From positions 1-63,612 of IMG/VR virus record IMGVR_UViG_3300037485_001761: a DNA stretch of 63,612 nucleotides. The stretch is one strand, 5' to 3'. The position numbers and the translations under genes were made by a program. The DNA comes from a virus. Its lineage: Duplodnaviria; Caudoviricetes. Shown in pieces: positions 1-63,612 of this stretch. The notes beneath the pieces were generated by a model. That model was not told the origin of the DNA. It made no database searches and was given only the letters and a program-made list of their open reading frames with translations. The first letter of the stretch is position 1; the number at the start of each line of letters is the position of its first letter.

Positions 1-2
1 CC

Positions 3-728
3 GAGATTGTAAATAGCCGCATTAACGTGGATGGCGACTTAGACCCTTATTATATACTAGGCGCTAGCCAATTAATGAGCCTCCGTTCCTCGGACTCAAC
101 CGCAGTTCCTGCCGGATTTCCTAACGCTGCTGCCGTTGGAGATACCGGAGTTCTTCGTTTAGTGTGTCGCGATGTTGGAACCGGCGTTAACGGAGCCAAT
201 GTTACCGCAATGCATCAAGAGAATGCGTTGTGGTTGGCACCTGCGCAAAACTGGACTGCGTTATTTGATATTAAACAGTGGACAGAAAGAAACGACGCAG
301 TAACCATTCAGTTCTCTGAATTCGGTTTAGCTTCAACTATCACGGCTTCAGACTTGATTGACCCAGCCAAGGTTCCTGCTTACGGAAACGGTAGCACAAC
401 CGACGCCCCGTTTGTTGCAATCAAACTTTACGGAAACCAAGGCCGCATTATCTGCCGTGCTACTACAGGCGCAGCGCTGCAAACTTCTTCGGCATTTAGC
501 CTTCCTACGGGCTCTTTCCTCTGCCGGTTGGAATACAACCACGGAGCAACCAGCGGAACTCCTACGTTAGCTCTGTATGTAAATGAGCGTCCGGCTACAA
601 GTCTGAGCACTCGCATCACTGGCCCCTTACAGATTTTTGCGCGAAACTGTCATGCGGCTGGCTATGTTGCGGCAACTGCGGCACCAAGCGTTCTTGATAT
701 TGATATGATCGCTGTAGCGTTAAACTAA
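3..728 (+). CDS. Beta-rich probable virion structural protein, 5'-truncated by window edge
   Basis: Frame is open from nt 3 (ORF track starts at GTG 27); Ala/Thr/Gly-rich beta-type sequence; lies in late-gene direction. Confidence 0.5.
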   Translation, partial: EIVNSRINVDGDLDPYYILGASQLMSLRSSDSTAVPAGFPNAAAVGDTGVLRLVCRDVGTGVNGANVTAMHQENALWLAPAQNWTALFDIKQWTERNDAVTIQFSEFGLASTITASDLIDPAKVPAYGNGSTTDAPFVAIKLYGNQGRIICRATTGAALQTSSAFSLPTGSFLCRLEYNHGATSGTPTLALYVNERPATSLSTRITGPLQIFARNCHAAGYVAATAAPSVLDIDMIAVALN

Positions 729-1383
729 TTTGTGGCTCAAAGTACTTTGATTTAAGTTCTCTGACGTGCAATTTCCCTTGCAAGCAGAGAGCTATTTGGG
801 CATTCTTTCTCTCTATTCCCAGCACTCTTCTTACATTATAATAAAACATTCCTGTTAACTTTTCACTCTCAGACAAATTAACGATGAAGTGTTTTCCTTC
901 TTCTAAGCCCAATTCTTCTGCGGCTTCCGCAACAATAATCATCGTTTTCTCTTCCATCGGAACTTCAGGCACGTACTTTGTCCCGTATTCGTTGGTAACC
1001 ATTTTTCCTCTCTTGTCCCTGTAATCGACCTCCTCACTTAGTGAGGTGGTTAAAAGCTGTCTTTCGCATTCCAGGAAATATTTTCTGACACGTCTTCCTA
1101 TTTCTGTCTCCTCAACCATCGCCAACTCTTTGGACATGTTTAATGTCAAGTAATAGTCTGATTTTGAGGTTCCAGATTTGGAACCTGAAGAACAGGACTT
1201 GGGTTGACGTATCTCAAAGTCAACGTTCTTGACGAATTCGTATCGCTCGATTTGTCTTTTCATCCAGGTGGAAAAATTAGAAGCCACCTCCAAATTCCGA
1301 TGAAGCACTGACGCCTTCACAGGAAACTTGGAACCGGTTAATTTTGTTAAAGGGAATTGATTTTGTAACGCTAAACTTGACAT
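616..1383 (-). CDS. AntA/AntB-family phage antirepressor-like DNA-binding protein
   Basis: LHRNLEV..NFSTWMKRQIERYEF..NVDF and DYYLTLNMSKELAMVEETEIGRRVRKYFLECE are typical AntA signature motifs. Confidence 0.9.
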   Translation of the reverse strand: MSSLALQNQFPLTKLTGSKFPVKASVLHRNLEVASNFSTWMKRQIERYEFVKNVDFEIRQPKSCSSGSKSGTSKSDYYLTLNMSKELAMVEETEIGRRVRKYFLECERQLLTTSLSEEVDYRDKRGKMVTNEYGTKYVPEVPMEEKTMIIVAEAAEELGLEEGKHFIVNLSESEKLTGMFYYNVRRVLGIERKNAQIALCLQGKLHVRELKSKYFEPQISLTLQRSYQYQERLVPQLPQHSQPHDSFAQKSVRGQ

Positions 1384-1499
1384 AAAAGCCCTTTCACGAG
1401 AGCCTCTATTCGTTAGTTAAAGTGTTGCGTAGGGAGAGGCTTCAATTTCAACCTACGCAAAACTTCTTCCTTTATCCTGGCTTCTCCGAACCACGTCAA
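1384..1499 (-). promoter_or_regulatory. Sigma70-type promoter plus structured 5' leader of antirepressor gene 1
   Basis: Minus strand TTGACG(1499-1494)-17 nt-GATAAA(1476-1471); hairpin 1425-1460; loop complementary to 1401-1407; homologous to 9880-10000. Confidence 0.7.
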
Positions 1500-1621
1500 T
1501 CAAACTTCACATTCGCCCACATCCTGTGCTACTCTCAAAAAGAGCTTTATTATTACACAGACGATTTAACGCATTTGTAAAGACCTTTGAACCCACTATT
1601 AAATAATCACGAGGAGTTTTT

Positions 1622-1954
1622 ATGCCAGGTAACATGTTTGCAGGTCAGCAAGATGAAATGACAAAAGGGCCACACAGCGAGCCCGACGAAGATATTGATT
1701 CTATTATGTCACAAGATATTACTTCTCCCGAAGACAATCCTGACGATTTATTCGGAAGTGACGGTTCTCCCTTAGCTTCTGCTTTAGAAGGAGCGGGATA
1801 TAACGCAACTCCTGAGCAGTTAACTCAGATTGAATCAATCCTCGGCAAACCAGGGGCCGCAACACCTTCTCTCGGTGCCAAGAAACCTGCAATGCCAATG
1901 CCCGGCGGCGCTGTTCCCGGAGCGATGGAATCAGGCGACATCCCACAAAGATAA
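1622..1954 (+). CDS. Hypothetical acidic low-complexity protein
   Basis: GAGGAG RBS upstream; ORF in late operon direction. Confidence 0.7.
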   Translation: MPGNMFAGQQDEMTKGPHSEPDEDIDSIMSQDITSPEDNPDDLFGSDGSPLASALEGAGYNATPEQLTQIESILGKPGAATPSLGAKKPAMPMPGGAVPGAMESGDIPQR

Positions 1955-1966
1955 TAGGAGTTATCA

Positions 1967-2752
1967 ATGGCTAAGAACGTAGAAATGGATCAAGATTTAC
2001 TTGACGAAATTATGCAGGGGCTCTCCGATGGCTCGGAATATGAAGAAACCCCGGAAGAAGAAGCCAAGCGAAAAGCTAAATTGGGCATTGACGCTTCTGA
2101 AGATTTTTCGATGGATGACTTCATGTCAGAACTCGATAAGTTTGACCCCGGTGCCGAAGAAGCCGGAAGCGGAAAAGCCGTTAAAAAGCGTAATTGGTAT
2201 CATGATGCCACTCCCGCAGAAAAGGATTCACAATTCGGGGATGCTCCTAACGAATTGATAGATGATAGCTATCTTCGCAACCTTAATACCGTTCTCCCAG
2301 ATAGCGAATCCTCAGAGTCCGACGCCTTGTTCGACTCCGTTGGTGGAGAATCTGAAGATGATAGTTTCCGTCGAAGAACAGCCGAAGCAAAAAAGAAATA
2401 TCCTAACGCCGGTGAAAAAGGCTTGGCTAAAGAAAAAGTAGCCGTTAAACCCTTAGGTAAAGGTGGAGTTGAAGTGGAAAAATCTAAAGCATTTGGTAAA
2501 GCACGACCTTTGTCGAATATTCCTTCCGAAGGTGACTTATTCGGTGCCAAGCGACCGGAACGCCCCGCACACACACCCGCGGCAAATACGCCTCCTAAAG
2601 GCCCAGCTCCCGTAGGAAAGTTAAAAGATAAATTAGCGCCAAATGGAATGGCTGAGAAATTCGGCCAATCTTACAAAGTACAAAGAGCTTTAAAAGAAGC
2701 AGGGATTCCTGATCAGAAGATTCAAGAGCTGTTAAAAAATCTTGGATTATAA
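1967..2752 (+). CDS. Hypothetical protein, acidic N-terminus and basic C-terminus
   Basis: AGGAG RBS; tightly spaced after 1954. Confidence 0.7.
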   Translation: MAKNVEMDQDLLDEIMQGLSDGSEYEETPEEEAKRKAKLGIDASEDFSMDDFMSELDKFDPGAEEAGSGKAVKKRNWYHDATPAEKDSQFGDAPNELIDDSYLRNLNTVLPDSESSESDALFDSVGGESEDDSFRRRTAEAKKKYPNAGEKGLAKEKVAVKPLGKGGVEVEKSKAFGKARPLSNIPSEGDLFGAKRPERPAHTPAANTPPKGPAPVGKLKDKLAPNGMAEKFGQSYKVQRALKEAGIPDQKIQELLKNLGL

Positions 2753-2765
2753 TAGGAGTTGAGCG

Positions 2766-4037
2766 GTGAATACAAAAGAAATGGTCACTAATGTCCGTGA
2801 ATTGGTACACGAGTATCAAACTGATCCAATAAGCGATTCATATATCATTCACCGTTTAAACAACGCATATGTTTACGCTTACAATCATTTCGTCAAAGCC
2901 AACTATGAGCTTTACGGAATTGCTGAAGACTTGCAACTATCAGCCGGTATCTTTGAATATGATTTACCGGAGAACTTATTCAACAAACGGTTGAAAGTTC
3001 TCGCTGTTCCTGCTCCTCCGAATGAATCTACGAATCCTTGGAGCTGGCAACCGGTTAAAAAGGTTACTTATGAACAGGCTTTAGTATATCAAACAACGAG
3101 AATCCGCACCTATTACCCTGAAGTGTGGTGTCAGCTCAACAATAAAGTTTACATCTTTCCGCCTCCTTTACAGAGCTACAAAGCAAAACTTATTGTCTCC
3201 AGAAAGATTCCTCCTCTTGGAGTTTTCTGTGGTACTATTACAGAACTCCGCAGTAACGAGATATTCCTGAGTGAGCTAAACGATAGTGAGGTTGAAGATA
3301 ACGCGGGATTCAATGATACCGCCTTTATCTCAGTAAGTGATTGCGATACCGGTGAGGTTAAAGCGCTGTATTCTTATTCAGCGGTCAACACAACGACGAA
3401 GAAAATATCTCTTCAAACCTCTCCCCGGAAATACGCGAAAGCCGTTATTCAGGATTTAACGTACACCGCAGTAACCGCTGGAACGGGTGAAGAACTCATC
3501 AATATAACGTATGTAGGGGGCGGAACTGCTGGAGCGGAAGTTGTCACGGTTTCAGGGAAAGCTATTTCTGTTAAAATTCAAAGCGCGGTATCTACAGCTA
3601 CGCAAATACAAACAGCGATAAATGCCTCGGCTGCCGCATTGCTGTTAATCAGTGTCGCGGTTACCGGAACAGGCGGAACAGCTCAGACGATTCAATCAGC
3701 TTATTACTTAATAGGTGGAGAGAATGATTTCAAGGGTTGTACCATCTCGGAATTGCCGGGAACTCAATGGGGAACGATACAAGTCGGCGACCTCGTAACC
3801 TTTGGATACACAACTGGAGCTTCGGTTTATGGTGAAGCGTTTGATAATTTCCTCATTGACTGGGCAGTAATGCGCGTCAGAGGCGGTATCAATGAAACCG
3901 ATAAAGAAACCGAAAACGCCTTAAAGCTTATGCTTCAAGAACTCATGGGAGACACCGGTGGACGGCCTATGGGAATCAATATTAAAATGGTGGAACGGAA
4001 TTACTACGGACGCAAGATAATGAGGATTAGCCGATGA
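2766..4037 (+). CDS. Head-to-tail adaptor / tail tubular protein A-like (P22 gp4-like) with an inserted ~95-aa domain
   Basis: N-terminal MNTKEMVTNVRELV..I..LNNA helix, EYDLP and YIFPPP motifs typical of podoviral adaptors; overlaps next gene (ATGA). Confidence 0.6.
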   Translation: MNTKEMVTNVRELVHEYQTDPISDSYIIHRLNNAYVYAYNHFVKANYELYGIAEDLQLSAGIFEYDLPENLFNKRLKVLAVPAPPNESTNPWSWQPVKKVTYEQALVYQTTRIRTYYPEVWCQLNNKVYIFPPPLQSYKAKLIVSRKIPPLGVFCGTITELRSNEIFLSELNDSEVEDNAGFNDTAFISVSDCDTGEVKALYSYSAVNTTTKKISLQTSPRKYAKAVIQDLTYTAVTAGTGEELINITYVGGGTAGAEVVTVSGKAISVKIQSAVSTATQIQTAINASAAALLLISVAVTGTGGTAQTIQSAYYLIGGENDFKGCTISELPGTQWGTIQVGDLVTFGYTTGASVYGEAFDNFLIDWAVMRVRGGINETDKETENALKLMLQELMGDTGGRPMGINIKMVERNYYGRKIMRISR

Positions 4038-7000
4038 CTTTACTTGCTAACTCAACAGCAATCATCCCCGTATCTTCACAACACGGGTTTGATGGCTCCA
4101 ACACGATTCCGAGCATCGATGAAGGATATTGCATCGACTTAGAGAACGCGGACTTAAGCGAAGCTGGAGTCATTCGAAAGCGTCCAGGGCATTGTCCTTA
4201 TCACTCCGATTTTCCTTGTAAGATGATTTACGAAACCAGGTTAGCCGTAGGCGGATACAGTTTAGCTTACGACAAGATAAATTTTCGTTCTCTTACAGTC
4301 AGAGTTACCGTACTAAACGCAGCCGGGCTAGCGTTTCTTGACAGTAAATTCGGGTATCAAACAAACCGAGTAGCCGACAGTAAATATGCCATTGCTGAGA
4401 TATTAAATTCTCTGGACGGTGGTTATGCCGGAATGATAGAAGACAATGAAATACTGTGGGACAATACCACTATGGCAAGCACTAAATCATGGAAGCCGAT
4501 AAAGATATTATCCCCCTCCATTTTTATTATTCCCGCAGGTATCCTCCCTGCTGCGAATGTGTCGGTTTATGCACATCCAGGATGCTGTCTACCTAAACTA
4601 AAAAGAATTACTAACGTTGAAATAGTGAGCGTGGCTCCTGGGACAAACAATGCGTATAAAGTTTACACGGTAGAATATGTACATTCCATCGGATATTACT
4701 GGTGTCCCGTTCAAGGCAAAATGACCTTTTCATCCAAAGTTAATGGGGAATATGTTATCTTTATTCCTGCGGTAATGAGCAGTCGTCCAGACTTTGTAAA
4801 AGATGCGCTGTATTTCGTAGCCCCAATAATTTCTCGCACGAGTGATGCTGACGTAACAACCGCTGCCACAGTGTATCCAGATTCCGTTGAAGCAGAAGAC
4901 AGGATAACTTATTCAACCATTGCTGCTGGAACTTACTATGTAAAAGGAATTGGAGCTGAAGTTATACCTACGGCACTGGAATCTTTCTATCAGCTTTTGG
5001 AAGAAAGAGATAAACTTGTAACGTGTGTCGATGGAAATCTTTACAAAGAACCCTCAACCTTCTTCACGACAACTCAATATTCCATCACTCCTCCTTCAGC
5101 GTTAACCGGACAGACTCTGACAAAAAGCCTCGGAGTATATTTCATAACATATGCGGGGGCGAATACTGTATATCTCGTAGGGGATAAAGTATTTATTCAG
5201 CGACAGAACTCTGATACCCAGGCAATTACAGTATATCAGATGCTAGTTTCAGCGGTAACTACTGCTGGGGTTTATGTTACCGGAGACGCCCCGGCTACTG
5301 TTAGTACGGGAGAAGTTCTACATTTTACCCGGTATACGAACACAATAACCATTTCAGGAAGTGGATTCCCCACTGGAATGATCATCTATGTTGATGGAAT
5401 AACCCCATATAGAGTTAGTTACTGTGATGCAGGTGTTTTAGGGTTTGACTATCCAATAAGCATTTCTTCTAATTCTTTAATCTACGTCTGCAATCCGTGG
5501 GAAGTTGTTGAGGCATATTCAACAAAGATAAGATTAGACCAAGTTTCAGGGAATGTTACAAAAATTAAACCCTCCACCAAATACTCATTTGGAGCCTACA
5601 TTGGAGACGATAAAGGCATAGTGCGGTATGATGGGAATATTCCGTTTAATCTTTCACTTCCTGGCCCAAAGGTTATCGGGGCACGAAGTATTCCTGGAAC
5701 AAAAGGAACATTTCCTATTGCCGTATCCGCCAATAACCAGAAGATAGGTCAACCTGTTAGAGCAGTGTTTACCTATGTGTTTTACGACGTAAATGGAATG
5801 AGAATTGAAACAGAAAACACGGTGCTCGGAGATGGAAGCATTACGCCTAACGCGGCTGGAGACGGAAGCGATTACGCAGAATTAGTCGAGTATAAAATCA
5901 GCTATCCTCCATTAGTTCCTGCCGGGTACCAAGTATTTGTTCATGCTTATGTGTCCACCATAAACACAGAAGTAAATGTAGAACAAGACTTTTTCCTCTA
6001 TAGAATAATCAGGATATTCCCAAATGCGGCTGACGTTACTCGTGATGTCTATTCCCCAATTTCCGTTATTGTGGGAGATATTCCCGGTTCTGCGTTAGCT
6101 TCGGCTCCGGTATTGTCCAGCATAGGCAATCCAATATTGGTTCCGCCGAGAGCGAAACACCTGGCAACAATAGCTGGAAGATTACTTGCAGCAAACTTAA
6201 CCTCATTCCCCTATGTAAAGTACAAACCTTTGAGAGTGTTTGACGATGCAAATAGGTTTGCGGCATATTTATACATCAAAGTATCTGAAGATAACGGGAC
6301 AACGTATAAGGAATATTACACTGCCCCCGTAGGCATGGTAGCCAATGGAACGTCACAACAGGCAAATACAAGTGACGTTAATGCCACCACCACGGTGTTG
6401 GGAGGGACAGATAATAACTACCCCGCCACGTTTCCTGGGTACCTGGTTAACGCCCTCGAGTACGGAAATGCGGAGGTTGGAGTAGGAGCAGCAACGGTTG
6501 CTTATACAAACACCGCAAACATCTTTAAAAGCGCGGACTATACGGCCCCCGCTACTTTCACTGCTGGAACAACTCGTGTAGTTATGCGCAAAGGTAGCCG
6601 ACAAGTAAACATCAAAGGATTGCCAATAAAATTTGAAACAGAAGTCTTCACAGTGTCTAAACCTGCGGCGGATATTATCTATAATGCCACGAGCTACTGG
6701 ACAGACCCAACTTTCGGCACGGATGGAGTTCCTGAAGCCATCAAAGGAACGGGGTTTGCAGTATTCGAAAATGTTCCTGCCATAGGCGGTAAATTTCTCC
6801 GAAGTAACTTAGATGGGGTGTATATTTCTTGCGGAACAAATACCGCTAATCCCGAATTGGTGTTATCCTTTTACGAAGATGTATTTCCAAAAGCTACGTG
6901 GAATGCATCTATCGACACCAAATATTTAGTCCTTCACGGAGTGGGAACCTACATTTCAGTCACCTCTACCCAAGGTGACGAAGTACTTTCCTTCGATGAG

Positions 7001-9244
7001 GATTTAGTTTGGTATTGTGTGTTCACGGACACTGTAGCAATCGTCCTGTCAGGCGGAGGAACTCGGACAATAAATAATTACCGCATCACTCCTTTCCTGG
7101 TTAAAGGAGCCGGGGCTACTGCTTCCTTTGATGCCGTAACTATTGGAACAGTCAGTGGGGGAAATACTTTAGATAATAGAGATATTACTATTGAAGTCTT
7201 TAGAGCGCTGAACACTGCAACCGCTGTTGATTCCTATGTTGCTGCTTTGAAAGATTTCACCATTCCTCCTGATTACGTTACAGTCGCTAAAGCAGGAATT
7301 GGAGGAGCTGGGGGTATTTTCGCCGTAGGTGATTATCTAACTTTTGAACTACTTAATCTTGATAGACAGAAACTCAGTGCGAACTTTCCTAGGCTGTCCG
7401 GGGTTTCTTGGGTGGTTACAGCCTCAGCCGCCGGAACTATTACGGTAAAATCAATTTCTACCAGAGCCATAAAGCCCGGAGGAATCAGCGAATCCGTAGT
7501 ACTAAATGCACTTAGCTATGTAGTTAATACGAAGAAAATGTTTACGGTAGGACTAACCGGGAATGTTCCATATCTTACCACGTACCTTACTGCGGGAGTC
7601 GGACTCTATGGAAGAGGGAGTTATTTGCTGGTGCGGGGCTACGATAATGACTCAGTATGCTTAGAATTAAGTGGACCAATTGATGAAATAACAGGAATTG
7701 CCACAAATAAAATTATAATCCCTATCCCCAAACCTTGGCTGACTACGGGAACCGCTACCGAAACCTATGCAATAGACTACCGAAAAATAACCGGCGTGAT
7801 GAATTCCTGCGTCATTCGTAGCTTTCCTTTGGTTTACGGAAGATACCCAATTCCCGTTCCCCGAAGGCTATCTACTAACAGTGAATTCTATGATTTAGCC
7901 TTGCCAGTGTATTCTCAAAACCAATACATTAGCGACAATACTTACGTTCAAATCACCAAAAGATTCCTTCACGCTATTCGTAAATCGACCAATGTTCCTA
8001 GTTTATCAACCACCGAAAACATCTCGGTTGGAGAATTCGTGGTCTACTCGACAGACGGAGAAAACAATTTTGTCACTGTCTCCGCCGTGGGAGGGCCTGG
8101 TTACTGGGAAATTCAAGGAATAGACAATACCACGCTCCTCCCAGTAACCGTGAAACCGGTCTACAATACCAATTACACGCTATACGGGCGAGAAGATAAC
8201 CGTGGCTCATCTTTGATTTGGACGGATACTGTTTCAGCTTCTAACGCAATCCTTGGCTCCTTGCCTACTTTCCGCAAGGATTTTTACAAAGAGATTAATG
8301 CGGAAGACGACTCAGAGATCACCGGGATGGCGGCTTTCCAGAATGCGGGAATCATCACAAAGAAGAATTCTATTTGGCGGGTTACTTTCGACGAAAGCGG
8401 GAAAATCGCAGCCCAGAGAATCCAGTCACCCACAGGAAGTGTTGGTGGAAACAACCTCCCAACTACAATTTCTTATTGTTACTTTATGAACGCATCGGGC
8501 GTCTATTTCACCGATGGCAGTACGACGGAGCAAGTGTTTAAGCTTAACCGCTTCTTCAACGAAAACGTGGATACGTCTGAACGAATGCTAAAACGATGTG
8601 CGGGTTACACGGACGCTGAGAGAAAGATTGTCCATTTAGGGGCTCCTTATTACAGTAAATACGTGGACAACACAGGTAACGTTAACGGTCAGTTCGATTA
8701 CTGCTACAACGACGGAGTCTTCGGCTGGAGCGCAAACATTGGAATACCAGCTCTTAAATTCGTTACCGCGAATCGAGAAATATTCTTCATCAACGCAGAA
8801 GGCGGAGTCAGTAAAATCCGCAATGAAGATTCCCTTTCTCGCTTTAGAGACGGAAACGGGCCGATAGATTTCAACCTTAAAACTCGATATCTGGACGCGG
8901 AAGAATTACAGAAGTATAAATTCTTACGGAATGTGCTGTTCGCTTTTGGAGATTATTCCACGTTCAATGCAGAAACATATTACACGATTGATTTTAAATC
9001 GGCGGAGTACCCTCTTGAGATTTACAATCAAACCGGGGCTTCTTTCTACAAAGGAACGGTAACCCAAGGAAACACGCAGCTCTTGAAGCAATTAAGAGAG
9101 ACGATAGCTCAGAGAGTCTTCACTATCTCTTTCCGATTAGCGGAATCAACGGTGGACACAGATTTCCCTATTTACCGGATTTCTGTGGAAGGATGGTTGG
9201 GGAACAGCCGCCTTGTAAGCCAAAAAGGCGGGACTCGGACTTAA
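4034..9244 (+). CDS. Tail nozzle / tail tubular protein B (P22 gp10-like), enlarged by beta-rich insertions
   Basis: N-terminal DLENADL..G.IRKRPG, beta-propeller-like C-terminal region and KYKFLRNV motif; position directly after adaptor. Confidence 0.6.
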   Translation: MTLLANSTAIIPVSSQHGFDGSNTIPSIDEGYCIDLENADLSEAGVIRKRPGHCPYHSDFPCKMIYETRLAVGGYSLAYDKINFRSLTVRVTVLNAAGLAFLDSKFGYQTNRVADSKYAIAEILNSLDGGYAGMIEDNEILWDNTTMASTKSWKPIKILSPSIFIIPAGILPAANVSVYAHPGCCLPKLKRITNVEIVSVAPGTNNAYKVYTVEYVHSIGYYWCPVQGKMTFSSKVNGEYVIFIPAVMSSRPDFVKDALYFVAPIISRTSDADVTTAATVYPDSVEAEDRITYSTIAAGTYYVKGIGAEVIPTALESFYQLLEERDKLVTCVDGNLYKEPSTFFTTTQYSITPPSALTGQTLTKSLGVYFITYAGANTVYLVGDKVFIQRQNSDTQAITVYQMLVSAVTTAGVYVTGDAPATVSTGEVLHFTRYTNTITISGSGFPTGMIIYVDGITPYRVSYCDAGVLGFDYPISISSNSLIYVCNPWEVVEAYSTKIRLDQVSGNVTKIKPSTKYSFGAYIGDDKGIVRYDGNIPFNLSLPGPKVIGARSIPGTKGTFPIAVSANNQKIGQPVRAVFTYVFYDVNGMRIETENTVLGDGSITPNAAGDGSDYAELVEYKISYPPLVPAGYQVFVHAYVSTINTEVNVEQDFFLYRIIRIFPNAADVTRDVYSPISVIVGDIPGSALASAPVLSSIGNPILVPPRAKHLATIAGRLLAANLTSFPYVKYKPLRVFDDANRFAAYLYIKVSEDNGTTYKEYYTAPVGMVANGTSQQANTSDVNATTTVLGGTDNNYPATFPGYLVNALEYGNAEVGVGAATVAYTNTANIFKSADYTAPATFTAGTTRVVMRKGSRQVNIKGLPIKFETEVFTVSKPAADIIYNATSYWTDPTFGTDGVPEAIKGTGFAVFENVPAIGGKFLRSNLDGVYISCGTNTANPELVLSFYEDVFPKATWNASIDTKYLVLHGVGTYISVTSTQGDEVLSFDEDLVWYCVFTDTVAIVLSGGGTRTINNYRITPFLVKGAGATASFDAVTIGTVSGGNTLDNRDITIEVFRALNTATAVDSYVAALKDFTIPPDYVTVAKAGIGGAGGIFAVGDYLTFELLNLDRQKLSANFPRLSGVSWVVTASAAGTITVKSISTRAIKPGGISESVVLNALSYVVNTKKMFTVGLTGNVPYLTTYLTAGVGLYGRGSYLLVRGYDNDSVCLELSGPIDEITGIATNKIIIPIPKPWLTTGTATETYAIDYRKITGVMNSCVIRSFPLVYGRYPIPVPRRLSTNSEFYDLALPVYSQNQYISDNTYVQITKRFLHAIRKSTNVPSLSTTENISVGEFVVYSTDGENNFVTVSAVGGPGYWEIQGIDNTTLLPVTVKPVYNTNYTLYGREDNRGSSLIWTDTVSASNAILGSLPTFRKDFYKEINAEDDSEITGMAAFQNAGIITKKNSIWRVTFDESGKIAAQRIQSPTGSVGGNNLPTTISYCYFMNASGVYFTDGSTTEQVFKLNRFFNENVDTSERMLKRCAGYTDAERKIVHLGAPYYSKYVDNTGNVNGQFDYCYNDGVFGWSANIGIPALKFVTANREIFFINAEGGVSKIRNEDSLSRFRDGNGPIDFNLKTRYLDAEELQKYKFLRNVLFAFGDYSTFNAETYYTIDFKSAEYPLEIYNQTGASFYKGTVTQGNTQLLKQLRETIAQRVFTISFRLAESTVDTDFPIYRISVEGWLGNSRLVSQKGGTRT

Positions 9245-9879
9245 AAGAAACAGGTATACTCGGATATAAGTCCAACATCTTTCGAGGACAGTTCAGGATT
9301 CTCTATCAGCTTTATCAGTTTCTTCCGAGTAACTTTCTTTCCTCCGACATTTGCATCCAATAATTCAATCATACAGGTCAACAACTGCTCTCTGTTTAAT
9401 TCACTGGCTAGACTATCTCCAGTTTCAATCCCTAATATTTCGGCAGCGGACGCGACAACTTTAATCTTCTTTGCTTCGGGCAGAACTTTAGGTTTATACT
9501 TTGTCCCGTACTCGTCAGTGATCATCTTCCCGGTTGGCTTTGAACTGAGCAACTGTCTTTCGCATTCCAGGAAATATTTTCTGACTCGTCTCCCGACCCA
9601 CGTTTTCTCGACCATCGCTAACTCTTTAGCCCTGTTCAAGGTCAAATAAACTTGTGACTTGGCGGTCAGGAATTCCTGACCTGAAGAACAAGAATTCTTT
9701 TGACGTATCTCAAAGTCCTTGTTCTTCTCAAATCCGTATTCTTCAATCCTGACTTTCAGCCAGTCTGTGAACTTCCACCCGGATTCCAAATTTCGATGAA
9801 GCACTGACGCCTTCACAGGAAACTTGGAACCGGTTAATTTTGTTAAAGGGAATTGATTCTGTATCGTTAAACTTGACAT
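9241..9879 (-). CDS. AntA/AntB-family antirepressor-like protein, paralog of 616..1383
   Basis: Same AntA motifs (YLTLNRAKELAMVEKT..GRRVRKYFLECE); N-terminus nearly identical to copy 1. Confidence 0.9.
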   Translation of the reverse strand: MSSLTIQNQFPLTKLTGSKFPVKASVLHRNLESGWKFTDWLKVRIEEYGFEKNKDFEIRQKNSCSSGQEFLTAKSQVYLTLNRAKELAMVEKTWVGRRVRKYFLECERQLLSSKPTGKMITDEYGTKYKPKVLPEAKKIKVVASAAEILGIETGDSLASELNREQLLTCMIELLDANVGGKKVTRKKLIKLIENPELSSKDVGLISEYTCFF

Positions 9880-10000
9880 AAATGGGCCCTCTGTTGTATG
9901 AGCCCTTCAGTAGTGTTACTATAGTTTTGCGTGGGGAAGGGCTCTAATCTGGCCCACGCAAAACTTCTTGCCTTATACTGGCTTTACTAAGCCAAGTCAA
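9880..10000 (-). promoter_or_regulatory. Sigma70 promoter plus pseudoknot-capable leader of antirepressor gene 2
   Basis: TTGACT(10000-9995)-17 nt-TATAAG(9977-9972); 13-bp stem 9923-9935/9953-9965; loop 9936-9944 complementary to 9900-9908. Confidence 0.75.
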
Positions 10001-10028
10001 TTATCCTCTTTATACGGAGGACGCATCA

Positions 10029-10553
10029 ATGAAATTCGAAGGAATAAGTTACCAACCCACTGGAAATGAACCCGCAGAACTTGCTAAATTTTTACAGCAT
10101 TATGCTCTAGTTAATCGCTTCCTGCTTAGGTTTAATGAGACGGGAATCTCCGTTGCCGAGAACCTTAAGACTTTTAATCGAATTGTTCCTATTGCCCATG
10201 GACTTAAGATGACAATTGCCCATAATCTGGGCTCGGCTCCTCTCTCCTTTCAAGCAAATGGGAGAATAGAGTTCATTCAAATAATCAGCAAGAGTTCTAG
10301 GAACGTTGTGATTAAAGCAAAGCTATTAACCGTCGCCATCCTGGAAACTACCCCCGGAAAACCGCAAGACAGAATCCCGGTTTCAGACGTTACGTTCTTT
10401 AAAGTCGGAGATCAGGTTACCGTAGGCAAACAAGTTCGTACTATTATGGGAATCGATAAAGAGAAACTCCTTCTCGACAACAACGTGATTTACGATTCCA
10501 CAATTCACACCGTCTCCCTCTACTCCGAAAAAGCTGACATTTTCATGATGTGA
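10029..10553 (+). CDS. Hypothetical tail-associated protein
   Basis: GGAGG RBS; HNLG..P and F.VGD.V.VG beta motifs common in virion proteins. Confidence 0.55.
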   Translation: MKFEGISYQPTGNEPAELAKFLQHYALVNRFLLRFNETGISVAENLKTFNRIVPIAHGLKMTIAHNLGSAPLSFQANGRIEFIQIISKSSRNVVIKAKLLTVAILETTPGKPQDRIPVSDVTFFKVGDQVTVGKQVRTIMGIDKEKLLLDNNVIYDSTIHTVSLYSEKADIFMM

Positions 10554-10612
10554 CTTTCGAAGGAACTCGTTGTAAGCTATGACAGAGATGCAATCTTATC
10601 TTCTGCAAGCAC

Positions 10613-13600
10613 ATGACGAGGAAATTTCTTATGGGGTTACGAACACCTTCTGACTGGATGACGAGAAATACTCAATCGCAATTCAAAAAACCGACAACTG
10701 AAACCGGTCTGACACCGAAACAGCAAGATATGGCGGGCAGCATGTACCCGGGGGCGTTCAAGCCCAGTGAACCCGTGCCCCAAGACGAAACAGTCAACGC
10801 CACTGAAATGCGTCAGGAAAAAGCCCAAACGCAAATTCAGAAACCGGAGAAACAAGAAGCCAAGCGCAAAGAGATGGAGCAATCGGGAATCGGCATGGCG
10901 GTGGCCGAGGCTTCCTCCAAAATCGGCATCTTCAAATACAAACTCCAAGAAGAGGTAAACAACTTTCTCACGCAAGGCCCTACGGAAACCGGATTGCAAT
11001 CTTACGTAGGAACCGATGGACTTGTTCACACCGGAACAGTCAACGCCACTGAAATGCGTCAGGAAAAAGCCCAAACGCAAATTCAGAAACCGGAGAAACA
11101 AGAAGCCAAGCGCAAAGAGATGGAGCAATCGGGAATCGACATGGCGGTGGCCGAGGCTTCCCCCAAAATCGGCATCTTCAAATACAAACTCCAAGAAGAG
11201 GTAAACAACTTTCTCACGCAAGGCCCTACGGAAACCGGATTGCAGTCTTACGTAGGAACCGATGGACTTGTTCACACCGGAACAAGTCAAGACGCGCTAA
11301 ATCCCGCGGTCGCTGAAAAGCAAGGCGCTCAACAGGGAATCCTCAACACGATGCGCCCGTTCCTCGAGCAAACCGGAGCCGGTGGATTTAAGGCAAAACA
11401 GTTCAAAGATGTTGCCAGTGGCTTGTTCGCGAATCCCACGGCTGACACGAGTCGGTTGATTCAAATGGTCGACACCCTCGACATGCTCGAGGATCAGGGA
11501 ATGTCCCAAACCACCGAAGCCCAGGCATTACGTGCCCAACTCGAAGAGATGGACACGTTCGGCATTGCTTCCGATTTGCGGAATACCAAGAAAACCTATG
11601 AACAACTTATGGGCGCTGGAAGACAAGATCCTACTAAATGGTATGGAGAAACTGGCAAAGAAGGAAACACGGCGTTAGAGTTAGCGACTCTTTCCTCAAC
11701 CAATATTCAAGATGAACTTGAAAAAGCTATGGTTTCGGCCTCTGGATTGTTCAGCGGTGAAGTGGAAAGCTCGTTGAAGAAAACCTTCGATACGCAATCC
11801 GCACAAGCAGAACGAGCCAGTAAATGGAGTCAGGAAGCCAACACCCAATTATCGAGTGCCTTAGACACGGTATTGAAGGAAGAACGCGGAGAATTTGGCA
11901 CGGCGAAAGACAACCTGTACAAAGTCCTCGACCAAGTCAAAGGCCCCCTTAATGAAATTATGAAGAAATACCCAGAAGCTACTTTTTGGGGCGATATGAT
12001 GCAGGATACTGGCTCCTTCTACGAATTCATTACCACGGCACTCAATGACCCAGAATCCGGGATTGCCGCAGAAGACAGAGCCATGTTGCGAAAATACCTG
12101 GGTGACGCTGCCGGGGAACAAGGGCAATTCTCCATGTGGTTGGACGAATTGTCGTCAACCGGAGGCTTTACCGTTGTTCAAGAAGACGCTAACGGCGTAC
12201 CTAAAGAAACTACTCTCCGACCTGACGGAGCGATGAAGAATCAGATTACTCGATTATTATCCGACCCGAACGTCGATAAACAGTGGGCTTTGGGCCAGGT
12301 AAAAGAGATGATGTACAATGTGAAGATTGACCCTTCAACTACGGTAAGAAGTTTCTTCGGAGACTTGTTAAGTGGAGTGAAGGATTTATCGGATACTAAA
12401 GCCACGCAACAAGAGTTCACCACATCCCTAGAAAAGACGATGGCCGGGTTTCTTGGAACCAAGACAGAAGATATTTTCAAAAGAGGCATGACAGAGTTGC
12501 TTAAGGATTCGGGAATTCCTGGCCTGGATAAAATGACGACCGCAGCGCTAAAGCTAGAATTTGATAAGTTACCCCCTAACGTTAAAGCGGAATTGACCAC
12601 TCAAATACAAAAAGAGCTTCAATCCGTCATGGGGGGACAGGAAATTGCTTACACTAAAGCCATGCAAGCTGGGACAAAAGATGCTAAGGAAGCGGTTGGC
12701 ACTAAATTAAAAGAAGCACAATCTGAATTGTCAAGATTAAATACACTGAAAGCCAAGAACACCAATCTCGTGAATGAGGCATTTGGTAAACTGTGGACAA
12801 ATCTCCAGACACAAAGGACTGCCGTTAACGCGGCTACCCCTAAGCTACGAACAGAAATAGACAATTCTCCTTGGTTTCAGCAAATGATTTCTTATGGATT
12901 AGCGAAGCCCGAAGACGCGGCTTCCATAGCTAACGCCATGTCTATGGAAAAGCTGCTCCCGGTACTTAAACAACTTAACCCGGCTATCGGAGCTGGGTTG
13001 CCTAACTTAGCGTTGTACTTCGATGTAGCCAATGGTGTGGTCGATTTAAAAGGAATTGCTAAATACTACGACGCAGTAGAAAAAGTAGCCGGAGAAATCT
13101 TAGGGAACCCTGGTAAATACTCTGAAACTTTCGCTGATATGTACCGACAAACAGCGGAAGGGAAGCAATTACTAGAACAACAAGTATCTAGGGACAAGCA
13201 AATCAGCGAAGCAATAAACACTCTCGCCGGAACCGTTACGAATTTAAATGCGATGAATTCCACCGTTGACGGGTTTGTCTCTCAACTTGGAAAGAAGTTG
13301 CCTATTGTGATGGATGCGGGACAAGTGGTAAATACTTTACTGGGAGCCGCTCAAGGAGACGCTCTTACCGGTGAAAATCTAGCCCCGACTCTCGAAGGAA
13401 TGGGAGTGGAGCAAGATAAAGATGGAAACTTCTTCCTGAACTTTGGAGGAAAGTATATTCCTATTGACGCAGACACTCTCAACAAAATCGTAGAAGCTAA
13501 GAACGCCAATGTTAAGTCTGCCGTAGCCGAAAGTGACTTGTTAAAAGGTGTGACCACTCAAGGGTTAGGCGCAAGCAATCTCCCTGGGAATATGACGATT

Positions 13601-14377
13601 GCGAAACCTTTAACGCAGCAAGAAGCAGGCAAAGCAGTGCTTAAAGAAGTGTACCGCAAAGACCCTGAAAGATTTAAGCGAGAGATAAAAGAATCACTAC
13701 CAGGGTCGGAAGTTACTTATGATTCCACTTCCAGCACGTACACTGTAAAAACTCCTGCGGGATTAGAAATCGTAATGCCTTCTACCGAAACCTTTATCGA
13801 TAAAGTTTCTGATAGCAAAGGCTTTGGTTCAGATTTAGTGACCCAACTCGGTGGAAGCCCTGACCCTAGCAAAATGTACACTCAAAAAGATATTCAAGAT
13901 TTAACAGCGTCGGGCGCTCAACCGGGAGGAGGATCTAATTTCCTCCGCACTGACTTTATGCGCAACCAGATTCTTGCCCTCAAAGATACTGTAGAGAAAG
14001 CGGTTCCTGGATTAGACGGAAAAGCAAAAGTTAACATCGACAAATCAGGAAATGTTATCATTATTCCCCAAAGCCCAGATGGAGTTATCGACGAAGTGAA
14101 TGGAATCCGCATGACTGTCGACCCCCGTACCAATAAAGTGACAAGGATTGATTACAACGGTCAAGCAGTAGAGCCAACAATAGACCCCAAAACAGGGGAC
14201 ACTGTCTTCAAGCCCGTTAGAGGCGTCACTCCTGTAGAAGTAGCAGCGGATGAAGATTACAACGTGGCAGCGGGAAAAGTAGCACCTTCTGTAGAAGGCA
14301 AGCCAATGACAGAGAAGAGAGTAAAAGAGACAAAGAATGAGAATACCCGAGAAAATAGGTACGCCAAAGATGTTTAG
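10613..14377 (+). CDS. Large internal virion (ejection-type) protein with an 82-aa internal duplication
   Basis: 1254 aa, helical/coiled-coil; position between nozzle and endolysin as in podoviruses. Confidence 0.55.
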   Translation: MTRKFLMGLRTPSDWMTRNTQSQFKKPTTETGLTPKQQDMAGSMYPGAFKPSEPVPQDETVNATEMRQEKAQTQIQKPEKQEAKRKEMEQSGIGMAVAEASSKIGIFKYKLQEEVNNFLTQGPTETGLQSYVGTDGLVHTGTVNATEMRQEKAQTQIQKPEKQEAKRKEMEQSGIDMAVAEASPKIGIFKYKLQEEVNNFLTQGPTETGLQSYVGTDGLVHTGTSQDALNPAVAEKQGAQQGILNTMRPFLEQTGAGGFKAKQFKDVASGLFANPTADTSRLIQMVDTLDMLEDQGMSQTTEAQALRAQLEEMDTFGIASDLRNTKKTYEQLMGAGRQDPTKWYGETGKEGNTALELATLSSTNIQDELEKAMVSASGLFSGEVESSLKKTFDTQSAQAERASKWSQEANTQLSSALDTVLKEERGEFGTAKDNLYKVLDQVKGPLNEIMKKYPEATFWGDMMQDTGSFYEFITTALNDPESGIAAEDRAMLRKYLGDAAGEQGQFSMWLDELSSTGGFTVVQEDANGVPKETTLRPDGAMKNQITRLLSDPNVDKQWALGQVKEMMYNVKIDPSTTVRSFFGDLLSGVKDLSDTKATQQEFTTSLEKTMAGFLGTKTEDIFKRGMTELLKDSGIPGLDKMTTAALKLEFDKLPPNVKAELTTQIQKELQSVMGGQEIAYTKAMQAGTKDAKEAVGTKLKEAQSELSRLNTLKAKNTNLVNEAFGKLWTNLQTQRTAVNAATPKLRTEIDNSPWFQQMISYGLAKPEDAASIANAMSMEKLLPVLKQLNPAIGAGLPNLALYFDVANGVVDLKGIAKYYDAVEKVAGEILGNPGKYSETFADMYRQTAEGKQLLEQQVSRDKQISEAINTLAGTVTNLNAMNSTVDGFVSQLGKKLPIVMDAGQVVNTLLGAAQGDALTGENLAPTLEGMGVEQDKDGNFFLNFGGKYIPIDADTLNKIVEAKNANVKSAVAESDLLKGVTTQGLGASNLPGNMTIAKPLTQQEAGKAVLKEVYRKDPERFKREIKESLPGSEVTYDSTSSTYTVKTPAGLEIVMPSTETFIDKVSDSKGFGSDLVTQLGGSPDPSKMYTQKDIQDLTASGAQPGGGSNFLRTDFMRNQILALKDTVEKAVPGLDGKAKVNIDKSGNVIIIPQSPDGVIDEVNGIRMTVDPRTNKVTRIDYNGQAVEPTIDPKTGDTVFKPVRGVTPVEVAADEDYNVAAGKVAPSVEGKPMTEKRVKETKNENTRENRYAKDV
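10789..11284 (+). repeat. 246-bp in-frame tandem duplication (10789-11034 / 11035-11280)
   Basis: Direct sequence comparison; three mismatches seen; AACAGTCAA/AACAAGTCAA microhomology at the junctions. Confidence 0.95.
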
Positions 14378-14387
14378 GAGATAGCAG

Positions 14388-15143
14388 ATGCCGTCATTTT
14401 CGTCAGAAGTTTACGACTCGACTAAAGAGAAACCAACGGAGGAACAGCTTTCTCCATACACTGACTATCTCCAACGTCGGGCAAAAGCTGCCCAACAATG
14501 GGAAGGGTCGGGTACCGCGCCAACTCCCACTACGTCGATTGCCGATCAATTAGCCGCAGAAAAGGGCTACCGAAGCGGGGAATACGGGCGAAGGGAGAAA
14601 GCCGCAACGCAACAAATGGGCCTCGCCAAAGCCGAGGACACGAGGCAAGGCACTGTCGCTGACCGGGTTAGACAAGCTCTGTACAACCGAGAAAATATCC
14701 AGGACAAGCTGGAAACTCAACAATCCCAATCCCAGCGAACCTTCGGCCAGGGCATGGAGGAGATGCAACAGCAAGCGGGACAGACAATTGCCAAGCAGGA
14801 TTTCTCGGCCTACCAGAACGCTGGAGACAGGTATGACTCTCTCATGGCGGCCTATGACAAGGGCACCGCTGAAATGGGAATGCTTGATGCGGCTAAAGGA
14901 AACGCGCTAAAGATGGCGGATTTAGATGCTTACTTTGCCCGTGTAGGCAATGACATGGACAACGCATTTAAAGATTGGCAAGCCACGGCCCAGTTCGACG
15001 CCACCCAGGCATTGTCTCAACTTAACAGCCAAGCCTCAGGTATCGCCGCCATGATTGACGGAATAATGAAAATCGGCGGGGGCGTTGGATATGAAACCAT
15101 GGAAAGCACCTATTTCGGAGGAACTCCCGTATGGAACGGTTAA
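14388..15143 (+). CDS. Probable internal virion/ejection protein
   Basis: Ala/Gln-rich helical protein with Gly-rich C-terminus; AGGAG RBS. Confidence 0.55.
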   Translation: MPSFSSEVYDSTKEKPTEEQLSPYTDYLQRRAKAAQQWEGSGTAPTPTTSIADQLAAEKGYRSGEYGRREKAATQQMGLAKAEDTRQGTVADRVRQALYNRENIQDKLETQQSQSQRTFGQGMEEMQQQAGQTIAKQDFSAYQNAGDRYDSLMAAYDKGTAEMGMLDAAKGNALKMADLDAYFARVGNDMDNAFKDWQATAQFDATQALSQLNSQASGIAAMIDGIMKIGGGVGYETMESTYFGGTPVWNG

Positions 15144-15517
15144 GGAAAATTCTCAACGCCTTAAACAGCGTTGACTATCTCAACGCTAAAAACGCACAGC
15201 CCGAAGAACAAGTTCCTGACGAAAGCCAGGAAGCCGCCGTCATGGGACAACCGTTGCCGGGAATGGAACAACCTCCTCCACCGGCCCCTGGCTTGCATCC
15301 TCAAGCATTCGACGCCATGGATTCCACCATGAATGCGGATTTAATGCCTGAGTTGCCGTCAATGCAAGCGGAATCGAGCCAAAAACTTTCTCCGTTTAAC
15401 AAGAAACTGAAATACCTTGAGATGATGAATAAGAAGCAGGATATGAACAATCCAGGCTTTAAACCTAAAAAGATTTTAGCCGGTGGAGGATTAGATAATG
15501 GCCCTGGAATTTTCTGA
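15131..15517 (+). CDS. Hypothetical Pro/Met-rich protein
   Basis: Overlaps both neighbours in the same operon. Confidence 0.6.
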   Translation: MERLRKILNALNSVDYLNAKNAQPEEQVPDESQEAAVMGQPLPGMEQPPPPAPGLHPQAFDAMDSTMNADLMPELPSMQAESSQKLSPFNKKLKYLEMMNKKQDMNNPGFKPKKILAGGGLDNGPGIF

Positions 15518-16349
15518 TTGGGGATTAACTCCCGAGGAAAAAGTGGCTTCGCGCAAGCAGGCATTGGATGCTTATTTCAATGTAGCGCAGCCCATGGAGA
15601 AAGAGCGTCAGGGAATGGAGCGCGGGAAACTCGCTTCGGACGTGTACTCAGCTTCCGCTAAAGCCGCCAAGGAAGGCGACAATGCTGGGATCAGCGACAT
15701 TATGGCGAAGGCTCAACAGCAAGCCTCCGAACTAATTCCGCAACAGCAACAGAAGCAACAGGATTTAGCGTACCAAGGAGCCCAGTACAAAGAAGATATT
15801 CTCGGCTCCAAACAAGAAGCGGCGGTAGGAAACTATGAACGAAATACCGTCGAATACAAGGACAAGATGTCTGATCAACTCGCCAAGCAAGCCTTTGAAA
15901 TGGGCTACCAGGCGAAAGAGCTGGCCCTGAGCCAGAACGGCGCACTTGCTGACCGAGGCTTGCAGCAATTGTACAAAGATTTGCAGGCAGGCCGAGTCAA
16001 TAAAGAAGAGATTAGTGGATTGCAATATCAGCTTGCAACTCGAGCACAGCAAATGAAAGCTGACTTGGACAAAGAGCTAGCCACGCAAAAAGGACAATTG
16101 GAGTTAGAGCTGAAGAGTAAAAATCTCACCGCAGCGAAGGCCCGGATGCAAAAGATAATTGATAAACAAAAAGAAATAGCCAAGGACGCGGCAAAAGCGG
16201 GAGCCCTCGGTGGAATATTAAGTGGAATAGTAGCAATCGGAGGCGGAGTTGCGGCAACCGCGATCACCGGAAATCCGTTCATGTTCTATCCAGGGTACCG
16301 AGCAACCGAGGATCTTACGTCAGGCATTTCAAAAGTAGCGGGAGGATAA
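15498..16349 (+). CDS. Probable DNA pilot/ejection protein
   Basis: Coiled-coil followed by hydrophobic Gly-rich segment GALGGILSGIVAIGGGVAA. Confidence 0.55.
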   Translation: MALEFSDWGLTPEEKVASRKQALDAYFNVAQPMEKERQGMERGKLASDVYSASAKAAKEGDNAGISDIMAKAQQQASELIPQQQQKQQDLAYQGAQYKEDILGSKQEAAVGNYERNTVEYKDKMSDQLAKQAFEMGYQAKELALSQNGALADRGLQQLYKDLQAGRVNKEEISGLQYQLATRAQQMKADLDKELATQKGQLELELKSKNLTAAKARMQKIIDKQKEIAKDAAKAGALGGILSGIVAIGGGVAATAITGNPFMFYPGYRATEDLTSGISKVAGG

Positions 16350-16350
16350 A

Positions 16351-17898
16351 ATGGAAGAAGAAAATCAAAACCCAGATGAAGCAAATAATGAATGGTACCA
16401 ACAAATATTAAGCCTGATTGGCTCTACTCCCGCTGAAGCTTCGGCTATGCCTGCTAAAGCAATCAGGGAGACGACAGCTCCGGTAGCTCCGGCACCTGCC
16501 ACTAAGGCCCCGGCCTTTAATCCCAACGATCCCGCCCTGACTGCCATGTTGCAAGGGCTAGGTAAGCCTAAAGCTCAGCCGGGAGCTTTTCCGTTTGCTG
16601 CGACTACTGCTCAACCGAAAGCAGTGAGCCCGTTGCAAGCGGCTGCGGGGAAACTTAAACAAAGCAAAACTCCACAAAAAGCAACTCCAAAAGTGGCAGC
16701 TCCGACCCCCGCGCCAACTACGGGCAACCAGGCGGCCACTTATCCTGTGGCCAATCCTAAGTTCTCGGGGACAAGCACTTCGGGAGAAAGCACCACGACT
16801 AAGACAGAAGACCCCACACAAGTTTTAGGGAAAATAAGTGAACTTAGTGAAGCACAGAAGAATTTACTTTCTACTAAAATTCCTCCTTACAAGGAATTCT
16901 TAACAGACGTTGAGCAGAAACAGAAAGAGAGATTCGGCAACACGGAAAGAGCGTACAACGCCTATCACGGAGAACTGGACAAATCGACAAGGGGGCAGTT
17001 CTGGCAAGACATGATTCACTCTCTAGGACAAATCGTTGCCGGGGGAGCGGCTTATGCTTCCGAGAAACCTGTCATGAATTACTACAAACCCATCAAGATA
17101 TTTGATAAGCAAGCGGTTGACGCGAATGCAAAAGCCAGAATGGAGATGACAACCAATCTCGCGAAACAGAGATTTGATGATGCGGTTCAATCTCTTCAAG
17201 CAAGACGTGACCTGAGTGTTGAGGAGAAATCTATCGCGTATGCCGCGGAAGTGGACAAACTGAAAAACGCGGTCTCGGTACTAAAAACCACAATCCCGAC
17301 TACCCAAGAAGAAACTAAAGGGGCTCAAGGAATAGTGGACATCCCCCGAGATAGAATTGCCGCAGCTAAATCGGGAGGCGGGCCAAAACCTCCTCAATAC
17401 GTCGAGCAGAAAGAACCTACTTATCCTACGGAAGCCGCTAAAACTAACACAGGATACCTGTCCAAAATGTCTCCCTATATGAACAACCCAGTAATGGCGG
17501 GTTCTCCCGAAGATCAAGCCAAGAGCTATGCCAATCCTCGGAGTGTCCGTGGAGCATTCCCCTCGGTAGCCCTAGAGAAACTTTACCTCTATGCCTATAA
17601 CAAGAGCGGAGACAAATCTCCTCAGGCAATAACGAAAGCCGCTAATGAATTACTGACGAGACACTTGGCCCAAGCTCCAGAGGCAAGCACCAAAGAAGCT
17701 TATCTATTAGCGAAGGAAAGAGAAGCGTTGCAAAAAGCTGGAGTAACCGTATTCTGGGCAATTCCTCAAGTCATGATGAGAACAAAGGATGGGGTTTCAG
17801 AGTATGACGCAGCAAACCCTTTGGACGCTAGAAATCCCCACGCCTACATCAACAAGGTGAATGCGGCTAAAACACAGATACAATCTCAAGGAAAATAA
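16351..17898 (+). CDS. Probable internal virion protein
   Basis: GGAGG RBS; Pro/Ala-rich N-terminus, helical core. Confidence 0.55.
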   Translation: MEEENQNPDEANNEWYQQILSLIGSTPAEASAMPAKAIRETTAPVAPAPATKAPAFNPNDPALTAMLQGLGKPKAQPGAFPFAATTAQPKAVSPLQAAAGKLKQSKTPQKATPKVAAPTPAPTTGNQAATYPVANPKFSGTSTSGESTTTKTEDPTQVLGKISELSEAQKNLLSTKIPPYKEFLTDVEQKQKERFGNTERAYNAYHGELDKSTRGQFWQDMIHSLGQIVAGGAAYASEKPVMNYYKPIKIFDKQAVDANAKARMEMTTNLAKQRFDDAVQSLQARRDLSVEEKSIAYAAEVDKLKNAVSVLKTTIPTTQEETKGAQGIVDIPRDRIAAAKSGGGPKPPQYVEQKEPTYPTEAAKTNTGYLSKMSPYMNNPVMAGSPEDQAKSYANPRSVRGAFPSVALEKLYLYAYNKSGDKSPQAITKAANELLTRHLAQAPEASTKEAYLLAKEREALQKAGVTVFWAIPQVMMRTKDGVSEYDAANPLDARNPHAYINKVNAAKTQIQSQGK

Positions 17899-17909
17899 CG
17901 GAGATTAAC

Positions 17910-20900
17910 ATGGCGACTGAAGAAGAAGTTGACACTGAAGAAACTGGAGCGGATGAAAATTATCAGTACGCCCCTCCGAAGCCTGTGGTGGACGATGAGG
18001 CGCTTGCGATAGCCAAAGCTGAGCTAGCACAAGAAGCTCAACCGGCACAAGAGCAACCAGCTCCCGCTCCCGTCGTAGCTACTCCTAAAGCTCCTCCTAT
18101 TCAAAGGAAGGGAGAGGTGACGGCTGTTGAATTAGACCCGGAGGAATCCGCAATCCTGGATAAGATTTCGGAGATGGCTAGCCGGAAACCGCTGTCGTTC
18201 AAGGAATTGGGAGACGCAATAAAGGGCAAGCCCTACGCCGACCAACAAAAGATAATTGAAGAGAATGAAGCAATCCGAGTAGGTGAAGCCCAGACTCCCG
18301 ACTTCATGGCAGAGGTCATGGGGAAACTTGGAACCTTAGCCAAGGACACCGCTCACACGGTATTCCCGACACTCGTTGACCCGGCCACTGCGGAAGAGAA
18401 CAAGCAATATTACAAACCGATATTCGGTAGAAAATCTACTCCCATTAGCCAGTGGTATGACCCAAAAACCAAGAGAATACCTGCAAACAAGTTAGAAGAG
18501 TTTCTTGCCTATGAACACGCGGGACTCACGCCCGAAAAGAAAGAATTCGTAACGTCAAGAGTATTATCCGCCGTCTCGGACATTCCTCCCGAAGAGATAA
18601 TAAAAGGCCGAGTTCTTGGCAATTCGTCTTCCTCGATAGCCAAGCTTGCTCAGACAATGGACGCTTTATTGTTTCAAGAAGCAGGCAGCAAGTATGCAGC
18701 TTACGGGATTAATAAATTCCTTCGAGAAAAGCCAAAGATGCCTCCTGAATTCTTTTCCCCTGAAGTCAAGAATTACATCAAAGACAACCTTCACAATGGA
18801 GGCTCCGTGGGCACCAATTTGTTCGAACTACAAATCCCCACGGATGCGAAGAACGCCGATGAAGCGATGAAGGAAATGTGGAATACTTATGCCGGGGCTG
18901 CTCGGGATATGTATTTTGAAGTAGGAAAGAATAAATTAGCGGCCAATGCCGGTGTCCCTTTATTGTTTGTTGGGTCTCGAGGCATTGGCGCACTGGCAAA
19001 CCCGCTGACCACAATTGCCGCAAGACGGGGCGTTAAGTTTGGCGGGCAACTCATTGCCTCATTCGTAGAGGGTGGCCTTATGGCCTCGCCTACTGAAGCA
19101 GAAGGTAAAACCTGGACAAGTACCCTGGCCGCCGGTGCCTTAGGTGCGGGATTCCACGCCGTGGGTGAAGGAGTCGCCAAAGTATTCTCTTCCAAAGCGG
19201 GAGTTGACGTTGACGCTTCCCCGAGGCAAAACAGAGAACTTCAAAAAGAAAGACAGGTAGCCGAAGCATTTCCTAATGCAAAAACCGAACACCTCATGCA
19301 AGTGGCTAGAGGCGAAGTGGACATTCCCAATGTGCTTGAATCGGACAAGCCCGCCCTACGGCAAAAAGCCGGAGAGATGGCTAAGGGACAAGTTATCAAG
19401 GATGTGGTTGGAGATGTTCCTATTTCCCCGGAAACGATGGAAGTCGTCCTCAACCAAGGGGTAAGAGATAAAAGGGTTCAGGAACAGCTTGACCACATGA
19501 TGGCCATAACGGATGGCGTGACTCCGCAACAAAAGATGACGGACACGGCGTTTAAGAAGACGATGGCACAGATGCCGAAGGAAACAGCCGAGTTGATGCA
19601 AGGGCTCAGGGATTCCGCAGACTATAAATTAGCCCTCGAGTCTCCTGAGAGAATGCAAGAACTGTTAAGGAGTAAAGGCTTAGAACATGCTTACTCTCCC
19701 TTCGATTATGAGTTGCAAAAGACAGTCGCCAACAAGCCATCAATGTACCGACAGTATCTTATCGAATCCGCTAAAATATTAACGGACAACCTCGATGAGA
19801 CTAAACTGACTCGTTATGATTTAGGAAAATCCAGTTCCCGGACAATCAGAAACCTCATTGAGATGAGCGATAATCCCGTTGACTTCAATACGTCTGTTGG
19901 AACCTGGAGAGACTTAAGCACGGATTTAGCGGATAAAGTCGTGAAGATGTCCGACACAGCGTCCTACTTAAAAAAGATAGACGACCCCCGCATTCAATTT
20001 GTCAGGGAGCATATTGATGAAGCTGTCGCCAATAACCGACAAATCGACCGGGGATATGTTATCCAGGAACTTAAGAAAATTGGAGAGGACACCGGGCAAA
20101 CAGGACTCACGGGGAGGATGACTTCCCAGGTTATGGCGTATAACAACATCCTCAACAAGATGGGTGAGGTTAAACAGGACATTCAGAACTCAGTAAGCAA
20201 AACAAACAATGTGAACGTAGCCAGGGAAACTGCGAACAAGAGAGTGCTCCCTCACGAGAACCTTATCAAATCAGCCGGGAGTTACGACGACCCTGTTGCC
20301 GTCGCCGCTAGGTTTAATGAGCACATTAACCCCGCAATGCAGAATCCCAAGATTCCAGCAGAGGTTAGAGCGGCCACCGATAACTTCATCAAACAATCGT
20401 CAATCAATGTGGCGGCGGGAGCCCAGATTCCTAAAGCCTTTGTTGACGGATTTAAGTTAGAAGTCGAGAAAGCCAAAGGCGTTGTCGGGATAAATTCTTT
20501 AAGAGATTTGGCGGGAGCTGTTGAACATTGGAACAAAGAGATAGGCCACATCGATTCATTGAAAGAAACACTCGGGCAATCTTTCGACAGCCCATCCTCT
20601 TTATCGAAGCTTATTCCCGCATTCCAGCAAGCTTCCAAAGATGTTATTTCTCCCGTCAACTTGGAAAGATTGGACACGTATCACAGCTATCTTTCCTCTG
20701 TGTGGACACAGGCACTCGAAGGGACGGGATTGCCGGACAAAACTAAACTCCAGCTCTTCAGCTATCTTTTCGGCGGGACTGAAGTAAAACTTAAAGCAGA
20801 AGCGGATCCTGGAAACATGATACGGACACAGGAACATGCTCAAAATGTGTTGGATGCGTTGACTTCCAACTCCCGAGAAGTGCTTGACACGCTAAACAAT

Positions 20901-23900
20901 ATTCACCAAGAAGTCCTCGGCGTTCCATTGAACCGGGAATGGTTTCTCGCAAATATCGCAACTCCCCTCAACGATTTCAATTCAGGACGAGCGGTAGAAA
21001 AGCTGTTACTCGATGTTAAATCCTATTCCAAACATGTGGAGACAGCGAGAGAAGGTAAAGGTAATCCAAGCACCGCATACCTCGACAGCCTTAATTCAGA
21101 GATGAGAGATTACGAGATAGTCAAGAAAACGAATCTCTCGGTAGGAAATGACTTTTCCGAACTCCAAGGATACGAGAGACTCGCTTCCCATCGAATGACT
21201 AAAGAATTTGGCGGGCTCATTAAAGAAGCCGAAACTAAAATAAAGGGCAAATGGGGCTTGTCCGGTTTCTCGGAGATAGCAGGAAAGTTAACGGGCTCCC
21301 GCGGATTAGCCGGGCTCTATGATGTGATGTACTTGCAAGGCAGGGATGGAGTCGCCTCGCTTACCGATGTAGGCAGGCTAACCAAGAACATCTTTACCAG
21401 TGACTCCCGGTTCGCAGAGTACAAGAAACTGTTTGAAGATTATAAAACCCACGGCAATCCTGAGAAACTTGAAAAGTTTGTCGAAGTCGCGATGCAAGCG
21501 TCTGGCATTGAAGGAGCGAAGATAGCTCAACTCAAGACAAAGAACTTCGTCAATCACTTCATTAACTATTTCTCCGACCCCATCTTGTGGGCAAGCCACA
21601 TCGACCAGGCAATGTGGCGCGAAGGTTTCGAGTACATTAGCTACGCCAACAAAGCTCGGGCTAAATCTTGGGATATTCATGAAGAAGTTATCGCGGCGCA
21701 CAATGAAGCGTACAAACATAAAGACGTGAATCTCCAACCGAGAAAATGGAGAGAGGATTACGTCACGACCAAGAAAGAAAACAACACGGCACTTACGGAC
21801 ACCCATGACTCTATCTATCTGACAGAAGATTTAAGCAGACGCTTTGGCTCTAGCTTAAAAGGACAGCTCGATAAAGCAAATGAGATAGGCGTTGAACAAC
21901 TCATGCACCCCGCTCGTGGATTGATTCAGGATCTCCAAGCAATGGTCAGAGATTCTCACACCGCTCACTCCAAATCCTACTTGCAGGAGCACGGAGTTCT
22001 TCTTCAAGCGCTAGGCTACACCGCAGAATCCAAGGCGATAGCAGAAGCGATAAAGAGGGAAACCCCCGCCGCGATTGGTGAGATAAGGAGAAACTTGTCC
22101 AAGGTAAACACCTATAACTTTCTCCAGAATGTGGATGCGCTAGGGGCCGCTCCGATCATCAACACAATTTTTAAATCTCTCGGCTACTATTTACCGCAAA
22201 TCTTGTTAAGCCATCCTGCAAGTATTATCAAGAATGTTATCCAGCAAGGATTGCGCCAAGCCTCCTTCACCAAAGGTGGAGTAGCGGCTATCCCTCAATT
22301 CTATTGGAGTACCCTCCGAGGATTTCTTTCTGACTCATACATGCCAATGGCGTCGTATATTACTCCAGCGTCCCATAAGGCGGTTAACCGAGTCGGTAAA
22401 TTACTCACAGATAATGTGAAACGGTCAGAAGTTAAATTCATTGACCAGATGTCCCAGATTACCGACAAGGCAGGAAGTAGAAAAGACGTAGCAGGAAAAG
22501 TGGTTGAGGCCCTCACGGGAATAACACCAAAGAACGCGATGTCTCCGATAGCGCGGGGGGCAAGATTCCTGGAACGGGTTGTCGACACCTCGGCAGAAGG
22601 AGCTACCGGATTACTGAAAGAACGGGTTGAAGCGAAGATGTCCAAAGCTTCACTGGCTCGGGGAGCTTATGTTTTCGAGAAAGCACTCGCTGTGTACCAG
22701 AAAGAAGGCATCCAAGGAATGTACGAGTACTTGAAACCGCAGATGGGCACGAAGACAAACACGCATGTGTGGAATCTCGCTCAAACAGTAGACAGGATAA
22801 CGAAAGAAGGCGGCGACCCTTTCGCCCATGCCATTGATGACTTTATCCTTATGTACCACGACAACGCAGTCGGTAGATTCGGGCCACGGAACTCTCCCCT
22901 CATCCTCACCAAGCTAGGGGCTAGCACTCTTATGCCCATGGGGACACGGTTCTTCAGTGCAAAGACAAATGACTTGTACCGCATGGGCATGACAGGCCGA
23001 GAACTACATAGCGCTGCGGGAAAGCTAAGTGCCGGTCATAAAATTCCTCCCGCTATCGGAGGGCGCATCCTCTGGTCAATGATGACCGCAAGCGGCATTG
23101 GGCTGACGACGTGGGGTTTGTACGAAGGAGTGGAAAGTATCCTTGGAACTAGTACCCAAGACAGAAGCGATATGGAGCAAGAGACAGCGCTTCGAAGGAT
23201 GTATCGTCACGGGACAGGGATTGACATCACCGGGACAGCCCCCATAGATGTGAAGTTCTATAAGGATTTGGGAAGTAAAATATACCAAGGAGACTTAATG
23301 GGAGCAGGCGGGATTGCGGCGACTGCCTTTATTGACTCTAGCCGTCAAAGAGGAATTCCCTTTGCGGGGCCTGAATTAATGGAAGTGTGGAATTCCCTGA
23401 AGACACTCAATGAGACAACGGGGGATAAGATTCCCATCCTTGACCGGATTACGTCCAACCTTGATAGGATGACGGCAGAGTTGAACAAGTTGAATCAAGA
23501 GAGGGCACAAATTGCTCAGACTCCGGAAGGCTACAGCAAAGAACACGTTGCGGGGATAGACACTCGGATAGAGAAACTTATCGAAGATGTGTCCGTCACT
23601 AAAGCAAAATATGAAAAGTCGATGTACGCTGGGATAGCCGATCACATACTAAATAACTTCCCTGCCACGGCCTGGCTCGCTCACGGCTTCCATCCATTTA
23701 CTGTAGCAACGAGCTACCTCGATGCCCAGGCTAATGAACAACTCAACCGAGATAAATGGGAAGCGTTAGCCGAAGACGGAAAGGTCGGGCCACTAGGATT
23801 AATACAACAGTTCATGGGGATGACTGCTCAGGGAGACAGGAATATTCAGGTATCCCAAGCATTCTACTCACGGTATTACCAGCCCATGGTCGAGCACGGC

Positions 23901-24155
23901 TTATTGTCTGCCAAGCAAGCGGATACCTACGCAAAACAAGCGTACCAATATGACGCCATGTTGACAGAGTTAGACGCTGACTTGAATCTTTTGATACAAT
24001 CAGAAATGGTACCAGGGAAGAAGCCATTGGAAAAGATTAAGAACAAAGTAGCTCCGACTATGCGGATACCAGCTCCCGAAATATTCTACCGAGAACTTTC
24101 TCCTGAAGAGAAGGTTATCCAGCAAAACTCTATTTTACCCAGAGGAGGTAAGTGA
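17910..24155 (+). CDS. Giant (2081 aa) internal virion/ejection protein
   Basis: Size, helical composition, Gly-rich hydrophobic stretches; last gene of virion block; no catalytic motif recognised. Confidence 0.55.
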   Translation: MATEEEVDTEETGADENYQYAPPKPVVDDEALAIAKAELAQEAQPAQEQPAPAPVVATPKAPPIQRKGEVTAVELDPEESAILDKISEMASRKPLSFKELGDAIKGKPYADQQKIIEENEAIRVGEAQTPDFMAEVMGKLGTLAKDTAHTVFPTLVDPATAEENKQYYKPIFGRKSTPISQWYDPKTKRIPANKLEEFLAYEHAGLTPEKKEFVTSRVLSAVSDIPPEEIIKGRVLGNSSSSIAKLAQTMDALLFQEAGSKYAAYGINKFLREKPKMPPEFFSPEVKNYIKDNLHNGGSVGTNLFELQIPTDAKNADEAMKEMWNTYAGAARDMYFEVGKNKLAANAGVPLLFVGSRGIGALANPLTTIAARRGVKFGGQLIASFVEGGLMASPTEAEGKTWTSTLAAGALGAGFHAVGEGVAKVFSSKAGVDVDASPRQNRELQKERQVAEAFPNAKTEHLMQVARGEVDIPNVLESDKPALRQKAGEMAKGQVIKDVVGDVPISPETMEVVLNQGVRDKRVQEQLDHMMAITDGVTPQQKMTDTAFKKTMAQMPKETAELMQGLRDSADYKLALESPERMQELLRSKGLEHAYSPFDYELQKTVANKPSMYRQYLIESAKILTDNLDETKLTRYDLGKSSSRTIRNLIEMSDNPVDFNTSVGTWRDLSTDLADKVVKMSDTASYLKKIDDPRIQFVREHIDEAVANNRQIDRGYVIQELKKIGEDTGQTGLTGRMTSQVMAYNNILNKMGEVKQDIQNSVSKTNNVNVARETANKRVLPHENLIKSAGSYDDPVAVAARFNEHINPAMQNPKIPAEVRAATDNFIKQSSINVAAGAQIPKAFVDGFKLEVEKAKGVVGINSLRDLAGAVEHWNKEIGHIDSLKETLGQSFDSPSSLSKLIPAFQQASKDVISPVNLERLDTYHSYLSSVWTQALEGTGLPDKTKLQLFSYLFGGTEVKLKAEADPGNMIRTQEHAQNVLDALTSNSREVLDTLNNIHQEVLGVPLNREWFLANIATPLNDFNSGRAVEKLLLDVKSYSKHVETAREGKGNPSTAYLDSLNSEMRDYEIVKKTNLSVGNDFSELQGYERLASHRMTKEFGGLIKEAETKIKGKWGLSGFSEIAGKLTGSRGLAGLYDVMYLQGRDGVASLTDVGRLTKNIFTSDSRFAEYKKLFEDYKTHGNPEKLEKFVEVAMQASGIEGAKIAQLKTKNFVNHFINYFSDPILWASHIDQAMWREGFEYISYANKARAKSWDIHEEVIAAHNEAYKHKDVNLQPRKWREDYVTTKKENNTALTDTHDSIYLTEDLSRRFGSSLKGQLDKANEIGVEQLMHPARGLIQDLQAMVRDSHTAHSKSYLQEHGVLLQALGYTAESKAIAEAIKRETPAAIGEIRRNLSKVNTYNFLQNVDALGAAPIINTIFKSLGYYLPQILLSHPASIIKNVIQQGLRQASFTKGGVAAIPQFYWSTLRGFLSDSYMPMASYITPASHKAVNRVGKLLTDNVKRSEVKFIDQMSQITDKAGSRKDVAGKVVEALTGITPKNAMSPIARGARFLERVVDTSAEGATGLLKERVEAKMSKASLARGAYVFEKALAVYQKEGIQGMYEYLKPQMGTKTNTHVWNLAQTVDRITKEGGDPFAHAIDDFILMYHDNAVGRFGPRNSPLILTKLGASTLMPMGTRFFSAKTNDLYRMGMTGRELHSAAGKLSAGHKIPPAIGGRILWSMMTASGIGLTTWGLYEGVESILGTSTQDRSDMEQETALRRMYRHGTGIDITGTAPIDVKFYKDLGSKIYQGDLMGAGGIAATAFIDSSRQRGIPFAGPELMEVWNSLKTLNETTGDKIPILDRITSNLDRMTAELNKLNQERAQIAQTPEGYSKEHVAGIDTRIEKLIEDVSVTKAKYEKSMYAGIADHILNNFPATAWLAHGFHPFTVATSYLDAQANEQLNRDKWEALAEDGKVGPLGLIQQFMGMTAQGDRNIQVSQAFYSRYYQPMVEHGLLSAKQADTYAKQAYQYDAMLTELDADLNLLIQSEMVPGKKPLEKIKNKVAPTMRIPAPEIFYRELSPEEKVIQQNSILPRGGK

Positions 24156-24217
24156 TGACTTATTCACGGCAAGAGTTTACCAAAGAAGTTAATCCACCAA
24201 CACCCGAAGGAGAATAA
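24155..24217 (+). CDS. Putative 20-aa coupling minigene (MTYSRQEFTKEVNPPTPEGE)
   Basis: ATG overlaps upstream TGA (TGATG); its TAA abuts the endolysin ATG; fills the whole gap. Confidence 0.4.
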   Translation: MTYSRQEFTKEVNPPTPEGE

Positions 24218-25483
24218 ATGGACAAGCCATCGTCAAAGTTCCTGGAATACGTCAAAGTTCTTAAAAATTGTGAGCTAGAGTTTCCCGCGTTAAAAGTGGC
24301 AATTTTGGCACAATCGATCATGGAGTGTGGCGTCGGTGTCACCAAATTATTTCAAGATCACAATAACCCACGCGGTGTTCATTACTATGATTTCCTGAAA
24401 AAGTACGCGGTTGGCGTTGATTATGTAACCGATACTGAACCTGATGGCCATGGGGTATTTTGCAAGTTCTTTACGTTGGATGACGCGGCTAAATCATACT
24501 TTTTATGGTTCGATTATTGGCCACATTATGGCGATTGGCGCGTTTATGCACGCAAGACGCCAACAGACTTTTTGGCTTGGATTGGGCCTCATTACTGCCC
24601 TCCTGGTTATACTGCGAGTTGGGCAAGTCAGCATGGTGGCCTCAATTACCACCAATATATCATGCAAAATTTGTATCCCGAAGCAGAGAAATTGCTAGCA
24701 GCGGCGCAGACAACTCCAACAAATAAGTCCTACCGTGGCGAGCTTGACCCGACGACGATGAACTTCCGAATCATTGAAGAGCCGGGCTCCGTGGTTTATG
24801 CCACCGTGAAAACGGAACAAGGAAGAAATCTCCATCTCCTCGCAGGAATTAAAGCAGCCCTTGACCTTGGGGCCTATCGAACTCTTATCGTTAACTGGGA
24901 CAAGGCAACTCCTCCAATTCCTCCCGTCGAGCCTCCCAAACCCCCGAGCAAAGTTAAAACGATCTACGTCGAACCCGGCCATAGCAAATCGGTACAAGGC
25001 GCTCAAAGCCTAGGCGCTGTTAACGAATATGAGATGAATGAACTCGCTGCAAAAATTATGATCGAAATGATTGAGGCATCAGGCCATAAGACGAAGACAC
25101 TGAATCCTGACCCCGACAATTTAGACACAGTTGGCAACGGGGCTAAAGGATGCGATGCCGCATTTTCAATTCATCACAATGCGTATGACAAAAAAGAGCA
25201 TTATTTCCGCTGTTATTTCGCGAAAACTCCCAAAGCATCCTCGGTTTCCCTTGGTAATAAAATAGCCATTGCGGTAGCCAGTGAGCTTAAGCTGCCTGAA
25301 GTAAACAACGAGAATTCTGGATTCACTGTACCGAATATCTTTAATGGAGTTTGTAGCGGCCCTTCAATGCTGTTAGAGTTATACTTTATCGACGCCTATA
25401 AAGACCGAGCAGTTATCGTCGACCGAACTACAAGAGCCGCGAAAGCCGTAGCACAGGAGATTATTAAATGGGCCAATTCATGA
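24218..25483 (+). CDS. Endolysin: N-terminal glucosaminidase (GH73-like) plus C-terminal Amidase_3 domain
   Basis: AILAQSIMECG..HNNP.G in N-terminus; IYVEPGH, E, FSIHHNA, LLELYFID Zn-amidase motifs; Pro-rich linker. Confidence 0.85.
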   Translation: MDKPSSKFLEYVKVLKNCELEFPALKVAILAQSIMECGVGVTKLFQDHNNPRGVHYYDFLKKYAVGVDYVTDTEPDGHGVFCKFFTLDDAAKSYFLWFDYWPHYGDWRVYARKTPTDFLAWIGPHYCPPGYTASWASQHGGLNYHQYIMQNLYPEAEKLLAAAQTTPTNKSYRGELDPTTMNFRIIEEPGSVVYATVKTEQGRNLHLLAGIKAALDLGAYRTLIVNWDKATPPIPPVEPPKPPSKVKTIYVEPGHSKSVQGAQSLGAVNEYEMNELAAKIMIEMIEASGHKTKTLNPDPDNLDTVGNGAKGCDAAFSIHHNAYDKKEHYFRCYFAKTPKASSVSLGNKIAIAVASELKLPEVNNENSGFTVPNIFNGVCSGPSMLLELYFIDAYKDRAVIVDRTTRAAKAVAQEIIKWANS

Positions 25484-25797
25484 AGCATAAACCGTTGAGA
25501 GATAAGCTTACTACCGAAGGTGGTGGTAGAGCGTACCATATGGTTTCAAGTAAAATAGCGAAAGATTCTTCGGGAAATCCTCAAGTAGTCACTGTGGAAA
25601 GAGAGAAGATGATGGAAAAGCTCGGAAGAAATCCCGGAAGAGATATTGTAGCTATGCATAAAACGGGAGGCTCCCACTTCAATCCGAAGGGCGACCCTTT
25701 TAAAATGGGCACGAGAGCCGAAAATACGAGTGACTCAAACAAGGCTAGAGCGAAGAAGTTTAAAGATAAATTCAAGACGGATAAGGCTAAGAGTTAG
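25468..25797 (+). CDS. Small basic HNH-endonuclease-like protein (degenerate)
   Basis: R..ME.KLGR....IVAMH....GTRAENTSD resembles the HNH_3 pattern; likely start MKHK at 25480. Confidence 0.45.
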   Translation: MGQFMKHKPLRDKLTTEGGGRAYHMVSSKIAKDSSGNPQVVTVEREKMMEKLGRNPGRDIVAMHKTGGSHFNPKGDPFKMGTRAENTSDSNKARAKKFKDKFKTDKAKS

Positions 25798-26050
25798 CTC
25801 GGGAATGGAGATACTGATTCAAGGGGCGTGGAGATTTTGAAGCGTCCCACTCACTTTCAGCGGGTTTAACCAATCCATGTTTCGGGTGAAGCACGGCTCG
25901 GTTCTTCTGAAAACAGGATTTGCAGACCGTTAGAAAATTCTTAGGGCTCGGAGTTTTAGTGGTTTTATTCCGCAATATTCCTTGCATCGGTTCCACCGTT
26001 TCCTGGCAAAAGTAGCAAGCTTCCGCGTATCTGTTTGGTCGGTTTATCAT
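25787..26050 (-). CDS. Small Zn-finger protein translationally coupled to Ro60
   Basis: CYFC and CKSC pairs; ATGA overlap with the TROVE stop codon. Confidence 0.7.
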   Translation of the reverse strand: MINRPNRYAEACYFCQETVEPMQGILRNKTTKTPSPKNFLTVCKSCFQKNRAVLHPKHGLVKPAESEWDASKSPRPLNQYLHSRANS

Positions 26051-27615
26051 GAATTAATAAACTCCGTAAAGATAGCCGGGGACGCCGTATCAAAGCCCAC
26101 TAAATCCATTCCATGAACATCTTCAGGATCGTTAATCGTAAACTCCGTCGCCGTCATACCCCACACGGCTAACTTTACCTTCGGATTGTTGGCAAAATTC
26201 CGGTAAGCGTTTAACGCGGCAGTAGGATGCTCTCCACTGTTAGTCTCGTTATCGGTGAACACGGCAAACGCATCAATGTTCTTCACGTTCCTCTTTATCG
26301 CGTGGTTAAACGGAATGGAACAATCTGTTCGGTCAAACGGGAGGTTCGAAATAGTCTTTATCACCTGGCTCATATCCATCCCAGCATGAATCCGCAACGG
26401 GATAAACCCCCCACTGAAGCCCCAGAATTCGTGAGACTGGCACGACCTAGCAACCACCATGGCCATAATTGCGGAGGCCTCACGAGGAGTAATCCTCATC
26501 CCTCCACAGGAGTCGGAGGCCATCGACCCGGACACGTCCAACGCTAACAGCACATTCTTATCCGACTTCTCAATGTTGCCGAAGGAGGCGTAGAACGCTG
26601 TCATTAAAGCAGAGATAATGGCGGGAGACGGGAGCCAAGATAATGAGCCCTTCTCACCATGTCCTTCCATATAAATTTTCGCCGCATTGTACAGAAACAA
26701 AGGATGGACTTTGCTTCGTTTCACTTCTTCTTCATCCAACAAACGGCTGACTATTTGCCCCGTCCACTTGCTAAAGGGAGCGATAATTCCGAGAGACGTA
26801 AGCCTCCCCAAGTTTCTCACCAACGCCATTAACGGGGTATTGGGCAATAGAGCTTCCCACACTTCTCGAGTCGTTAAATGTTCCGTAGGAATCATTTCCC
26901 ACGTCATCTTGTTGGCAGTGATAACCCGGCAAACCCTGTCCGTGTCCTTCTCCGTCTTCAGCGATTCATAAGCCTCAATCAATGGATGAAGCTTTTCCAG
27001 GGGCTCGGACTTGCCGACAACCCATTTAAGGATGGAATTCTTCGCGGCGTCCCTTGTCCTTGGATGCGACAACCGGAGAACATCTCGATGCGTCCAACCA
27101 TTTCGCTGTCGATATTTAACCACTTGATACGCAATCTTATCGGCATCTTTTTCGGTGTAAAATCGTGCTACGGAATTTCGTAACCCGTGGCCCCATTTCT
27201 GCACATAGTCTACAAACTCGAAAAGAAACGTCGAATAGCCACACAACGTCGGGATTACTTTGTACGCTTCTTTCTTGGCTTCCGGTGTCCCGTAAACCAG
27301 GACAAGGGACAAGGCAAACAGGCACGGAGATTTCTTCGGAGCCCGGTTGCTGTTCGCGATTTCTACGATTTCTTGTACCACTCTCACGCCGTCAACGGCG
27401 AGGAGGTCAATAACGACCTTCGCATTCTCTGCGGTCATTTCCTTCGCAGTTGCATAGTAGCTACCGTTCGAAGAACCAAGAATAAGGAATCGCTTTAAGC
27501 TGTCCCAAGGATTTAACTTGAACACATAAGCGCCACAGTTATTGGCAACCATCGGTTTTCCGGGAATGGGAGAAGAAAGATTCGGAGTAAAAAAAGAAAG
27601 ATAAGGATTAGGCAC
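26047..27615 (-). CDS. rsr: Ro60/TROVE-domain RNA-binding protein with vWA domain (Rsr ortholog)
   Basis: RFLILGS..GSYY, KYRQRNGWTHRDVLRLSHP, ALVRNLGRL, MIDAS DVSGSM, FTDNETN, D.VGFD; GTG start with AGGAG RBS. Confidence 0.95.
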   Translation of the reverse strand: MPNPYLSFFTPNLSSPIPGKPMVANNCGAYVFKLNPWDSLKRFLILGSSNGSYYATAKEMTAENAKVVIDLLAVDGVRVVQEIVEIANSNRAPKKSPCLFALSLVLVYGTPEAKKEAYKVIPTLCGYSTFLFEFVDYVQKWGHGLRNSVARFYTEKDADKIAYQVVKYRQRNGWTHRDVLRLSHPRTRDAAKNSILKWVVGKSEPLEKLHPLIEAYESLKTEKDTDRVCRVITANKMTWEMIPTEHLTTREVWEALLPNTPLMALVRNLGRLTSLGIIAPFSKWTGQIVSRLLDEEEVKRSKVHPLFLYNAAKIYMEGHGEKGSLSWLPSPAIISALMTAFYASFGNIEKSDKNVLLALDVSGSMASDSCGGMRITPREASAIMAMVVARSCQSHEFWGFSGGFIPLRIHAGMDMSQVIKTISNLPFDRTDCSIPFNHAIKRNVKNIDAFAVFTDNETNSGEHPTAALNAYRNFANNPKVKLAVWGMTATEFTINDPEDVHGMDLVGFDTASPAIFTEFINS

Positions 27616-27628
27616 AAGAATCTCCTAT

Positions 27629-27705
27629 GGCGGATGAATTATTTCCTCTATCGGTAGAGATTCTCGCTCAAGGCGGGAAATAACGATAAAGGAAGCGACC
27701 CGCGC
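27629..27705 (-). ncRNA. Y RNA-like ncRNA 3 (short, no tRNA module)
   Basis: 5'-GCGGGUCG..UUCAUCCGC-3' terminal stem with bulged C; second stem UUCCUUUAUCG/CGAUAGAGGAA; directly upstream of rsr RBS. Confidence 0.75.
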
Positions 27706-27721
27706 GGGGGTTATAATATTT

Positions 27722-27844
27722 GACCCAGAGAAAAGTTGTCATCCATAATGTTCTACCATTGAACTATTCCCGTTGCCGGGAAGTAGGATTCGAACCTACA
27801 TTCTTCTTATGCAAAAAGATAATGGAAAAACAGCGCCCTGAGTC
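27722..27844 (-). ncRNA. yrlA: YrlA-type Y RNA with circularly permuted tRNA-like domain
   Basis: GACUCAGGG(C)G/UCUCUGGGUC terminal stem; T arm GUAGG-UUCGAAU-CCUAC, then closed acceptor stem UUCCCG-GCAA-CGGGAA, then D arm UA-GUUC-AAUGGUA-GAAC; adjacent to Ro60 gene. Confidence 0.9.
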
Positions 27845-27862
27845 CTCTAAAGTAGGGCGATG

Positions 27863-27931
27863 TGTGCCGATGAATAAATTGCCAATGGGGAGTATTTTCG
27901 TAGAATAACCCATCAACAGTCGACCGACACA
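27863..27931 (-). ncRNA. Y RNA-like ncRNA 1 (short, no tRNA module)
   Basis: 5'-GUGUCGGUCGA..UUCAUCGGCAC-3' stem with bulged C; second stem UGUUGAUGGG/CCCAUUGGCA; starts at predicted TSS. Confidence 0.8.
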
Positions 27932-27936
27932 ACGGG

Positions 27937-27965
27937 GTTGTAACTGAAAACAAATAGGTTGTCAA
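27937..27965 (-). promoter_or_regulatory. Sigma70 promoter of the Y RNA-rsr operon
   Basis: TTGACA(27965-27960)-17 nt-TACAAC(27942-27937); predicted +1 near 27931 matches the 5' end of Y RNA 1. Confidence 0.75.
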
Positions 27966-28220
27966 CTCGTCATATGCAAAAAGAATAGAAATATTTTAAC
28001 CCCCCGATTGCGTTTAGCTTTCATGCATGAAAAAATAAAAGGACTAAACCAGCAAGCGGCGGTGTAGACTGTCGATTCCTTACTAAAATTCGCCCGTCAA
28101 CCTTCTATCGGTTCGGGCCTTTTTCTTTGATAACGCTTTTGACTCCTTCCTTTTCTTTTCCACTGAAAACCGTGGTACGCTCAAAGCAGGAAATAAATCG
28201 CAGTTAAGGAGGTACCCTCT

Positions 28221-28841
28221 ATGACAGAGATTCACTCTGAGTATAACAAGAAGTGGAAGGTTACTAATGCCAATTTATGGCTTTCCCAACGTTATCGAGA
28301 ATGTCCTCTTATTGCCGATGACATTCTTCGCGCTGTCTCTGCGACCACGATAAATCCATATGTAATGTTCACCGTGGGATGTGTCACTTCCCAATGGTAT
28401 AGCCTGCCGAAGTGCGATTATTTCGCCTGTGGGCTCGAGGGAAGCTTGGAAGACCAAATCGTCAATGCCTCGATTGCGTGGCAAGAGAAGCAAGAAATTG
28501 GAGAGCTGAATCTGAACGAAGGGCAACTCAACACCTTTGACATTGTGTGGCGGAACCTGAGTAGGTTTATGGACGCTTTTTTGGATAAACCCCCTGACCC
28601 TCTGCCGAAGCCACCAGAGCCTCCGAAGCCGCCTAAACCTCCTGAGCTACCTCCCACTCTCCCCGAGCCCCCTACGCCGCCGGAAGCACCCAAGGCTCCT
28701 GGGAACTGGAAGAATGCTCTCGGAATCTGGGTGGGCGTGTTGAGCGCGGCAATGGTTGTTGCTAAAATCTTTTTACCTGGCCCTGTATCAGCGGTTCTCG
28801 ATGTGATATTGAAACTTTTGAAAGCTATCGTTGGAAGTTAA
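28221..28841 (+). CDS. Hypothetical protein with Pro-rich linker and C-terminal membrane segments
   Basis: AAGGAGG RBS; PPEPPKPP repeats; hydrophobic C-terminus. Confidence 0.7.
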   Translation: MTEIHSEYNKKWKVTNANLWLSQRYRECPLIADDILRAVSATTINPYVMFTVGCVTSQWYSLPKCDYFACGLEGSLEDQIVNASIAWQEKQEIGELNLNEGQLNTFDIVWRNLSRFMDAFLDKPPDPLPKPPEPPKPPKPPELPPTLPEPPTPPEAPKAPGNWKNALGIWVGVLSAAMVVAKIFLPGPVSAVLDVILKLLKAIVGS

Positions 28842-28868
28842 CCTCAATCTCTTTGAAAGGAGATATTT

Positions 28869-29030
28869 ATGGCAGACGTAGCAAAAGCAGTGGATTTTAA
28901 GTTTGTTGGGTCGACGCTAGTCGTAACAATTGACAGCAATAAAGACGGTGAAGCCCTGTTAACGTTGAATGTTAATCTGGCCGAAATTCCCGATGAAGTT
29001 CTATCCCTTCTCTCAAAAAAACCTGCATAA
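28869..29030 (+). CDS. Small hypothetical protein (53 aa, MADVAKAVDFKFVG...), not in ORF track
   Basis: AAAGGAG RBS, ATG 28869, TAA 29028-29030; fills the gap before ruvC-like gene. Confidence 0.7.
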   Translation: MADVAKAVDFKFVGSTLVVTIDSNKDGEALLTLNVNLAEIPDEVLSLLSKKPA

Positions 29031-29033
29031 GTC

Positions 29034-29582
29034 GTGACAACACCTAGCATAATCCTCGGAATTGACCCCGGCCTTAAAGGGGCGGGGTGTTTACTTCATC
29101 TCGGCAACCCCGTAGCGGGCTTCAACCTACCAACTACAAGCCTGGAAAAAGAATTCCTAAGCCCTAGGAGATGGGGTAAGGCCATCGACGTTGAAAAGCT
29201 ACACACTCTTATCAAAGCATTGCCTATGAAGCCGGAAACCGTCGTCCTCGAGGTGCCTTTAGCTTTGCCCGGGCTCTCAAACCAAAGTTTGCAAAGCAGT
29301 TTCTCTAATTGGGGTATTCTCTATGGCTCGCTAAAGACATTGAATATACCAATAACCTTGGTAAGCCCTGCTGACTGGGTATTGGGAATGCACGATAAAT
29401 TCTGTGCTGACAGTGGTATAGAGAATAACAAGGCTAAGTCTTTGGAGTGTTACAAAAAGCTCTGGCCGAGGATTCCTGTGCAATCTCTAGGGTTTAAAGA
29501 GTCCAACGATGGATTCATCGACGCCGCTCTTCTTGCCTTCTTTCTTGCCTGGAGACGTGGTTGGCTAGAAACGTACAAATAA
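29034..29582 (+). CDS. RuvC-like Holliday junction resolvase
   Basis: ILGIDPG, VVLE and DG.IDAALLA catalytic motifs. Confidence 0.85.
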   Translation: MTTPSIILGIDPGLKGAGCLLHLGNPVAGFNLPTTSLEKEFLSPRRWGKAIDVEKLHTLIKALPMKPETVVLEVPLALPGLSNQSLQSSFSNWGILYGSLKTLNIPITLVSPADWVLGMHDKFCADSGIENNKAKSLECYKKLWPRIPVQSLGFKESNDGFIDAALLAFFLAWRRGWLETYK

Positions 29583-29747
29583 TCAGTAATTACAGGCAAA
29601 TAGATGAGAATTATGAATAAATGTATTTTGTACAATGGAAATTTGTCAATAAAATCGTCAAAGCATAAGTAGAGTAAATAGTAAACATTATACTTTTTTA
29701 TACAGTTTATACGTTTTTAATACTTTTCTCTTTACAACCCCCCCTTC

Positions 29748-29773
29748 CCCGCCCCGATTTGACTCGGGGCGGG
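29748..29773. other. GC-rich 10-bp hairpin after an AT-rich tract in a ~470-bp intergenic region
   Basis: CCCGCCCCGA-TTTGAC-TCGGGGCGGG. Confidence 0.6.
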
Positions 29774-29964
29774 AGGAAAACGATGGCTCAAAAGAGGTGG
29801 GGTTTAATTTATTTTTTTAAGTTTCACTTAATTATTTTGTCCAGAAAAAAGTGTGCGATTTTTTTCGCGTTTACCCCGCCATTTCCGCGAAATAGACCTG
29901 GATCATATTCTCGCGAGCTTGACTTTTACGGGTTCTTGTGATCCTCTTTTGAATTCTCTATTAC

Positions 29965-29993
29965 TTGACTTTTCAATAATCGATTTGTAAAAT
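29965..29993 (+). promoter_or_regulatory. Sigma70 promoter for the replication operon
   Basis: TTGACT-17 nt-TAAAAT. Confidence 0.75.
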
Positions 29994-30059
29994 GTCATCT
30001 TTGGGGTTCACTGTGGTGGCGTTTCCCGAAGACAACAACATACCGCATGGAGTGTATCA

Positions 30060-31670
30060 GTGTTCACTACCCACGTCAAGCCCTTTTTATTTTCAACTAA
30101 TCCCAACTCTTCCGACATAACTGAGCAACAAATACGGGCTAAAATGACTAAGCCTAATATCACAGATGAGGAGTTGATAGAGATAGGAGAAGAGTTAAAA
30201 AAATTCAAGGCCGAAAAGAAGAGAGCAGAAAAGCAGATAATGCAAAGACAGCTTCTCTCGTCTTTACGAAAAGAAGAAAACAATAGAGCAAAAACTATCA
30301 ATGAGGAGTTATTTGAGAAAAATCTACCCAAAGTAATCCGATTTCTGAAGGGGGATAAAGGAAGATATACTGTCTATGCTAGGAAGAATAGCGAGACGTT
30401 AGAATTTGAACCCCTCTTTACTACAAAAGATTTTAGAAATGCTACCAATGCCACTGCTCTTCAGAATACTCTTTGTGCTACTGAGGAATGGGAAGATTTT
30501 ATGGCTGGGGTCATAGACAGTTACCAAATAGCCCCGGGGCCCGGGCCTAAAGATCCTATCTCGATTGCTTTCTGGAAAGATGCGCTCACCTATTTCTCAA
30601 ACCACCCGCGATTGGTTAAGCTCAATGACCGACTCCCTACTTTTTCCAATAGCCGAGAAGAAGATTGCGTCATTTGCTTTCCTCTAGATAAATTGACGCC
30701 CGGGAGATACGACAACATACGACAATTTTTGAAGAGGTTAGATTATCCCGATCATTTCATGGCTTGGGTGGCGAGCGTATTCCTGGCCCACTCAAAGAAT
30801 TCCCAAGTGCTGTGGCTCCAGGGGAATGGCAATGACGGGAAAACTATTATCATAAATTTAATTGTGGCATTGTTGCAGGAGATCATTAAATACAAAGGGG
30901 CTAGCGCCAGCGTTGACGAAAATAACCTAGATAGCCCATTTATATACTCCAATCTTTCTTCCTGCCGCCTAGTAACTTTCTCGGATGTTAAATATCTTAA
31001 CCTATTAGACACCCCCTTTATTCATAAAGTAACAGGAAATGATTTGGTAGCAAGTGAGGAGAAGTATGAAGCCAAGGTACAGGAAACAGTGTTCTGTAAG
31101 GTGGCCATTACTTCGAACTATTCTCCGGTGATGGAGAAAGTAACGAACCAATTACGGAGGATTTTAAGGATCAAGGTCAGCCCTACCGGAAGCATGTCCA
31201 AAGATTTGACATGGGAGGAAGAAGTTAAGAAAGAAATGCCCCATTTTGTGTACGCCTGTCTTAAGAAGTATCCCGAAATAATCAAAGGAGAGATGATCGT
31301 CCCCGAGGATGAGGATTATCTAGTGGATGTGGGCTCCCATGCCGAACAAATATTCGAAGAAATATGCAATAAGCGATTTACCTTTGAAGATAATTCTTAT
31401 GCCTACGTGACCGACGTGATGAAGGCATTAAACAAGACAGTGAAGGAATTTGGGATGACCAATACCAACTATATTATAGATAAATTCACAAGATACTTGA
31501 AAACAAAGTATGACGTCAACAAAATTGCACTGACAAGGGATTCAGACAAAAGGCAAATAACCCTCTTTAAGGGAATGAGGATGGCGGTCAGTGTAAACAT
31601 CTCGGAATGGAAGGCTTCAGGAGCCACTCCAATGAAGTTTCCTGAAGAAGAGGAGGTATGCCCACTATGA
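30060..31670 (+). CDS. SF3 (D5/P4-primase-type) helicase ATPase
   Basis: LWLQGNGNDGKT Walker A, RLVTFSD, KVTGND..EEKY, TSNY, RRIL; true start may be MTKPN (~30143); no prim-pol motif recognised. Confidence 0.8.
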   Translation: MFTTHVKPFLFSTNPNSSDITEQQIRAKMTKPNITDEELIEIGEELKKFKAEKKRAEKQIMQRQLLSSLRKEENNRAKTINEELFEKNLPKVIRFLKGDKGRYTVYARKNSETLEFEPLFTTKDFRNATNATALQNTLCATEEWEDFMAGVIDSYQIAPGPGPKDPISIAFWKDALTYFSNHPRLVKLNDRLPTFSNSREEDCVICFPLDKLTPGRYDNIRQFLKRLDYPDHFMAWVASVFLAHSKNSQVLWLQGNGNDGKTIIINLIVALLQEIIKYKGASASVDENNLDSPFIYSNLSSCRLVTFSDVKYLNLLDTPFIHKVTGNDLVASEEKYEAKVQETVFCKVAITSNYSPVMEKVTNQLRRILRIKVSPTGSMSKDLTWEEEVKKEMPHFVYACLKKYPEIIKGEMIVPEDEDYLVDVGSHAEQIFEEICNKRFTFEDNSYAYVTDVMKALNKTVKEFGMTNTNYIIDKFTRYLKTKYDVNKIALTRDSDKRQITLFKGMRMAVSVNISEWKASGATPMKFPEEEEVCPL

Positions 31671-32503
31671 GAAAAGATAAAATACTAGAAAGGTGCTACG
31701 CAGAACGGGATGTGTCCGAAGATACTTTTGAAGAAATAGTTTCTGATTATATGAATAAGCTAGAAACCTTTTGCTTAAGGCCGACTATTAAAGCAAGGGC
31801 TCCTGTCTCCGAGGTGTTGCATTGTCTCAATGAATGGGTGTGGTGGGAAAAAGAAAAAGATACAGATTTAGCTCTTGTCGTGGCTCTAATTAAGAGCGGG
31901 TTTTCAATTCAATCCTTCTTTTCATGGGAGACATTATTTGAAAGTACCGTAAATGTAAGTATTAAAGAATTAGCAAAACTAAAGGAAGTAGCCCGCACGA
32001 AAAATAGTAGGGAGTTGGAGCTTTTCTGGGCCGTTAAACAACCGATAGTAGAAATACGTTATGCTAATATTCGGGATGCTGAGAATAAGTTAAAATTATT
32101 TTGCGTTCCCAACGTTTATGTTACCGGGGATAGGAGAGGCCTTAGTGCATCCTTAAAAGAGATTTATCTTTCTCATGACCCTGAGGGAGAAGTCCGACTA
32201 GCTCACATGGTGGACAGATGCAAATCCTGGCTCAATGTTCTATATCCCTGGAGTGAGTGGAATATTAAGTATACAGATTGCAAGATAAACGATGAAGCTT
32301 ACAGTTATCATCTAAAACATCTGGTAGAAGAATTTTACGCTAGATTGGGGATACATGAATATATTGCAGACGAGGCTATGACTATAGCAATGGCAGATAT
32401 TGGGTACAACATCCAGATTTGCGACCTCTCACTCCCCTATCACGCACTAGCTATCCCGAAGCATAGACTAACCACAATACAGAGAATGTGCGGAAGGACT
32501 TGA
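31658..32503 (+). CDS. Hypothetical replication-module protein
   Basis: GAGGAGG RBS; lies between helicase and polymerase. Confidence 0.65.
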   Translation: MPTMRKDKILERCYAERDVSEDTFEEIVSDYMNKLETFCLRPTIKARAPVSEVLHCLNEWVWWEKEKDTDLALVVALIKSGFSIQSFFSWETLFESTVNVSIKELAKLKEVARTKNSRELELFWAVKQPIVEIRYANIRDAENKLKLFCVPNVYVTGDRRGLSASLKEIYLSHDPEGEVRLAHMVDRCKSWLNVLYPWSEWNIKYTDCKINDEAYSYHLKHLVEEFYARLGIHEYIADEAMTIAMADIGYNIQICDLSLPYHALAIPKHRLTTIQRMCGRT

Positions 32504-32504
32504 T

Positions 32505-34607
32505 ATGAAATACATTTATTATGATTTCGAGTATCACTCAACCGCCCAGCCCAAGCTTTCGGTGGTTTGTTGCGCGGTGTTTGAACGGCACTGCCTTCCC
32601 GACAAAGCAGAATTTATTGAGAAGAAAATGCTGTTCTGGCTTGAGGGAGGCAGGGATACTAAAGCCTTTCTCGAGTATGTAGAAGTCAACAAAGATGAAA
32701 TATTCCTCTCCTACAACGTCATTGCCGAAGCTGGAGCCTTCTATTCTCTTGGTTTAAATCCAACCAACTACAATTGGATTGACCTTATGACAGAGTTTAA
32801 ACAGCTCAAGAACTCCAATTGGAAAAGGGAATACGGCAAATACATTGACGCTAAAAGCGGCAAGCCTAAGAAGTCTACTCCCCCCGAATACGAAAGAGGA
32901 TACGTCGTAAAGAAGGATAAAGAGGAAAAGAAGAAGTTTGGTATCAACAACCAAGCGGTTAATAATTCCTTGGCCACTTGTTTATACAATATCCTAGGTA
33001 TCGAGATGGACGTAGCCCATAAAAAGAAAATGCAGAATAGAATTCTTCAAGGCGGGCCATTTAGTGAGCAGGAAATTAAGGAGATTTCGGAGTATGCGCT
33101 CGAGGACGTGAACCATTTGTCTGATTTATTTCGGACAATGGCTACCGAGTTGTGTCTTCTTTCGTATAATTCAGACAAGGTTACTCGCAGGTATCTCAAA
33201 GATGCCGCTCTTCGTGGCGAATGGTCAGCGCGGCTCGCCGTGATGGAGCGGATAGGGATTCCGGTAAGGATGGATTGGTTGAAGAATCTTTCCAAGAATC
33301 ATGCTCAAGTAGACAACGCCATCTGTAAACAACTCTCTGAAGAAGTCTACCCTTTCTATGTGTGGGAAAAGACTAAATGGGTGGAAAAGGGTGACAAGTT
33401 TAAAGGGTTTCTTATAGCCAATAAGCTCCTCGACATCTGGCCGAAGACAGACACCGGACTCCCTTCTGCGGGTAAAGAAGCCTTAGAGAAGTATGAATAT
33501 ATCCCGGAAATATTAGAATTTCGTAGAGTGAAGGATATGAGAAGACAGCTCTCTACTTTCAAAGATACGAGCTTCGAAACTGTGTCAGGATTTGAAGAAG
33601 AGGGAGAAGATTCTCCGAATGTCGAAGGCCGCGAAAAGATATTTCAACGCATTGGCAGTGACAACCGATTGCGGAGTTTCTTTAATCCTTATGGTACGCA
33701 AACCTCACGGAACGCCCCGCCTTCTCGCAACTTTATCTACGCGATGAGTAGCTGGCTGAGAGCGTTTGTTCAACCTCCTCCTGGCTACTCGATAACCGCA
33801 ATTGATTATTCCTCCGAAGAATTCATCATCGCCGCTTGCGAGTCGGGCGATAAGAACATGGAGAAGGTTTATGATTCGGGAGACGTTTACCTAGGTTTTG
33901 CCAAATTGGTGAAAGCGGTTCCTGAGAATGCGGATAAAGTCTCTCATAAAAAAGAAAGAGAGATGTTTAAGTCAACCATCCTTGGATTGCAATTCCTTAT
34001 GGGAGGCAACTCTCTGCACTTAAAACTAATGGCGGATACTAAGAATCCTAACCTTCCTCGAGAGAAATCCGATGAACTTGTGGACGCTCATAAAGAACAA
34101 TTCGAGAGATATTGGGAATACACCGATGAGGTGTGGGACGAATATACTTCGGGAAAGACTTTGTGTACTAGAGATAGTTGGTATTTATTCTGTGATAATC
34201 CCAATGAACGGAGTGTGAAGAACTTCAAGGTTCAAGGAGCCGGAGGCGCTATCCTTCGCAAAGCCGTTCAGCTTTGTCAGGATGGGGGTTTAACGGTGTT
34301 CTCGGCGCTTCATGATGCTCTGTACTTCTTACATCGTACCGAGGACACGACGGCTGTTGTAGCTAAGGCAGAGCATTATATGAACCTTGCCTTCTTCTTT
34401 TTCTACGAAAGAAATATCAAGATGGAAGCTAAAACCTTTGCTCATGGGAAATATTCTGTCGAAGGTAAAGGAAAGAAACACTTCAATAGCCTAAGACAAT
34501 GGTTTATGAATCCCGAGGATATGGCGTACTACGAGAAGGTTTTATTGAATGAGGAAGCGTTGAAAGAGATTAAAGTCGACAAGGAAAAAGCAGAAATTCT
34601 TTTATAA
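32505..34607 (+). CDS. polA: Family A DNA polymerase with 3'-5' exonuclease domain
   Basis: YYDFEY (ExoI), YALEDV (ExoIII), TQTSR, IDYSSEE (motif A), R..FKSTILGLQF (motif B), LHDAL (motif C). Confidence 0.9.
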   Translation: MKYIYYDFEYHSTAQPKLSVVCCAVFERHCLPDKAEFIEKKMLFWLEGGRDTKAFLEYVEVNKDEIFLSYNVIAEAGAFYSLGLNPTNYNWIDLMTEFKQLKNSNWKREYGKYIDAKSGKPKKSTPPEYERGYVVKKDKEEKKKFGINNQAVNNSLATCLYNILGIEMDVAHKKKMQNRILQGGPFSEQEIKEISEYALEDVNHLSDLFRTMATELCLLSYNSDKVTRRYLKDAALRGEWSARLAVMERIGIPVRMDWLKNLSKNHAQVDNAICKQLSEEVYPFYVWEKTKWVEKGDKFKGFLIANKLLDIWPKTDTGLPSAGKEALEKYEYIPEILEFRRVKDMRRQLSTFKDTSFETVSGFEEEGEDSPNVEGREKIFQRIGSDNRLRSFFNPYGTQTSRNAPPSRNFIYAMSSWLRAFVQPPPGYSITAIDYSSEEFIIAACESGDKNMEKVYDSGDVYLGFAKLVKAVPENADKVSHKKEREMFKSTILGLQFLMGGNSLHLKLMADTKNPNLPREKSDELVDAHKEQFERYWEYTDEVWDEYTSGKTLCTRDSWYLFCDNPNERSVKNFKVQGAGGAILRKAVQLCQDGGLTVFSALHDALYFLHRTEDTTAVVAKAEHYMNLAFFFFYERNIKMEAKTFAHGKYSVEGKGKKHFNSLRQWFMNPEDMAYYEKVLLNEEALKEIKVDKEKAEILL

Positions 34608-34712
34608 TCCTATTGACACTTCCCCCATCTTGTGCAAAACTAACCCGGCCATCAAGTAGTGTGTGAAATAGTTCACCTTTTCCAATTTAGGCAAGCATAG
34701 AAGGAAATTATC

Positions 34713-35114
34713 ATGGCTTTTCAGCAAGTGGGTGGTCAGTCCAAATATTACAAATACAAAGAGTTAACTAAGGGACAAGTACTTACCGAAGGCTGGTACA
34801 CCGAAAAAGGGCGTAACCAGTATGGAGAATTTTATGTCGTGCTTGATCCCGCAGGCATTCGTCATGTGTTGAACGCTTCAGGGCAATTAGATCACACCAT
34901 GGAAGCTATCAATTTAGAAGATTATATCCGAGTTACCTATGACGGTACCTTTGTATTGACTAAAGGGGCGTTCAAGGGAACGGCCTGTCACCAATTTATC
35001 GTCGAACGCGACCACGCCAAATGCGGTAAACGGAATGAGACTATCTCTTCTGGCTTTGAACCCGTCGCCGAAGTGATCACGGAAACAGTGGAGGAAGAGT
35101 GCCTTCCTTTTTGA
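34713..35114 (+). CDS. Putative single-stranded DNA-binding protein
   Basis: Small beta/OB-like protein with acidic tail ending EEECLPF like SSB C-termini; position after polA; TTGACA at 34613 upstream. Confidence 0.55.
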   Translation: MAFQQVGGQSKYYKYKELTKGQVLTEGWYTEKGRNQYGEFYVVLDPAGIRHVLNASGQLDHTMEAINLEDYIRVTYDGTFVLTKGAFKGTACHQFIVERDHAKCGKRNETISSGFEPVAEVITETVEEECLPF

Positions 35115-35130
35115 TGGAGAAAGCTATACA

Positions 35131-36057
35131 ATGCAACAAGTAAAAGAAAAAATACCGATCGAGAACCGACGGTTCTCCTATTCAGCCAGTACAACTTATC
35201 AAAGTTGCCACATGAAATACTGGCTCAAATATATAGAACAAGTGGACAAGGATCCCGATGTTGAAGATGACGGCGATGCTCTTCGCTTCGGGAAAGCGAT
35301 GCACAGTTTACTCGAACTGTACCGGCACGATTATCGGTGGATGGGGAAACCTGAATTTCGGTTAGCACATGACAAGATTATGGAAGAGAACACCATAACT
35401 GACCCAGCGGTTCAAACCCAAATCCTTTCCTGTGGTGTCACGGCTTCCGAATTACATATCCGCAGCAAACTTGAAGTCGTCGGTATCGAAGTCGAAATAG
35501 GCGACCGTGATATTATTGGTTACGTGGACTTGGTTGTCGGAGATGTTTATGGCTGGTGGTGGATTGTTGACCTTAAATCGTCGGGCCTTGTAGTTGAATC
35601 CCTCTTTGCCAGGTTGCATAAAGACCCGCAACTCTCTCTTTACGCCCACTACGCGCCGATGTTAGCGGAGAGACTAAAGCTCGACGTTAATAAATTTGCC
35701 GGAGTTCGTTACCGCGTCGTGCAGAAACCCAAGACAAAACCAAAGCAAGGCGAATCGGTGTCTGCTTATTGCACTCGAGCGGATATTCTCTGTCATGAAG
35801 TTGTGGTGGATAAAGCTCATCTTCCTACGGATGAACAGTTTACGAAGATGAAACGGCTCAAGCAAGGAGCGATGATTCTAACGCATGAAACGGCAGAAAA
35901 GAATGTGGGAAACTGTATTCAATATTTCCGCCCCTGTGAATTTTGGAGTCATTGCTATGGGGCCACATATACGGTATGCAAAGATATGTTGCCAAGGTTT
36001 ACGCAGAAAAACATTAGCGACCAAACATTAACCCCGGATGAAGATTTACTTTTGTAA
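35131..36057 (+). CDS. PD-(D/E)XK Cas4/RecB-like exonuclease
   Basis: FSYS..C, FGKAMH, E.E..GYVD...IVDLKS, QL..Y and C-terminal C..C...C cluster ligands. Confidence 0.85.
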   Translation: MQQVKEKIPIENRRFSYSASTTYQSCHMKYWLKYIEQVDKDPDVEDDGDALRFGKAMHSLLELYRHDYRWMGKPEFRLAHDKIMEENTITDPAVQTQILSCGVTASELHIRSKLEVVGIEVEIGDRDIIGYVDLVVGDVYGWWWIVDLKSSGLVVESLFARLHKDPQLSLYAHYAPMLAERLKLDVNKFAGVRYRVVQKPKTKPKQGESVSAYCTRADILCHEVVVDKAHLPTDEQFTKMKRLKQGAMILTHETAEKNVGNCIQYFRPCEFWSHCYGATYTVCKDMLPRFTQKNISDQTLTPDEDLLL

Positions 36058-36083
36058 AACCTACAGAATAAGGAATAAACACA

Positions 36084-36824
36084 ATGTACAGTCAGATTAC
36101 TTTACAACATATTGGAATTGACACCTATCTTATGGCAATTCGCTTGCAACTTCGTATTGATCACGCTGGGCGTAGCGAAGAGTATATGCGGTTTCTTGGC
36201 TTCACGAATACCGAGAAACCTACAGCACTTCAACTCTCTGAATGGGTGGAAGCGCAAAAAGCTCACTGCTACAAACAATTTGAAGCGACCTACATTAACG
36301 CAACTCCGGTAGCGGGTGTCGTAGCTCCTGTAGTGCCTATCACTCCTTCAGTAGTTCCTCCCGTTGTGGAGGCTCCTGTGGTTATTGTGCCTGCTATCAC
36401 TGCTCCCGTTGCCGCTCCCGTCGAAGCCCCGAAACCAAAGGGCCGAGCCAAGAAAGCGACGGAAACTGTGGAGACGACAGCAACTCCCGTTGTTGATGAG
36501 CCGGTACATCCTGTAGTCACAGAAACTCTTCTCGTGAATGACGATCCTTTAATGCCGGTGGCTGAAGAGAAGCATGACGACATTATGTTCAACCGAACTG
36601 ACCGAGTTCACATCACTCCGATCATGGATAAACTGGCATCTTTCGATAAGAACTGGAAAACCAACACCGCCTTAATCACCAAGTTAAAAGCGGTTCTTGA
36701 CCTCGCGAACGAGAAATGGATTTTCATCCGAGATGGCAAGCTCAACAAAGCACTTCCGACCTCGGTTATCTGGGCCGCGCAGAACGATGTTGCTCTTCCC
36801 GAACCTCATTATATCTCGGAGTAG
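36084..36824 (+). CDS. Hypothetical protein with Pro/Val/Ala-rich linker
   Basis: AAGGA RBS; in operon. Confidence 0.7.
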   Translation: MYSQITLQHIGIDTYLMAIRLQLRIDHAGRSEEYMRFLGFTNTEKPTALQLSEWVEAQKAHCYKQFEATYINATPVAGVVAPVVPITPSVVPPVVEAPVVIVPAITAPVAAPVEAPKPKGRAKKATETVETTATPVVDEPVHPVVTETLLVNDDPLMPVAEEKHDDIMFNRTDRVHITPIMDKLASFDKNWKTNTALITKLKAVLDLANEKWIFIRDGKLNKALPTSVIWAAQNDVALPEPHYISE

Positions 36825-36827
36825 TCA

Positions 36828-38084
36828 ATGTTACCCGAAGTAAAACTCTATAAGCATCAAGATAAGACTGTGGAGTTTTACAAAACGAAACCTGCAATCC
36901 TTAACAGCTCTGAGCCAGGCACCGGTAAAACTCTCACCGTAATTAAGCATTGTGAAGGAATGGGCAAAGTCCTTATTGTTTGTCCCAGCTTTCTCTGCCT
37001 TAACTGGAAGAGAGAATTTAAACTGTTTGCGGGAGAGGATGTGGCTATTTGGCCTCAAACGGCAAGGGTAACTCTGTTCAGTGTCGACTCTATTTGGAGA
37101 GACGCTAAACCATTTATGGGGCTAGATTTGCTTGTTATGGACGAAAGCACATACATCTCAACAGTTTCCGCCAGACGGACGAAGGCCTTCCACGAATACG
37201 TTAAGCTTCATCAGCCTAAACAACTTATCCTCATGAGTGGAACCCCGATTAAGAATCGCATCACTGAGCTTTACTCTACCATGCTTTTGTTAGACTATTA
37301 TTACAACGAGGGATTTCGCAGACACTTTTCCAATCAATATTCCTTTAATCATTACTTCTCCAACCCCGTCGTGAAGTACTTAGGCCGAAGACAAATAACC
37401 CAATTTGAAGGGCAAAAGAATGTCGATGACCTTAAGCGCCGATTGGCGGGGAAATGGATAAAGTTTACCTTACAGGAGCTAGAAGATTTACCTGATATTA
37501 TTTACGATGAAATTAGTGCTGAGGTTAAAGAGACAAAAGAACTCGCTGTAGTTGAACGTGAGCTGGAAGAAGGTTGGACATTAATGGAGCTTGGCGCTCC
37601 TCCCAGCGGGGGTCATATCTCTACGCTTAAGATGGAATCGGCGATAGCTAAAGTTCCCTTTGCTATCTCCCTTATGAAAGATTTACTTGACCAAGGCCAC
37701 GGCCCCCTCATTGTGTTCAGCGATCACCGAAAACCTGTTGAGATGATCTGCGAAGCGTTCGACAACTCTGAAATGATTCGCGGGGACACGCCGAACAACA
37801 TTCGCGAAACTATTGTGAGACAGTTTCAATCTGGAAAGATTGACGTTCTTGTCGGTACTATTAAAGCCATGGGAATTGGTTGGACATTAACGTCGTCGAA
37901 TACTGTGGTAATGTTAGACCGGTCGTGGGTAGTCTCCGAAAATGAGCAAGCGGTTGGTCGAATTTACCGCGCGAGTCAGAAGCGTCATTGCCGCATTATT
38001 GAAATAGTTCGACCAGGTGTCGACACCCGCATTAGCCGCACACTAAGAGCAAAAGAAAAAGTTATAAAGGCGGTTGGGCTATAA
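36828..38084 (+). CDS. SNF2-like SF2 helicase
   Basis: PGTGKT, MDES, MSGTPIKN, G.G.TLT, QAVGRIYR motifs. Confidence 0.9.
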   Translation: MLPEVKLYKHQDKTVEFYKTKPAILNSSEPGTGKTLTVIKHCEGMGKVLIVCPSFLCLNWKREFKLFAGEDVAIWPQTARVTLFSVDSIWRDAKPFMGLDLLVMDESTYISTVSARRTKAFHEYVKLHQPKQLILMSGTPIKNRITELYSTMLLLDYYYNEGFRRHFSNQYSFNHYFSNPVVKYLGRRQITQFEGQKNVDDLKRRLAGKWIKFTLQELEDLPDIIYDEISAEVKETKELAVVERELEEGWTLMELGAPPSGGHISTLKMESAIAKVPFAISLMKDLLDQGHGPLIVFSDHRKPVEMICEAFDNSEMIRGDTPNNIRETIVRQFQSGKIDVLVGTIKAMGIGWTLTSSNTVVMLDRSWVVSENEQAVGRIYRASQKRHCRIIEIVRPGVDTRISRTLRAKEKVIKAVGL

Positions 38085-38111
38085 AAATAAAACCGGTTGT
38101 GAAACCGGTTT
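38085..38111. terminator. Intrinsic terminator between convergent operons
   Basis: AAACCGGTT-GTGA-AACCGGTTT; U-tract follows on the minus strand. Confidence 0.7.
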
Positions 38112-38163
38112 CTGGAGTCCTTAGTATTTATCTCTCACTGTGCTTTGCTTTGTTGGCACGGTA

Positions 38164-38358
38164 TCAGCTTTTTGAGCAGATGACAAGCGTAAACCGATCA
38201 TCCACTATTTGCCGGGAATAGCTATGGGTAAACCGATGAACGGTATGAGGGATAACTGTGCTCGTTAATTCCTCGATCAATCCTTCCGGCAAAACTGCCG
38301 GTTCGTCAATCAATAAATCGAATTCAGGGGTCGCCGGTTTCTTTTTAATCTTTGCCAT
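38164..38358 (-). CDS. Small hypothetical protein
   Basis: GAGGTG RBS; last gene of the minus-strand block. Confidence 0.55.
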   Translation of the reverse strand: MAKIKKKPATPEFDLLIDEPAVLPEGLIEELTSTVIPHTVHRFTHSYSRQIVDDRFTLVICSKS

Positions 38359-38434
38359 TACATCACCTCTGGGCCGCTTATGCCCTGAAATTAAATTAAG
38401 ATTCTTACATGACTTCTGGGCCGCTTATGCCCTG
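38358..38434. repeat. 30-bp direct repeat (period 47) duplicating the 3' end of the zinc-ribbon gene
   Basis: TTACATCACCTCTGGGCCGCTTATGCCCTG vs TTACATGACTTCTGGGCCGCTTATGCCCTG. Confidence 0.85.
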
Positions 38435-38809
38435 TGCCTTTAGATTTTTATCGCGTTCTCGCAGGATCTCTCTTCGTAGTTTCGGGCTATCTTCAGCAAA
38501 CATTTTGTACGCATAATGTTTTTGCTGTTCAGGACTAAACGTTTGAATTCCTCGAGATTCCTGCAAGCCTAATTCAATAGCGCAGATAGGATCTTCTTGC
38601 GCGAGAAACCTGCGACGGAATCCTTTATCATCGACCAAGTCACTCTCTGACTTGAACTCCCTCATGGAGTTAAACGTGTTCCCTGCCCACAATTCAAACG
38701 TAATTTCGAATTCATGATGCCCGCAATCGCAGGCTTCATCGGGTTCTCCGAAAGAGTTATGAACTATCTTCCCGCAGGATTTACATTTATAATCATGAAT
38801 GAATGGCAT
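38405..38809 (-). CDS. FmdB-like zinc-ribbon protein
   Basis: MP..HDYKCKSCG....CDCG N-terminal motif. Confidence 0.7.
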   Translation of the reverse strand: MPFIHDYKCKSCGKIVHNSFGEPDEACDCGHHEFEITFELWAGNTFNSMREFKSESDLVDDKGFRRRFLAQEDPICAIELGLQESRGIQTFSPEQQKHYAYKMFAEDSPKLRREILRERDKNLKAQGISGPEVM

Positions 38810-38860
38810 TATTATTTCCCCATTCGTGGTTTAATTTTAATGTGAATGAATGGCATTATT
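38796..38860. repeat. 18-bp direct repeat (period 47) duplicating the start of the zinc-ribbon gene
   Basis: TGAATGAATGGCATTATT at 38796 and 38843. Confidence 0.85.
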
Positions 38861-38865
38861 GGCTC

Positions 38866-39108
38866 CTAGATTGTCTCTTTGTCTTTGTCTTCTTCATACC
38901 GTTTGGCGAGTATATCATAATTTGCCTTAGATGGAATCTTTCCATCGGCCCACCAGTGATACAACACACGGGGGTTAATTGAGAAGTAGATCGAGGCCCT
39001 CGGCGTCGTCAGCTTCATCGTGTCCCGATAGAAGCGGATTATCGTCCTGGCATTTGCGTGCTGATTCTCCGGCAGATGGGCTTTGTTCAATGTCTTTATC
39101 GGTTGCAT
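38866..39108 (-). CDS. Small Cro/XRE-like HTH protein
   Basis: LTT..AS..FSINPRVLYHW...KIPS pattern; GGAG RBS; overlaps the 3' end of the upstream gene. Confidence 0.55.
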   Translation of the reverse strand: MQPIKTLNKAHLPENQHANARTIIRFYRDTMKLTTPRASIYFSINPRVLYHWWADGKIPSKANYDILAKRYEEDKDKETI

Positions 39109-39739
39109 CTAAAAAGTCTCCCTCTGCATTGACAGTGTCTTTATCGGTCGCATCTTCGGTTGCATCTAAAAAGTCTCCCTCAGTGTTGTAAAATCCTTTT
39201 AAGGAAAAATTGTATTTCGTTCCGCTCTTTTCGTGAGACTCCTTCCAAAATTCTTGGGAGGATTCGATTTGATTCTTCAATGCTTCCGTTAAAATCCGAA
39301 TGGCTTCTTCCCCATTCTCGGGTAACGTAGCCAGTCCCGGTGGGGTTCTGTCGACGTAATAAAGCAGGTTGTACAGTTTCCCATAAAGAAGAATATCGGA
39401 GAACAGTTTCTTGTTCATCTGAATTCCTCCTTGTTTCCTGCGTAAAACTTGATGGACAAACGTAGAAACCAGGTTGCCAATTGTCGGCACCTTCGGGGCA
39501 ATTGTGGGCCTAGTATTCTTGTCCCCGTTCCACTTCAACGTTACGGGAAACCGGGAAGTGTAGAGTACTTCGGAAGGTTTTCGCGTCCTGGTCGATAATA
39601 CTTTGTAAAGTATCGCGCCGCCAACGTCTTCCGTAATGACTTTGATATTACAATACGCCTGTTTATTTTTGGGTTTGTAGTTGACTTCTGTAATTTCTTT
39701 TGCTGGAGCAACGTAAGCTGGTTTCTTCTTCGGCGGCAT
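38975..39739 (-). CDS. Hypothetical protein, basic N-terminus and acidic repetitive tail
   Basis: 254-aa ORF; EGDFLDAT repeated twice. Confidence 0.65.
   Translation of the reverse strand: MPPKKKPAYVAPAKEITEVNYKPKNKQAYCNIKVITEDVGGAILYKVLSTRTRKPSEVLYTSRFPVTLKWNGDKNTRPTIAPKVPTIGNLVSTFVHQVLRRKQGGIQMNKKLFSDILLYGKLYNLLYYVDRTPPGLATLPENGEEAIRILTEALKNQIESSQEFWKESHEKSGTKYNFSLKGFYNTEGDFLDATEDATDKDTVNAEGDFLDATDKDIEQSPSAGESARKCQDDNPLLSGHDEADDAEGLDLLLN
39099..39181. repeat. 26-bp direct repeat (period 57) containing RBS and ATG of the HTH gene
   Basis: TCGGTTGCATCTAAAAAGTCTCCCTC at 39099 and 39156. Confidence 0.9.
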
Positions 39740-39741
39740 GT

Positions 39742-40026
39742 CTATATCCTTTCCAAGTCTTTTGATTTGATGATGGAGTAGGATCTATCACTCCCCACGA
39801 ACATTAAATCCCCGGCTTCCGCATCGACGGTACACGTGTCATTGCCGAATTTATGAGGAAGTTTTATGGTCTTCATCTCGTCTCTCTGTATAGTGAATAC
39901 ACTTTCTTTTCTTCTTACACGATAACTAAGCCAACGTCCATCTATCTTTTTCTTGTACAGCATAAAGAATTTGCCATACCGCGTGGCCTCTTCTAATAAT
40001 GCTCGAGTCCATTCCATCGTACCCAA
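39742..40026 (-). CDS. Hypothetical protein
   Basis: AAGGAG RBS; in early-gene array. Confidence 0.65.
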   Translation of the reverse strand: MGTMEWTRALLEEATRYGKFFMLYKKKIDGRWLSYRVRRKESVFTIQRDEMKTIKLPHKFGNDTCTVDAEAGDLMFVGSDRSYSIIKSKDLERI

Positions 40027-40067
40027 CTCCTTTTGTGTCCGGTTATTCTGCGTCCTTCGGACTCAAA

Positions 40068-40238
40068 TTATGAATCGGTTTCTTTTTTAATGGCCTTCAG
40101 GGCTACTGCTCCGAGATAATGTGTCAACGGGTTTGTCTCTTTATTTACATGATCCAACGGAGGATCAAAGTCAATTCTTAAATCTATTTCGTGACTGCCA
40201 TCTTCTTGTGCTATAGTAATAATTGTTTTACTTGCCAT
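40068..40238 (-). CDS. Small hypothetical protein (56 aa, MASKTIITIAQEDG...), not in ORF track
   Basis: Manual translation; fills gap in the array. Confidence 0.55.
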   Translation of the reverse strand: MASKTIITIAQEDGSHEIDLRIDFDPPLDHVNKETNPLTHYLGAVALKAIKKETDS

Positions 40239-40243
40239 TGCAT

Positions 40244-40411
40244 TTAGCCTTTCAATAATTTAGTTTTAAACCCTAGTTTCTTACACCACCAAAGAAAATT
40301 CTCAACATCAGGCTCATAAATATCGTAGACCATTATTTTATGTGAAATCCCTACTACTTTTACTTTCACTGTGCGCTTTTTGCCTACAAGAATTGTGTTG
40401 CACTTACCCAT
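40244..40411 (-). CDS. Small hypothetical protein (55 aa, MGKCNTILVG...), not in ORF track
   Basis: Manual translation; overlaps upstream stop. Confidence 0.5.
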   Translation of the reverse strand: MGKCNTILVGKKRTVKVKVVGISHKIMVYDIYEPDVENFLWWCKKLGFKTKLLKG

Positions 40412-40616
40412 TTGATGGGCCTACTTCATTAGAACAAAACGTATCTAAATGATTTGATACGAAATCTTCGTTTAGTCCAACGTTACCTTGTATCAAATTA
40501 TATTGGATTACCTCCAGCATTTTCCTAACATCGTCAGATTGAATCCAGCTACCGTCGCCATCTTCAGCGCAAAGCACGCGGCTGCCGTCGTGCGTGTACA
40601 TGCTAAATCGTTTCAT
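40404..40616 (-). CDS. Small hypothetical protein
   Basis: GGAG RBS; ATGA coupling to upstream ORF. Confidence 0.6.
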   Translation of the reverse strand: MKRFSMYTHDGSRVLCAEDGDGSWIQSDDVRKMLEVIQYNLIQGNVGLNEDFVSNHLDTFCSNEVGPSNG

Positions 40617-40783
40617 CGATACTCCTTCCTGTTAAGCCATACATATATAAATGCGATAACAGTAATGGGCCACAACAGTATAATACCGTTTAAATACCAC
40701 TGTTCCGTTGCGCTGGTGAAATCTTTGAATAGCCCACGCACACACCACCCAATGGCTAACCAAATAACTATCCCTATAATCAT
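40613..40783 (-). CDS. Small two-TM membrane protein (56 aa, MIIGIVIWLAIGW...), not in ORF track
   Basis: Manual translation; ATGA overlaps at both ends; two hydrophobic segments. Confidence 0.65.
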   Translation of the reverse strand: MIIGIVIWLAIGWCVRGLFKDFTSATEQWYLNGIILLWPITVIAFIYVWLNRKEYR

Positions 40784-41211
40784 TTCTCCACCACTTTAAC
40801 ATTCTGTTTAAGCAAATTAACGGTATTTTTAAACGCCATTTGCAGCAATTCATTCGATATTTGCAGGTCATCTACCTGAGCGAGCCATACCAGCCATAAC
40901 GCAATCGGAAATATATTCAAGCACCTCAATTTTTCATGTAGATGATGCCTGCTAATCTTTTTATGATTGTCCCACCAAGTGTGTTCAGCAAATCCCGTTG
41001 TAAAATCCTTGTGAAACTGTATAATCTCAGTGAATTTATCGGTGTCGTGCTCGTAAAACCTCCTCGTTATATCTTCTCGGAAAAAAAATCCCGCAGTGAC
41101 GACATCAACGATGTGACTACTACTAGATGCCAACAAAGTTTGCTCGCTCACAGTCTTATAATCACATGTTCTTGTGTCTGCTGTTTCGGATTTCTTAATA
41201 TAAATAGTCAT
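40780..41211 (-). CDS. Conserved phage His/Asp-motif protein, possibly disrupted by two compensating frameshifts
   Basis: H..DV, HD.DK and RHHL motifs; the string IEVLEYISDCVMAGMARSG lies in another frame at 40930-40874. Confidence 0.55.
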   Translation of the reverse strand: MTIYIKKSETADTRTCDYKTVSEQTLLASSSSHIVDVVTAGFFFREDITRRFYEHDTDKFTEIIQFHKDFTTGFAEHTWWDNHKKISRHHLHEKLRCLNIFPIALWLVWLAQVDDLQISNELLQMAFKNTVNLLKQNVKVVEK

Positions 41212-41603
41212 TTCTTTTCACCTTTCTTATATTTTATCTTAATCATTTTCTTATCTCTGTTACCGCAGCTTGGGCACGGCGTCAGATAGTTTCCTTTAAA
41301 CTCCCACGTACACTCCTTACATTTCCTAGGTAGCGTCCGTGTGATGTTCAAAGTATGCGCCGACATCTTCTTGGTAATATCCCTTGTAGTCCGCAACCCC
41401 AATCTTTTTATCTTCTCGACCACGGTTGTGCGGTTTAAGCTTAACAAATTAGCCGCGGCATTCGTGGTCAAGGTCGAGTCTAATGCGGTAGCCACTAGCT
41501 TCCGTTGATAAGCTTCCGTCAACTCACCAAACCTTTTCACGCCGATTAACTCAATGAGTTTATCTTCTGTCTCGGTCAATGTGGCGGTGTATTGGTTAGT
41601 CAC
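41208..41603 (-). CDS. Fis-type HTH protein with C-terminal zinc ribbon
   Basis: AAANLLSLNRTTVVEKIKRLGL; CKEC...CPSCG. Confidence 0.75.
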   Translation of the reverse strand: MTNQYTATLTETEDKLIELIGVKRFGELTEAYQRKLVATALDSTLTTNAAANLLSLNRTTVVEKIKRLGLRTTRDITKKMSAHTLNITRTLPRKCKECTWEFKGNYLTPCPSCGNRDKKMIKIKYKKGEKK

Positions 41604-41815
41604 ACTAGCTCCTGAATACCGTAATCTTTTAACAGTTCATCTATCTTGTCTTGCACATCTTGAACCGTAATCATCACTGATTGTTTCTTCTCTTTATCTA
41701 GCCACTCTCGCAAATCGGAGATAGTGTTGAAAGCGTCATAGGCTAACTGGGTTCTGTTCAATTCTTTTACGTCTTGTGGCATTGAGAAGGTTTTATTAAA
41801 TTCTACTATAGTCAT
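41600..41815 (-). CDS. Small hypothetical protein (probable paralog of 42084..42305)
   Basis: Shared F....D..ELNR...A.D pattern and length. Confidence 0.6.
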   Translation of the reverse strand: MTIVEFNKTFSMPQDVKELNRTQLAYDAFNTISDLREWLDKEKKQSVMITVQDVQDKIDELLKDYGIQELV

Positions 41816-42087
41816 TTCGTTAGCTCCTTTTTTGCTTTCTTCTTTGCATTAGTAACAGCGAGCTTTTCCCGTCGCATTTGCTTTGTCTTGCATCCACAAC
41901 TCTTCGTCATATCCCGGATAAGAGAGTTAATTCTAACAAGCATAGGCGCACTCCCGCAGACGCATTGGCAAAGGTGATAGGAATATCTTTGTCCTTTCAC
42001 CCCGTGAACAACTCGTTCACTTATCACGGTTAAATATCCAATTTTTTTGTTAATTTGTATTGTTTTTCCTCGTAGTATTTGTTTCAC
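41812..42087 (-). CDS. Cys-rich DNA-binding module of the type found at the N-terminus of phage HNH/AP2 proteins, without nuclease domain
   Basis: KIGYLTVI...LCQCVCG...SL...TKSCGC. Confidence 0.7.
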   Translation of the reverse strand: MKQILRGKTIQINKKIGYLTVISERVVHGVKGQRYSYHLCQCVCGSAPMLVRINSLIRDMTKSCGCKTKQMRREKLAVTNAKKKAKKELTK

Positions 42088-42305
42088 GATATGAATTCTC
42101 CCGGAGTTACGTCAAACTTATTCAATAGCTGTTTGAATTTCTCGTGAATCTTTTCAGCGTCATCGGGGGTGTCTTGTTCTAAATTCTTCCAGAGATACCG
42201 GGACATAGATTCAATAATCAATCCATAATCAAGCGCTTTGAGACAGCGATTTAATTCTTCATCCTCTGACAGATCCGAGGTGTCAAATATCATGGTTACT
42301 TTCAT
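42084..42305 (-). CDS. Small hypothetical protein
   Basis: First gene after the leftward promoter at 42387. Confidence 0.6.
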   Translation of the reverse strand: MKVTMIFDTSDLSEDEELNRCLKALDYGLIIESMSRYLWKNLEQDTPDDAEKIHEKFKQLLNKFDVTPGEFIS

Positions 42306-42336
42306 TCGTCTTTTTCCTTTCAGTGGGTTGCTTGTG

Positions 42337-42387
42337 TTGCATACAACGGTGTTATCTTGTATAAGTTAAACAGGTATCGATTGTCAA
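42337..42387. promoter_or_regulatory. Overlapping opposed sigma70 promoters
   Basis: Plus: TTGCAT(42337)-17-TATAAG(42360-42365). Minus: TTGACA(42387-42382)-18-TATACA. Confidence 0.6.
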
Positions 42388-43037
42388 GAGATATTCTCGG
42401 AAAAACAAAGAGGGATTTTGTAATGCATAATTCGGAATTTAGATTGAGTGAGTACTTGGAAGTTCTTTCCCACGCATTGTCGGTAGAGCGTGACCATTTG
42501 ATAGCTAACTGCGGGTTAACTGCGTCAGAGCACAACGGAATGACCTTATATAACAATACAGTAGAGGCAAATTTTAACCTCGCTGAAGCTCTATCCTTGT
42601 ACTCCAAACAGCTTGGAGAGGGAATCGACGCGAAGGTCGAAAGGGTTTTGCGGTTGACTCAAAAAGCTTTTCGGGGAATGTGTATTTGTTACGGCGTGGT
42701 TTTCGCAAACGAGCAAATAGATTTTGACGTTATCGAAGCTCGATTAAAATGGAGCGATGCTATTGTGGCAGATACGGAAGTGGTGTCCGAGAATGCGGAA
42801 CAATATGTGATGAAGTACACGGAATTGTTTTCAGATGCTCTAGGCTCTGTTGTATTACTCTTAAAGAATTTGAGTTGTCAGACTTATGAGCGACAAGCTC
42901 TAGTGACAGCAATGAGAAGTATTTCTATTTTACTACGTCGCATGGCTTCCTTGTCGAAGTATAAATTGAGTGAGTTATGTAAGCAGGACGTGGACTATTT
43001 GAAACGATTAATGCCAGGAACTTTTACCACAATTTAG
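42357..43037 (+). CDS. Hypothetical all-alpha protein (likely start MHNSEF)
   Basis: Long ORF after rightward promoter; AGAGGG RBS before the internal ATG. Confidence 0.6.
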   Translation: MYKLNRYRLSRDILGKTKRDFVMHNSEFRLSEYLEVLSHALSVERDHLIANCGLTASEHNGMTLYNNTVEANFNLAEALSLYSKQLGEGIDAKVERVLRLTQKAFRGMCICYGVVFANEQIDFDVIEARLKWSDAIVADTEVVSENAEQYVMKYTELFSDALGSVVLLLKNLSCQTYERQALVTAMRSISILLRRMASLSKYKLSELCKQDVDYLKRLMPGTFTTI

Positions 43038-43066
43038 CGTCAATCACTTGACAGGGCGGCCTTTTT

Positions 43067-43411
43067 ATGCTAAAAACTAGGGTAACGCTGGATGAATTTC
43101 TTTCTACTCAGAAGAATGAAATCATTAAGAAGGTTAGTAGAACGCTTCAAATGAAAGAAGCTTTGATAAGTAAATACTTTGACAGAGAAATTGAAAGAGT
43201 AAAGAAAGATTTAGCAGATAGCCGAAAAGCGGTTAAGGTATTCGGTGTTCTAGCCATTAAATCCTCAGAAAATGTGGTGTTTGAGGCGGGAGTTGATGAA
43301 GTAAACTTGCAGCTGGAAACGGTATTCAAGCTTAAGTTAAACAAGCAAGGCTTGAAAGAGTTGTTACCTAATACGAAGAAGGTAACGATGGAAAGGTTTC
43401 CTTGTGAATGA
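43067..43411 (+). CDS. Hypothetical basic protein
   Basis: ORF coupled to the next gene. Confidence 0.55.
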   Translation: MLKTRVTLDEFLSTQKNEIIKKVSRTLQMKEALISKYFDREIERVKKDLADSRKAVKVFGVLAIKSSENVVFEAGVDEVNLQLETVFKLKLNKQGLKELLPNTKKVTMERFPCE

Positions 43412-43784
43412 GGATGAGGTGACTCTCGAAATTGGTAGGGAGTTAATGCGTCGGCTCGCTCAAGACGAGATCGTGGGATTGTCGAGCCTAGGCTCGCTCC
43501 TATTGCAGTATAAGAGCAACGTAGAGCTTCGATTAGGATTAAGCCTACCGATAGCTATCCCTCGGGGGGTTCGATTGCGCTTTGCCCCATCAAAAGAATT
43601 TTTAGTCAGTTTTTTTCGAGGAAAGAATAGCTCTTGGTTTAGTCACCTGGTTTTGCGTAGACTGAAACGGTCTACTGCTTTTCAGCCGTCTCACCGAAGG
43701 AAAGTCAATCCCACGGAGAACGGAGTCAATAAAGACAAAGGCAACCAGGCCAATAAGAAACTTAATCCCAAAGGCCATGAGTAG
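43404..43784 (+). CDS. HU/IHF-like DNA-binding protein (divergent)
   Basis: V.L..LG.L...RLRFAPSKEF resembles the HU/IHF arm and F.P/SK.L motif; basic tail. Confidence 0.45.
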   Translation: MNEDEVTLEIGRELMRRLAQDEIVGLSSLGSLLLQYKSNVELRLGLSLPIAIPRGVRLRFAPSKEFLVSFFRGKNSSWFSHLVLRRLKRSTAFQPSHRRKVNPTENGVNKDKGNQANKKLNPKGHE

Positions 43785-43871
43785 GCCAATGATTAAGGCA
43801 ATGGCTAGGAACACGGTTAAATCCAAGAGGCTGAAAAGGATTACGACACCAATTATAATTAAAGCAGTCAT
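43602..43871 (-). CDS. Small membrane protein (start MTALIIIG)
   Basis: Long hydrophobic stretch; follows the SSB-like gene; 3' part overlaps the convergent ORF. Confidence 0.55.
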   Translation of the reverse strand: MTALIIIGVVILFSLLDLTVFLAIALIIGLLMAFGIKFLIGLVAFVFIDSVLRGIDFPSVRRLKSSRPFQSTQNQVTKPRAILSSKKTD

Positions 43872-43875
43872 TGAT

Positions 43876-44199
43876 TCACCAGGGCAATACGGAAATGTAA
43901 GCCGCGAAAAGCATGACGACTGCTTTACTTGAGCCTGTCGTCGAGAACGTTTTATCTTTGCGAATCCTGCCATCAATGTAGACTTTATCCCCGGCGACGA
44001 GTTTCTTTTCGAGCACTAACTGACAAAGTTTTCCTTGAAGAATGACGGGAAATACTTCATCTTCGTCACCTACATTAACGATAACAGTATCCACATTTGT
44101 TTGGGATACTCGGGGCTCTTCAGTGTTTATCACGGTAGCAACGAGGCTAAATCTTGAAATCATAGCGGCTTCATCCTGTCTTAGTGTAACGTCTGACAT
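43876..44199 (-). CDS. SSB/PriB-like OB-fold protein lacking an acidic tail
   Basis: L..GDKVYIDGRI motif of the SSB family. Confidence 0.65.
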   Translation of the reverse strand: MSDVTLRQDEAAMISRFSLVATVINTEEPRVSQTNVDTVIVNVGDEDEVFPVILQGKLCQLVLEKKLVAGDKVYIDGRIRKDKTFSTTGSSKAVVMLFAAYISVLPW

Positions 44200-44251
44200 C
44201 TTATTTCTTCTCCGCTAGAGTAGTAGGTTTTACGGTTATTGTCTATTCGGG

Positions 44252-44548
44252 CTAGGTTTCCTGTATCAATTGAACGCCACAAGTATTACACAGGTTGCGG
44301 TCGTTCTCGCATTTGTAGCAGACGGCTTCGTAGTTTCGCTGGTTCCAAGCAACTCTAGCATCATCACTCGAATAGTTAACCCCTTGTTCATCTCTTACCG
44401 GCCCGCTTGTCCCGCATTTATCGCAAATGATTTGGTGCGAGGCAAAGAATGAAAGTCTGAAATACGTTTCCCCGCAAAAGGGACATGGGGGTAAATCTTT
44501 CGAAGAGGTTGCAAACTTAAAATTGGTTGCGTGTTTTGTCTTATCCAT
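44252..44548 (-). CDS. Lar-family restriction-alleviation-like zinc protein
   Basis: LPPCPFCG...CDKCG..GP...A..AWNQR. Confidence 0.75.
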   Translation of the reverse strand: MDKTKHATNFKFATSSKDLPPCPFCGETYFRLSFFASHQIICDKCGTSGPVRDEQGVNYSSDDARVAWNQRNYEAVCYKCENDRNLCNTCGVQLIQET

Positions 44549-44867
44549 GGCTCTTAATTCCTTCCAAATACTTGTCCATTGTTGCTCTTAACTCTGCCTT
44601 TGCAGTGTCGAGGCTCGTGAACGACTTTCGCATGATGAAGCCTTTTTGCAGTGATTCTTTTGATCCAAAGTCCATAATCACGGCAAGAAAGGAACCCGAG
44701 GCCTCGTTAACTCTGCCTACTACTTTTCTTTTATCGCAACTAAACACAATGGGATCTTCTCTATAAATACATTCGCTATCATTCATGACGCTTTTCTCCA
44801 TTTTTTTTCTACGAGAAATGCTTTTAACTCTGCTGAAGTAAACAGTTTGCCTTGTCCGTCGGGACAC
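44541..44867 (-). CDS. Hypothetical protein (start may be MEKSV near 44801)
   Basis: Overlaps the next start; in early array. Confidence 0.55.
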   Translation of the reverse strand: MSRRTRQTVYFSRVKSISRRKKMEKSVMNDSECIYREDPIVFSCDKRKVVGRVNEASGSFLAVIMDFGSKESLQKGFIMRKSFTSLDTAKAELRATMDKYLEGIKSHG

Positions 44868-44904
44868 CTGACTAGGTGAAATCCTTCGCTGTAGAAATAG
44901 TGAA

Positions 44905-45297
44905 CTATGTACATAATGACTCTTTCCTTGTTACTCGGTAAATGTTAACAGTTTTACTTATTTCTTCCAGCGTGATATTATGTAAAGCCAAGGCAGTTAT
45001 AACGCTGTTAACTCCACAGCCGCCAAGGGCTCTTATTGCATTAAACTCTTTACTTCCCATGGGAAACATAAAACATAAAACATCTGATAAGATTGTTGAT
45101 TCTTTACAAAATCCACACCCGGTAACGCGGGCAATGGTTTTCCCGCCAAAATTGTTTATAGTTGGCGTATGGCCCCACATCTTGGATGGTTTCCATTCTA
45201 TAGTTAAGGTAAACTCATTACCGCTTCTTTCGATAAATTCTTTGGCTCGTTTTTCTAGTGTTGTTAACTTCGGTGTCTTCATTTTAATATCCTTCAT
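44905..45297 (-). CDS. Hypothetical early protein
   Basis: AAGGA RBS; in array. Confidence 0.65.
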   Translation of the reverse strand: MKDIKMKTPKLTTLEKRAKEFIERSGNEFTLTIEWKPSKMWGHTPTINNFGGKTIARVTGCGFCKESTILSDVLCFMFPMGSKEFNAIRALGGCGVNSVITALALHNITLEEISKTVNIYRVTRKESLCT

Positions 45298-45301
45298 TGT
45301 G

Positions 45302-45493
45302 TTATCCTTTGATTGCGCTATGGGGTTCGTTTCTTATTGTTGTTTCTATTTCAAATAATCCATCTTCATTAAAGTAATTTTCTTTTTTATTGTCTTCGTA
45401 ATAGCGTTCAACTATTTGACTGTAATTCCTTGCGGTTCTTACGGTTACTTTAAAATATTTTAGCCATTCGTTTTTTATCTTGCTTCCCTTCAT
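45302..45493 (-). CDS. Small hypothetical protein
   Basis: ATGA coupling. Confidence 0.55.
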   Translation of the reverse strand: MKGSKIKNEWLKYFKVTVRTARNYSQIVERYYEDNKKENYFNEDGLFEIETTIRNEPHSAIKG

Positions 45494-45684
45494 TGTCTTT
45501 CTTCCTTTTCAATTAGTTGTCTATTCATCGTGTTCCAAATGGCTTTTAGCTTCTTGGCGTTATGAGTTTTCGTTAAAGCGTAATCGGGGTTTTCTTTATC
45601 CCAATTTGGTAAAGAGGTTTCCAGATCTAAGCAAAGCCTTAGATAATGTTTCCTTAAAAATAATTCATCTATTGTTTGTGACAT
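45490..45684 (-). CDS. Small hypothetical protein
   Basis: AAGGA RBS; coupling to next gene. Confidence 0.55.
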   Translation of the reverse strand: MSQTIDELFLRKHYLRLCLDLETSLPNWDKENPDYALTKTHNAKKLKAIWNTMNRQLIEKEERQ

Positions 45685-45688
45685 AAAA

Positions 45689-45874
45689 TTATTCCTTTTC
45701 CTGTGTTTGTTGTTGCCTTTGTTCCTGTTTTGCGTTCGGCGTTACGCTTGTAGTTGTGTCCGGTGTTACCGCCGGATAAACCGTTTCGCATTTCCCTGTA
45801 AATCCTTGACGCGATGAACAAGCCATAAGCATGAACACCAATGCCGTGATAATTATCTTGACCAATTCCTTCAT
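45689..45874 (-). CDS. Small lipoprotein
   Basis: Basic N-terminus, hydrophobic core, lipobox LMA-C. Confidence 0.65.
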   Translation of the reverse strand: MKELVKIIITALVFMLMACSSRQGFTGKCETVYPAVTPDTTTSVTPNAKQEQRQQQTQEKE

Positions 45875-46060
45875 TACGTTTCCCTTTCGATAGGCCAGCC
45901 ATTACCTGTATTGATTGGCTGGCCGATTAAGCCTTTAAGCATTTCCCAATAAACCTCGGGGTTGAGTTTCCAGCGTAGTTTTTCTACGTATTACGGTTAT
46001 GAATGTATCGACCAACGAGGTACATCTTTTGTACCTCGTTTATATTCTACCCATTGCATA

Positions 46061-46465
46061 TTAACACTTCTCTTGATTGCAATATTTACAGTTTTCATCT
46101 GCACATGGCTCAAATTCATTTGAGATAATGTCTCTGCAAATTTGTTCTATGCGTTCATCAGCCTGTCGCGCTGTGTCGTACATTTTCCTACGTATGTTAC
46201 TGCCACTCCACGATATTTCTGAATTAGCTATTATTATGTCGATGTCTGGTTGTATTTTTTCAAGCAAATCGCCAATTTCGCTATCCGTTAATTTCTCATC
46301 GATGGGCCATCTCCGCGTTAAGCCAACGAAGACATCGCTTGGTGTTGCGTTTATTTCGCCCGAAAATCGAGTGTCCACCGTGCCGTCTTGATAAAGATAA
46401 GCATGCGCGGGCTGTGCTAAATGGCGTGTGGGGTACTTATAAAAGTTAGGTCTACATGTGCTCAT
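46061..46465 (-). CDS. Hypothetical protein, first gene of the early array
   Basis: AGGAG RBS; C-terminal Cys cluster. Confidence 0.7.
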   Translation of the reverse strand: MSTCRPNFYKYPTRHLAQPAHAYLYQDGTVDTRFSGEINATPSDVFVGLTRRWPIDEKLTDSEIGDLLEKIQPDIDIIIANSEISWSGSNIRRKMYDTARQADERIEQICRDIISNEFEPCADENCKYCNQEKC

Positions 46466-47222
46466 ACCGTTCTCCTGTTAGCGCTCCATTGCGCCCGTGT
46501 TTCGTTGGAAGCAAAGATAATACTCATAACAAAAGTCTCCCTTAATAAAGGCTAACGCCAGTAGCGTAAGCGGGTGAAGTGAAAAGATAACGCATAAAAC
46601 GGGATACATCAAGCGCAATAAACGCAATAAATTATTTGCGGATTGCTCAAAAAAGCGAATGCAATTTACGCGCCAAGGGTTTCAAGCGTGAAATCATTCA
46701 GCTTTTTCGCGGGGAGCGGTGTCCAAGGATTTGACAAAAGTGTCTAAGGATTTTTCGTGAATGATTACAACGTTTCGCTGCTACACTGGTTCCAAGCGTG
46801 CTATCAATGTAAAGGGCGTAGCCGAGACGTGTGTAATCAGGTATGCTGATACCGATATCCGTGTTGTATGTTAGTAATGGGTTACGGAGAGGGCGAGGAA
46901 AGATGGGAAATAGTGGAGTGTTAACAGTGGTGTAGCTAGGTAGCATGAGAGGTTAACATAGGGGGGACCTCCACTTTCCTGCCCCCTATTCCCTGGAACC
47001 TAGCGAAACGATTGAATTTATTAAAGGGGGCAAGGGTGCTTTATACACTTGGATTTAGAACGAGTGTTCTATAATAACGTGATGGCGTAACAGTGACTTT
47101 ATTAAGGAATACAGTATTGGCTTTGGAGAGCCATAGGCTAGATAAGTGTTGGACTGACTATAAGGATAAAGGTATTGGCGCAGACCCCCGATGTGGGAAG
47201 GGGTGGCGGGCGGTTCGGTATC

Positions 47223-47369
47223 CGACAAACGCGTGAAAAACTGCCTCTTTTTCCTTTTTCCTGTGAAATCGACAAACGCGTGAAAAACTGCCTCTTTTTC
47301 CTTTTTCCTGTGAAATCGGCAGAGATCGACGTGAAAAACTGCCTCTTTTTACTTTTTCCTGTGAAATCG
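47223..47369 (+). repeat. Array A: 47-bp unit, two full copies plus one near copy
   Basis: CGACAAACGCGTGAAAAACTGCCTCTTTTTCCTTTTTCCTGTGAAAT at 47223 and 47270; third partial copy from 47330. Confidence 0.95.
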
Positions 47370-47443
47370 GGGTTAGTTTAGCAGAGGGTTAGTTTAGCAG
47401 AGGGTTAGTTTAGCAGAGGGTTAGTTTAGCAGAGGGTTAGTTT
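47370..47443 (+). repeat. Array B: (GGGTTAGTTTAGCAGA) x4.6
   Basis: Perfect 16-bp tandem units. Confidence 0.95.
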
Positions 47444-47459
47444 CCCTGTAATATCACTG

Positions 47460-47501
47460 TACCTACCCTACCCCCTACCCCCTACCCCCTACCCCCTACC
47501 C
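47460..47501 (+). repeat. Array C: (TACCCCC) x4 with partial flanking units; G5 tracts on the minus strand
   Basis: Direct reading. Confidence 0.95.
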
Positions 47502-47514
47502 TCTGTCCCACAGA

Positions 47515-47576
47515 CACGCTTGGAACCGATCACGCTTGGAACCGATCACGCTTGGAACCGATCACGCTTGGAACCG
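47515..47576 (+). repeat. Array D: (CACGCTTGGAACCGAT) x3.9
   Basis: Perfect 16-bp units; inverted copies of the core at 46788-46800 and 46678-46690. Confidence 0.95.
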
Positions 47577-47609
47577 CCGCATTGTGACGCTGTTTACGCC
47601 ATCACGTTA

Positions 47610-48242
47610 TTATCGTAATTTAGGTTTACTGCAAAACAATTGGCGTTTCGCTTTTTCCATAAAAGGTTGGTTCAGTGAATGGATCATCGCTTTCAAGTCA
47701 TCCTTGAAACCGAGGTCTGTAATACTCTTCCCTCTTTCTGCGGATTGCCGCAACTCTGTGATAAGGGAACTAGCACTGCCGGAAGTAGTAATAATCTTCT
47801 CCTGAATAAGCCATGAAAGTGCTTCGGAATTCAGTGATTCGGCATAATTTTTTGGAGCTGAAATGGATTCATTTTCACCGGCGTAAAATTTAAACTCCGT
47901 ATCGAAATGATACTTCTTAACGGTTTCCATATTGAACAGGTTTTGTGCGATGATTGTTTCCTTCTTCCGGGTTGTGCTGATAATTCGTCTTAAGTAAATC
48001 TGGTAGAAAGGATTACTGGAAACAAACTCAATCTTTGAAATGATGACCTTGCACAGGGAATCTTTCACTCGATAATTGCACACTTGTCCCAGTGAATAGG
48101 GACAGGCGGCGAAAGCTATTTCCCTTTCAACTTCTTCAAGCTCTTTATGGATCGCTTGAAACCGTGGAAGGATTCTTTCTCGATCATAAAACAATTGCTC
48201 AAGACTGGAGTTCAGGAACTTCGGTTTATCAACAGTCTGCAA
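47610..48242 (-). CDS. Hypothetical protein
   Basis: AAGGAG RBS, TTG start. Confidence 0.65.
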   Translation of the reverse strand: MQTVDKPKFLNSSLEQLFYDRERILPRFQAIHKELEEVEREIAFAACPYSLGQVCNYRVKDSLCKVIISKIEFVSSNPFYQIYLRRIISTTRKKETIIAQNLFNMETVKKYHFDTEFKFYAGENESISAPKNYAESLNSEALSWLIQEKIITTSGSASSLITELRQSAERGKSITDLGFKDDLKAMIHSLNQPFMEKAKRQLFCSKPKLR

Positions 48243-48284
48243 TTTCCAACTCCTTCTTTGATTGGCCAGCCAGTATATCGTGTA

Positions 48285-48713
48285 CTAGAGAAGGAGATCT
48301 TCGTTACCTGGCAATGGAATTGAACGGCTAACCGCACGATCATCTCGCTGCATAACTGCATATGTTATATCCGAGCCCTGATAAACTTTAATTTTTCTTA
48401 TGCCTTTTACTCCAGATTTAGGGAACACAGTTTCCCGGTAGTCGAAGGGAAGTCCATCGGTAAGTCGGATTAAAGTTGAAATGTTGATGGCAAACTTTTC
48501 CCGAAAAACTGGAGCTGCCGCAAGTACTTCTGGCGGAATTTCGGGAAGAACTGCGTCCTTCACTTCCATCAAAGAGTAAAACTTATTCGGGTTTAATTTC
48601 TGCCAATCTAACGAATAAACATAAGCTATATTACTGGCAACATCGACAAATAATTGTGGATGGAACGTCATTCGTATCTGCTCTATAATCTTTTTACCGC
48701 CAATTTGCTTCAT
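48285..48713 (-). CDS. Hypothetical protein
   Basis: 142-aa ORF ending EDLLL. Confidence 0.65.
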   Translation of the reverse strand: MKQIGGKKIIEQIRMTFHPQLFVDVASNIAYVYSLDWQKLNPNKFYSLMEVKDAVLPEIPPEVLAAAPVFREKFAINISTLIRLTDGLPFDYRETVFPKSGVKGIRKIKVYQGSDITYAVMQRDDRAVSRSIPLPGNEDLLL

Positions 48714-48889
48714 CCCGCTTTTCCCCTATTGAACGCATATATCGAATCTTACCCTGCGAGGGATGAGGTAAAAAGTCAATGAGCCCTCTATCACACTCTA
48801 TCCATTCCATCTTACTTTCCTCCATCCTATTTTAACTTGACAAGGTAAACTGAATCCAGTATCCCGAGATTAGCGGATTACTCCGCGTC

Positions 48890-49183
48890 ATGTGCATAGC
48901 TTTTACAGGAGACTTTATCATGGGATTTTATGTGCCAGACAATTTAGTTCGAGACAATATGAAGTTTATTCTTGGCTACACTGAGAAAGAAATTAAAGCA
49001 GGAAACATGAAAAATGATGAGGGTTATGTTTATCTTGATGTGCTTAAGAAAGTATTTCGAGATATTCTAGTTTCCAGTGAATATATCCCCACGGATGTAG
49101 CCGCCGAACAGGAGAAAGATAGGAGTGAACGACGGCGAATGTTACGAGGAAACATTAGTACAGGAAGACCCTACGCAGGTTAA
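48890..49183 (+). CDS. Hypothetical protein (likely start MGFYV at 48919)
   Basis: AGGAG RBS; TTGACA-17-TATCCC at 48837-48865 upstream. Confidence 0.65.
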   Translation: MCIAFTGDFIMGFYVPDNLVRDNMKFILGYTEKEIKAGNMKNDEGYVYLDVLKKVFRDILVSSEYIPTDVAAEQEKDRSERRRMLRGNISTGRPYAG

Positions 49184-49206
49184 ATAATAATTTAAACCCC
49201 GAAGGG

Positions 49207-51564
49207 TTACTTAACCGTGGAAACCGCGGTACAGGTAATCTGTCCACCGGAAGGATTTAACTTCAACCGGAAATACTGAGGTTGGATGCTATTAACTGTC
49301 CAAATATTTGAAGTCTGTCCCGCCATATTTACCGCTTCTCCTCCGTAGCCCGTAGGAACATCTTCCCACAAACTGTTATCGACTGACCACTGAAGGCTGA
49401 GAGTTGCTGCAAACGCGGCTGCGGTTACCGTGTGTTGTCCTGTTCCGTCTCCGGTGATGGGAACCGCTGTTCCCGCCAACGCATTAGCTAGTGAAGAGGC
49501 AAACTTTAACGTGTTGTCATCGATACGAATCGCGTAATAATTCTGTGCCGCTAAACCCGCAGGAAGCCCACCTCCCGTAGTCAATGCAAACAAAGAACCG
49601 GTAACGAGAGTGTGGCCTGTAATGAAAACTCGGTTAGGAAGTGCCTCGGTTGACTTGGTAAAGTCATTGTCGACACCATTTTCTAACGGAGTTGCTGCGG
49701 TAACGACTTGTGCAGCCGCTCCATTTCCAGTCACCGAAACATCCACCAAAGCTGCTGCGGGAACCGAAGCATCGACAACCGTTTTCACCTGGGCCGCCGT
49801 GGTTACGCCGGTTTCCAGGTAAACTTGAATCGCGCTTGCCGTAACAACTACTTGTGCAGAAGCCCCGGCTCCACCATACCCGCCCGCTAAATTAGCGACC
49901 GCAGAAATGGCTTGAAAGTTACCCGCTGTTCCCGTGATTGAAGTATCCACTAAAGCCGCAGCCGCCACCGAAGCATCCACCGCAGCTTTAACCATTGTTG
50001 CTGTCGAATAAGCCGGGGTTAAGGTATAAGTTGTTGTGGCATCGCCATCAGAAGCAATATCAATTGCCGTAGCTCCCATTGCGTTGGCGTAGGAAGTTGC
50101 AAACTTTAGCGTGCTTCCGTCAATCACAATAACCCAAGAGGGGGTTACGAGATTTGTGGGAAGTGTTCCACCGGTTACTGCTACTTTATTTCCAGTTGTG
50201 TAGCCATGAGTAGGAACTGTTATCGTATTGGCGGTTTGATTGACTGAGGAATTGACGCCACCTGCTAACGCGGTAGCAACTTGAGCAATTTGTTGATTTG
50301 TCCCGGTGCCGGAAACCGTAATATCGACAAGAGCGGCAGAAGGAGCGTCTGCCTCAACCGCAGTTTTAATTTCAGCGGCAGAAGTTCCCTTTGGAACCAC
50401 TGTGAAAGTACCCCCGGAAGTGCCTTGGTCGGTAAGGTTTACCGCGCCGCCGCCGAAAGTAGCCCCTAACTTGATCAAGCCAGGAGCGGAGTTAACCACC
50501 CAATAATCTGTACCGGTAGCCAGTGGATCGGGCAACGTTCCGCCTGGTGAAGTAAGCCGAACTCGAACACCGTCGACTAAAGTATGCCCGGCAATGGCTA
50601 AAGTATTGTTGCCAACATGAACGCCGGAATTTACCCCACCCGCTAATGGCGTAGAAACCGTTGGCGTGACTGTTCCGGGAGTGGTGACTGCGACTGTCGC
50701 GATTGCGGTAACCGCTGCGACTAAGTCATAAGCTGTCTTAACTTGTGCAGCGGTAGACACACCGGATTCAACCACAATTAAAATCTTGTAAGGGTCTAAC
50801 GCGGTGCCTGTTCCGCTTAACGTAACTGCTTCAGCTCCCGCAGTGCCGCCGCCGTCGAAATCCACTTCGAGGTAAACGCCGGTGTCGCGCACAACTGAAG
50901 TAAAGGTCAGCCCGTTAGATAGCAAAAATGGAGCGATGCCGGAAACAAATGTGCCGGAAGCGTAAACCCCTTGCATGGCAACCGTGATTGCGGAGACTGC
51001 GGCTGAGGAGGATTCTTGCCCCCCGAACCCAGTGTTTGCGTAGGCAACGGTGACAGAATCCCCAGCAACGCCTCTCGTATCGGCGACGTAAGTTAAATCT
51101 TGAATTATCTTAGAAGATGCGGTACCCGTAACAAAAGTTTTCACGGCATAGGAAGCTTGATCCTGGACTGCTACGGAAATAGCGCTGCCTCCAACGGTAA
51201 CAACTTCAGCTCCGGCGGAGCCCCCGGAAGTATAAGCAACGGTAATAGCATTCCCACCACTGCCTTTAGCGTCAGCAGTATAAGTAATATCCTGGATAAC
51301 TTTCGAGGCTTTTATGGAATCAAGATACTGTACAGTAATCGAGTTCCCGGCAGTTCCAACAATATCTGCCGTGTAAGTCAAGTCAGCAATAGCTTTTGAC
51401 GCTTTAACTCCTGAATCAAAGGTAACTACAGCGGGAGTTACTCCGGCCCAGAGGGCGGAAAAAGCCGCACCAAAGAAGCCTCGTGGAACGGTAACTGTGT
51501 CAGAATACGTTAAGTATCCTCGACTGGTTACGGATAAAATGGTGACAGGTGCTACGGTCGTCAT
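49207..51564 (-). CDS. Virion fibre/decoration protein built from nested repeated domains
   Basis: Four DLTYTA/STA.QVK.A modules and three H.L.TG..GG.LP..Y.I beta-barrel modules inside a split jelly-roll-like domain. Confidence 0.7.
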   Translation of the reverse strand: MTTVAPVTILSVTSRGYLTYSDTVTVPRGFFGAAFSALWAGVTPAVVTFDSGVKASKAIADLTYTADIVGTAGNSITVQYLDSIKASKVIQDITYTADAKGSGGNAITVAYTSGGSAGAEVVTVGGSAISVAVQDQASYAVKTFVTGTASSKIIQDLTYVADTRGVAGDSVTVAYANTGFGGQESSSAAVSAITVAMQGVYASGTFVSGIAPFLLSNGLTFTSVVRDTGVYLEVDFDGGGTAGAEAVTLSGTGTALDPYKILIVVESGVSTAAQVKTAYDLVAAVTAIATVAVTTPGTVTPTVSTPLAGGVNSGVHVGNNTLAIAGHTLVDGVRVRLTSPGGTLPDPLATGTDYWVVNSAPGLIKLGATFGGGAVNLTDQGTSGGTFTVVPKGTSAAEIKTAVEADAPSAALVDITVSGTGTNQQIAQVATALAGGVNSSVNQTANTITVPTHGYTTGNKVAVTGGTLPTNLVTPSWVIVIDGSTLKFATSYANAMGATAIDIASDGDATTTYTLTPAYSTATMVKAAVDASVAAAALVDTSITGTAGNFQAISAVANLAGGYGGAGASAQVVVTASAIQVYLETGVTTAAQVKTVVDASVPAAALVDVSVTGNGAAAQVVTAATPLENGVDNDFTKSTEALPNRVFITGHTLVTGSLFALTTGGGLPAGLAAQNYYAIRIDDNTLKFASSLANALAGTAVPITGDGTGQHTVTAAAFAATLSLQWSVDNSLWEDVPTGYGGEAVNMAGQTSNIWTVNSIQPQYFRLKLNPSGGQITCTAVSTVK

Positions 51565-51566
51565 AT

Positions 51567-51731
51567 TTATTCTCCTTTTGGTACTGGAATAGGGGCTTCT
51601 TTTTTCGGCAATTGCTGAATAATTAAAATCAACTCATGAACTTGTTTGAACGATACGTGCGGGTGTATTGCTATTGACAACGCATTAACAACGGCATCCT
51701 TCGTTTGGTTGTCTAAAATAAACTCTTCCAT
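51567..51731 (-). CDS. Small hypothetical protein (54 aa, MEEFILDNQ...), not in ORF track
   Basis: Manual translation; fills gap; its end supplies the GGAG RBS of the next gene. Confidence 0.6.
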   Translation of the reverse strand: MEEFILDNQTKDAVVNALSIAIHPHVSFKQVHELILIIQQLPKKEAPIPVPKGE

Positions 51732-51734
51732 TTA

Positions 51735-51953
51735 TTATTCCTTTGGTTTAGGGCAAGTTAAAGTTCTGACGCATGGCAGCTTATCCGCCAAACGTTCTAA
51801 TACTAAAATCCGAGAGTTTTGTGTAGTCATTCCGACGTTCATCCGTTGCATTTGTTGATTCAAACGGTGCATTTCTCGCCAGATAGCCCCTAGCAATGCA
51901 ACAATGAAAGTGGATAAAACAGATATAATAGCAGAAACTATTTGTGGTGTCAT
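51735..51953 (-). CDS. Single-TM coiled-coil protein (holin-like candidate)
   Basis: N-terminal hydrophobic helix then short coiled coil; AAGGAGG RBS. Confidence 0.5.
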   Translation of the reverse strand: MTPQIVSAIISVLSTFIVALLGAIWREMHRLNQQMQRMNVGMTTQNSRILVLERLADKLPCVRTLTCPKPKE

Positions 51954-51983
51954 AGCAATCGTCCTCCTTGACGCGGTAACATC

Positions 51984-52214
51984 TCACTTCTTCTTCTTCA
52001 CGTTATCTTTTATTTCTGCAAGTGCCCCAAGTATTTCTGCCTTTGTTGCGGCACTAAAAACAGTGCTCTCATTGACAGACTCTTCGTCTGGAATGCAAGC
52101 AGCAAAGCCTATAATCAAATGGGGCATGTATTTCTCGATAGTATTCAACCTCAAATTAAAATACTCGTTTATTTCTGTTTGTTTCCATTTAGAGTCAATT
52201 TTTACTAACGCCAT
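51984..52214 (-). CDS. Small hypothetical protein
   Basis: AAGGA RBS after the fibre gene. Confidence 0.6.
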   Translation of the reverse strand: MALVKIDSKWKQTEINEYFNLRLNTIEKYMPHLIIGFAACIPDEESVNESTVFSAATKAEILGALAEIKDNVKKKK

Positions 52215-52225
52215 AATTATTCCTT

Positions 52226-55186
52226 TTATGCATTATCATATGTTGGGATTCGTCGCGTGACTCCATTAATTATAATCTGTAGGTAGCTAACACCTGCGGC
52301 CGTAGATGTCGTTAATGCCGCTGTATTTAGTGTGTGCAATGCCGTTCCACTGCTTGCGCCAAGCACCCATCCGCCAGTCGAGGCATAGCCCCCCACATCG
52401 ACGTTAAACGCTCCAAAGCGCAATCCAGTACCAACACCAACTCCCGTTTTAACAGACGCTAGCCAGCAATTTCCGCCGGAGATGTCAATACCAAAATAGA
52501 GTTTTGGGTTGTTGGTAGCATCAGTTAGTGCGGTTAAAATAAGGAGAGGATTAGACCCTAAAGTGCCCTCTATGCCGATGATATTATGCTGGGAAGCAGT
52601 TGTAAGAGAAGAAAGTCCTGCCGAAAAAGAGCCACTATCAGCAACGGTTAGTGCGCCGTTATTTATATTAAATCCTGTTGTCGCAGCGTAAATAATCTTA
52701 CCTAATGCCGCTGTCCCCACATAAGACCGCCACCTACCGATATTTAATTGGAGCTGAGTTGCACTGACCGCAACGCCAATTCTCACCGAATAAGCAGTTA
52801 CTCCAGGCTCGGTAGCAGTTATTAAACCGTCTGTTGCAGCACTTAAGTAATAAATGCCACCGACAGTTAATCCCCAACCGGTTTTTGTAATCTTTCCGGT
52901 TTTAGCCAGCACGAAATAATTCGTAGTGGCACCAACAACTACACCGATAACTTCACTTGCTGCTGCTGTGGCAGCCTTTGCTTTTGTGTAAGTTCCCGCA
53001 TTCGAATAAAGGACATCACCAGCAACAAAGCCATGTGCGACGGCGTTAATTAACTCTCTTGAGCCTTCAGAGTTTGAAACAATCTCCCAGTATCCTAAAT
53101 TAATATCCGTAGTAAGTGCGGCGCTTGCTGTGTGAGCAGTGACACATCGCCATTGTCCTACAAATCCTTCGGTAGTCACTCTAACGAAATTTCCGATGCG
53201 ATATGTTTTAGCGGTTCCCCAATCTAGTACAGAATTGTAATCATCAAGCCGATCAGCTAATAATTGAACAGTTGATTCCGCGCCGCTTAGCTCTCCGTTA
53301 AAATTTGTTGTATCGAGAGTAATTGCCGCGCCTGCCGCCGTTGATCCACCAGCATAAGTTTGATTCGCAACTTGTTTTGCTGGGGTTACTGCGACAATAG
53401 ATCCGCCTGCCGCGTTAGTTACCGTGATAAATCCAAGCTGAACGATTTCGAGTGTCCTCAACTGCGCCGAAAAAGCACTAACGTTTCCCGCAGCAATGGC
53501 ATTAGCGGCGGATGCGTTGCTGGCATATGTCCCAGTTGCGTCAAGCTGAATAATGTACGTTGGATTTGCTGAATTAATATCATCTTTAAGCACACCAACT
53601 CGCATATTAGCGCGTTGTGTCCCAGTTAATGCGGTTGCCGCTGTGCCGTTATTCCAAAATAAAGGGGCCGCTGTTGTTGGCGTGCTTAGCTGCGTTAGCC
53701 CGCTTGCCGCTACATAGACGACGCGAAACGTTAGTGCGGTAGCAGCGCTATCGGGGATTGTTGTCTCTAAACCGTGGTCTAGCAGTGTACACGCGCCAGT
53801 TAAATTCACTGTCCTGCTAGCAGCAACCAGCGTTCCTATTGTCGCTCCACCGTTATTTTCGAGCAACGGCCCATTGGATTTATGCAGATATGTCGATGTC
53901 TTTTCTTGAAAATTTGCACCGTGATTTTCTTTAGCCACGACATATGCAGTTCCGTCGCTGTAAACTTCAAATAGAATTATCGTTGTGTCAGAAAGCCCGG
54001 TAGAAGATGTGTTAGTTCCAATTGCTCCGTTGCCGTCAATATAAACATAATTAGTCGCGTAATCAGTGAGCGTGACAGTTTGATTTGCTGCCCATGAAAC
54101 TGGCACTGATTTGATCAGTCCAGAACCAGCTCTTAACAATGTAAATACTCTAGTGCCAACGACATAACTATAAGCAGCCCCAGAGCCGGCAAAGGCAATA
54201 AATCCGCAATGCTCTTCTGCTTTAGGCGTTACTATTGATACGCCAGCGCCCGCTTGTGTTAATGGTCTATTCATCGTGCATTGCATTACTTTTTGGGTGT
54301 CAGCGGCAGCGGTGTCAGTGATATTCATAGTCGTAAAACCGTTTATTACAGCGACACAGTTAGTCTGTAATAGATTCGCCCCAGCTCCGTCAGAATGAAA
54401 TGCTGTCGCTGTTCCTCCAGAGATACCAGTTAGGCGCATGGACAATCCGTTGATAGCCCCTGAGGTATTTGCTGCTACAGTACTAAATCCGCGAACTTCT
54501 CCAGCAAATGTGCCGATAGTATCGGTAAAAAATAGAGATCCACCAGAGATTGTTATTCTACCGGTTGTCCCATTCCGAATTAAAGAGTGTGTTCCTGCGC
54601 TGTAATTGCCTCGCATGGAAACAGCGAGGTTAAATAACGTGACTGTTCCAGTTCCTATTAAATCCCATCCAATAACGTTTTTTGTAATTGTCGCGGATCT
54701 AACGTCGGCAACCGTTGTATTAGTAGACGCAAAAGACGTGCAAGAAGATTTAACCCCAGTACAAATAAAATCTCCACTCCCGATTGCGGAGACGGTGACA
54801 TCGGTAAGACTAAATCTGGTGCCGCTTACATCAACAATAATTTCATTATCCGCAATGGGCGCATAGGATACTGAGATCCCTTTAATTCCTGATGTGCCCG
54901 TCGATGTTATTTTTCCTACAATGAACACAGTGGCAGTAATGCCATTTGTTAGAAATACGCCATCCTTAAGTACTAAATTTTTTGTATAAGTTCCCGGGCA
55001 AGTTATTATTTCATACGGTTTTGTTAAACTATTTGCGTCTGAAATGCTGTCAATTGCATCTTGAATGTCGGTAAACATTGCGCCGCTTTTGCCAACAGTA
55101 ACCACTTGTGCTAGATCTTGTGGAACTAAATTGAATCCAGAACCCGTTAAAGGATTGTAAATTTGTTGTCGTGGTGTATGGGCCAT
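52226..55186 (-). CDS. Tail fibre/spike: beta-helix-like N-terminus, carbohydrate-binding-like module and C-terminal fibre domains
   Basis: VTVGKSG..FTDIQDAID..PGTY (pectin-lyase-fold cap); W....Y..G..V....WRCV.AHT; HGF..GD.LY..IGVV..YYLS. Confidence 0.7.
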   Translation of the reverse strand: MAHTPRQQIYNPLTGSGFNLVPQDLAQVVTVGKSGAMFTDIQDAIDSISDANSLTKPYEIITCPGTYTKNLVLKDGVFLTNGITATVFIVGKITSTGTSGIKGISVSYAPIADNEIIVDVSGTRFSLTDVTVSAIGSGDFICTGVKSSCTSFASTNTTVADVRSATITKNVIGWDLIGTGTVTLFNLAVSMRGNYSAGTHSLIRNGTTGRITISGGSLFFTDTIGTFAGEVRGFSTVAANTSGAINGLSMRLTGISGGTATAFHSDGAGANLLQTNCVAVINGFTTMNITDTAAADTQKVMQCTMNRPLTQAGAGVSIVTPKAEEHCGFIAFAGSGAAYSYVVGTRVFTLLRAGSGLIKSVPVSWAANQTVTLTDYATNYVYIDGNGAIGTNTSSTGLSDTTIILFEVYSDGTAYVVAKENHGANFQEKTSTYLHKSNGPLLENNGGATIGTLVAASRTVNLTGACTLLDHGLETTIPDSAATALTFRVVYVAASGLTQLSTPTTAAPLFWNNGTAATALTGTQRANMRVGVLKDDINSANPTYIIQLDATGTYASNASAANAIAAGNVSAFSAQLRTLEIVQLGFITVTNAAGGSIVAVTPAKQVANQTYAGGSTAAGAAITLDTTNFNGELSGAESTVQLLADRLDDYNSVLDWGTAKTYRIGNFVRVTTEGFVGQWRCVTAHTASAALTTDINLGYWEIVSNSEGSRELINAVAHGFVAGDVLYSNAGTYTKAKAATAAASEVIGVVVGATTNYFVLAKTGKITKTGWGLTVGGIYYLSAATDGLITATEPGVTAYSVRIGVAVSATQLQLNIGRWRSYVGTAALGKIIYAATTGFNINNGALTVADSGSFSAGLSSLTTASQHNIIGIEGTLGSNPLLILTALTDATNNPKLYFGIDISGGNCWLASVKTGVGVGTGLRFGAFNVDVGGYASTGGWVLGASSGTALHTLNTAALTTSTAAGVSYLQIIINGVTRRIPTYDNA

Positions 55187-55187
55187 C

Positions 55188-55979
55188 TTATACCACCTTG
55201 TAATTTGCGGTTGATGTATCTTTTGTGGCGTCGCTATACGTAATCGTAAGCGTTTGTTGCGTCACTGTAGCCAGCTTAGTCACATAATAATCGTGAGTAG
55301 CGTCTACAGAAGCATCTAATTCATCGTATGCTTTGGTAAATAATGCTGACCCCATCTGATTAAGTCTAGTAGTAACTGCCGCTACATTCGTATTCGTAGT
55401 GCCAATTAATGTTTCAATTCCATCGATATGTCCAACTACTGTTGTAGCTATATCCGTGTGAAGTGTATCGAGTTTTGTATTTGTTGACGCAACTAGAGTT
55501 TCTAATCCATCGATGTACCCTGCCATCAATATTAACTCGGCAAGAACTTGAATCTGTGTTGCTTCGGTTGCCGCGTTGCTAGACAAGGTAACATCTCGTG
55601 GAACCATAACGCTGGATTGAACAAATGTTCTGAAAACTCGGGAAAGATAAAGCGTGGTACCTGCCGCCGCTTCGACTTTTACTCGAACAACCGGTGACAA
55701 TGGCCCATTACTTGGGTCTAATTTTATCTTCGACAAACCAATTCCGGTGATTACATCCGCAGTAAACGCGGGAACCGCGGCATAAGTAGCCCCGGCATCG
55801 AAGGATTCCTCCATCGTGATTGTGGCAGATGTGCCGCCAAAGATGCCAACTACCAGGCCTACAATGAGAGTAGTGGCGTCGGCGGCACTTAGAGCCCCCA
55901 TCGGAATGTATAAGGGGGTGCTATCTGTAATCAGCCGCAAATAATTTTCCTTTGGTATCTCTATCAGAGAGTAAGACAT
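55188..55979 (-). CDS. Virion protein: jelly-roll-like N-terminus plus coiled coil
   Basis: ITMEESFD.G..Y..V and LSPVVRVKV; IDG(L/I)ETL....NT repeated twice. Confidence 0.55.
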   Translation of the reverse strand: MSYSLIEIPKENYLRLITDSTPLYIPMGALSAADATTLIVGLVVGIFGGTSATITMEESFDAGATYAAVPAFTADVITGIGLSKIKLDPSNGPLSPVVRVKVEAAAGTTLYLSRVFRTFVQSSVMVPRDVTLSSNAATEATQIQVLAELILMAGYIDGLETLVASTNTKLDTLHTDIATTVVGHIDGIETLIGTTNTNVAAVTTRLNQMGSALFTKAYDELDASVDATHDYYVTKLATVTQQTLTITYSDATKDTSTANYKVV

Positions 55980-55981
55980 CT

Positions 55982-56416
55982 TTACCTACCTCTCGTAGTT
56001 CTGAAGAATTTTGTAATCGTTGCGCCGCTCACTGCTTGGGCGGTTACCTTCACTCTCATAAAGGGCATGAGGGTTTGCCCGGCTGTGGGGAATAGCCCAA
56101 TTGTCAAGTACTCGCTCGCGGGAGTTCCCGAAGTCCCGCCCGCGCCGAAGTCGACCGCCGCGACAACCGTTTCCCATTCCGCGTCGGGAGCGTCCGAAAG
56201 GGTCGCTTGTTCCAAGGTGACTTGCACATCGGAAGTCAGAGTCCCGTACCTTGTCCCGGAAAGGGTAAAGAACACTCCATCCTTGCTATCCCAGAAAGTG
56301 AGACTAAAAGGTCGTGAAGTGTACGTGGTAGAAGGAAGAACCACAATCGTTTCCGCCCCGGAATACGAATCGTGGCTCAGAAAACTTATGTTAGAAAACG
56401 CAATATTCATGGTCAC
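55982..56416 (-). CDS. Small jelly-roll-like virion protein
   Basis: VTLEQA....WETV and LMPFMRVKVT, similar to neighbour. Confidence 0.55.
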   Translation of the reverse strand: MTMNIAFSNISFLSHDSYSGAETIVVLPSTTYTSRPFSLTFWDSKDGVFFTLSGTRYGTLTSDVQVTLEQATLSDAPDAEWETVVAAVDFGAGGTSGTPASEYLTIGLFPTAGQTLMPFMRVKVTAQAVSGATITKFFRTTRGR

Positions 56417-56913
56417 CCCTGTAATCTTTTGAGTTCTGCTTCTAATGCTTCTGTGGATTTATTGGCAAGATGTTTAGGTACCTGGGCAGTGTTCTTAAAG
56501 TTAATAGTCTGATTTACTTTCTGTTCTTTTCTCATATCGGTTCTAAGCAATAACTCGGCTGCTTTTAACTTTACCATAGCTAATTTTGAATCGACACCCG
56601 AGTCAAGTGCGAGGTCGAGGATCTCGGTGACCACATCGGCGGCTTTCTGTTTTGCTTTTTGAATTGTCATGAGGTGGGAATCGGGAGACAGCAACCACAG
56701 GAAAAATCCCGGTTGCTCAATCCAGGAAGCCAGTTGAACGTATTTGAAAGGTGCAATATACGGGACTAAAAGTTCAATTTGACCTTCAGTAACCTTCCCT
56801 AAAACACTGGAAGGGGCTCGTTCGTGGAGAAGAAGTTTTAATGCAATGTGGTTATCGCTAGGTTTAAAGGAGTCTAATTCCAGCATCTCGGCTAGATTGA
56901 TGTCTCTGCTCAT
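56413..56913 (-). CDS. Terminase small subunit candidate
   Basis: HTH-like ..SW...PGF segment, KLKAAELLL helix, C-terminal strand; near terL but divergent. Confidence 0.45.
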   Translation of the reverse strand: MSRDINLAEMLELDSFKPSDNHIALKLLLHERAPSSVLGKVTEGQIELLVPYIAPFKYVQLASWIEQPGFFLWLLSPDSHLMTIQKAKQKAADVVTEILDLALDSGVDSKLAMVKLKAAELLLRTDMRKEQKVNQTINFKNTAQVPKHLANKSTEALEAELKRLQG

Positions 56914-56985
56914 GTTAGGCTATCCTCAAGACGGTTTTATCTGTGTACTCATTCAGTAATGTAACATGTTCAATGGAGCTGTTCT

Positions 56986-57222
56986 ATGGCAATCGCAGAC
57001 TTTTGGTTTCACCACGACGAAGCAGTCGCGGGGAGCCAGGATAAAAAGAAAGTTTTGGCAAAGGTGAAAAAGAGCAAGTTGCGAGATTACCTTGGCCCCA
57101 CTTCGGCTCCGGCGGCGTTACCCTCGGCTCACGAAATTCGGCTAAAAGTAATGGCTCCGAAAAAAGAAGAGAAGAAACCAACTAAGAAATCCACCAAAGA
57201 CAAGATACTCTACAAGGCATAA
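56986..57222 (+). CDS. Small basic hypothetical protein
   Basis: GGAG RBS; immediately upstream of terL. Confidence 0.6.
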   Translation: MAIADFWFHHDEAVAGSQDKKKVLAKVKKSKLRDYLGPTSAPAALPSAHEIRLKVMAPKKEEKKPTKKSTKDKILYKA

Positions 57223-57223
57223 A

Positions 57224-58762
57224 ATGGCATTAGATAAGGACAAGATAGCCTTAATTGAGCAAATTCAGGAAGAATCTATCAACCAGCGAAACCGTTTGGT
57301 GGACTCTTTCATACCTGACAATCCGAAAGCCAAGCCTTTCCCTGCTCAAATCGCCTTTTTGAAGGACAAAAGCCTGTCCAAACTCGCTCGTTGTGGTAAC
57401 CGAGCGGCTAAAACCTTTACTGCCATGCGAGATCTCGCGTGGAAACTTACAAAAACTCACTGGTATCGACAGGATTACAACGTATTTCAAATCCACGACA
57501 AGCGTTGGATGGAAAAAGCGAAGACGGTCGAGCTTGAAACCAGATACTTTAGAACAAAATCAGAGATTCACTGGATTGTTGGCCCGACTTATGAATTCGT
57601 CAACGGTGTGATGTGGACTCAATACCTCGAAAAGATGATTCCTGCTTGGTATATCATGGATATAAAGAAAACCAACCAAGGAAATATCGAATCCGTTATC
57701 TTTAAGAATGGTGACGTTCTCAAGTTTAAAACTTATGCACAGCAAGAAACCACGAAGATGGGTTTCGCGGTAAACAGTGTCTATATCGACGAAATGCCTT
57801 CTGATTACCAGACAATTACGGAACTAATTGTCCGAACTTTTGACTTAGATGGAAGCATTACGTTAAGTTTTACGTCTCTCGTTGAAAACGACGATATTGT
57901 AAAATATCTTGACTCTTCCTGCAATAGCGGGACGATGAGCTTCCATAATTGGGGCATTTACGACAATCCCCATTACTCTGAAAATCCTGAAAGAATGAAA
58001 CGGGTGTTGGCGGAATACGCGAACATGCCAGAGAATGAAAGAAACGCCCGTCTTTACGGCACATGGTTCGTCAAAACTCCCGACAAAGCGGTATTTGAAG
58101 GAATTGAACCGGAGATTGTACGGGATTTTCCCATCCCGGAAACGTGGAGAAGAGTAAGGTACACCGACCCGGCGAGTCACGTAACTGGGCACTGTGAATT
58201 TGCCGAAGACCCGGCAACCGGCGAGTGGTATTGTTACTTAGCCAAAGAGTTAACGTGGGGTCACATCGTTAAAGCGTCCGATATTATGGACGCGATAGAG
58301 AAGTTTAAGCCTTTTCCTAGCTACAGATACCATGAAAGTGTTTATGATAACGCTGAAGCTTGGTTCGGAGCGGAGACTAAAAACAAGGGCTACCGTTCTT
58401 GCATTCTCAAGAATAGAGAAGCCGCCATCATGGCTACCCGTGAATCAGTAGGCTCAAAAAGAGTTAAATTCTTTGAAACCGGAGCGGCCTTACTGTTAGT
58501 TCAGCTTAGAGAGTATAAATTTAAAAAAGATGGATTCGGAGTGGTTAAAAAGAAAGACCACATGCTGGATTGCCTTATGTATTTCAGTAGAGAAATCCCT
58601 AAAAGGATTCCAGTGAATCCAGATTACCAAACGCTTATGCAGCAAGCGATAGCAAACATTCACGCCAATGCCGAAAATATCCCGAAAAAGCAACACTTTG
58701 TGAAAACATTACACACACCTTTTTTCAGTAGATTACCAGTATATAGACGAGGAGTTAGATAG
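57224..58762 (+). CDS. terL: Terminase large subunit
   Basis: AQ..F, GNRAAKT Walker A, VYIDE Walker B, ARLYG.W, TDPA and DHMLDC nuclease motifs. Confidence 0.9.
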   Translation: MALDKDKIALIEQIQEESINQRNRLVDSFIPDNPKAKPFPAQIAFLKDKSLSKLARCGNRAAKTFTAMRDLAWKLTKTHWYRQDYNVFQIHDKRWMEKAKTVELETRYFRTKSEIHWIVGPTYEFVNGVMWTQYLEKMIPAWYIMDIKKTNQGNIESVIFKNGDVLKFKTYAQQETTKMGFAVNSVYIDEMPSDYQTITELIVRTFDLDGSITLSFTSLVENDDIVKYLDSSCNSGTMSFHNWGIYDNPHYSENPERMKRVLAEYANMPENERNARLYGTWFVKTPDKAVFEGIEPEIVRDFPIPETWRRVRYTDPASHVTGHCEFAEDPATGEWYCYLAKELTWGHIVKASDIMDAIEKFKPFPSYRYHESVYDNAEAWFGAETKNKGYRSCILKNREAAIMATRESVGSKRVKFFETGAALLLVQLREYKFKKDGFGVVKKKDHMLDCLMYFSREIPKRIPVNPDYQTLMQQAIANIHANAENIPKKQHFVKTLHTPFFSRLPVYRRGVR

Positions 58763-58763
58763 T

Positions 58764-59012
58764 ATGAGCGAGTACTTTATCATTGGATTATTAGCCCTGA
58801 ACACTATTATTGGATTTGTATCCTTTTATTACGTGGCTCAGTGGAAGAAAAGTCAGTCCCTCCAAGTATCCTACATGGCGGATAGGTTGGATGACTTGCA
58901 ACAGAAGATTGGAATTTTAGGCAAAGTATTAAAGATATTTGAAGACGAAACCCAAATATTACAAAGAAGAAATGAGCACACCATTAAACAACGATTTCGT
59001 CAACCGAGGTAA
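58764..59012 (+). CDS. Small membrane-anchored coiled-coil protein
   Basis: N-terminal TM helix. Confidence 0.6.
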   Translation: MSEYFIIGLLALNTIIGFVSFYYVAQWKKSQSLQVSYMADRLDDLQQKIGILGKVLKIFEDETQILQRRNEHTIKQRFRQPR

Positions 59013-59017
59013 TAATT

Positions 59018-61006
59018 ATGGCAAGGATACGGTTACTGTCAGATGATGAATACATAAAAATGCTAGCTTCGAAGTTTGACGAGTCTAAAAGGAAAATGGA
59101 CAAGCTAAAACCTGAATATGATATGGCGGAAGCCGCGTATCAGGCCATCTCTGCGCCCGCAGACCACGCGGGATTAGATACCGGGCTAGCCACGCAGGCG
59201 TTGTATTCTGGTAAAAATATGCAGCAAGAGATGCCAATGGTTGAAGGATTAGATTTGGCGAAGGCTATCTTATTCCTGCATTCCAAGCTCTGTATTTCTG
59301 ATCCGATTGTGCAATTTAATCCGAGAAAGCAAGACCCAGCTACTAAAAAAGCGGTGGAATGTGCTCAGAACTACCTACCATTCATGAAACAGAGAATGAA
59401 GTTGCAAGAAACCCTGGAATCAGGGCCATATCTTCACCTTTGTGTTCACGGTTCAGGAATTGTTTACAACGGATGGGACGCCGACGGCGGTGAAATGCCC
59501 TTAGATAACTTCCCGGAAGACCCGGTAGCGTTGGAACAAATGCTGCAAAAAGGCTTCAAGATGGAGGGGGATTACGATTTACGGAATGTCCATCCTCGTA
59601 AATTCTTTCCAGATGCTTCGGCGGATCATTGGCAAAACTGTGAAGATTGTTTTGAAGAATGGGAATTACCGTTTGAAGAAGCCATGTATCGCTTTGGTGG
59701 AACAGATCAGCAAAACATTTTGCGTGAATTCCACAAGGTACGCAACGATAGTGCCCAGGCAGAGGCGGATAAAAGTGTAAATCTTATCAAGCTTTACATT
59801 TACCATCAACGGGGCCGCCCTTGGAACGGATTTCTTGGCTCTCAATCTGTTTTCGTCGACCCAGAAGCTCCTCGATTACTGACAAGGAAAGCGAACCCGT
59901 TCACGCACAAGCGTTTACCTTATTCCGTCTACACCGACGTGGATATTCCTAACAACGTGATGGGGATGAGCCGAATTGTATACGGGTACCAGGCACAACT
60001 TTGCATCAATAACATTTTGTACCTTATCCACAAGAACATCGCGCTATTCGGCGGCAATAAAATGCTACTTCCTGAAGGAGCCGTAAACGATGACACGGTT
60101 AATAACTCCTTAGAAGGCGTGAGCTATTTCAACCCCACGACTGGTGGGAAACCTGAGCTAATTCGCCCCGCAAACGTCACAACTGACGTGTGGAGAGCCT
60201 ACGAAATTCAAAAAGCGTACATTAACAATATTTACGGGATGAATGAGTTCTCTCAAGGTCAAATCCCTCGTGAGTTATCCGCCTATGCCGTACAATCTGC
60301 GATGGAAATGGACGACAAATACAGAATCCGGCTGTTTAACAAAAAGAAACTGTTTTTGCGAGAGATATACTACCAGGGATTAGAGAATACCAAGCAATAT
60401 ATGACGGAACAACGTAGGTTAAATATTGTGGGCATCGAAAGCTTCACTAATGACGGGTACTTTAGTGCTTCCTCCTTAGTTGGAGATTACGATATTGACG
60501 TAGACTACGGCCCTTACTTGCCAGTCGACCCCGCTGCGCGAAAATCACAGTTGCTCGAATTTATCAAGAGTGGTTTCTACGAAAAAGCAGGCGGCAACAT
60601 GCGAAAAGCGGCATCACTGCTTATCGACGGCAGTATGTTAGATGTCAAACAAGATTTAGGGCAGTCCAACAAACGGCAGGAAGCGGAAATCGACAAAATA
60701 ATTAATGGAACTGCGGTAGTCATTCAACCTTGGGACGATGACGAGATGCACGCGGCTGCGGTAGAAGAATTCGCGCGGTCAGAAACCTTTGAATCGCTCC
60801 CCGTTGAAATAAAGAAAACAATATGGTCACATGGAGAGGCTCATGTAAAACGTATTGCCGAGAAAATTGCCAAAGGGCAACAGAAACCCCCCGTTCCTGG
60901 GCCACAAGGTAAACCTCCCATGGGGGCTGGCCCCGGGCAACCTGCACAGCCTCCGCCAAATTCACCACCCACACCGCTAGCACAACCTAGCGGGCCAACA
61001 ATCTAA
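59018..61006 (+). CDS. Portal protein (P22-like)
   Basis: 662 aa after terL; VHP..FFPD, NPF, SQGQ..S..A motifs; Pro/Gln-rich tail. Confidence 0.85.
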   Translation: MARIRLLSDDEYIKMLASKFDESKRKMDKLKPEYDMAEAAYQAISAPADHAGLDTGLATQALYSGKNMQQEMPMVEGLDLAKAILFLHSKLCISDPIVQFNPRKQDPATKKAVECAQNYLPFMKQRMKLQETLESGPYLHLCVHGSGIVYNGWDADGGEMPLDNFPEDPVALEQMLQKGFKMEGDYDLRNVHPRKFFPDASADHWQNCEDCFEEWELPFEEAMYRFGGTDQQNILREFHKVRNDSAQAEADKSVNLIKLYIYHQRGRPWNGFLGSQSVFVDPEAPRLLTRKANPFTHKRLPYSVYTDVDIPNNVMGMSRIVYGYQAQLCINNILYLIHKNIALFGGNKMLLPEGAVNDDTVNNSLEGVSYFNPTTGGKPELIRPANVTTDVWRAYEIQKAYINNIYGMNEFSQGQIPRELSAYAVQSAMEMDDKYRIRLFNKKKLFLREIYYQGLENTKQYMTEQRRLNIVGIESFTNDGYFSASSLVGDYDIDVDYGPYLPVDPAARKSQLLEFIKSGFYEKAGGNMRKAASLLIDGSMLDVKQDLGQSNKRQEAEIDKIINGTAVVIQPWDDDEMHAAAVEEFARSETFESLPVEIKKTIWSHGEAHVKRIAEKIAKGQQKPPVPGPQGKPPMGAGPGQPAQPPPNSPPTPLAQPSGPTI

Positions 61007-61020
61007 GGAGATAGCTTTTT

Positions 61021-62232
61021 ATGGCAGACAATTTCCAAACAGCTCCTCAAACTTCTGCACCCGCGCCCCAGACATCCTCGGCACCTGCGCCTCAGACGTC
61101 CTCGGCCCCGGTGAGATCTTCAGGAATAAAACAACCTGAAGGAGTTTACACTCCCGAAGATATTTTCTCGGAGTTTTCCAGGAAAATCGGATTGGAATCC
61201 GATATTTCGCAAGACTTTTCCAACGCAAAGAAGTATGAAGATAAGTCAATTCAAGATTTATACGACCACCTGGGAGATTCGGGAGATGAGCCGCCCGCCG
61301 CTACAGAGAAACCAGCGGCCCAAGAGAGCGATCCTCGCTTGCCGGGAACTTTGGATGAGTCTGAGGCGGCAGCGGATAAAGAATTTGCTTACGAATACAC
61401 GGGTAAAATTGGAGATGAAGAGAAACAAATCCAATTTAAAAGCCGTGAACAGATAGACCGAGCCATTACCAAAGCTTTAGTGGCAGAGAAAATCTACAAA
61501 CAGCATAAAGAGCTTCAAGCGCGAATTCCTGACCTCGAAGCAAGCCATGCTTACGCACAACGCATTGACGAAATGATTGAAAAGGAACCGTTAACTCTTC
61601 TCGACACAATCATGGAAGACCTTGACGATGAAACCGTTAAAGATTGGTTGATTGCCAAGGCAGATCACTATTCCCGACCCGTTAAAGACCGGGAAATTGA
61701 CCGTAAACTCCGCCAAGCTGACATCCTTCAAAAGAAACTAGACGCTCTTGAACAACGGGAAGCTCAATTAGAGCAACGCCGAACGGAATCCGCGGCGGAA
61801 GCTGACCGTCACACCGTCCAATCGTGGGGAGACGGTTTAATGGCTAAAGTCCGAACCCGCATTCCTGAGGAATATTTCCCTGTGATGAAGGATATTTTGC
61901 AAAGTTCTCTTATGGAAGGCCGTCAACGACGTGACGCGAAGGAAGCGGTCACCATTAAAACGTTGGACTCTATCTTTGCACGTCGCGCAAAACCAATTAT
62001 TGAGCTGATTAATGCAGCGAAAAAGGCGGGATCAGGCAAAACAATCCAGGCCGAGGTGGGCCGGGCTATCGACAGCAAGAAGCAAGAGGGATTAAATCGA
62101 GTTCAGCAAGCCGCCGCCAGCATGGGCCAACGACAACAGGCTACTAAACCCAATAAAGAGTTTAACGTGTCTGAAGTATTTGACGATTTGATTTCTGGAG
62201 TAGGAACAGGTCGCTATCGAATGAGAGAGTAA
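61021..62232 (+). CDS. Capsid scaffolding protein
   Basis: Follows portal; acidic disordered N-terminus with APQTS(S)AP x3; coiled coil. Confidence 0.65.
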   Translation: MADNFQTAPQTSAPAPQTSSAPAPQTSSAPVRSSGIKQPEGVYTPEDIFSEFSRKIGLESDISQDFSNAKKYEDKSIQDLYDHLGDSGDEPPAATEKPAAQESDPRLPGTLDESEAAADKEFAYEYTGKIGDEEKQIQFKSREQIDRAITKALVAEKIYKQHKELQARIPDLEASHAYAQRIDEMIEKEPLTLLDTIMEDLDDETVKDWLIAKADHYSRPVKDREIDRKLRQADILQKKLDALEQREAQLEQRRTESAAEADRHTVQSWGDGLMAKVRTRIPEEYFPVMKDILQSSLMEGRQRRDAKEAVTIKTLDSIFARRAKPIIELINAAKKAGSGKTIQAEVGRAIDSKKQEGLNRVQQAAASMGQRQQATKPNKEFNVSEVFDDLISGVGTGRYRMRE

Positions 62233-62323
62233 CTTTAGATTCTTGTCCTGAGTCAATCAGCCAGCTCAATTTTAAGCCGGCTAACATAAGAGGTGGTCTT
62301 ATTAAAGTTTTCGGGGTTTAATT

Positions 62324-62602
62324 TTAATCCTTCTCTTTATTAAATTTATCTATTTCCGCTTGAACGTATGTGACGAAAAGCAAAATTCCTTTCGCCGTCA
62401 ACTCGAAGCACGGAGTTTTCCCTCTCCGTGTCTCCCGCTCACTCGACGCCACGTGGCGTCGAGTAATTGACTCAGGACAAGCTTGAAGCATTCTCCGAAT
62501 GCTCCGAAGAAGTTCAGCGTGTCGAACTCCCAAGGCATCGGCTAACGTAACGGAGGAAACCGTCGAACCCGAATTAGACGGCAAACACATTAAATCTGTC
62601 AT
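62324..62602 (-). CDS. Rha-family regulatory protein (N-terminal domain only)
   Basis: VSS..LA..LG.RH..LLRSIR...G...PCFELT.KG. Confidence 0.8.
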   Translation of the reverse strand: MTDLMCLPSNSGSTVSSVTLADALGVRHAELLRSIRRMLQACPESITRRHVASSERETRRGKTPCFELTAKGILLFVTYVQAEIDKFNKEKD

Positions 62603-62696
62603 AACAATTTTCCTAATGATCGTATTTGGCTTTTTTCATCAGAACTGGTAGAAAGGAAGCAGCGGAGAGGCGCTCAAAAGACTATCCGCTAAATCC

Positions 62697-62725
62697 TCTT
62701 TACTCACTTCCCTGATCCAAGTCAA
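62697..62725 (-). promoter_or_regulatory. Promoter of rha-like gene, similar to the antirepressor promoters
   Basis: TTGACT-TGG..AAGTGAG-TAAAGA with 17-nt spacer. Confidence 0.5.
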
Positions 62726-62732
62726 CACACAG

Positions 62733-63374
62733 TCACCGACGAATCTCTACCACTACATCGAAGTCCCCGCAGTAGTAGAACATATCGGGTGTTAATCCTT
62801 TAGCCTGCATTATCTTTTTCTCGAATTCTTTAAACCGTTCTTCGTAATTAACAGCAACCCTAATCGCGTCACGCACTAACTCTACACACGAAACAGCTTC
62901 ATCATTCATCAAATCAAATAAAGTATCATAAGGTTTTCCGTAAAATTTTCTCGCTCTGTCCAGTGCTGTCGTCCAATCTTCACGGGTAAATCCTTTAGGC
63001 TTTAAGAGGACAACGGAGTCACAATCAAACACTTTCTCGAAAGGGGAGTAAATTACTCCTTTCCCTATCGCTTCAATAAACTTAAAATCCTCTAATCCGT
63101 TAATTCCGTCTTCGAGGTTCAAAAAAGCGTGTGTCCAATAACCGAGTTTTCCTCCTTTAAGGAGCCCGCCAAGACTGATTAAATAGGTGGTTAAATGCGT
63201 CTTCCTTCGCGTCAGTATCACGTAGTGATTATCTCTGCATAGCTTGGCTAAGTTAAACCAATCTGCCGTGGTGAGGTTGTAGGCTTTCCCATGACTGAAG
63301 AAAGCGTGAATCTTTCCCCAGGAAATGGGAGAAATAATCTTCAATGAAATAAACTTCCATAGAGCTTTTAACAC
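62733..63374 (-). CDS. Permuted papain-like NlpC/P60 enzyme (YiiX/YebB-like)
   Basis: YWTHA (His), IEA.G.GV, GKPYD..F, SCVELV (Cys) in His-before-Cys order. Confidence 0.85.
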   Translation of the reverse strand: MLKALWKFISLKIISPISWGKIHAFFSHGKAYNLTTADWFNLAKLCRDNHYVILTRRKTHLTTYLISLGGLLKGGKLGYWTHAFLNLEDGINGLEDFKFIEAIGKGVIYSPFEKVFDCDSVVLLKPKGFTREDWTTALDRARKFYGKPYDTLFDLMNDEAVSCVELVRDAIRVAVNYEERFKEFEKKIMQAKGLTPDMFYYCGDFDVVVEIRR

Positions 63375-63598
63375 TATTTCACCTCTGAAATAGCTTCGAA
63401 TAGTTTAGCTCTTTGTGGGGTAAGGGTTACCTTTTTCCCAGCAAAACATTCCGGCATGTGCTCTGCCATGCGTTTATTAGCATAGTTGTTAAGGATTGAA
63501 TATGCTTTCACTAAATCTGTTTTATTGTAATCAGCATAATGATAATACGTCATCCCGGAATTTTTGAACTGCGCGTGTATGGTTGGATTGCGTTGCAC
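63374..63598 (-). CDS. Hypothetical protein at window edge
   Basis: AAGGA upstream; stop overlaps next start. Confidence 0.5.
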   Translation of the reverse strand: MQRNPTIHAQFKNSGMTYYHYADYNKTDLVKAYSILNNYANKRMAEHMPECFAGKKVTLTPQRAKLFEAISEVK

Positions 63599-63612
63599 TT
63601 CTTCATATCCTT

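What the first reader, a model, noticed from the sequence alone, without database searches (positions are those of the whole stretch)
27722..27844. Circularly permuted tRNA mimic (YrlA-type) with an extra variable-arm hairpin
The order of elements is T arm (GUAGG UUCGAAU CCUAC), acceptor stem closed by a GCAA tetraloop, then D arm (GUUC AAUGGUA GAAC). The anticodon arm is replaced by the Ro-binding stalk, so the RNA has no anticodon or CCA end. A further hairpin UCUUUUU-GCAU-AAGAAGA occupies the variable-arm position. Invariant tRNA bases (U8, A14, G18G19, UUCGA) are retained, so it should fold an L-shaped elbow. It could act as a decoy for tRNA-elbow-binding enzymes or nucleases (inference).
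Basis: partly seen in the sequence, partly recalled or inferred. Interest (0 to 1): 0.75.

Follow-up and report, generated by a model that had tools for sequence, protein, structure and literature searches.

The report
Phage Y RNA beside Ro60 gene
This is a tRNA-shaped small RNA gene of the known YrlA (bacterial Y RNA) type, lying just upstream of a Ro60 protein gene in an uncultured phage; it is a clean new example of a known system, not a new kind of RNA.

Summary
On the minus strand, 27844-27722 folds exactly as described: a closing stalk, a variable-arm hairpin, a T arm, an acceptor stem closed by GCAA, and a D arm (z -3.5). ARAGORN finds no tRNA.

The next gene downstream on the same strand, 106 nt away, is a full-length Ro60/Rsr ortholog. 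The window is a 63.6-kb virus record.

Rfam YrlA matches only the T/acceptor/D core (32.3 bits, gathering score 69). A covariance model I built from 18 Rsr-linked viral relatives, without the window, matches the window once, full length, at 27848-27711 (75.7 bits, E 6e-17).

The variable-arm hairpin is not an oddity. V stem-loops and long class-II-like variable loops are already described for YrlA (PMC4201824; bioRxiv 10.1101/312249). V regions of about 20 nt are typical of the viral relatives.

Directly upstream, at 27935-27852, lies a probable second, short Y RNA that lacks the tRNA-like domain.

Verdict: new member of a known kind. Function is inferred by analogy: an Rsr-Y RNA particle that engages host PNPase or tRNA-binding proteins.

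The parts
27722..27844 (-). YrlA-type Y RNA: stalk plus tRNA-like domain. The family-model match spans 27711-27848.
   Evidence: MFE fold. Rfam YrlA core hit at 27750-27800. Model R1 full-length hit, 75.7 bits, E 6.3e-17.
27836..27844 (-). 5' strand of the closing (Rsr-binding) stalk. The motif GGCGCUG (27837-27831) begins at its inner end and runs into the internal loop.
   Evidence: Pairs with 27722-27730. All 8 modelled outer-stem pairs are standard in the R1 alignment. The motif is read.
27722..27730 (-). 3' strand of the closing stalk.
27802..27819 (-). Variable-arm hairpin: 7 bp with a GCAU loop, preceded by UUA of the UUAU (YUAY) motif at 27822-27819.
   Evidence: Family comparison of V regions.
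27783..27799 (-). T arm: 5 bp with loop UUCGAAU.
27767..27782 (-). Closed acceptor-like stem: 6 bp with a GCAA loop.
27750..27764 (-). D arm: 4 bp with loop AAUGGUA. UA (the positions of tRNA U8 and A9) precedes it at 27766-27765.
27852..27935 (-). Probable second, short Y RNA. It has the stalk with GGUCGACUG...GGGUUAU but no tRNA-like domain; the stem spans about 27931-27864.
   Evidence: R1: 11.8 bits, E 0.0037 in 621 nt. R2: 13.2 bits, E 0.31, the only hit in the window. Single signature match in the window. Fold.
26047..27615 (-). rsr, a Ro60 ortholog of 522 aa with a GTG start.
   Evidence: Pfam TROVE 3.2e-40 and vWA_Ro60 2.7e-45. NCBIfam Rsr 388 bits. PHROG 850. PDB 1yvp 6.5e-95 and 2nvo 1.4e-91.
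25787..26050 (-). 87-aa ORF that overlaps the rsr stop by 4 nt, with two CxxC pairs. Whether it belongs to the system is unknown.
   Evidence: No Pfam, NCBIfam or PHROG match.
27937..27965 (-). Promoter-like site: TTGACA, 17 nt, TACAAC. It is placed to start transcription at the 5' end of the short Y RNA.
   Evidence: Read by eye. Not reported by the scan, because the second hexamer lacks the final T.

Best explanation
27844-27722 (minus strand) encodes a YrlA-type Y RNA of an uncultured tailed phage. A base-paired stalk formed by the RNA's 5' and 3' ends carries the Rsr-binding 5' motif. It takes the place of a tRNA anticodon stem. On top of it sits a tRNA-like domain with a V hairpin, a T arm, an acceptor stem closed by a tetraloop, and a D arm. 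That domain should fold into the tRNA L-shape.

The RNA is most likely transcribed with a short Y RNA just upstream (27935-27852) and perhaps with rsr itself, then processed. It would be bound by the phage Rsr ring encoded 106 nt downstream.

By analogy with bacterial Rsr-Y RNA-PNPase particles and with Thermus phage phiLo, the RNA then acts as a tether or gate. It would link Rsr to host PNPase and/or to a protein that recognises the tRNA elbow, so changing RNA decay or tRNA-directed processes in the infected cell.

Shown here: sequence, fold, family membership by model, gene context and family-wide covariation. Inferred: expression, Rsr binding, the L-shape, and the effector.
For: - Fold and elements.
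- Local Rfam YrlA match to model positions 30-81, 32.3 bits, E 9.4e-7 for the record.
- Model R1, built from 18 viral RNAs next to Rsr genes and excluding the window, matches once, full length: 75.7 bits, E 6.3e-17, with all outer-stem pairs standard.
- Ro60/Rsr gene immediately downstream on the same strand.
- In 80 viral Rsr loci, R1 finds 64 matches in 42 loci, all 64 on the rsr strand, 49 upstream and 15 downstream of the rsr start.
- On that alignment, 20 of 23 pairs change on both sides and 92.5% of cells pair, against 39-45% when partners are slid.
- Other features read: UUAU (YUAY) begins the V region; A at the position of tRNA base 15 and U at that of base 48 can form the Levitt pair; the bases corresponding to tRNA U8, A14 and G18G19 and the T-loop UUCGA are all present.
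- Literature: YrlA RNAs lie within 4 kb of Ro60 on the same strand, include phage examples and often have a V stem-loop. Salmonella YrlA is modified by TruB and DusA and is complexed with Rsr and PNPase (PMC4201824, sections 5, 6 and 10 read). Phage phiLo Ro60 with two upstream Y-like RNAs binds host PNPase and attenuates it (PMC12135203, passages read).
Against: - The Rfam gathering score is not reached (32.3 against 69), and only the core aligns.
- The published 5' motif GNCGAAN0-1G is not met strictly; the window has GGCGCUG.
- NCBIfam's Rsr equivalog cut-off is not reached (388 against 900 bits).
- There is no evidence of expression, of RNA ends or of binding.
- The sequences used to build R1 were picked with a T/D-arm pattern generalised from this element, so agreement in the core is partly by construction. 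Only the stalk, the UUAUC block and the overall length are independent.
- The A4 alignment is fitted to the model, so its pair counts lean towards the structure.
- No close relative of this phage was found: the best Rsr identity is 47%. Conservation of this particular RNA therefore cannot be checked.
Confidence: 0.85

Rival explanations
1. It is a cis-acting leader of the rsr mRNA, not a stable trans-acting RNA. The tRNA-like fold would serve as a processing signal (RNase P or Z type) or as an autoregulatory Rsr-binding site controlling rsr expression.
For: It lies only 106 nt upstream of the rsr start on the same strand. The scan found no terminator-like site on the minus strand between 27616 and 27960. 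In M. smegmatis, YrlA is cleaved by RNase P and is processed from a precursor upstream of Rsr (PMC4201824, passages read).
Against: In relatives the same module also occurs downstream of the rsr start (15 of 64 matches) and in arrays of up to 6, which does not fit a leader. Where tested, these RNAs are stable and Rsr-bound (PMC4201824). A promoter-like site inside the 3' half (27742-27713) could give rsr its own start. The two readings are not exclusive.
Confidence: 0.08
2. It is a decoy or sponge that works without Rsr. The tRNA-like elbow, and perhaps the V hairpin, would soak up a host tRNA-targeting defence nuclease or a tRNA-modifying enzyme during infection.
For: The tRNA tertiary-contact bases are conserved. 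The T and D stems are nearly invariant across relatives. Wang et al. 2018 expect an elbow-binding effector (bioRxiv 10.1101/312249, discussion passage read). A Ro60-like phage protein was reported to counter a defence system (PMC11482910, one passage read).
Against: Nothing here tests it. The strict linkage to rsr and the conserved Rsr-type stalk argue that the RNA works with Rsr. No defence target is known for this uncultured phage.
Confidence: 0.05
3. It is a decayed remnant of two adjacent tRNA genes (T arm of the first, D arm of the second) with no function of its own.
For: The same T-to-D pattern is produced by tandem tRNA genes. Most of the 121 pattern matches in viral contigs looked like such pairs on inspection. 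A dimeric-tRNA origin has been proposed for YrlA (bioRxiv 10.1101/312249, discussion passage read).
Against: The 16 nt between the arms are a perfect 6-bp hairpin with a GCAA loop, not two acceptor strands and a spacer. ARAGORN finds no tRNA or fragment context in the window. The flanks pair into a stalk that aligns with the Rsr-linked family over its full length, and that family shows compensatory changes.
Confidence: 0.02

Closest known systems
YrlA RNAs (Rfam RF02553; S. Typhimurium, M. smegmatis and mycobacteriophage examples; Chen et al. 2014, PMC4201824)
   Same: Order of elements: T arm, closed acceptor stem, D arm, on a stalk formed by the two ends. Nearly invariant T and D arm sequences. 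YUAY at the start of the V region, and a possible Levitt pair. Same strand as a Ro60 ortholog and within 4 kb of it. A V stem-loop is present, as in many members.
   Different: Below the Rfam gathering score (32.3 against 69 bits). The 5' motif is GGCGCUG, not GNCGAAN0-1G. The V stem is long (7 bp). The host phage is an uncultured sediment virus whose Rsr is at most 47% identical to any protein found and about 40% identical to those of actinobacteriophages.
Thermus phage phiLo Ro60 with Yrl1 and Yrl2 (PMC12135203)
   Same: A phage Ro60 gene with two Y RNA-like genes directly upstream. A stem-bulge-stem stalk carrying a CG-centred motif.
   Different: The passages I read of that paper do not mention a tRNA-like domain in Yrl1 or Yrl2. 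The window's Rsr is far closer to canonical Ro60 (1yvp, E 6.5e-95) than to the phiLo protein (9kop, E 3.1e-9).
Class II tRNAs (long variable arm)
   Same: D and T arms with the tertiary-contact bases, and a base-paired hairpin in the variable-arm position.
   Different: Circularly permuted relative to a tRNA. The acceptor stem is closed, there is no CCA end, and there is no anticodon arm. Not detected by ARAGORN or, above threshold, by the Rfam tRNA model.
D. radiodurans Yrn1 and metazoan Y RNAs
   Same: A stalk from the paired termini that binds the Ro60 ring. In the viral relatives both strands of the stalk are conserved (consensus). Chen et al. 2014 describe this for D. radiodurans and metazoan Y RNAs.
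   Different: Metazoan Y RNAs have no tRNA-like domain, and Yrn1 has its arms in a different orientation (PMC4201824, section 10). No Rfam Y_RNA match was listed at E up to 10.

Membership tests
YrlA (Rfam RF02553) | Score at or above the Rfam gathering score (69 bits) | tested here: not met
   32.3 bits, model positions 30-81 only. In 7 viral loci searched, the 6 YrlA matches also stayed below it, at 35.4-44.3 bits.
YrlA (Chen et al. 2014) | Nearly invariant T and D stem-loops in the order T, closed stem-loop (AS), D | tested here: met
   Posterior probabilities are at or near the maximum across the core alignment.
YrlA (Chen et al. 2014) | Encoded within 4 kb of a Ro60 ortholog on the same strand | tested here: met
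   The RNA's 3' end (27722) is 106 nt from the rsr start (27615), same strand.
YrlA (Chen et al. 2014) | GNCGAAN0-1G motif near the 5' end (putative Rsr contact) | tested here: not met
   The window has GGCGCUG: GNCG is kept, AA is not. Viral relatives vary here too, with GCCGGAG, GUCGUAG, GUCGCUG and GCCGAAG. The short upstream RNA has GUCGACUG.
YrlA (Chen et al. 2014) | Conserved YUAY at the start of the V region | tested here: met
   UUAU at 27822-27819. It aligns with the family block GGUUAUC.
YrlA (Chen et al. 2014; Wang et al. 2018) | Bases for tRNA-like tertiary contacts, including a 15:48 Levitt pair (G:C or A:U) | tested here: met
   The bases at the positions of tRNA U8, A14, A15, G18G19 and U48, and the T-loop UUCGA, are read from the aligned sequence. 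Only the potential for the contacts is shown, not the contacts themselves.
YrlA (viral Rsr-linked relatives, own model R1) | Full-length match including stalk, UUAUC block, V region and core | tested here: met
   75.7 bits, E 6.3e-17, model positions 1-147 of 147, the only hit in the window. It ranks 23rd of 65 matches.
YrlA / Y RNA | Bound by Rsr in vivo; pseudouridine 55 and dihydrouridine made by TruB and DusA | not testable with these tools
   No RNA data: no listed run is on record as RNA.
tRNA | Cloverleaf order with an open acceptor stem, an anticodon arm and a discriminator/CCA end | tested here: not met
   ARAGORN finds 0 genes. Rfam tRNA gives 13-16.1 bits against a gathering score of 29. 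The acceptor stem is closed by GCAA.
Ro60/Rsr protein (the neighbouring gene) | TROVE ring domain plus C-terminal vWA domain, full length | tested here: met
   Pfam PF05731 and PF25045. Aligns over residues 16-516 with Xenopus Ro60 1yvp. The NCBIfam equivalog cut-off is not reached (388 against 900 bits).

The most novel reading that the evidence does not exclude
The hairpin in the variable-arm position of viral YrlA RNAs may be an anticodon-arm mimic or relic, not a class-II-type variable arm. In 8 of 39 distinct relatives it is a 3-4 bp stem with a 7-nt loop of the anticodon-loop form YU-NNN-RA, followed by a 5-6 nt linker like a tRNA variable loop (shuffles 0.23 +/- 0.47, maximum 2 in 500). 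Together with the elbow, it could let the phage Rsr-Y RNA particle capture host anticodon-directed enzymes or defence nucleases. The window's version, a 7-bp stem that can also be drawn as 5 bp with an 8-nt loop, would be a derived form.
Probability: 0.1. Interest if true: 0.6.

Novelty: new member of a known kind. Interest (0 to 1): 0.3.

Why it matters
It adds a well-defined Rsr/Y RNA locus from an uncultured sediment phage that is far from the actinobacteriophages where phage YrlA RNAs were first seen.

It also shows that the curated Rfam threshold misses this RNA, and missed all 6 YrlA matches in the 7 other viral loci I checked. Viral Ro60 genes are common: 366 of 387 candidate viral stretches encode a relative. 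They usually carry one to several Y RNA modules on the same strand.

For phage biology the locus is a candidate tool for reprogramming host RNA decay or tRNA-directed processes. For annotation it shows that such modules go unannotated or can be mistaken for tRNA fragments. It does not open a new category.

Tried and rejected
- Rfam at gathering thresholds: no match in the window.
- ARAGORN: none.
- Single-protein scan of viral contigs for close relatives of the window Rsr: none. No close relative of this locus could therefore be aligned.
- blastn of 27616-27960 against annotated phages: only 40-60-nt matches to the T/D core or to T arms, 0 of 22 records covering 80% of the query.
- Pattern scan for a T loop, 12-30 nt, then a D arm in viral contigs. 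Only 3 foreign loci had an Rsr-like tblastn hit in the DNA held. On inspection most of the others are adjacent tRNA genes; I did not classify them formally.
- One Rfam call was over the size limit and was repeated with fewer loci.
- A third Y-like candidate at 28128-28025(-): R1 3.7 bits, E 0.37, fold z +0.52. Rejected.
- The nematode sbRNA family hit on the short RNA (21.2 bits, E 0.34): below threshold, kept only as a hint of Y-RNA-like shape.
- RtcB in the record: none.
- Homologs of the two flanking ORFs in the 80 viral Rsr loci: none at E 0.01 or better.
- Public runs: no RNA holder listed.
- The 2020 Annual Review on bacterial Ro60 (PMC10870794) is not held.
- Supplementary tables and figures of Chen et al. 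2014, which list the phage YrlA RNAs and their V arms, could not be seen.
- Two searches for later work on phage YrlA listed nothing describing this phage group. I read passages of two listed papers (PMC12135203, PMC11482910) and only the listings of the rest.

Full report
**What is there.** Read on the minus strand, 27844-27722 contains, in order:
- a 9-nt 5' stalk strand
- an internal loop and a short helix
- a 5-bp stem in the place of a tRNA anticodon stem
- UUAU
- a 7-bp hairpin with a GCAU loop
- AU
- a T arm (GUAGG/UUCGAAU/CCUAC)
- a 6-bp stem closed by GCAA
- UA
- a D arm (GUUC/AAUGGUA/GAAC)
- the returning strands of the stem, helix and stalk

The unconstrained fold of these 123 nt gives exactly this structure: -38.7 kcal/mol, z -3.53, with 1 of 200 shuffles folding as well. 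ARAGORN finds no tRNA or tmRNA anywhere in the window. No Rfam family reaches its gathering score in the window.

**What it is.** With permissive thresholds, Rfam's YrlA model matches 27800-27750(-). The match covers model positions 30-81 of 114, that is the T arm, the closed stem and the D arm, at 32.3 bits against a gathering score of 69. E is 1.6e-4 in 2.5 kb and 9.4e-7 for the whole record.

The next ORF on the same strand, 26047-27615, starts 106 nt after the RNA and is a full-length Ro60/Rsr ortholog:
- Pfam TROVE and Ro60 vWA domains
- NCBIfam Rsr at 388 bits, below the equivalog cut-off of 900
- PHROG 850, RNA-binding protein
- end-to-end similarity to Xenopus Ro60 (1yvp, E 6.5e-95), human RO60, and D. 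radiodurans Rsr (2nvo, E 1.4e-91)

The window is a 63.6-kb IMG/VR virus record estimated 88% complete. The neighbours are an endolysin, a Holliday-junction resolvase, a primase and a DNA polymerase, so it is a tailed phage. The locus lies in a 605-nt non-coding gap between rsr and a divergent gene.

**Relatives.** The closest Rsr proteins are 47% identical or less. Annotated phages reach about 40% (385 records, mostly actinobacteriophages). No close relative of this RNA exists in the collections I searched.

I therefore worked at family level. An alignment of Rsr proteins found 366 viral stretches encoding a relative, and 80 loci were fetched. From these and three earlier loci I picked 18 RNAs with a T/D-arm pattern and aligned them with flanks. 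I then built a covariance model, R1, without the window sequence.

R1 matches the window once on either strand, at 27848-27711, full length, with 75.7 bits and E 6.3e-17. All eight modelled stalk pairs are standard, and the family block GGUUAUC aligns with the window's CAUUAUC.

One caveat applies. Because the training set was chosen by its T and D arms, agreement in the core is partly by construction. The stalk, the UUAUC block and the spacing are independent.

Over the 80 loci, R1 finds 64 further matches in 42 loci. All are on the rsr strand, 49 upstream and 15 downstream of the rsr start, and 13 loci carry two or more. On the resulting alignment, 20 of 23 pairs show changes on both sides. 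92.5% of cells pair, against 39-45% with slid partners and 68% in shuffles. That alignment is fitted to the model, which favours it.

**The variable-arm hairpin.** It is real, but it is not an extra.
- Chen et al. [quoted passage not shown]
- Wang et al. 2018 state that many YrlA species have long variable loops like class II tRNAs that can form short duplexes (bioRxiv 10.1101/312249, passages read).
- In my set, 39 distinct matches have a T arm. Their V regions are mostly 17-21 nt; the window's is 20 nt. Folded alone, 22 of 39 form at least 4 bp and 14 of 39 at least 5 bp. The window's 7 bp is the maximum, shared with one other.

**Membership details.** Met:
- element order
- invariant T and D arms
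- linkage to Ro60 on the same strand
- YUAY
- a possible A15:U48 Levitt pair
- the bases for the other tertiary contacts

Not met:
- the Rfam gathering score
- the strict GNCGAAN0-1G motif; the window has GGCGCUG

The viral relatives also vary at the two A positions of that motif (GCCGGAG, GUCGUAG, GUCGCUG, GCCGAAG). In addition, 6 YrlA matches in 7 other viral loci all scored 35-44 bits. These failures therefore say more about the breadth of the curated model than about this RNA.

**A second RNA.** Immediately upstream, 27935-27852(-) folds into a long bulged hairpin. Its 5' half reads GGUCGACUG, then 5 nt, then GGGUUAU. That is the family's stalk motif and UUAUC-type block, but with a short loop in place of the tRNA-like domain.
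- R1 scores it 11.8 bits, E 0.0037 in the 621-nt gap.
- A second model, R2, built from nine such short viral RNAs, gives 13.2 bits, E 0.31. This is its only hit in the window.
- The signature GGNCG, 8-12 nt, GGUUAU occurs once in the window, here. About 0.39 matches are expected by chance over the whole window. By my arithmetic that is roughly 0.001 for this interval and strand.
- In the 80 viral loci the same signature occurs 75 times on the rsr strand and twice on the other, against 2.35 per strand in shuffles. 62 are upstream of rsr, and 19 of 33 loci carry two to six copies.

Tandem Y RNA arrays are thus the rule, and I rate this second RNA as probable (about 0.75). A perfect TTGACA with a 17-nt spacer and TACAAC lies just 5' of it (read by eye). 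The scan found no terminator-like site on this strand before rsr. This fits a precursor that is processed, as reported for M. smegmatis (PMC4201824, passages read).

**How it probably works.** Established for relatives:
- Y RNAs bind the Ro60 ring through the stalk.
- In D. radiodurans and S. Typhimurium they are complexed with Rsr and PNPase.
- Salmonella YrlA is modified by TruB and DusA (PMC4201824, section 10).
- Phage phiLo Ro60 and its two upstream Y-like RNAs bind host PNPase and slow it (PMC12135203, passages read).
- A Ro60-like protein of phage Bas63 was reported to counter a defence system (PMC11482910, one passage read).

By analogy, the phage would make an Rsr-Y RNA particle that engages host PNPase or a tRNA-elbow-binding protein. 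None of this is tested for the window. No RtcB is encoded in the record, and no RNA data set holds the stretch.

**Verdict.** It is a new member of a known kind, of modest interest.

Noticed in passing
window 27852-27935 (-): Probable short Y RNA lacking the tRNA-like domain, directly 5' of the YrlA-type RNA. It carries the family signature GGNCG, 8-12 nt, GGUUAU.
   Followed up: yes
L120-L199 (viral Rsr loci): Tandem arrays of Y RNA modules on the rsr strand are common. The signature occurs 75 times on the rsr strand against 2 on the other, and 19 of 33 loci have 2-6 copies. Nine matches of 76-84 nt are stalk-only forms. Both strands of the stalk are conserved in the consensus.
   Followed up: partly
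L122, L123, L140, L144, L151, L158, L165, L194 (V regions): In 8 of 39 distinct viral YrlA-like RNAs the V hairpin has a 7-nt loop of the anticodon-loop form YU-NNN-RA with differing middle triplets, followed by a GGUC-type linker. The sequences are related, so the shuffle control overstates significance.
   Followed up: partly
L201:2465-2600 (Klebsiella phage KP2025, PP919962.1): Unannotated YrlA-like core (R1 59.8 bits, E 8.4e-14; stalk not matched) about 280 nt after a DUF2828 gene and ahead of a tRNA array. It fits the suggestion in PMC11482910 that some 'tRNAs' next to a Ro60-like phage gene are Y RNAs.
   Followed up: partly
window 25787-26050 (-): 87-aa ORF overlapping the rsr stop by 4 nt, with two CxxC pairs (possibly a zinc ribbon). 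No family match, and no homolog in the 80 viral Rsr loci.
   Followed up: partly
window 28097-28127: Strong GC-rich hairpin in the gap between the Y RNAs and the divergent gene, with U-rich runs on both strands. It is possibly a bidirectional terminator. It underlies the rejected third Y-like candidate.
   Followed up: no
window 17910-24155 (+) and 28221-28841 (+): A 2081-aa ORF with no PHROG match. A 206-aa ORF with a proline-rich repeat and a hydrophobic C-terminus, and no family match.
   Followed up: no
L025 and about 20 other loci: A recurrent T-arm, 19-21 nt, D-arm unit, present in three copies in L025. It looks like repeated adjacent tRNA genes with very short spacers and not like YrlA. 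Judged by eye only.
   Followed up: no

Follow-up and report, generated by a model that had tools for sequence, protein, structure and literature searches.

A 785-residue phage protein that parses as eight domains nested one inside another

Domain insertion is usually only one level deep, and deeper nesting has been described in a phage structural protein and in a cellular enzyme. In the T4 tail sheath protein gp18, domain I lies inside domain II, domain II inside domain III, and domain III between the terminal segments that form domain IV; the particle is built by the constant inner domain, with the inserts exposed to the solvent (PMC3004832). The extra surface domains of multi-domain tail sheath proteins are made either by one stretch of the chain or by two, with a strand that returns, and a role in adhesion or stability has been proposed for them (PMC9230969). 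In a 2026 survey of 2.7 million classified domains, the Si3 insertion of the cyanobacterial RNA polymerase beta' subunit (rpoC2), with eight domains in six-level nesting, is highlighted as a complex example (PMC13114784). Because nested insertion is already known from gp18 and Si3, the phage protein analyzed here, labeled P0001, is a deeper variant, found in an undescribed phage family. Like P0001, gp18 is a nested phage protein, and one of the two modules of P0001 (module A) may resemble a sheath protruding domain at the level of fold; however, gp18 has four levels of unlike domains without repeated self-insertion. Similarly, the extra domains of tail sheaths are added to a contractile core, whereas in P0001 a small jelly roll serves as the host and most of the protein consists of additions. 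Si3 shares with P0001 the recursive insertion of same-fold domains and a chain that runs out and back, but Si3 is an insertion of hybrid motif fold in a cellular enzyme, whereas P0001 has a different fold and is a proposed virion protein. The P0001 family also differs from Si3 in combining two alternating module types with a base, in its depth (8 in P0001 and 9 in the relative P0006), and in forming a graded series. The depth of P0001 exceeds the six levels that the survey highlights as its most complex example (PMC13114784). Our literature searches found neither a nested phage fibre nor nested insertion in tail sheath proteins, and a search on matryoshka-like domain insertion returned only biosensor papers.

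The window, that is, the whole stretch of DNA analyzed (63,612 nucleotides), comes from a phage record and carries terminase, portal, and adaptor genes. The target ORF was confirmed at 49207..51564 on the minus strand and encodes the 785 aa of P0001, whose composition is biased (rich in Ala, Thr, Gly, and Val) and repetitive. It follows a 986-aa ORF without a family match in the same minus-strand block. Profile scans with P0001 gave no Pfam family at E up to 1 and no PHROGs match, a PHROGs scan of the neighboring ORFs and three giant ORFs gave no match, and a PDB sequence search with P0001 alone or with a 17-protein profile returned nothing meaningful, with no sequence-level match to solved chains. 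The first-pass annotation of this DNA had used, as a ruler for the protein, an intact module A within the head-to-tail adaptor (ORF 2766..4037), and this module was recovered by profile: residues 223-318 of the adaptor (3432..3719, plus strand) match positions 2-97 of the 97 positions of profile A at E 8e-35. The N-terminal part of the adaptor scores above the cut-off of Pfam PF24175 SU10_adaptor (29.9 bits, cut-off 27), with residues 4-152 corresponding to profile positions 4-129 of 194.

The same annotation had parsed the protein as J[B1[A1[A2[B2[A3[B3[A4]]]]]]], a set of eight nested domains, and our analysis confirmed this parse. All 14 motifs that it named are present, once each, at the places and in the order claimed. 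In addition, module profiles built from other proteins were placed on P0001 (domain E-values 7e-8 to 1e-30), and their pieces completed each other in mirrored positions. All pieces described below are on the minus strand. The N-terminal piece of the jelly-roll base J occupies residues 1-45 (51430..51564), and jelly-roll chains superpose on the model over 1..785 with ~95-105 residues aligned. The first strand of B1 (residues 46-52; 51409..51429) carries VTFDSG at 47 and corresponds to a model strand at 47-50; the FCCH domains of Uba6 and UBA1 superpose on 42..718. The A1 N-piece (residues 53-84; 51313..51408), with KASKAIADLTYTA at 54, matches positions 1-31 of profile A at residues 53-83 (E 7e-8), and the A2 N-piece (residues 85-140; 51145..51312), with KASKVIQDITYTA at 85, matches positions 2-57 at 85-140 (E 3e-19). 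These are followed by the first strand of B2 (residues 141-147; 51124..51144; KTFVTG at 142, model strand at 142-145), the A3 N-piece (residues 148-199; 50968..51123; SSKIIQDLTYVA at 150), which matches A positions 2-52 at 149-199 (E 3e-9), and the first strand of B3 (residues 200-209; 50938..50967; GTFVSG at 204), where the Uba1 FCCH domain superposes on 199..393. The sole intact and innermost module, A4 (residues 210-310; 50635..50937), matches A positions 8-97 at 217-310 (E 2e-17), and residues 99-202 of the sheath-type chain 9gb1_1 superpose on 210..310 with Z 7.5.

Beyond A4, the remaining halves return in the opposite order. The B3 C-piece (residues 311-393; 50386..50634; GHTLVDG at 326) matches positions 8-87 of profile B at 313-389 (E 9e-11) and completes the FCCH superposition on 199..393. 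The A3 C-piece (residues 394-436; 50257..50385; TSAAEIKTAV at 394) covers profile positions of about 54-97 as read by eye, since its automatic alignment, 367-436, over-extends into B3 and the true match is 394-436 only. The B2 C-piece (residues 437-517; 50014..50256; THGYTTG at 452) matches B positions 7-88 at 438-516 (E 2e-19), and the A2 C-piece (residues 518-562; 49879..50013; STATMVKAAV at 520) matches A positions 49-97 at 514-562 (E 2e-9). The A1 C-piece (residues 563-630; 49675..49878; TTAAQVKTVV at 588) matches A positions 31-97 at 565-630 (E 8e-16), with real matches over 31-53; the strands missing from the A1 N-piece are found in this piece. The B1 C-piece (residues 631-717; 49414..49674; GHTLVTG at 650) matches B positions 5-89 at 635-717 (E 1e-30) and is the second part of the FCCH superposition on 42..718. 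Finally, the C-terminal piece of J with the stop codon (residues 718-785; 49207..49413; LQWSVD at 724 and FRLKL at 765) matches positions 2-64 of the C-terminal J profile at 719-785 (E 3e-13), within the jelly-roll superpositions on 1..785. The piece types therefore read B A A B A B [A] B A B A A B, an exact mirror and more than chance would account for, as shuffling three A and three B C-pieces at random would give it in 1 of 20 cases. The cut points are also complementary: the break in A1 falls at position 31 in either half, those in A2 and A3 fall at ~54, and the sole A piece cut after position 31 is completed, in the mirrored place, by the sole C-piece that starts at 31.

Self-comparison by sliding-window BLASTP bore out the piece assignment. 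N-pieces matched N-pieces (for example, 86-134 vs 150-198, 49%, E 5e-14), C-pieces matched C-pieces (394-439 vs 588-633, 48%, E 3e-13), and both matched intact A4 at 217-310. In an automatic and imperfect tally of the family, 61 proteins had both N- and C-pieces; a C-piece never preceded an N-piece in 49 of the 61, and the pieces were balanced in 44. An automatic test of mirrored versus parallel pairing separated the two only for P0006 (3 vs 1), and P0001 gave a tie (2 vs 2) until the over-extended A3 alignment was corrected by eye. Co-divergence of N- and C-pieces inside P0001 gave a signal too weak for use, and conservation per level between orthologues mildly favored mirrored pairing, the summed N-versus-C differences being 23 vs 33 for P0003 and 43 vs 83 for P0004.

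We then compared the parse with predicted structures. The AlphaFold2 model of P0001 had a pLDDT of 86.0, with 346 residues at 90 or more, and a pTM of 0.53, so the relative placement of its domains is uncertain. Its alignment comprised only 11 rows; the short forms, which global MAFFT had misaligned against the long ones, were left out. On this model, solved single domains of ~75-105 residues superpose on segments far apart in the chain. Among the best 50 rows of an all-PDB structure scan, the first 41 align ~76-106 residues between model residues 1-8 and 782-785, and row 42 is a sheath-type domain on A4, contiguous at 210..310. FCCH domains superpose on 42..718 (76-78 aligned, Z 7.8-8.5) and on 199..393 (74-78 aligned, Z 7.6-8.5). 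The ranges 1..785, 42..718, 199..393, and 210..310 are strictly nested, and the contiguous, linearly ordered domains that would have spoken against the first-pass annotation were not found in the model. Its expectation that each domain would be formed by two segments held directly for J, B1, and B3, which the fold search recovered; A1, A2, B2, and A3 had no fold-search row of their own, and these levels rest on profile coordinates, a secondary-structure inventory, and ranges from the ESM Atlas. In the inventory, each split A or B of the P0001 model sums to the intact module of P0087, a 300-aa relative whose model (pLDDT 89.9, pTM 0.79) places J on 1..300, B on 44..232, and A on 52..149; B and J of P0087 are thus likewise host domains folded from two segments flanking an insert. 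The ESM Atlas's own model of the identical protein, also a prediction, agrees: 191 residues of a viral protein of 201 aa align over 1-785 with TM 0.86, and further rows span 142-515, 52-710, 94-570, and 150-411. When the whole models were compared with the PDB by Foldseek, neither P0001 nor P0087 had a row that reached E 0.001. A BFVD search yielded large baseplate and structural proteins of cyanophages with shared modules, at TM ~0.1, a result uninformative on nesting.

Library proteins matching P0001 at E 0.001 or better numbered 2740, and we analyzed 208 proteins, comprising the best 150 of these matches and the results of another search. As the first-pass annotation had anticipated, homologues differ in nesting depth, from 2 to 9 among those analyzed. 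Seven proteins of 196-210 aa are J[B] with an intact B, 17 collinear proteins of ~300 aa are J[B[A]], and P0073, P0078, and P0100 (~400 aa) are J[B[A[A]]]. Depth 5 is represented by P0008 and P0010 (~510 aa), depth 7 by P0179, and depth 9 by P0006, which has 903 aa and an intact B at its center. P0081 has six detected N-pieces, a 30-residue gap with room for a seventh, one intact A, and seven C-pieces, and P0021, P0025, and P0014 enclose a foreign center of 110-271 aa between three N-pieces and three C-pieces. Both modules also occur uninterrupted, A in the adaptor, in four tandem copies in P0009, and as A4, and B in the seven J[B] proteins and P0086. Only J is shared by the entire family, the 200-aa forms included. 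When 50,697 isolated phage records were searched by tblastn, only three matched, two of them from one phage, and each match covered just part of module B1; at this sensitivity, the family has thus gone essentially unseen among cultured phages. A search for orthologue loci gave distant module matches only in viral contigs, one 1.9-kb fragment in metagenomes, and nothing in genomes with P0003. Synteny was unusable, because BLASTP with every ORF from seven J[B[A]] loci hit nothing in the window except the target and the adaptor.

The likenesses of J, A, and B to solved proteins appear, on the models, to be of fold and not of family. Residues 35-140 of XepA from prophage PBSX superpose on J with Z 11.0 (102 aligned, rmsd 2.6). 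The XepA N-domain is a 4+4 beta-sandwich jelly roll (PMC6834076). The BPP-1 capsid cement protein (3j4u_H) superposes with Z 9.6 (105 aligned). Both of these jelly rolls are contiguous and without inserted domains, whereas J of P0001 is split by its inserts. Other phage capsid accessory jelly rolls, of KHP40, Carin1, VP1, and phage 7-7-1, also resemble J, with Z values for capsid-type chains of 8.4 (9hz8_0), 8.2 (7dou_4), and 7.6 (8cjz_B and 9in6_c), a similarity of fold; these capsid matches do not rise above the generic jelly rolls GOLD, Eph, and PirA (Z 8-10). Module A may resemble the sheath protruding domain (9gb1_1 residues 99-203, Z 7.5-8.0, 92 aligned, values that common folds reach) and 3hxl (Foldseek probability 0.96, 117 columns, E 0.099). 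Assignment of A to PF17481 Phage_sheath_domII was rejected, since P0087 scored 15.7 bits against a cut-off of 31.4 and 4 of the 17 J[B[A]] relatives matched at E up to 1 (best 0.0025). Module B superposes on the FCCH domain of E1 enzymes (Uba1 179-259 and Uba6 212-292; Z 7.6-8.5, 74-78 aligned, rmsd 2.2-2.7, 9-19% identity). PF16190 E1_FCCH was likewise rejected, with no Pfam match in P0001 at E up to 1 and none listed for the 17 relatives, and the likeness is one of fold only, without a functional link.

Taking these results together, P0001 is probably one polypeptide of eight domains nested and not in a row, forming a surface projection with J at the base and the innermost module distal. The chain would start in J, leave it after ~45 residues, lay down in turn the first pieces of B1, A1, A2, B2, A3, and B3 and then the complete A4, and come back through the pieces still missing, in the opposite order, until J is complete. 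Insertion would use three sites only, namely the loop after the first B strand and the A loops at profile positions ~31 and ~54, and A and B would act as self-contained plug-in modules insertable into copies of themselves or of each other, which would account for the depths of the relatives. J, in which the chain both begins and ends, would be the part docked on the particle, the two chain crossings at every junction should stiffen the structure, and the innermost module would lie at the far tip, the place at which relatives differ in their modules. In favor of a virion role, alongside the phage genes of the window and the likeness of J to capsid accessory jelly rolls, modules A and B occur in proteins with the precomputed Pfam families PF18906, PF04984, and PF11863, which we take to be tail tube, sheath, and sheath-like families, respectively. 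A J[B[A]] gene lies two genes after that of the major head protein in locus L001 and three genes after it in L003, but the context varies, being just upstream of a tape-measure gene in L004 and adjoining a tail-fibre-like gene in L002. A virion-surface projection anchored by J is the most likely role, its elongated shape being presumed, and its purpose is likely to be adhesion to host or environmental surfaces from a site on the head or the tail.

More tentatively, the family may represent an undescribed building principle in uncultured phages, in which recursive insertion of two modules grows a stiff double-stranded projection from a jelly-roll anchor, with a length tuned by depth (2 to 9) and an exchangeable tip encoded mid-sequence. 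If true, this principle would go beyond the six levels highlighted in the survey and would come with a natural series of every intermediate (PMC13114784). For protein-evolution and folding research, the same two modules at depths from 2 to 9 would provide a natural ladder on which to ask how a domain folds when its first and last 50 residues lie 700 apart, and how such genes grow. For phage biology, a surface projection could be lengthened with both termini at its base and its tip swapped mid-sequence, unlike tandem Ig-like strings or trimeric fibres, and for protein design the family would offer three loops that tolerate insertion of a whole domain. Such proteins will escape domain predictors and annotation pipelines that assume contiguous domains, P0001 itself being without a Pfam or PHROGs match.

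The same nesting could also be read with reversed polarity, J forming the sugar-binding head at the distal end of a tail fibre or receptor-binding protein, with the remainder as a spacer. J gave weak Pfam matches to F5/8 type C in 4 of the 17 J[B[A]] relatives at E up to 1 (best 0.0022) and to NedA-like galactose-binding domains in 3 of the 17, CBM32 and neuropilin b1b2 appear among weak Foldseek rows, the target gene follows the 986-aa ORF in the same minus-strand block, and the gene next to the relative in L002 has a tail-fibre-like end. J is also the least conserved and fastest-diverging part between orthologues (33% and 39% against P0003), which a ligand-binding role of J would also explain. 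However, both chain ends lie in J, which is common to the whole family, and the 200-aa forms would be left with no attachment part; in other host proteins, A and B are exposed additions and not anchors, and the sugar-binding Pfam matches are far from convincing. We therefore regard this polarity as unlikely and prefer J as the base.

The preferred reading further supposes that the halves pair within one chain. Many phage fibres are oligomers, sequence alone cannot distinguish pairing within a chain from pairing between chains, and monomer predictions are blind to swapping, so that the halves might instead pair between chains as a domain-swapped oligomer, or the N- and C-halves might form separate sheet-like arrays. 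Nevertheless, both predictors build J, B1, and B3 out of a single chain, only the mirrored order makes the cut points complementary, all intermediate depths, as well as intact modules, are found among natural relatives, and an array of N-pieces would leave A1 without the strands present only in its mirrored C-piece; these arrangements are thus very improbable. The notion that the pattern is a structurally meaningless artefact of repetitive, compositionally biased sequence, to which the one over-extended automatic alignment might be held to point, can be dismissed with near certainty, as profiles from other proteins match each piece with defined coordinates at E 7e-8 to 1e-30, the order is an exact mirror, the model is confident over 346 residues at pLDDT 90 or more, and all 2740 library matches reach E 0.001 or better.

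P0001, the 785-residue product of the ORF at 49207..51564 (minus strand, 785 codons), matched nothing in Pfam or PHROGs scans. The first-pass annotation had read it as domains inserted into one another, J[B1[A1[A2[B2[A3[B3[A4]]]]]]], each split domain having a first part (N-piece) and a second part (C-piece); here J denotes a jelly-roll base domain, and A and B two plug-in modules. Every motif of that parse occurs once, at residues 47, 54, 85, 142, 150, 204, 326, 394, 452, 520, 588, 650, 724, and 765. When P0001 was compared with itself by sliding-window BLASTP (E down to 1e-14), N-pieces matched N-pieces, C-pieces matched C-pieces, and the intact copy at 217-310 was matched by both alike. For mapping, we used profiles made from proteins other than P0001: the module A profile (97 positions) and two J-half profiles came from 17 collinear proteins of ~300 aa, and the module B profile (89 positions) from seven ~200-aa proteins with an uninterrupted B. 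The N-pieces of A1, A2, and A3 matched A positions 1-31, 2-57, and 2-52 at residues 53-83, 85-140, and 149-199, respectively, and intact A4 matched positions 8-97 at 217-310. These were followed by the C-pieces of B3 (B positions 8-87 at 313-389), A3 (A positions ~54-97 at 394-436), B2 (B 7-88 at 438-516), A2 (A 49-97 at 514-562), A1 (A 31-97 at 565-630), B1 (B 5-89 at 635-717), and J (C-terminal half at 719-785). The A3 C-piece was read by eye from the printed alignment, in which the automatic range of 367-436 proved too wide, the part before 394 being the end of B3. By profile position, the pieces of A1, A2, and A3 are thus complementary: A1 breaks off at position 31, where its completing piece begins, and A2 and A3 break off near 54, with completing pieces that begin near 50-54. 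Each B C-piece lacks only its first strand, which sits upstream as VTFDSG, KTFVTG, or GTFVSG. Read by type, the pieces run B A A B A B [A] B A B A A B and so mirror each other exactly. Motifs, self-comparison, complementary profile positions, and mirrored order together confirm the nested parse as an observation.

Predicted structures agreed with this topology, which we read from where structural matches aligned rather than from coordinates. The AlphaFold2 model of P0001 (11-row alignment) had a mean pLDDT of 86.0 and a pTM of 0.53. The model was scanned against 48,161 solved chains. Of the best 50 matches listed, the top 41 covered a compact jelly roll, with ~76-106 aligned residues that began at 1-8 and ended at 782-785; they included XepA (Z 11.0; rmsd 2.6 over 102 aligned residues), Tk-SP (Z 10.4), and, at Z 9.6, the cement protein of BPP-1. 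The 42nd, a phiCD508 tail protein domain, lay on the contiguous range 210..310. When Foldseek's top 997 chains were re-aligned to the model, ubiquitin-E1 FCCH barrels fell on two further ranges, 42..718 (Z 7.8-8.5 over 76-78 aligned residues) and 199..393 (Z 7.6-8.5 over 74-78). All four ranges lie strictly inside one another (1 < 42 < 199 < 210; 310 < 393 < 718 < 785); the middle levels A1, A2, B2, and A3 gave no direct match in searches with this model. The model of P0087, a 300-aa J[B[A]] relative (17 sequences, pLDDT 89.9, pTM 0.79), is nested likewise, with J on 1..300, B on 44..232, and A on 52..149, and the secondary-structure elements of the two pieces of each split A or B in the P0001 model sum to those of an intact module in P0087. 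The nested reading was also supported by an independent ESM Atlas model of the exact P0001 sequence (pTM 0.41, pLDDT 0.80), on which a 201-aa viral protein aligned over 191 residues across 1-785 (TM 0.86) and other matches spanned 142-515, 52-710, 94-570, and 150-411.

A HMMER search of 1.84 billion representatives, with a threshold of E 0.001, returned 2740 proteins. Few relatives are full-length: P0003 (62% identity), P0004, P0005, P0006, and P0007. The relatives form a ladder of nesting depths, from J[B] (196-210 aa) and J[B[A]] (about 300 aa) through J[B[A[A]]] (P0073, P0078, and P0100), J[B[A[A[A]]]] (P0008 and P0010), and a five-fold A nest within J[B] (P0179) to depth 8 in P0001 and depth 9 in P0006 (903 aa), where an intact B is innermost. 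The central module of P0007 (about aa 180-295) is related to neither A nor B and sits within an A that is split at position 31. In P0021, P0025, and P0014, three N-pieces and three C-pieces flank a foreign centre of 110-271 aa. In P0081, six N-pieces were detected, with one intact A and seven C-pieces; a 30-residue gap could house a seventh N-piece. When 208 proteins were tallied automatically, an A match was present in 139 and both N- and C-pieces in 61; 49 of the 61 never had a C-piece ahead of an N-piece and 44 were balanced, the failures looking like short pieces that went undetected. Tandem forms also occur, with four intact A in P0009, three B in P0086, and 27 B in P0071. Since the very long proteins P0071 (2987 aa), P0075, P0076, P0072, and P0077 consist of tandem arrays of B, some proteins expand this module by tandem repetition and others by nesting. 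A second host family (P0009, P0101, P0114, P0134, P0188, P0204, and P0206) carries nested or tandem A without J or B; its base domain, at the end of the protein, has the conserved motif K-A-D-I ... R-L-R-T-K-K-Y.

None of the three domains could be assigned to a family by its resemblances. Module A shows a fold-level resemblance to the protruding domain of tail sheaths, at scores that common folds also attain (Z 7.5-8.0 for 9gb1_1; for 3hxl, E 0.099 and a Foldseek probability of 0.96). PF17481 matched weakly, under its cut-off, in 4 of the 17 relatives. Module B resembles the E1 FCCH barrel by fold only. J is a 4+4 jelly roll with XepA and YomS (PMC6834076) as best matches; it also matches phage capsid accessory proteins (BPP-1, KHP40, Carin1, VP1, and phage 7-7-1), with generic jelly rolls scoring almost equally.

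The chain is shown to go out and back through nested domains. J would be the anchor of a projection, because both termini lie in it, it is the sole constant domain of the family, and A and B are exposed additions in other host proteins. These hosts include the phage's own adaptor and proteins with precomputed Pfam families, which we take to be tail tube, sheath, and sheath-like. The main alternative keeps the topology and makes J a distal lectin, consistent with weak F5/8 type C matches and with J having diverged more than any other part (33% and 39% against P0003). If J instead anchors, the innermost module would form the distal tip, which fits with its replacement by other modules in relatives. 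With two chain crossings per junction, the assembly should be stiffer than a single-linker string. Among loci encoding J[B[A]] proteins, the gene lies two (L001) or three (L003) genes after the major head protein gene, or adjoins a tape-measure gene (L004) or a tail-fibre-like gene (L002). BLASTP of all ORFs of seven such loci (L001-L005, L009, and L031) against the window matched P0001 and the adaptor only; because no other gene is shared, modules A and B, judged by gene content, move among otherwise unrelated phages.

Nested insertion is an established principle. In T4 gp18, domain I lies in II, II in III, and III in IV (PMC3004832), and multi-domain sheath proteins include domains with a returning chain (PMC9230969). 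In a 2026 survey of 2.7 million domains, insertions are mainly single-level, and the example of complexity is cyanobacterial RNA polymerase Si3, with eight domains in a six-level recursive nest (PMC13114784). Searches of open-access text turned up neither a nested phage fibre nor the P0001 family. P0001 is a new, deeper form of a known architectural principle, in an unannotated phage protein family with a putative role as an elongated projection on the virion.

The window, an IMG/VR virus record (63,612 bases, linear, 45% G+C, completeness estimate 88%), encodes a large terminase (57224..58762), a portal (59018..61006), and an SU10-type adaptor (2766..4037, plus strand; Pfam 29.9 bits, cut-off 27). 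As the first-pass annotation noted, the adaptor contains one intact module A (aa 223-318, 3432-3719, plus strand; profile E 8e-35). Because the Pfam match lies upstream of it and is limited to positions 4-129 of the 194 in the profile, this copy may interrupt the adaptor fold as an insert that is exposed at the neck. The virion genes are largely uncharted: PHROGs gave no match for plus-strand ORFs of 1736 aa (4034-9244) and 2081 aa (17910-24155), nor did PHROGs or Pfam for those of 1254 aa (10613-14377, plus) and 986 aa (52226-55186, minus). The P0001 gene is the final gene of a block with ORFs of 166, 144, 263, and 986 aa and three small ORFs. The latter (76, 72, and 54 aa; 51567-52214, minus) lie between the 986-aa gene and the P0001 gene; the 72-aa ORF (51735-51953) has a hydrophobic stretch resembling a membrane helix, and the 54-aa ORF ends 3 bases before the P0001 ATG. 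Putative cell-wall enzymes are a protein with a C-terminal Amidase_3 domain (24218-25483, plus; E 3e-12) and a C92 permuted papain-like amidase (62733-63374, minus; E 4e-7). An anti-repressor (Ant)-like gene (9241-9879, minus; phrog_5817, E 9e-24) sits amid the giant plus-strand ORFs on the opposite strand.
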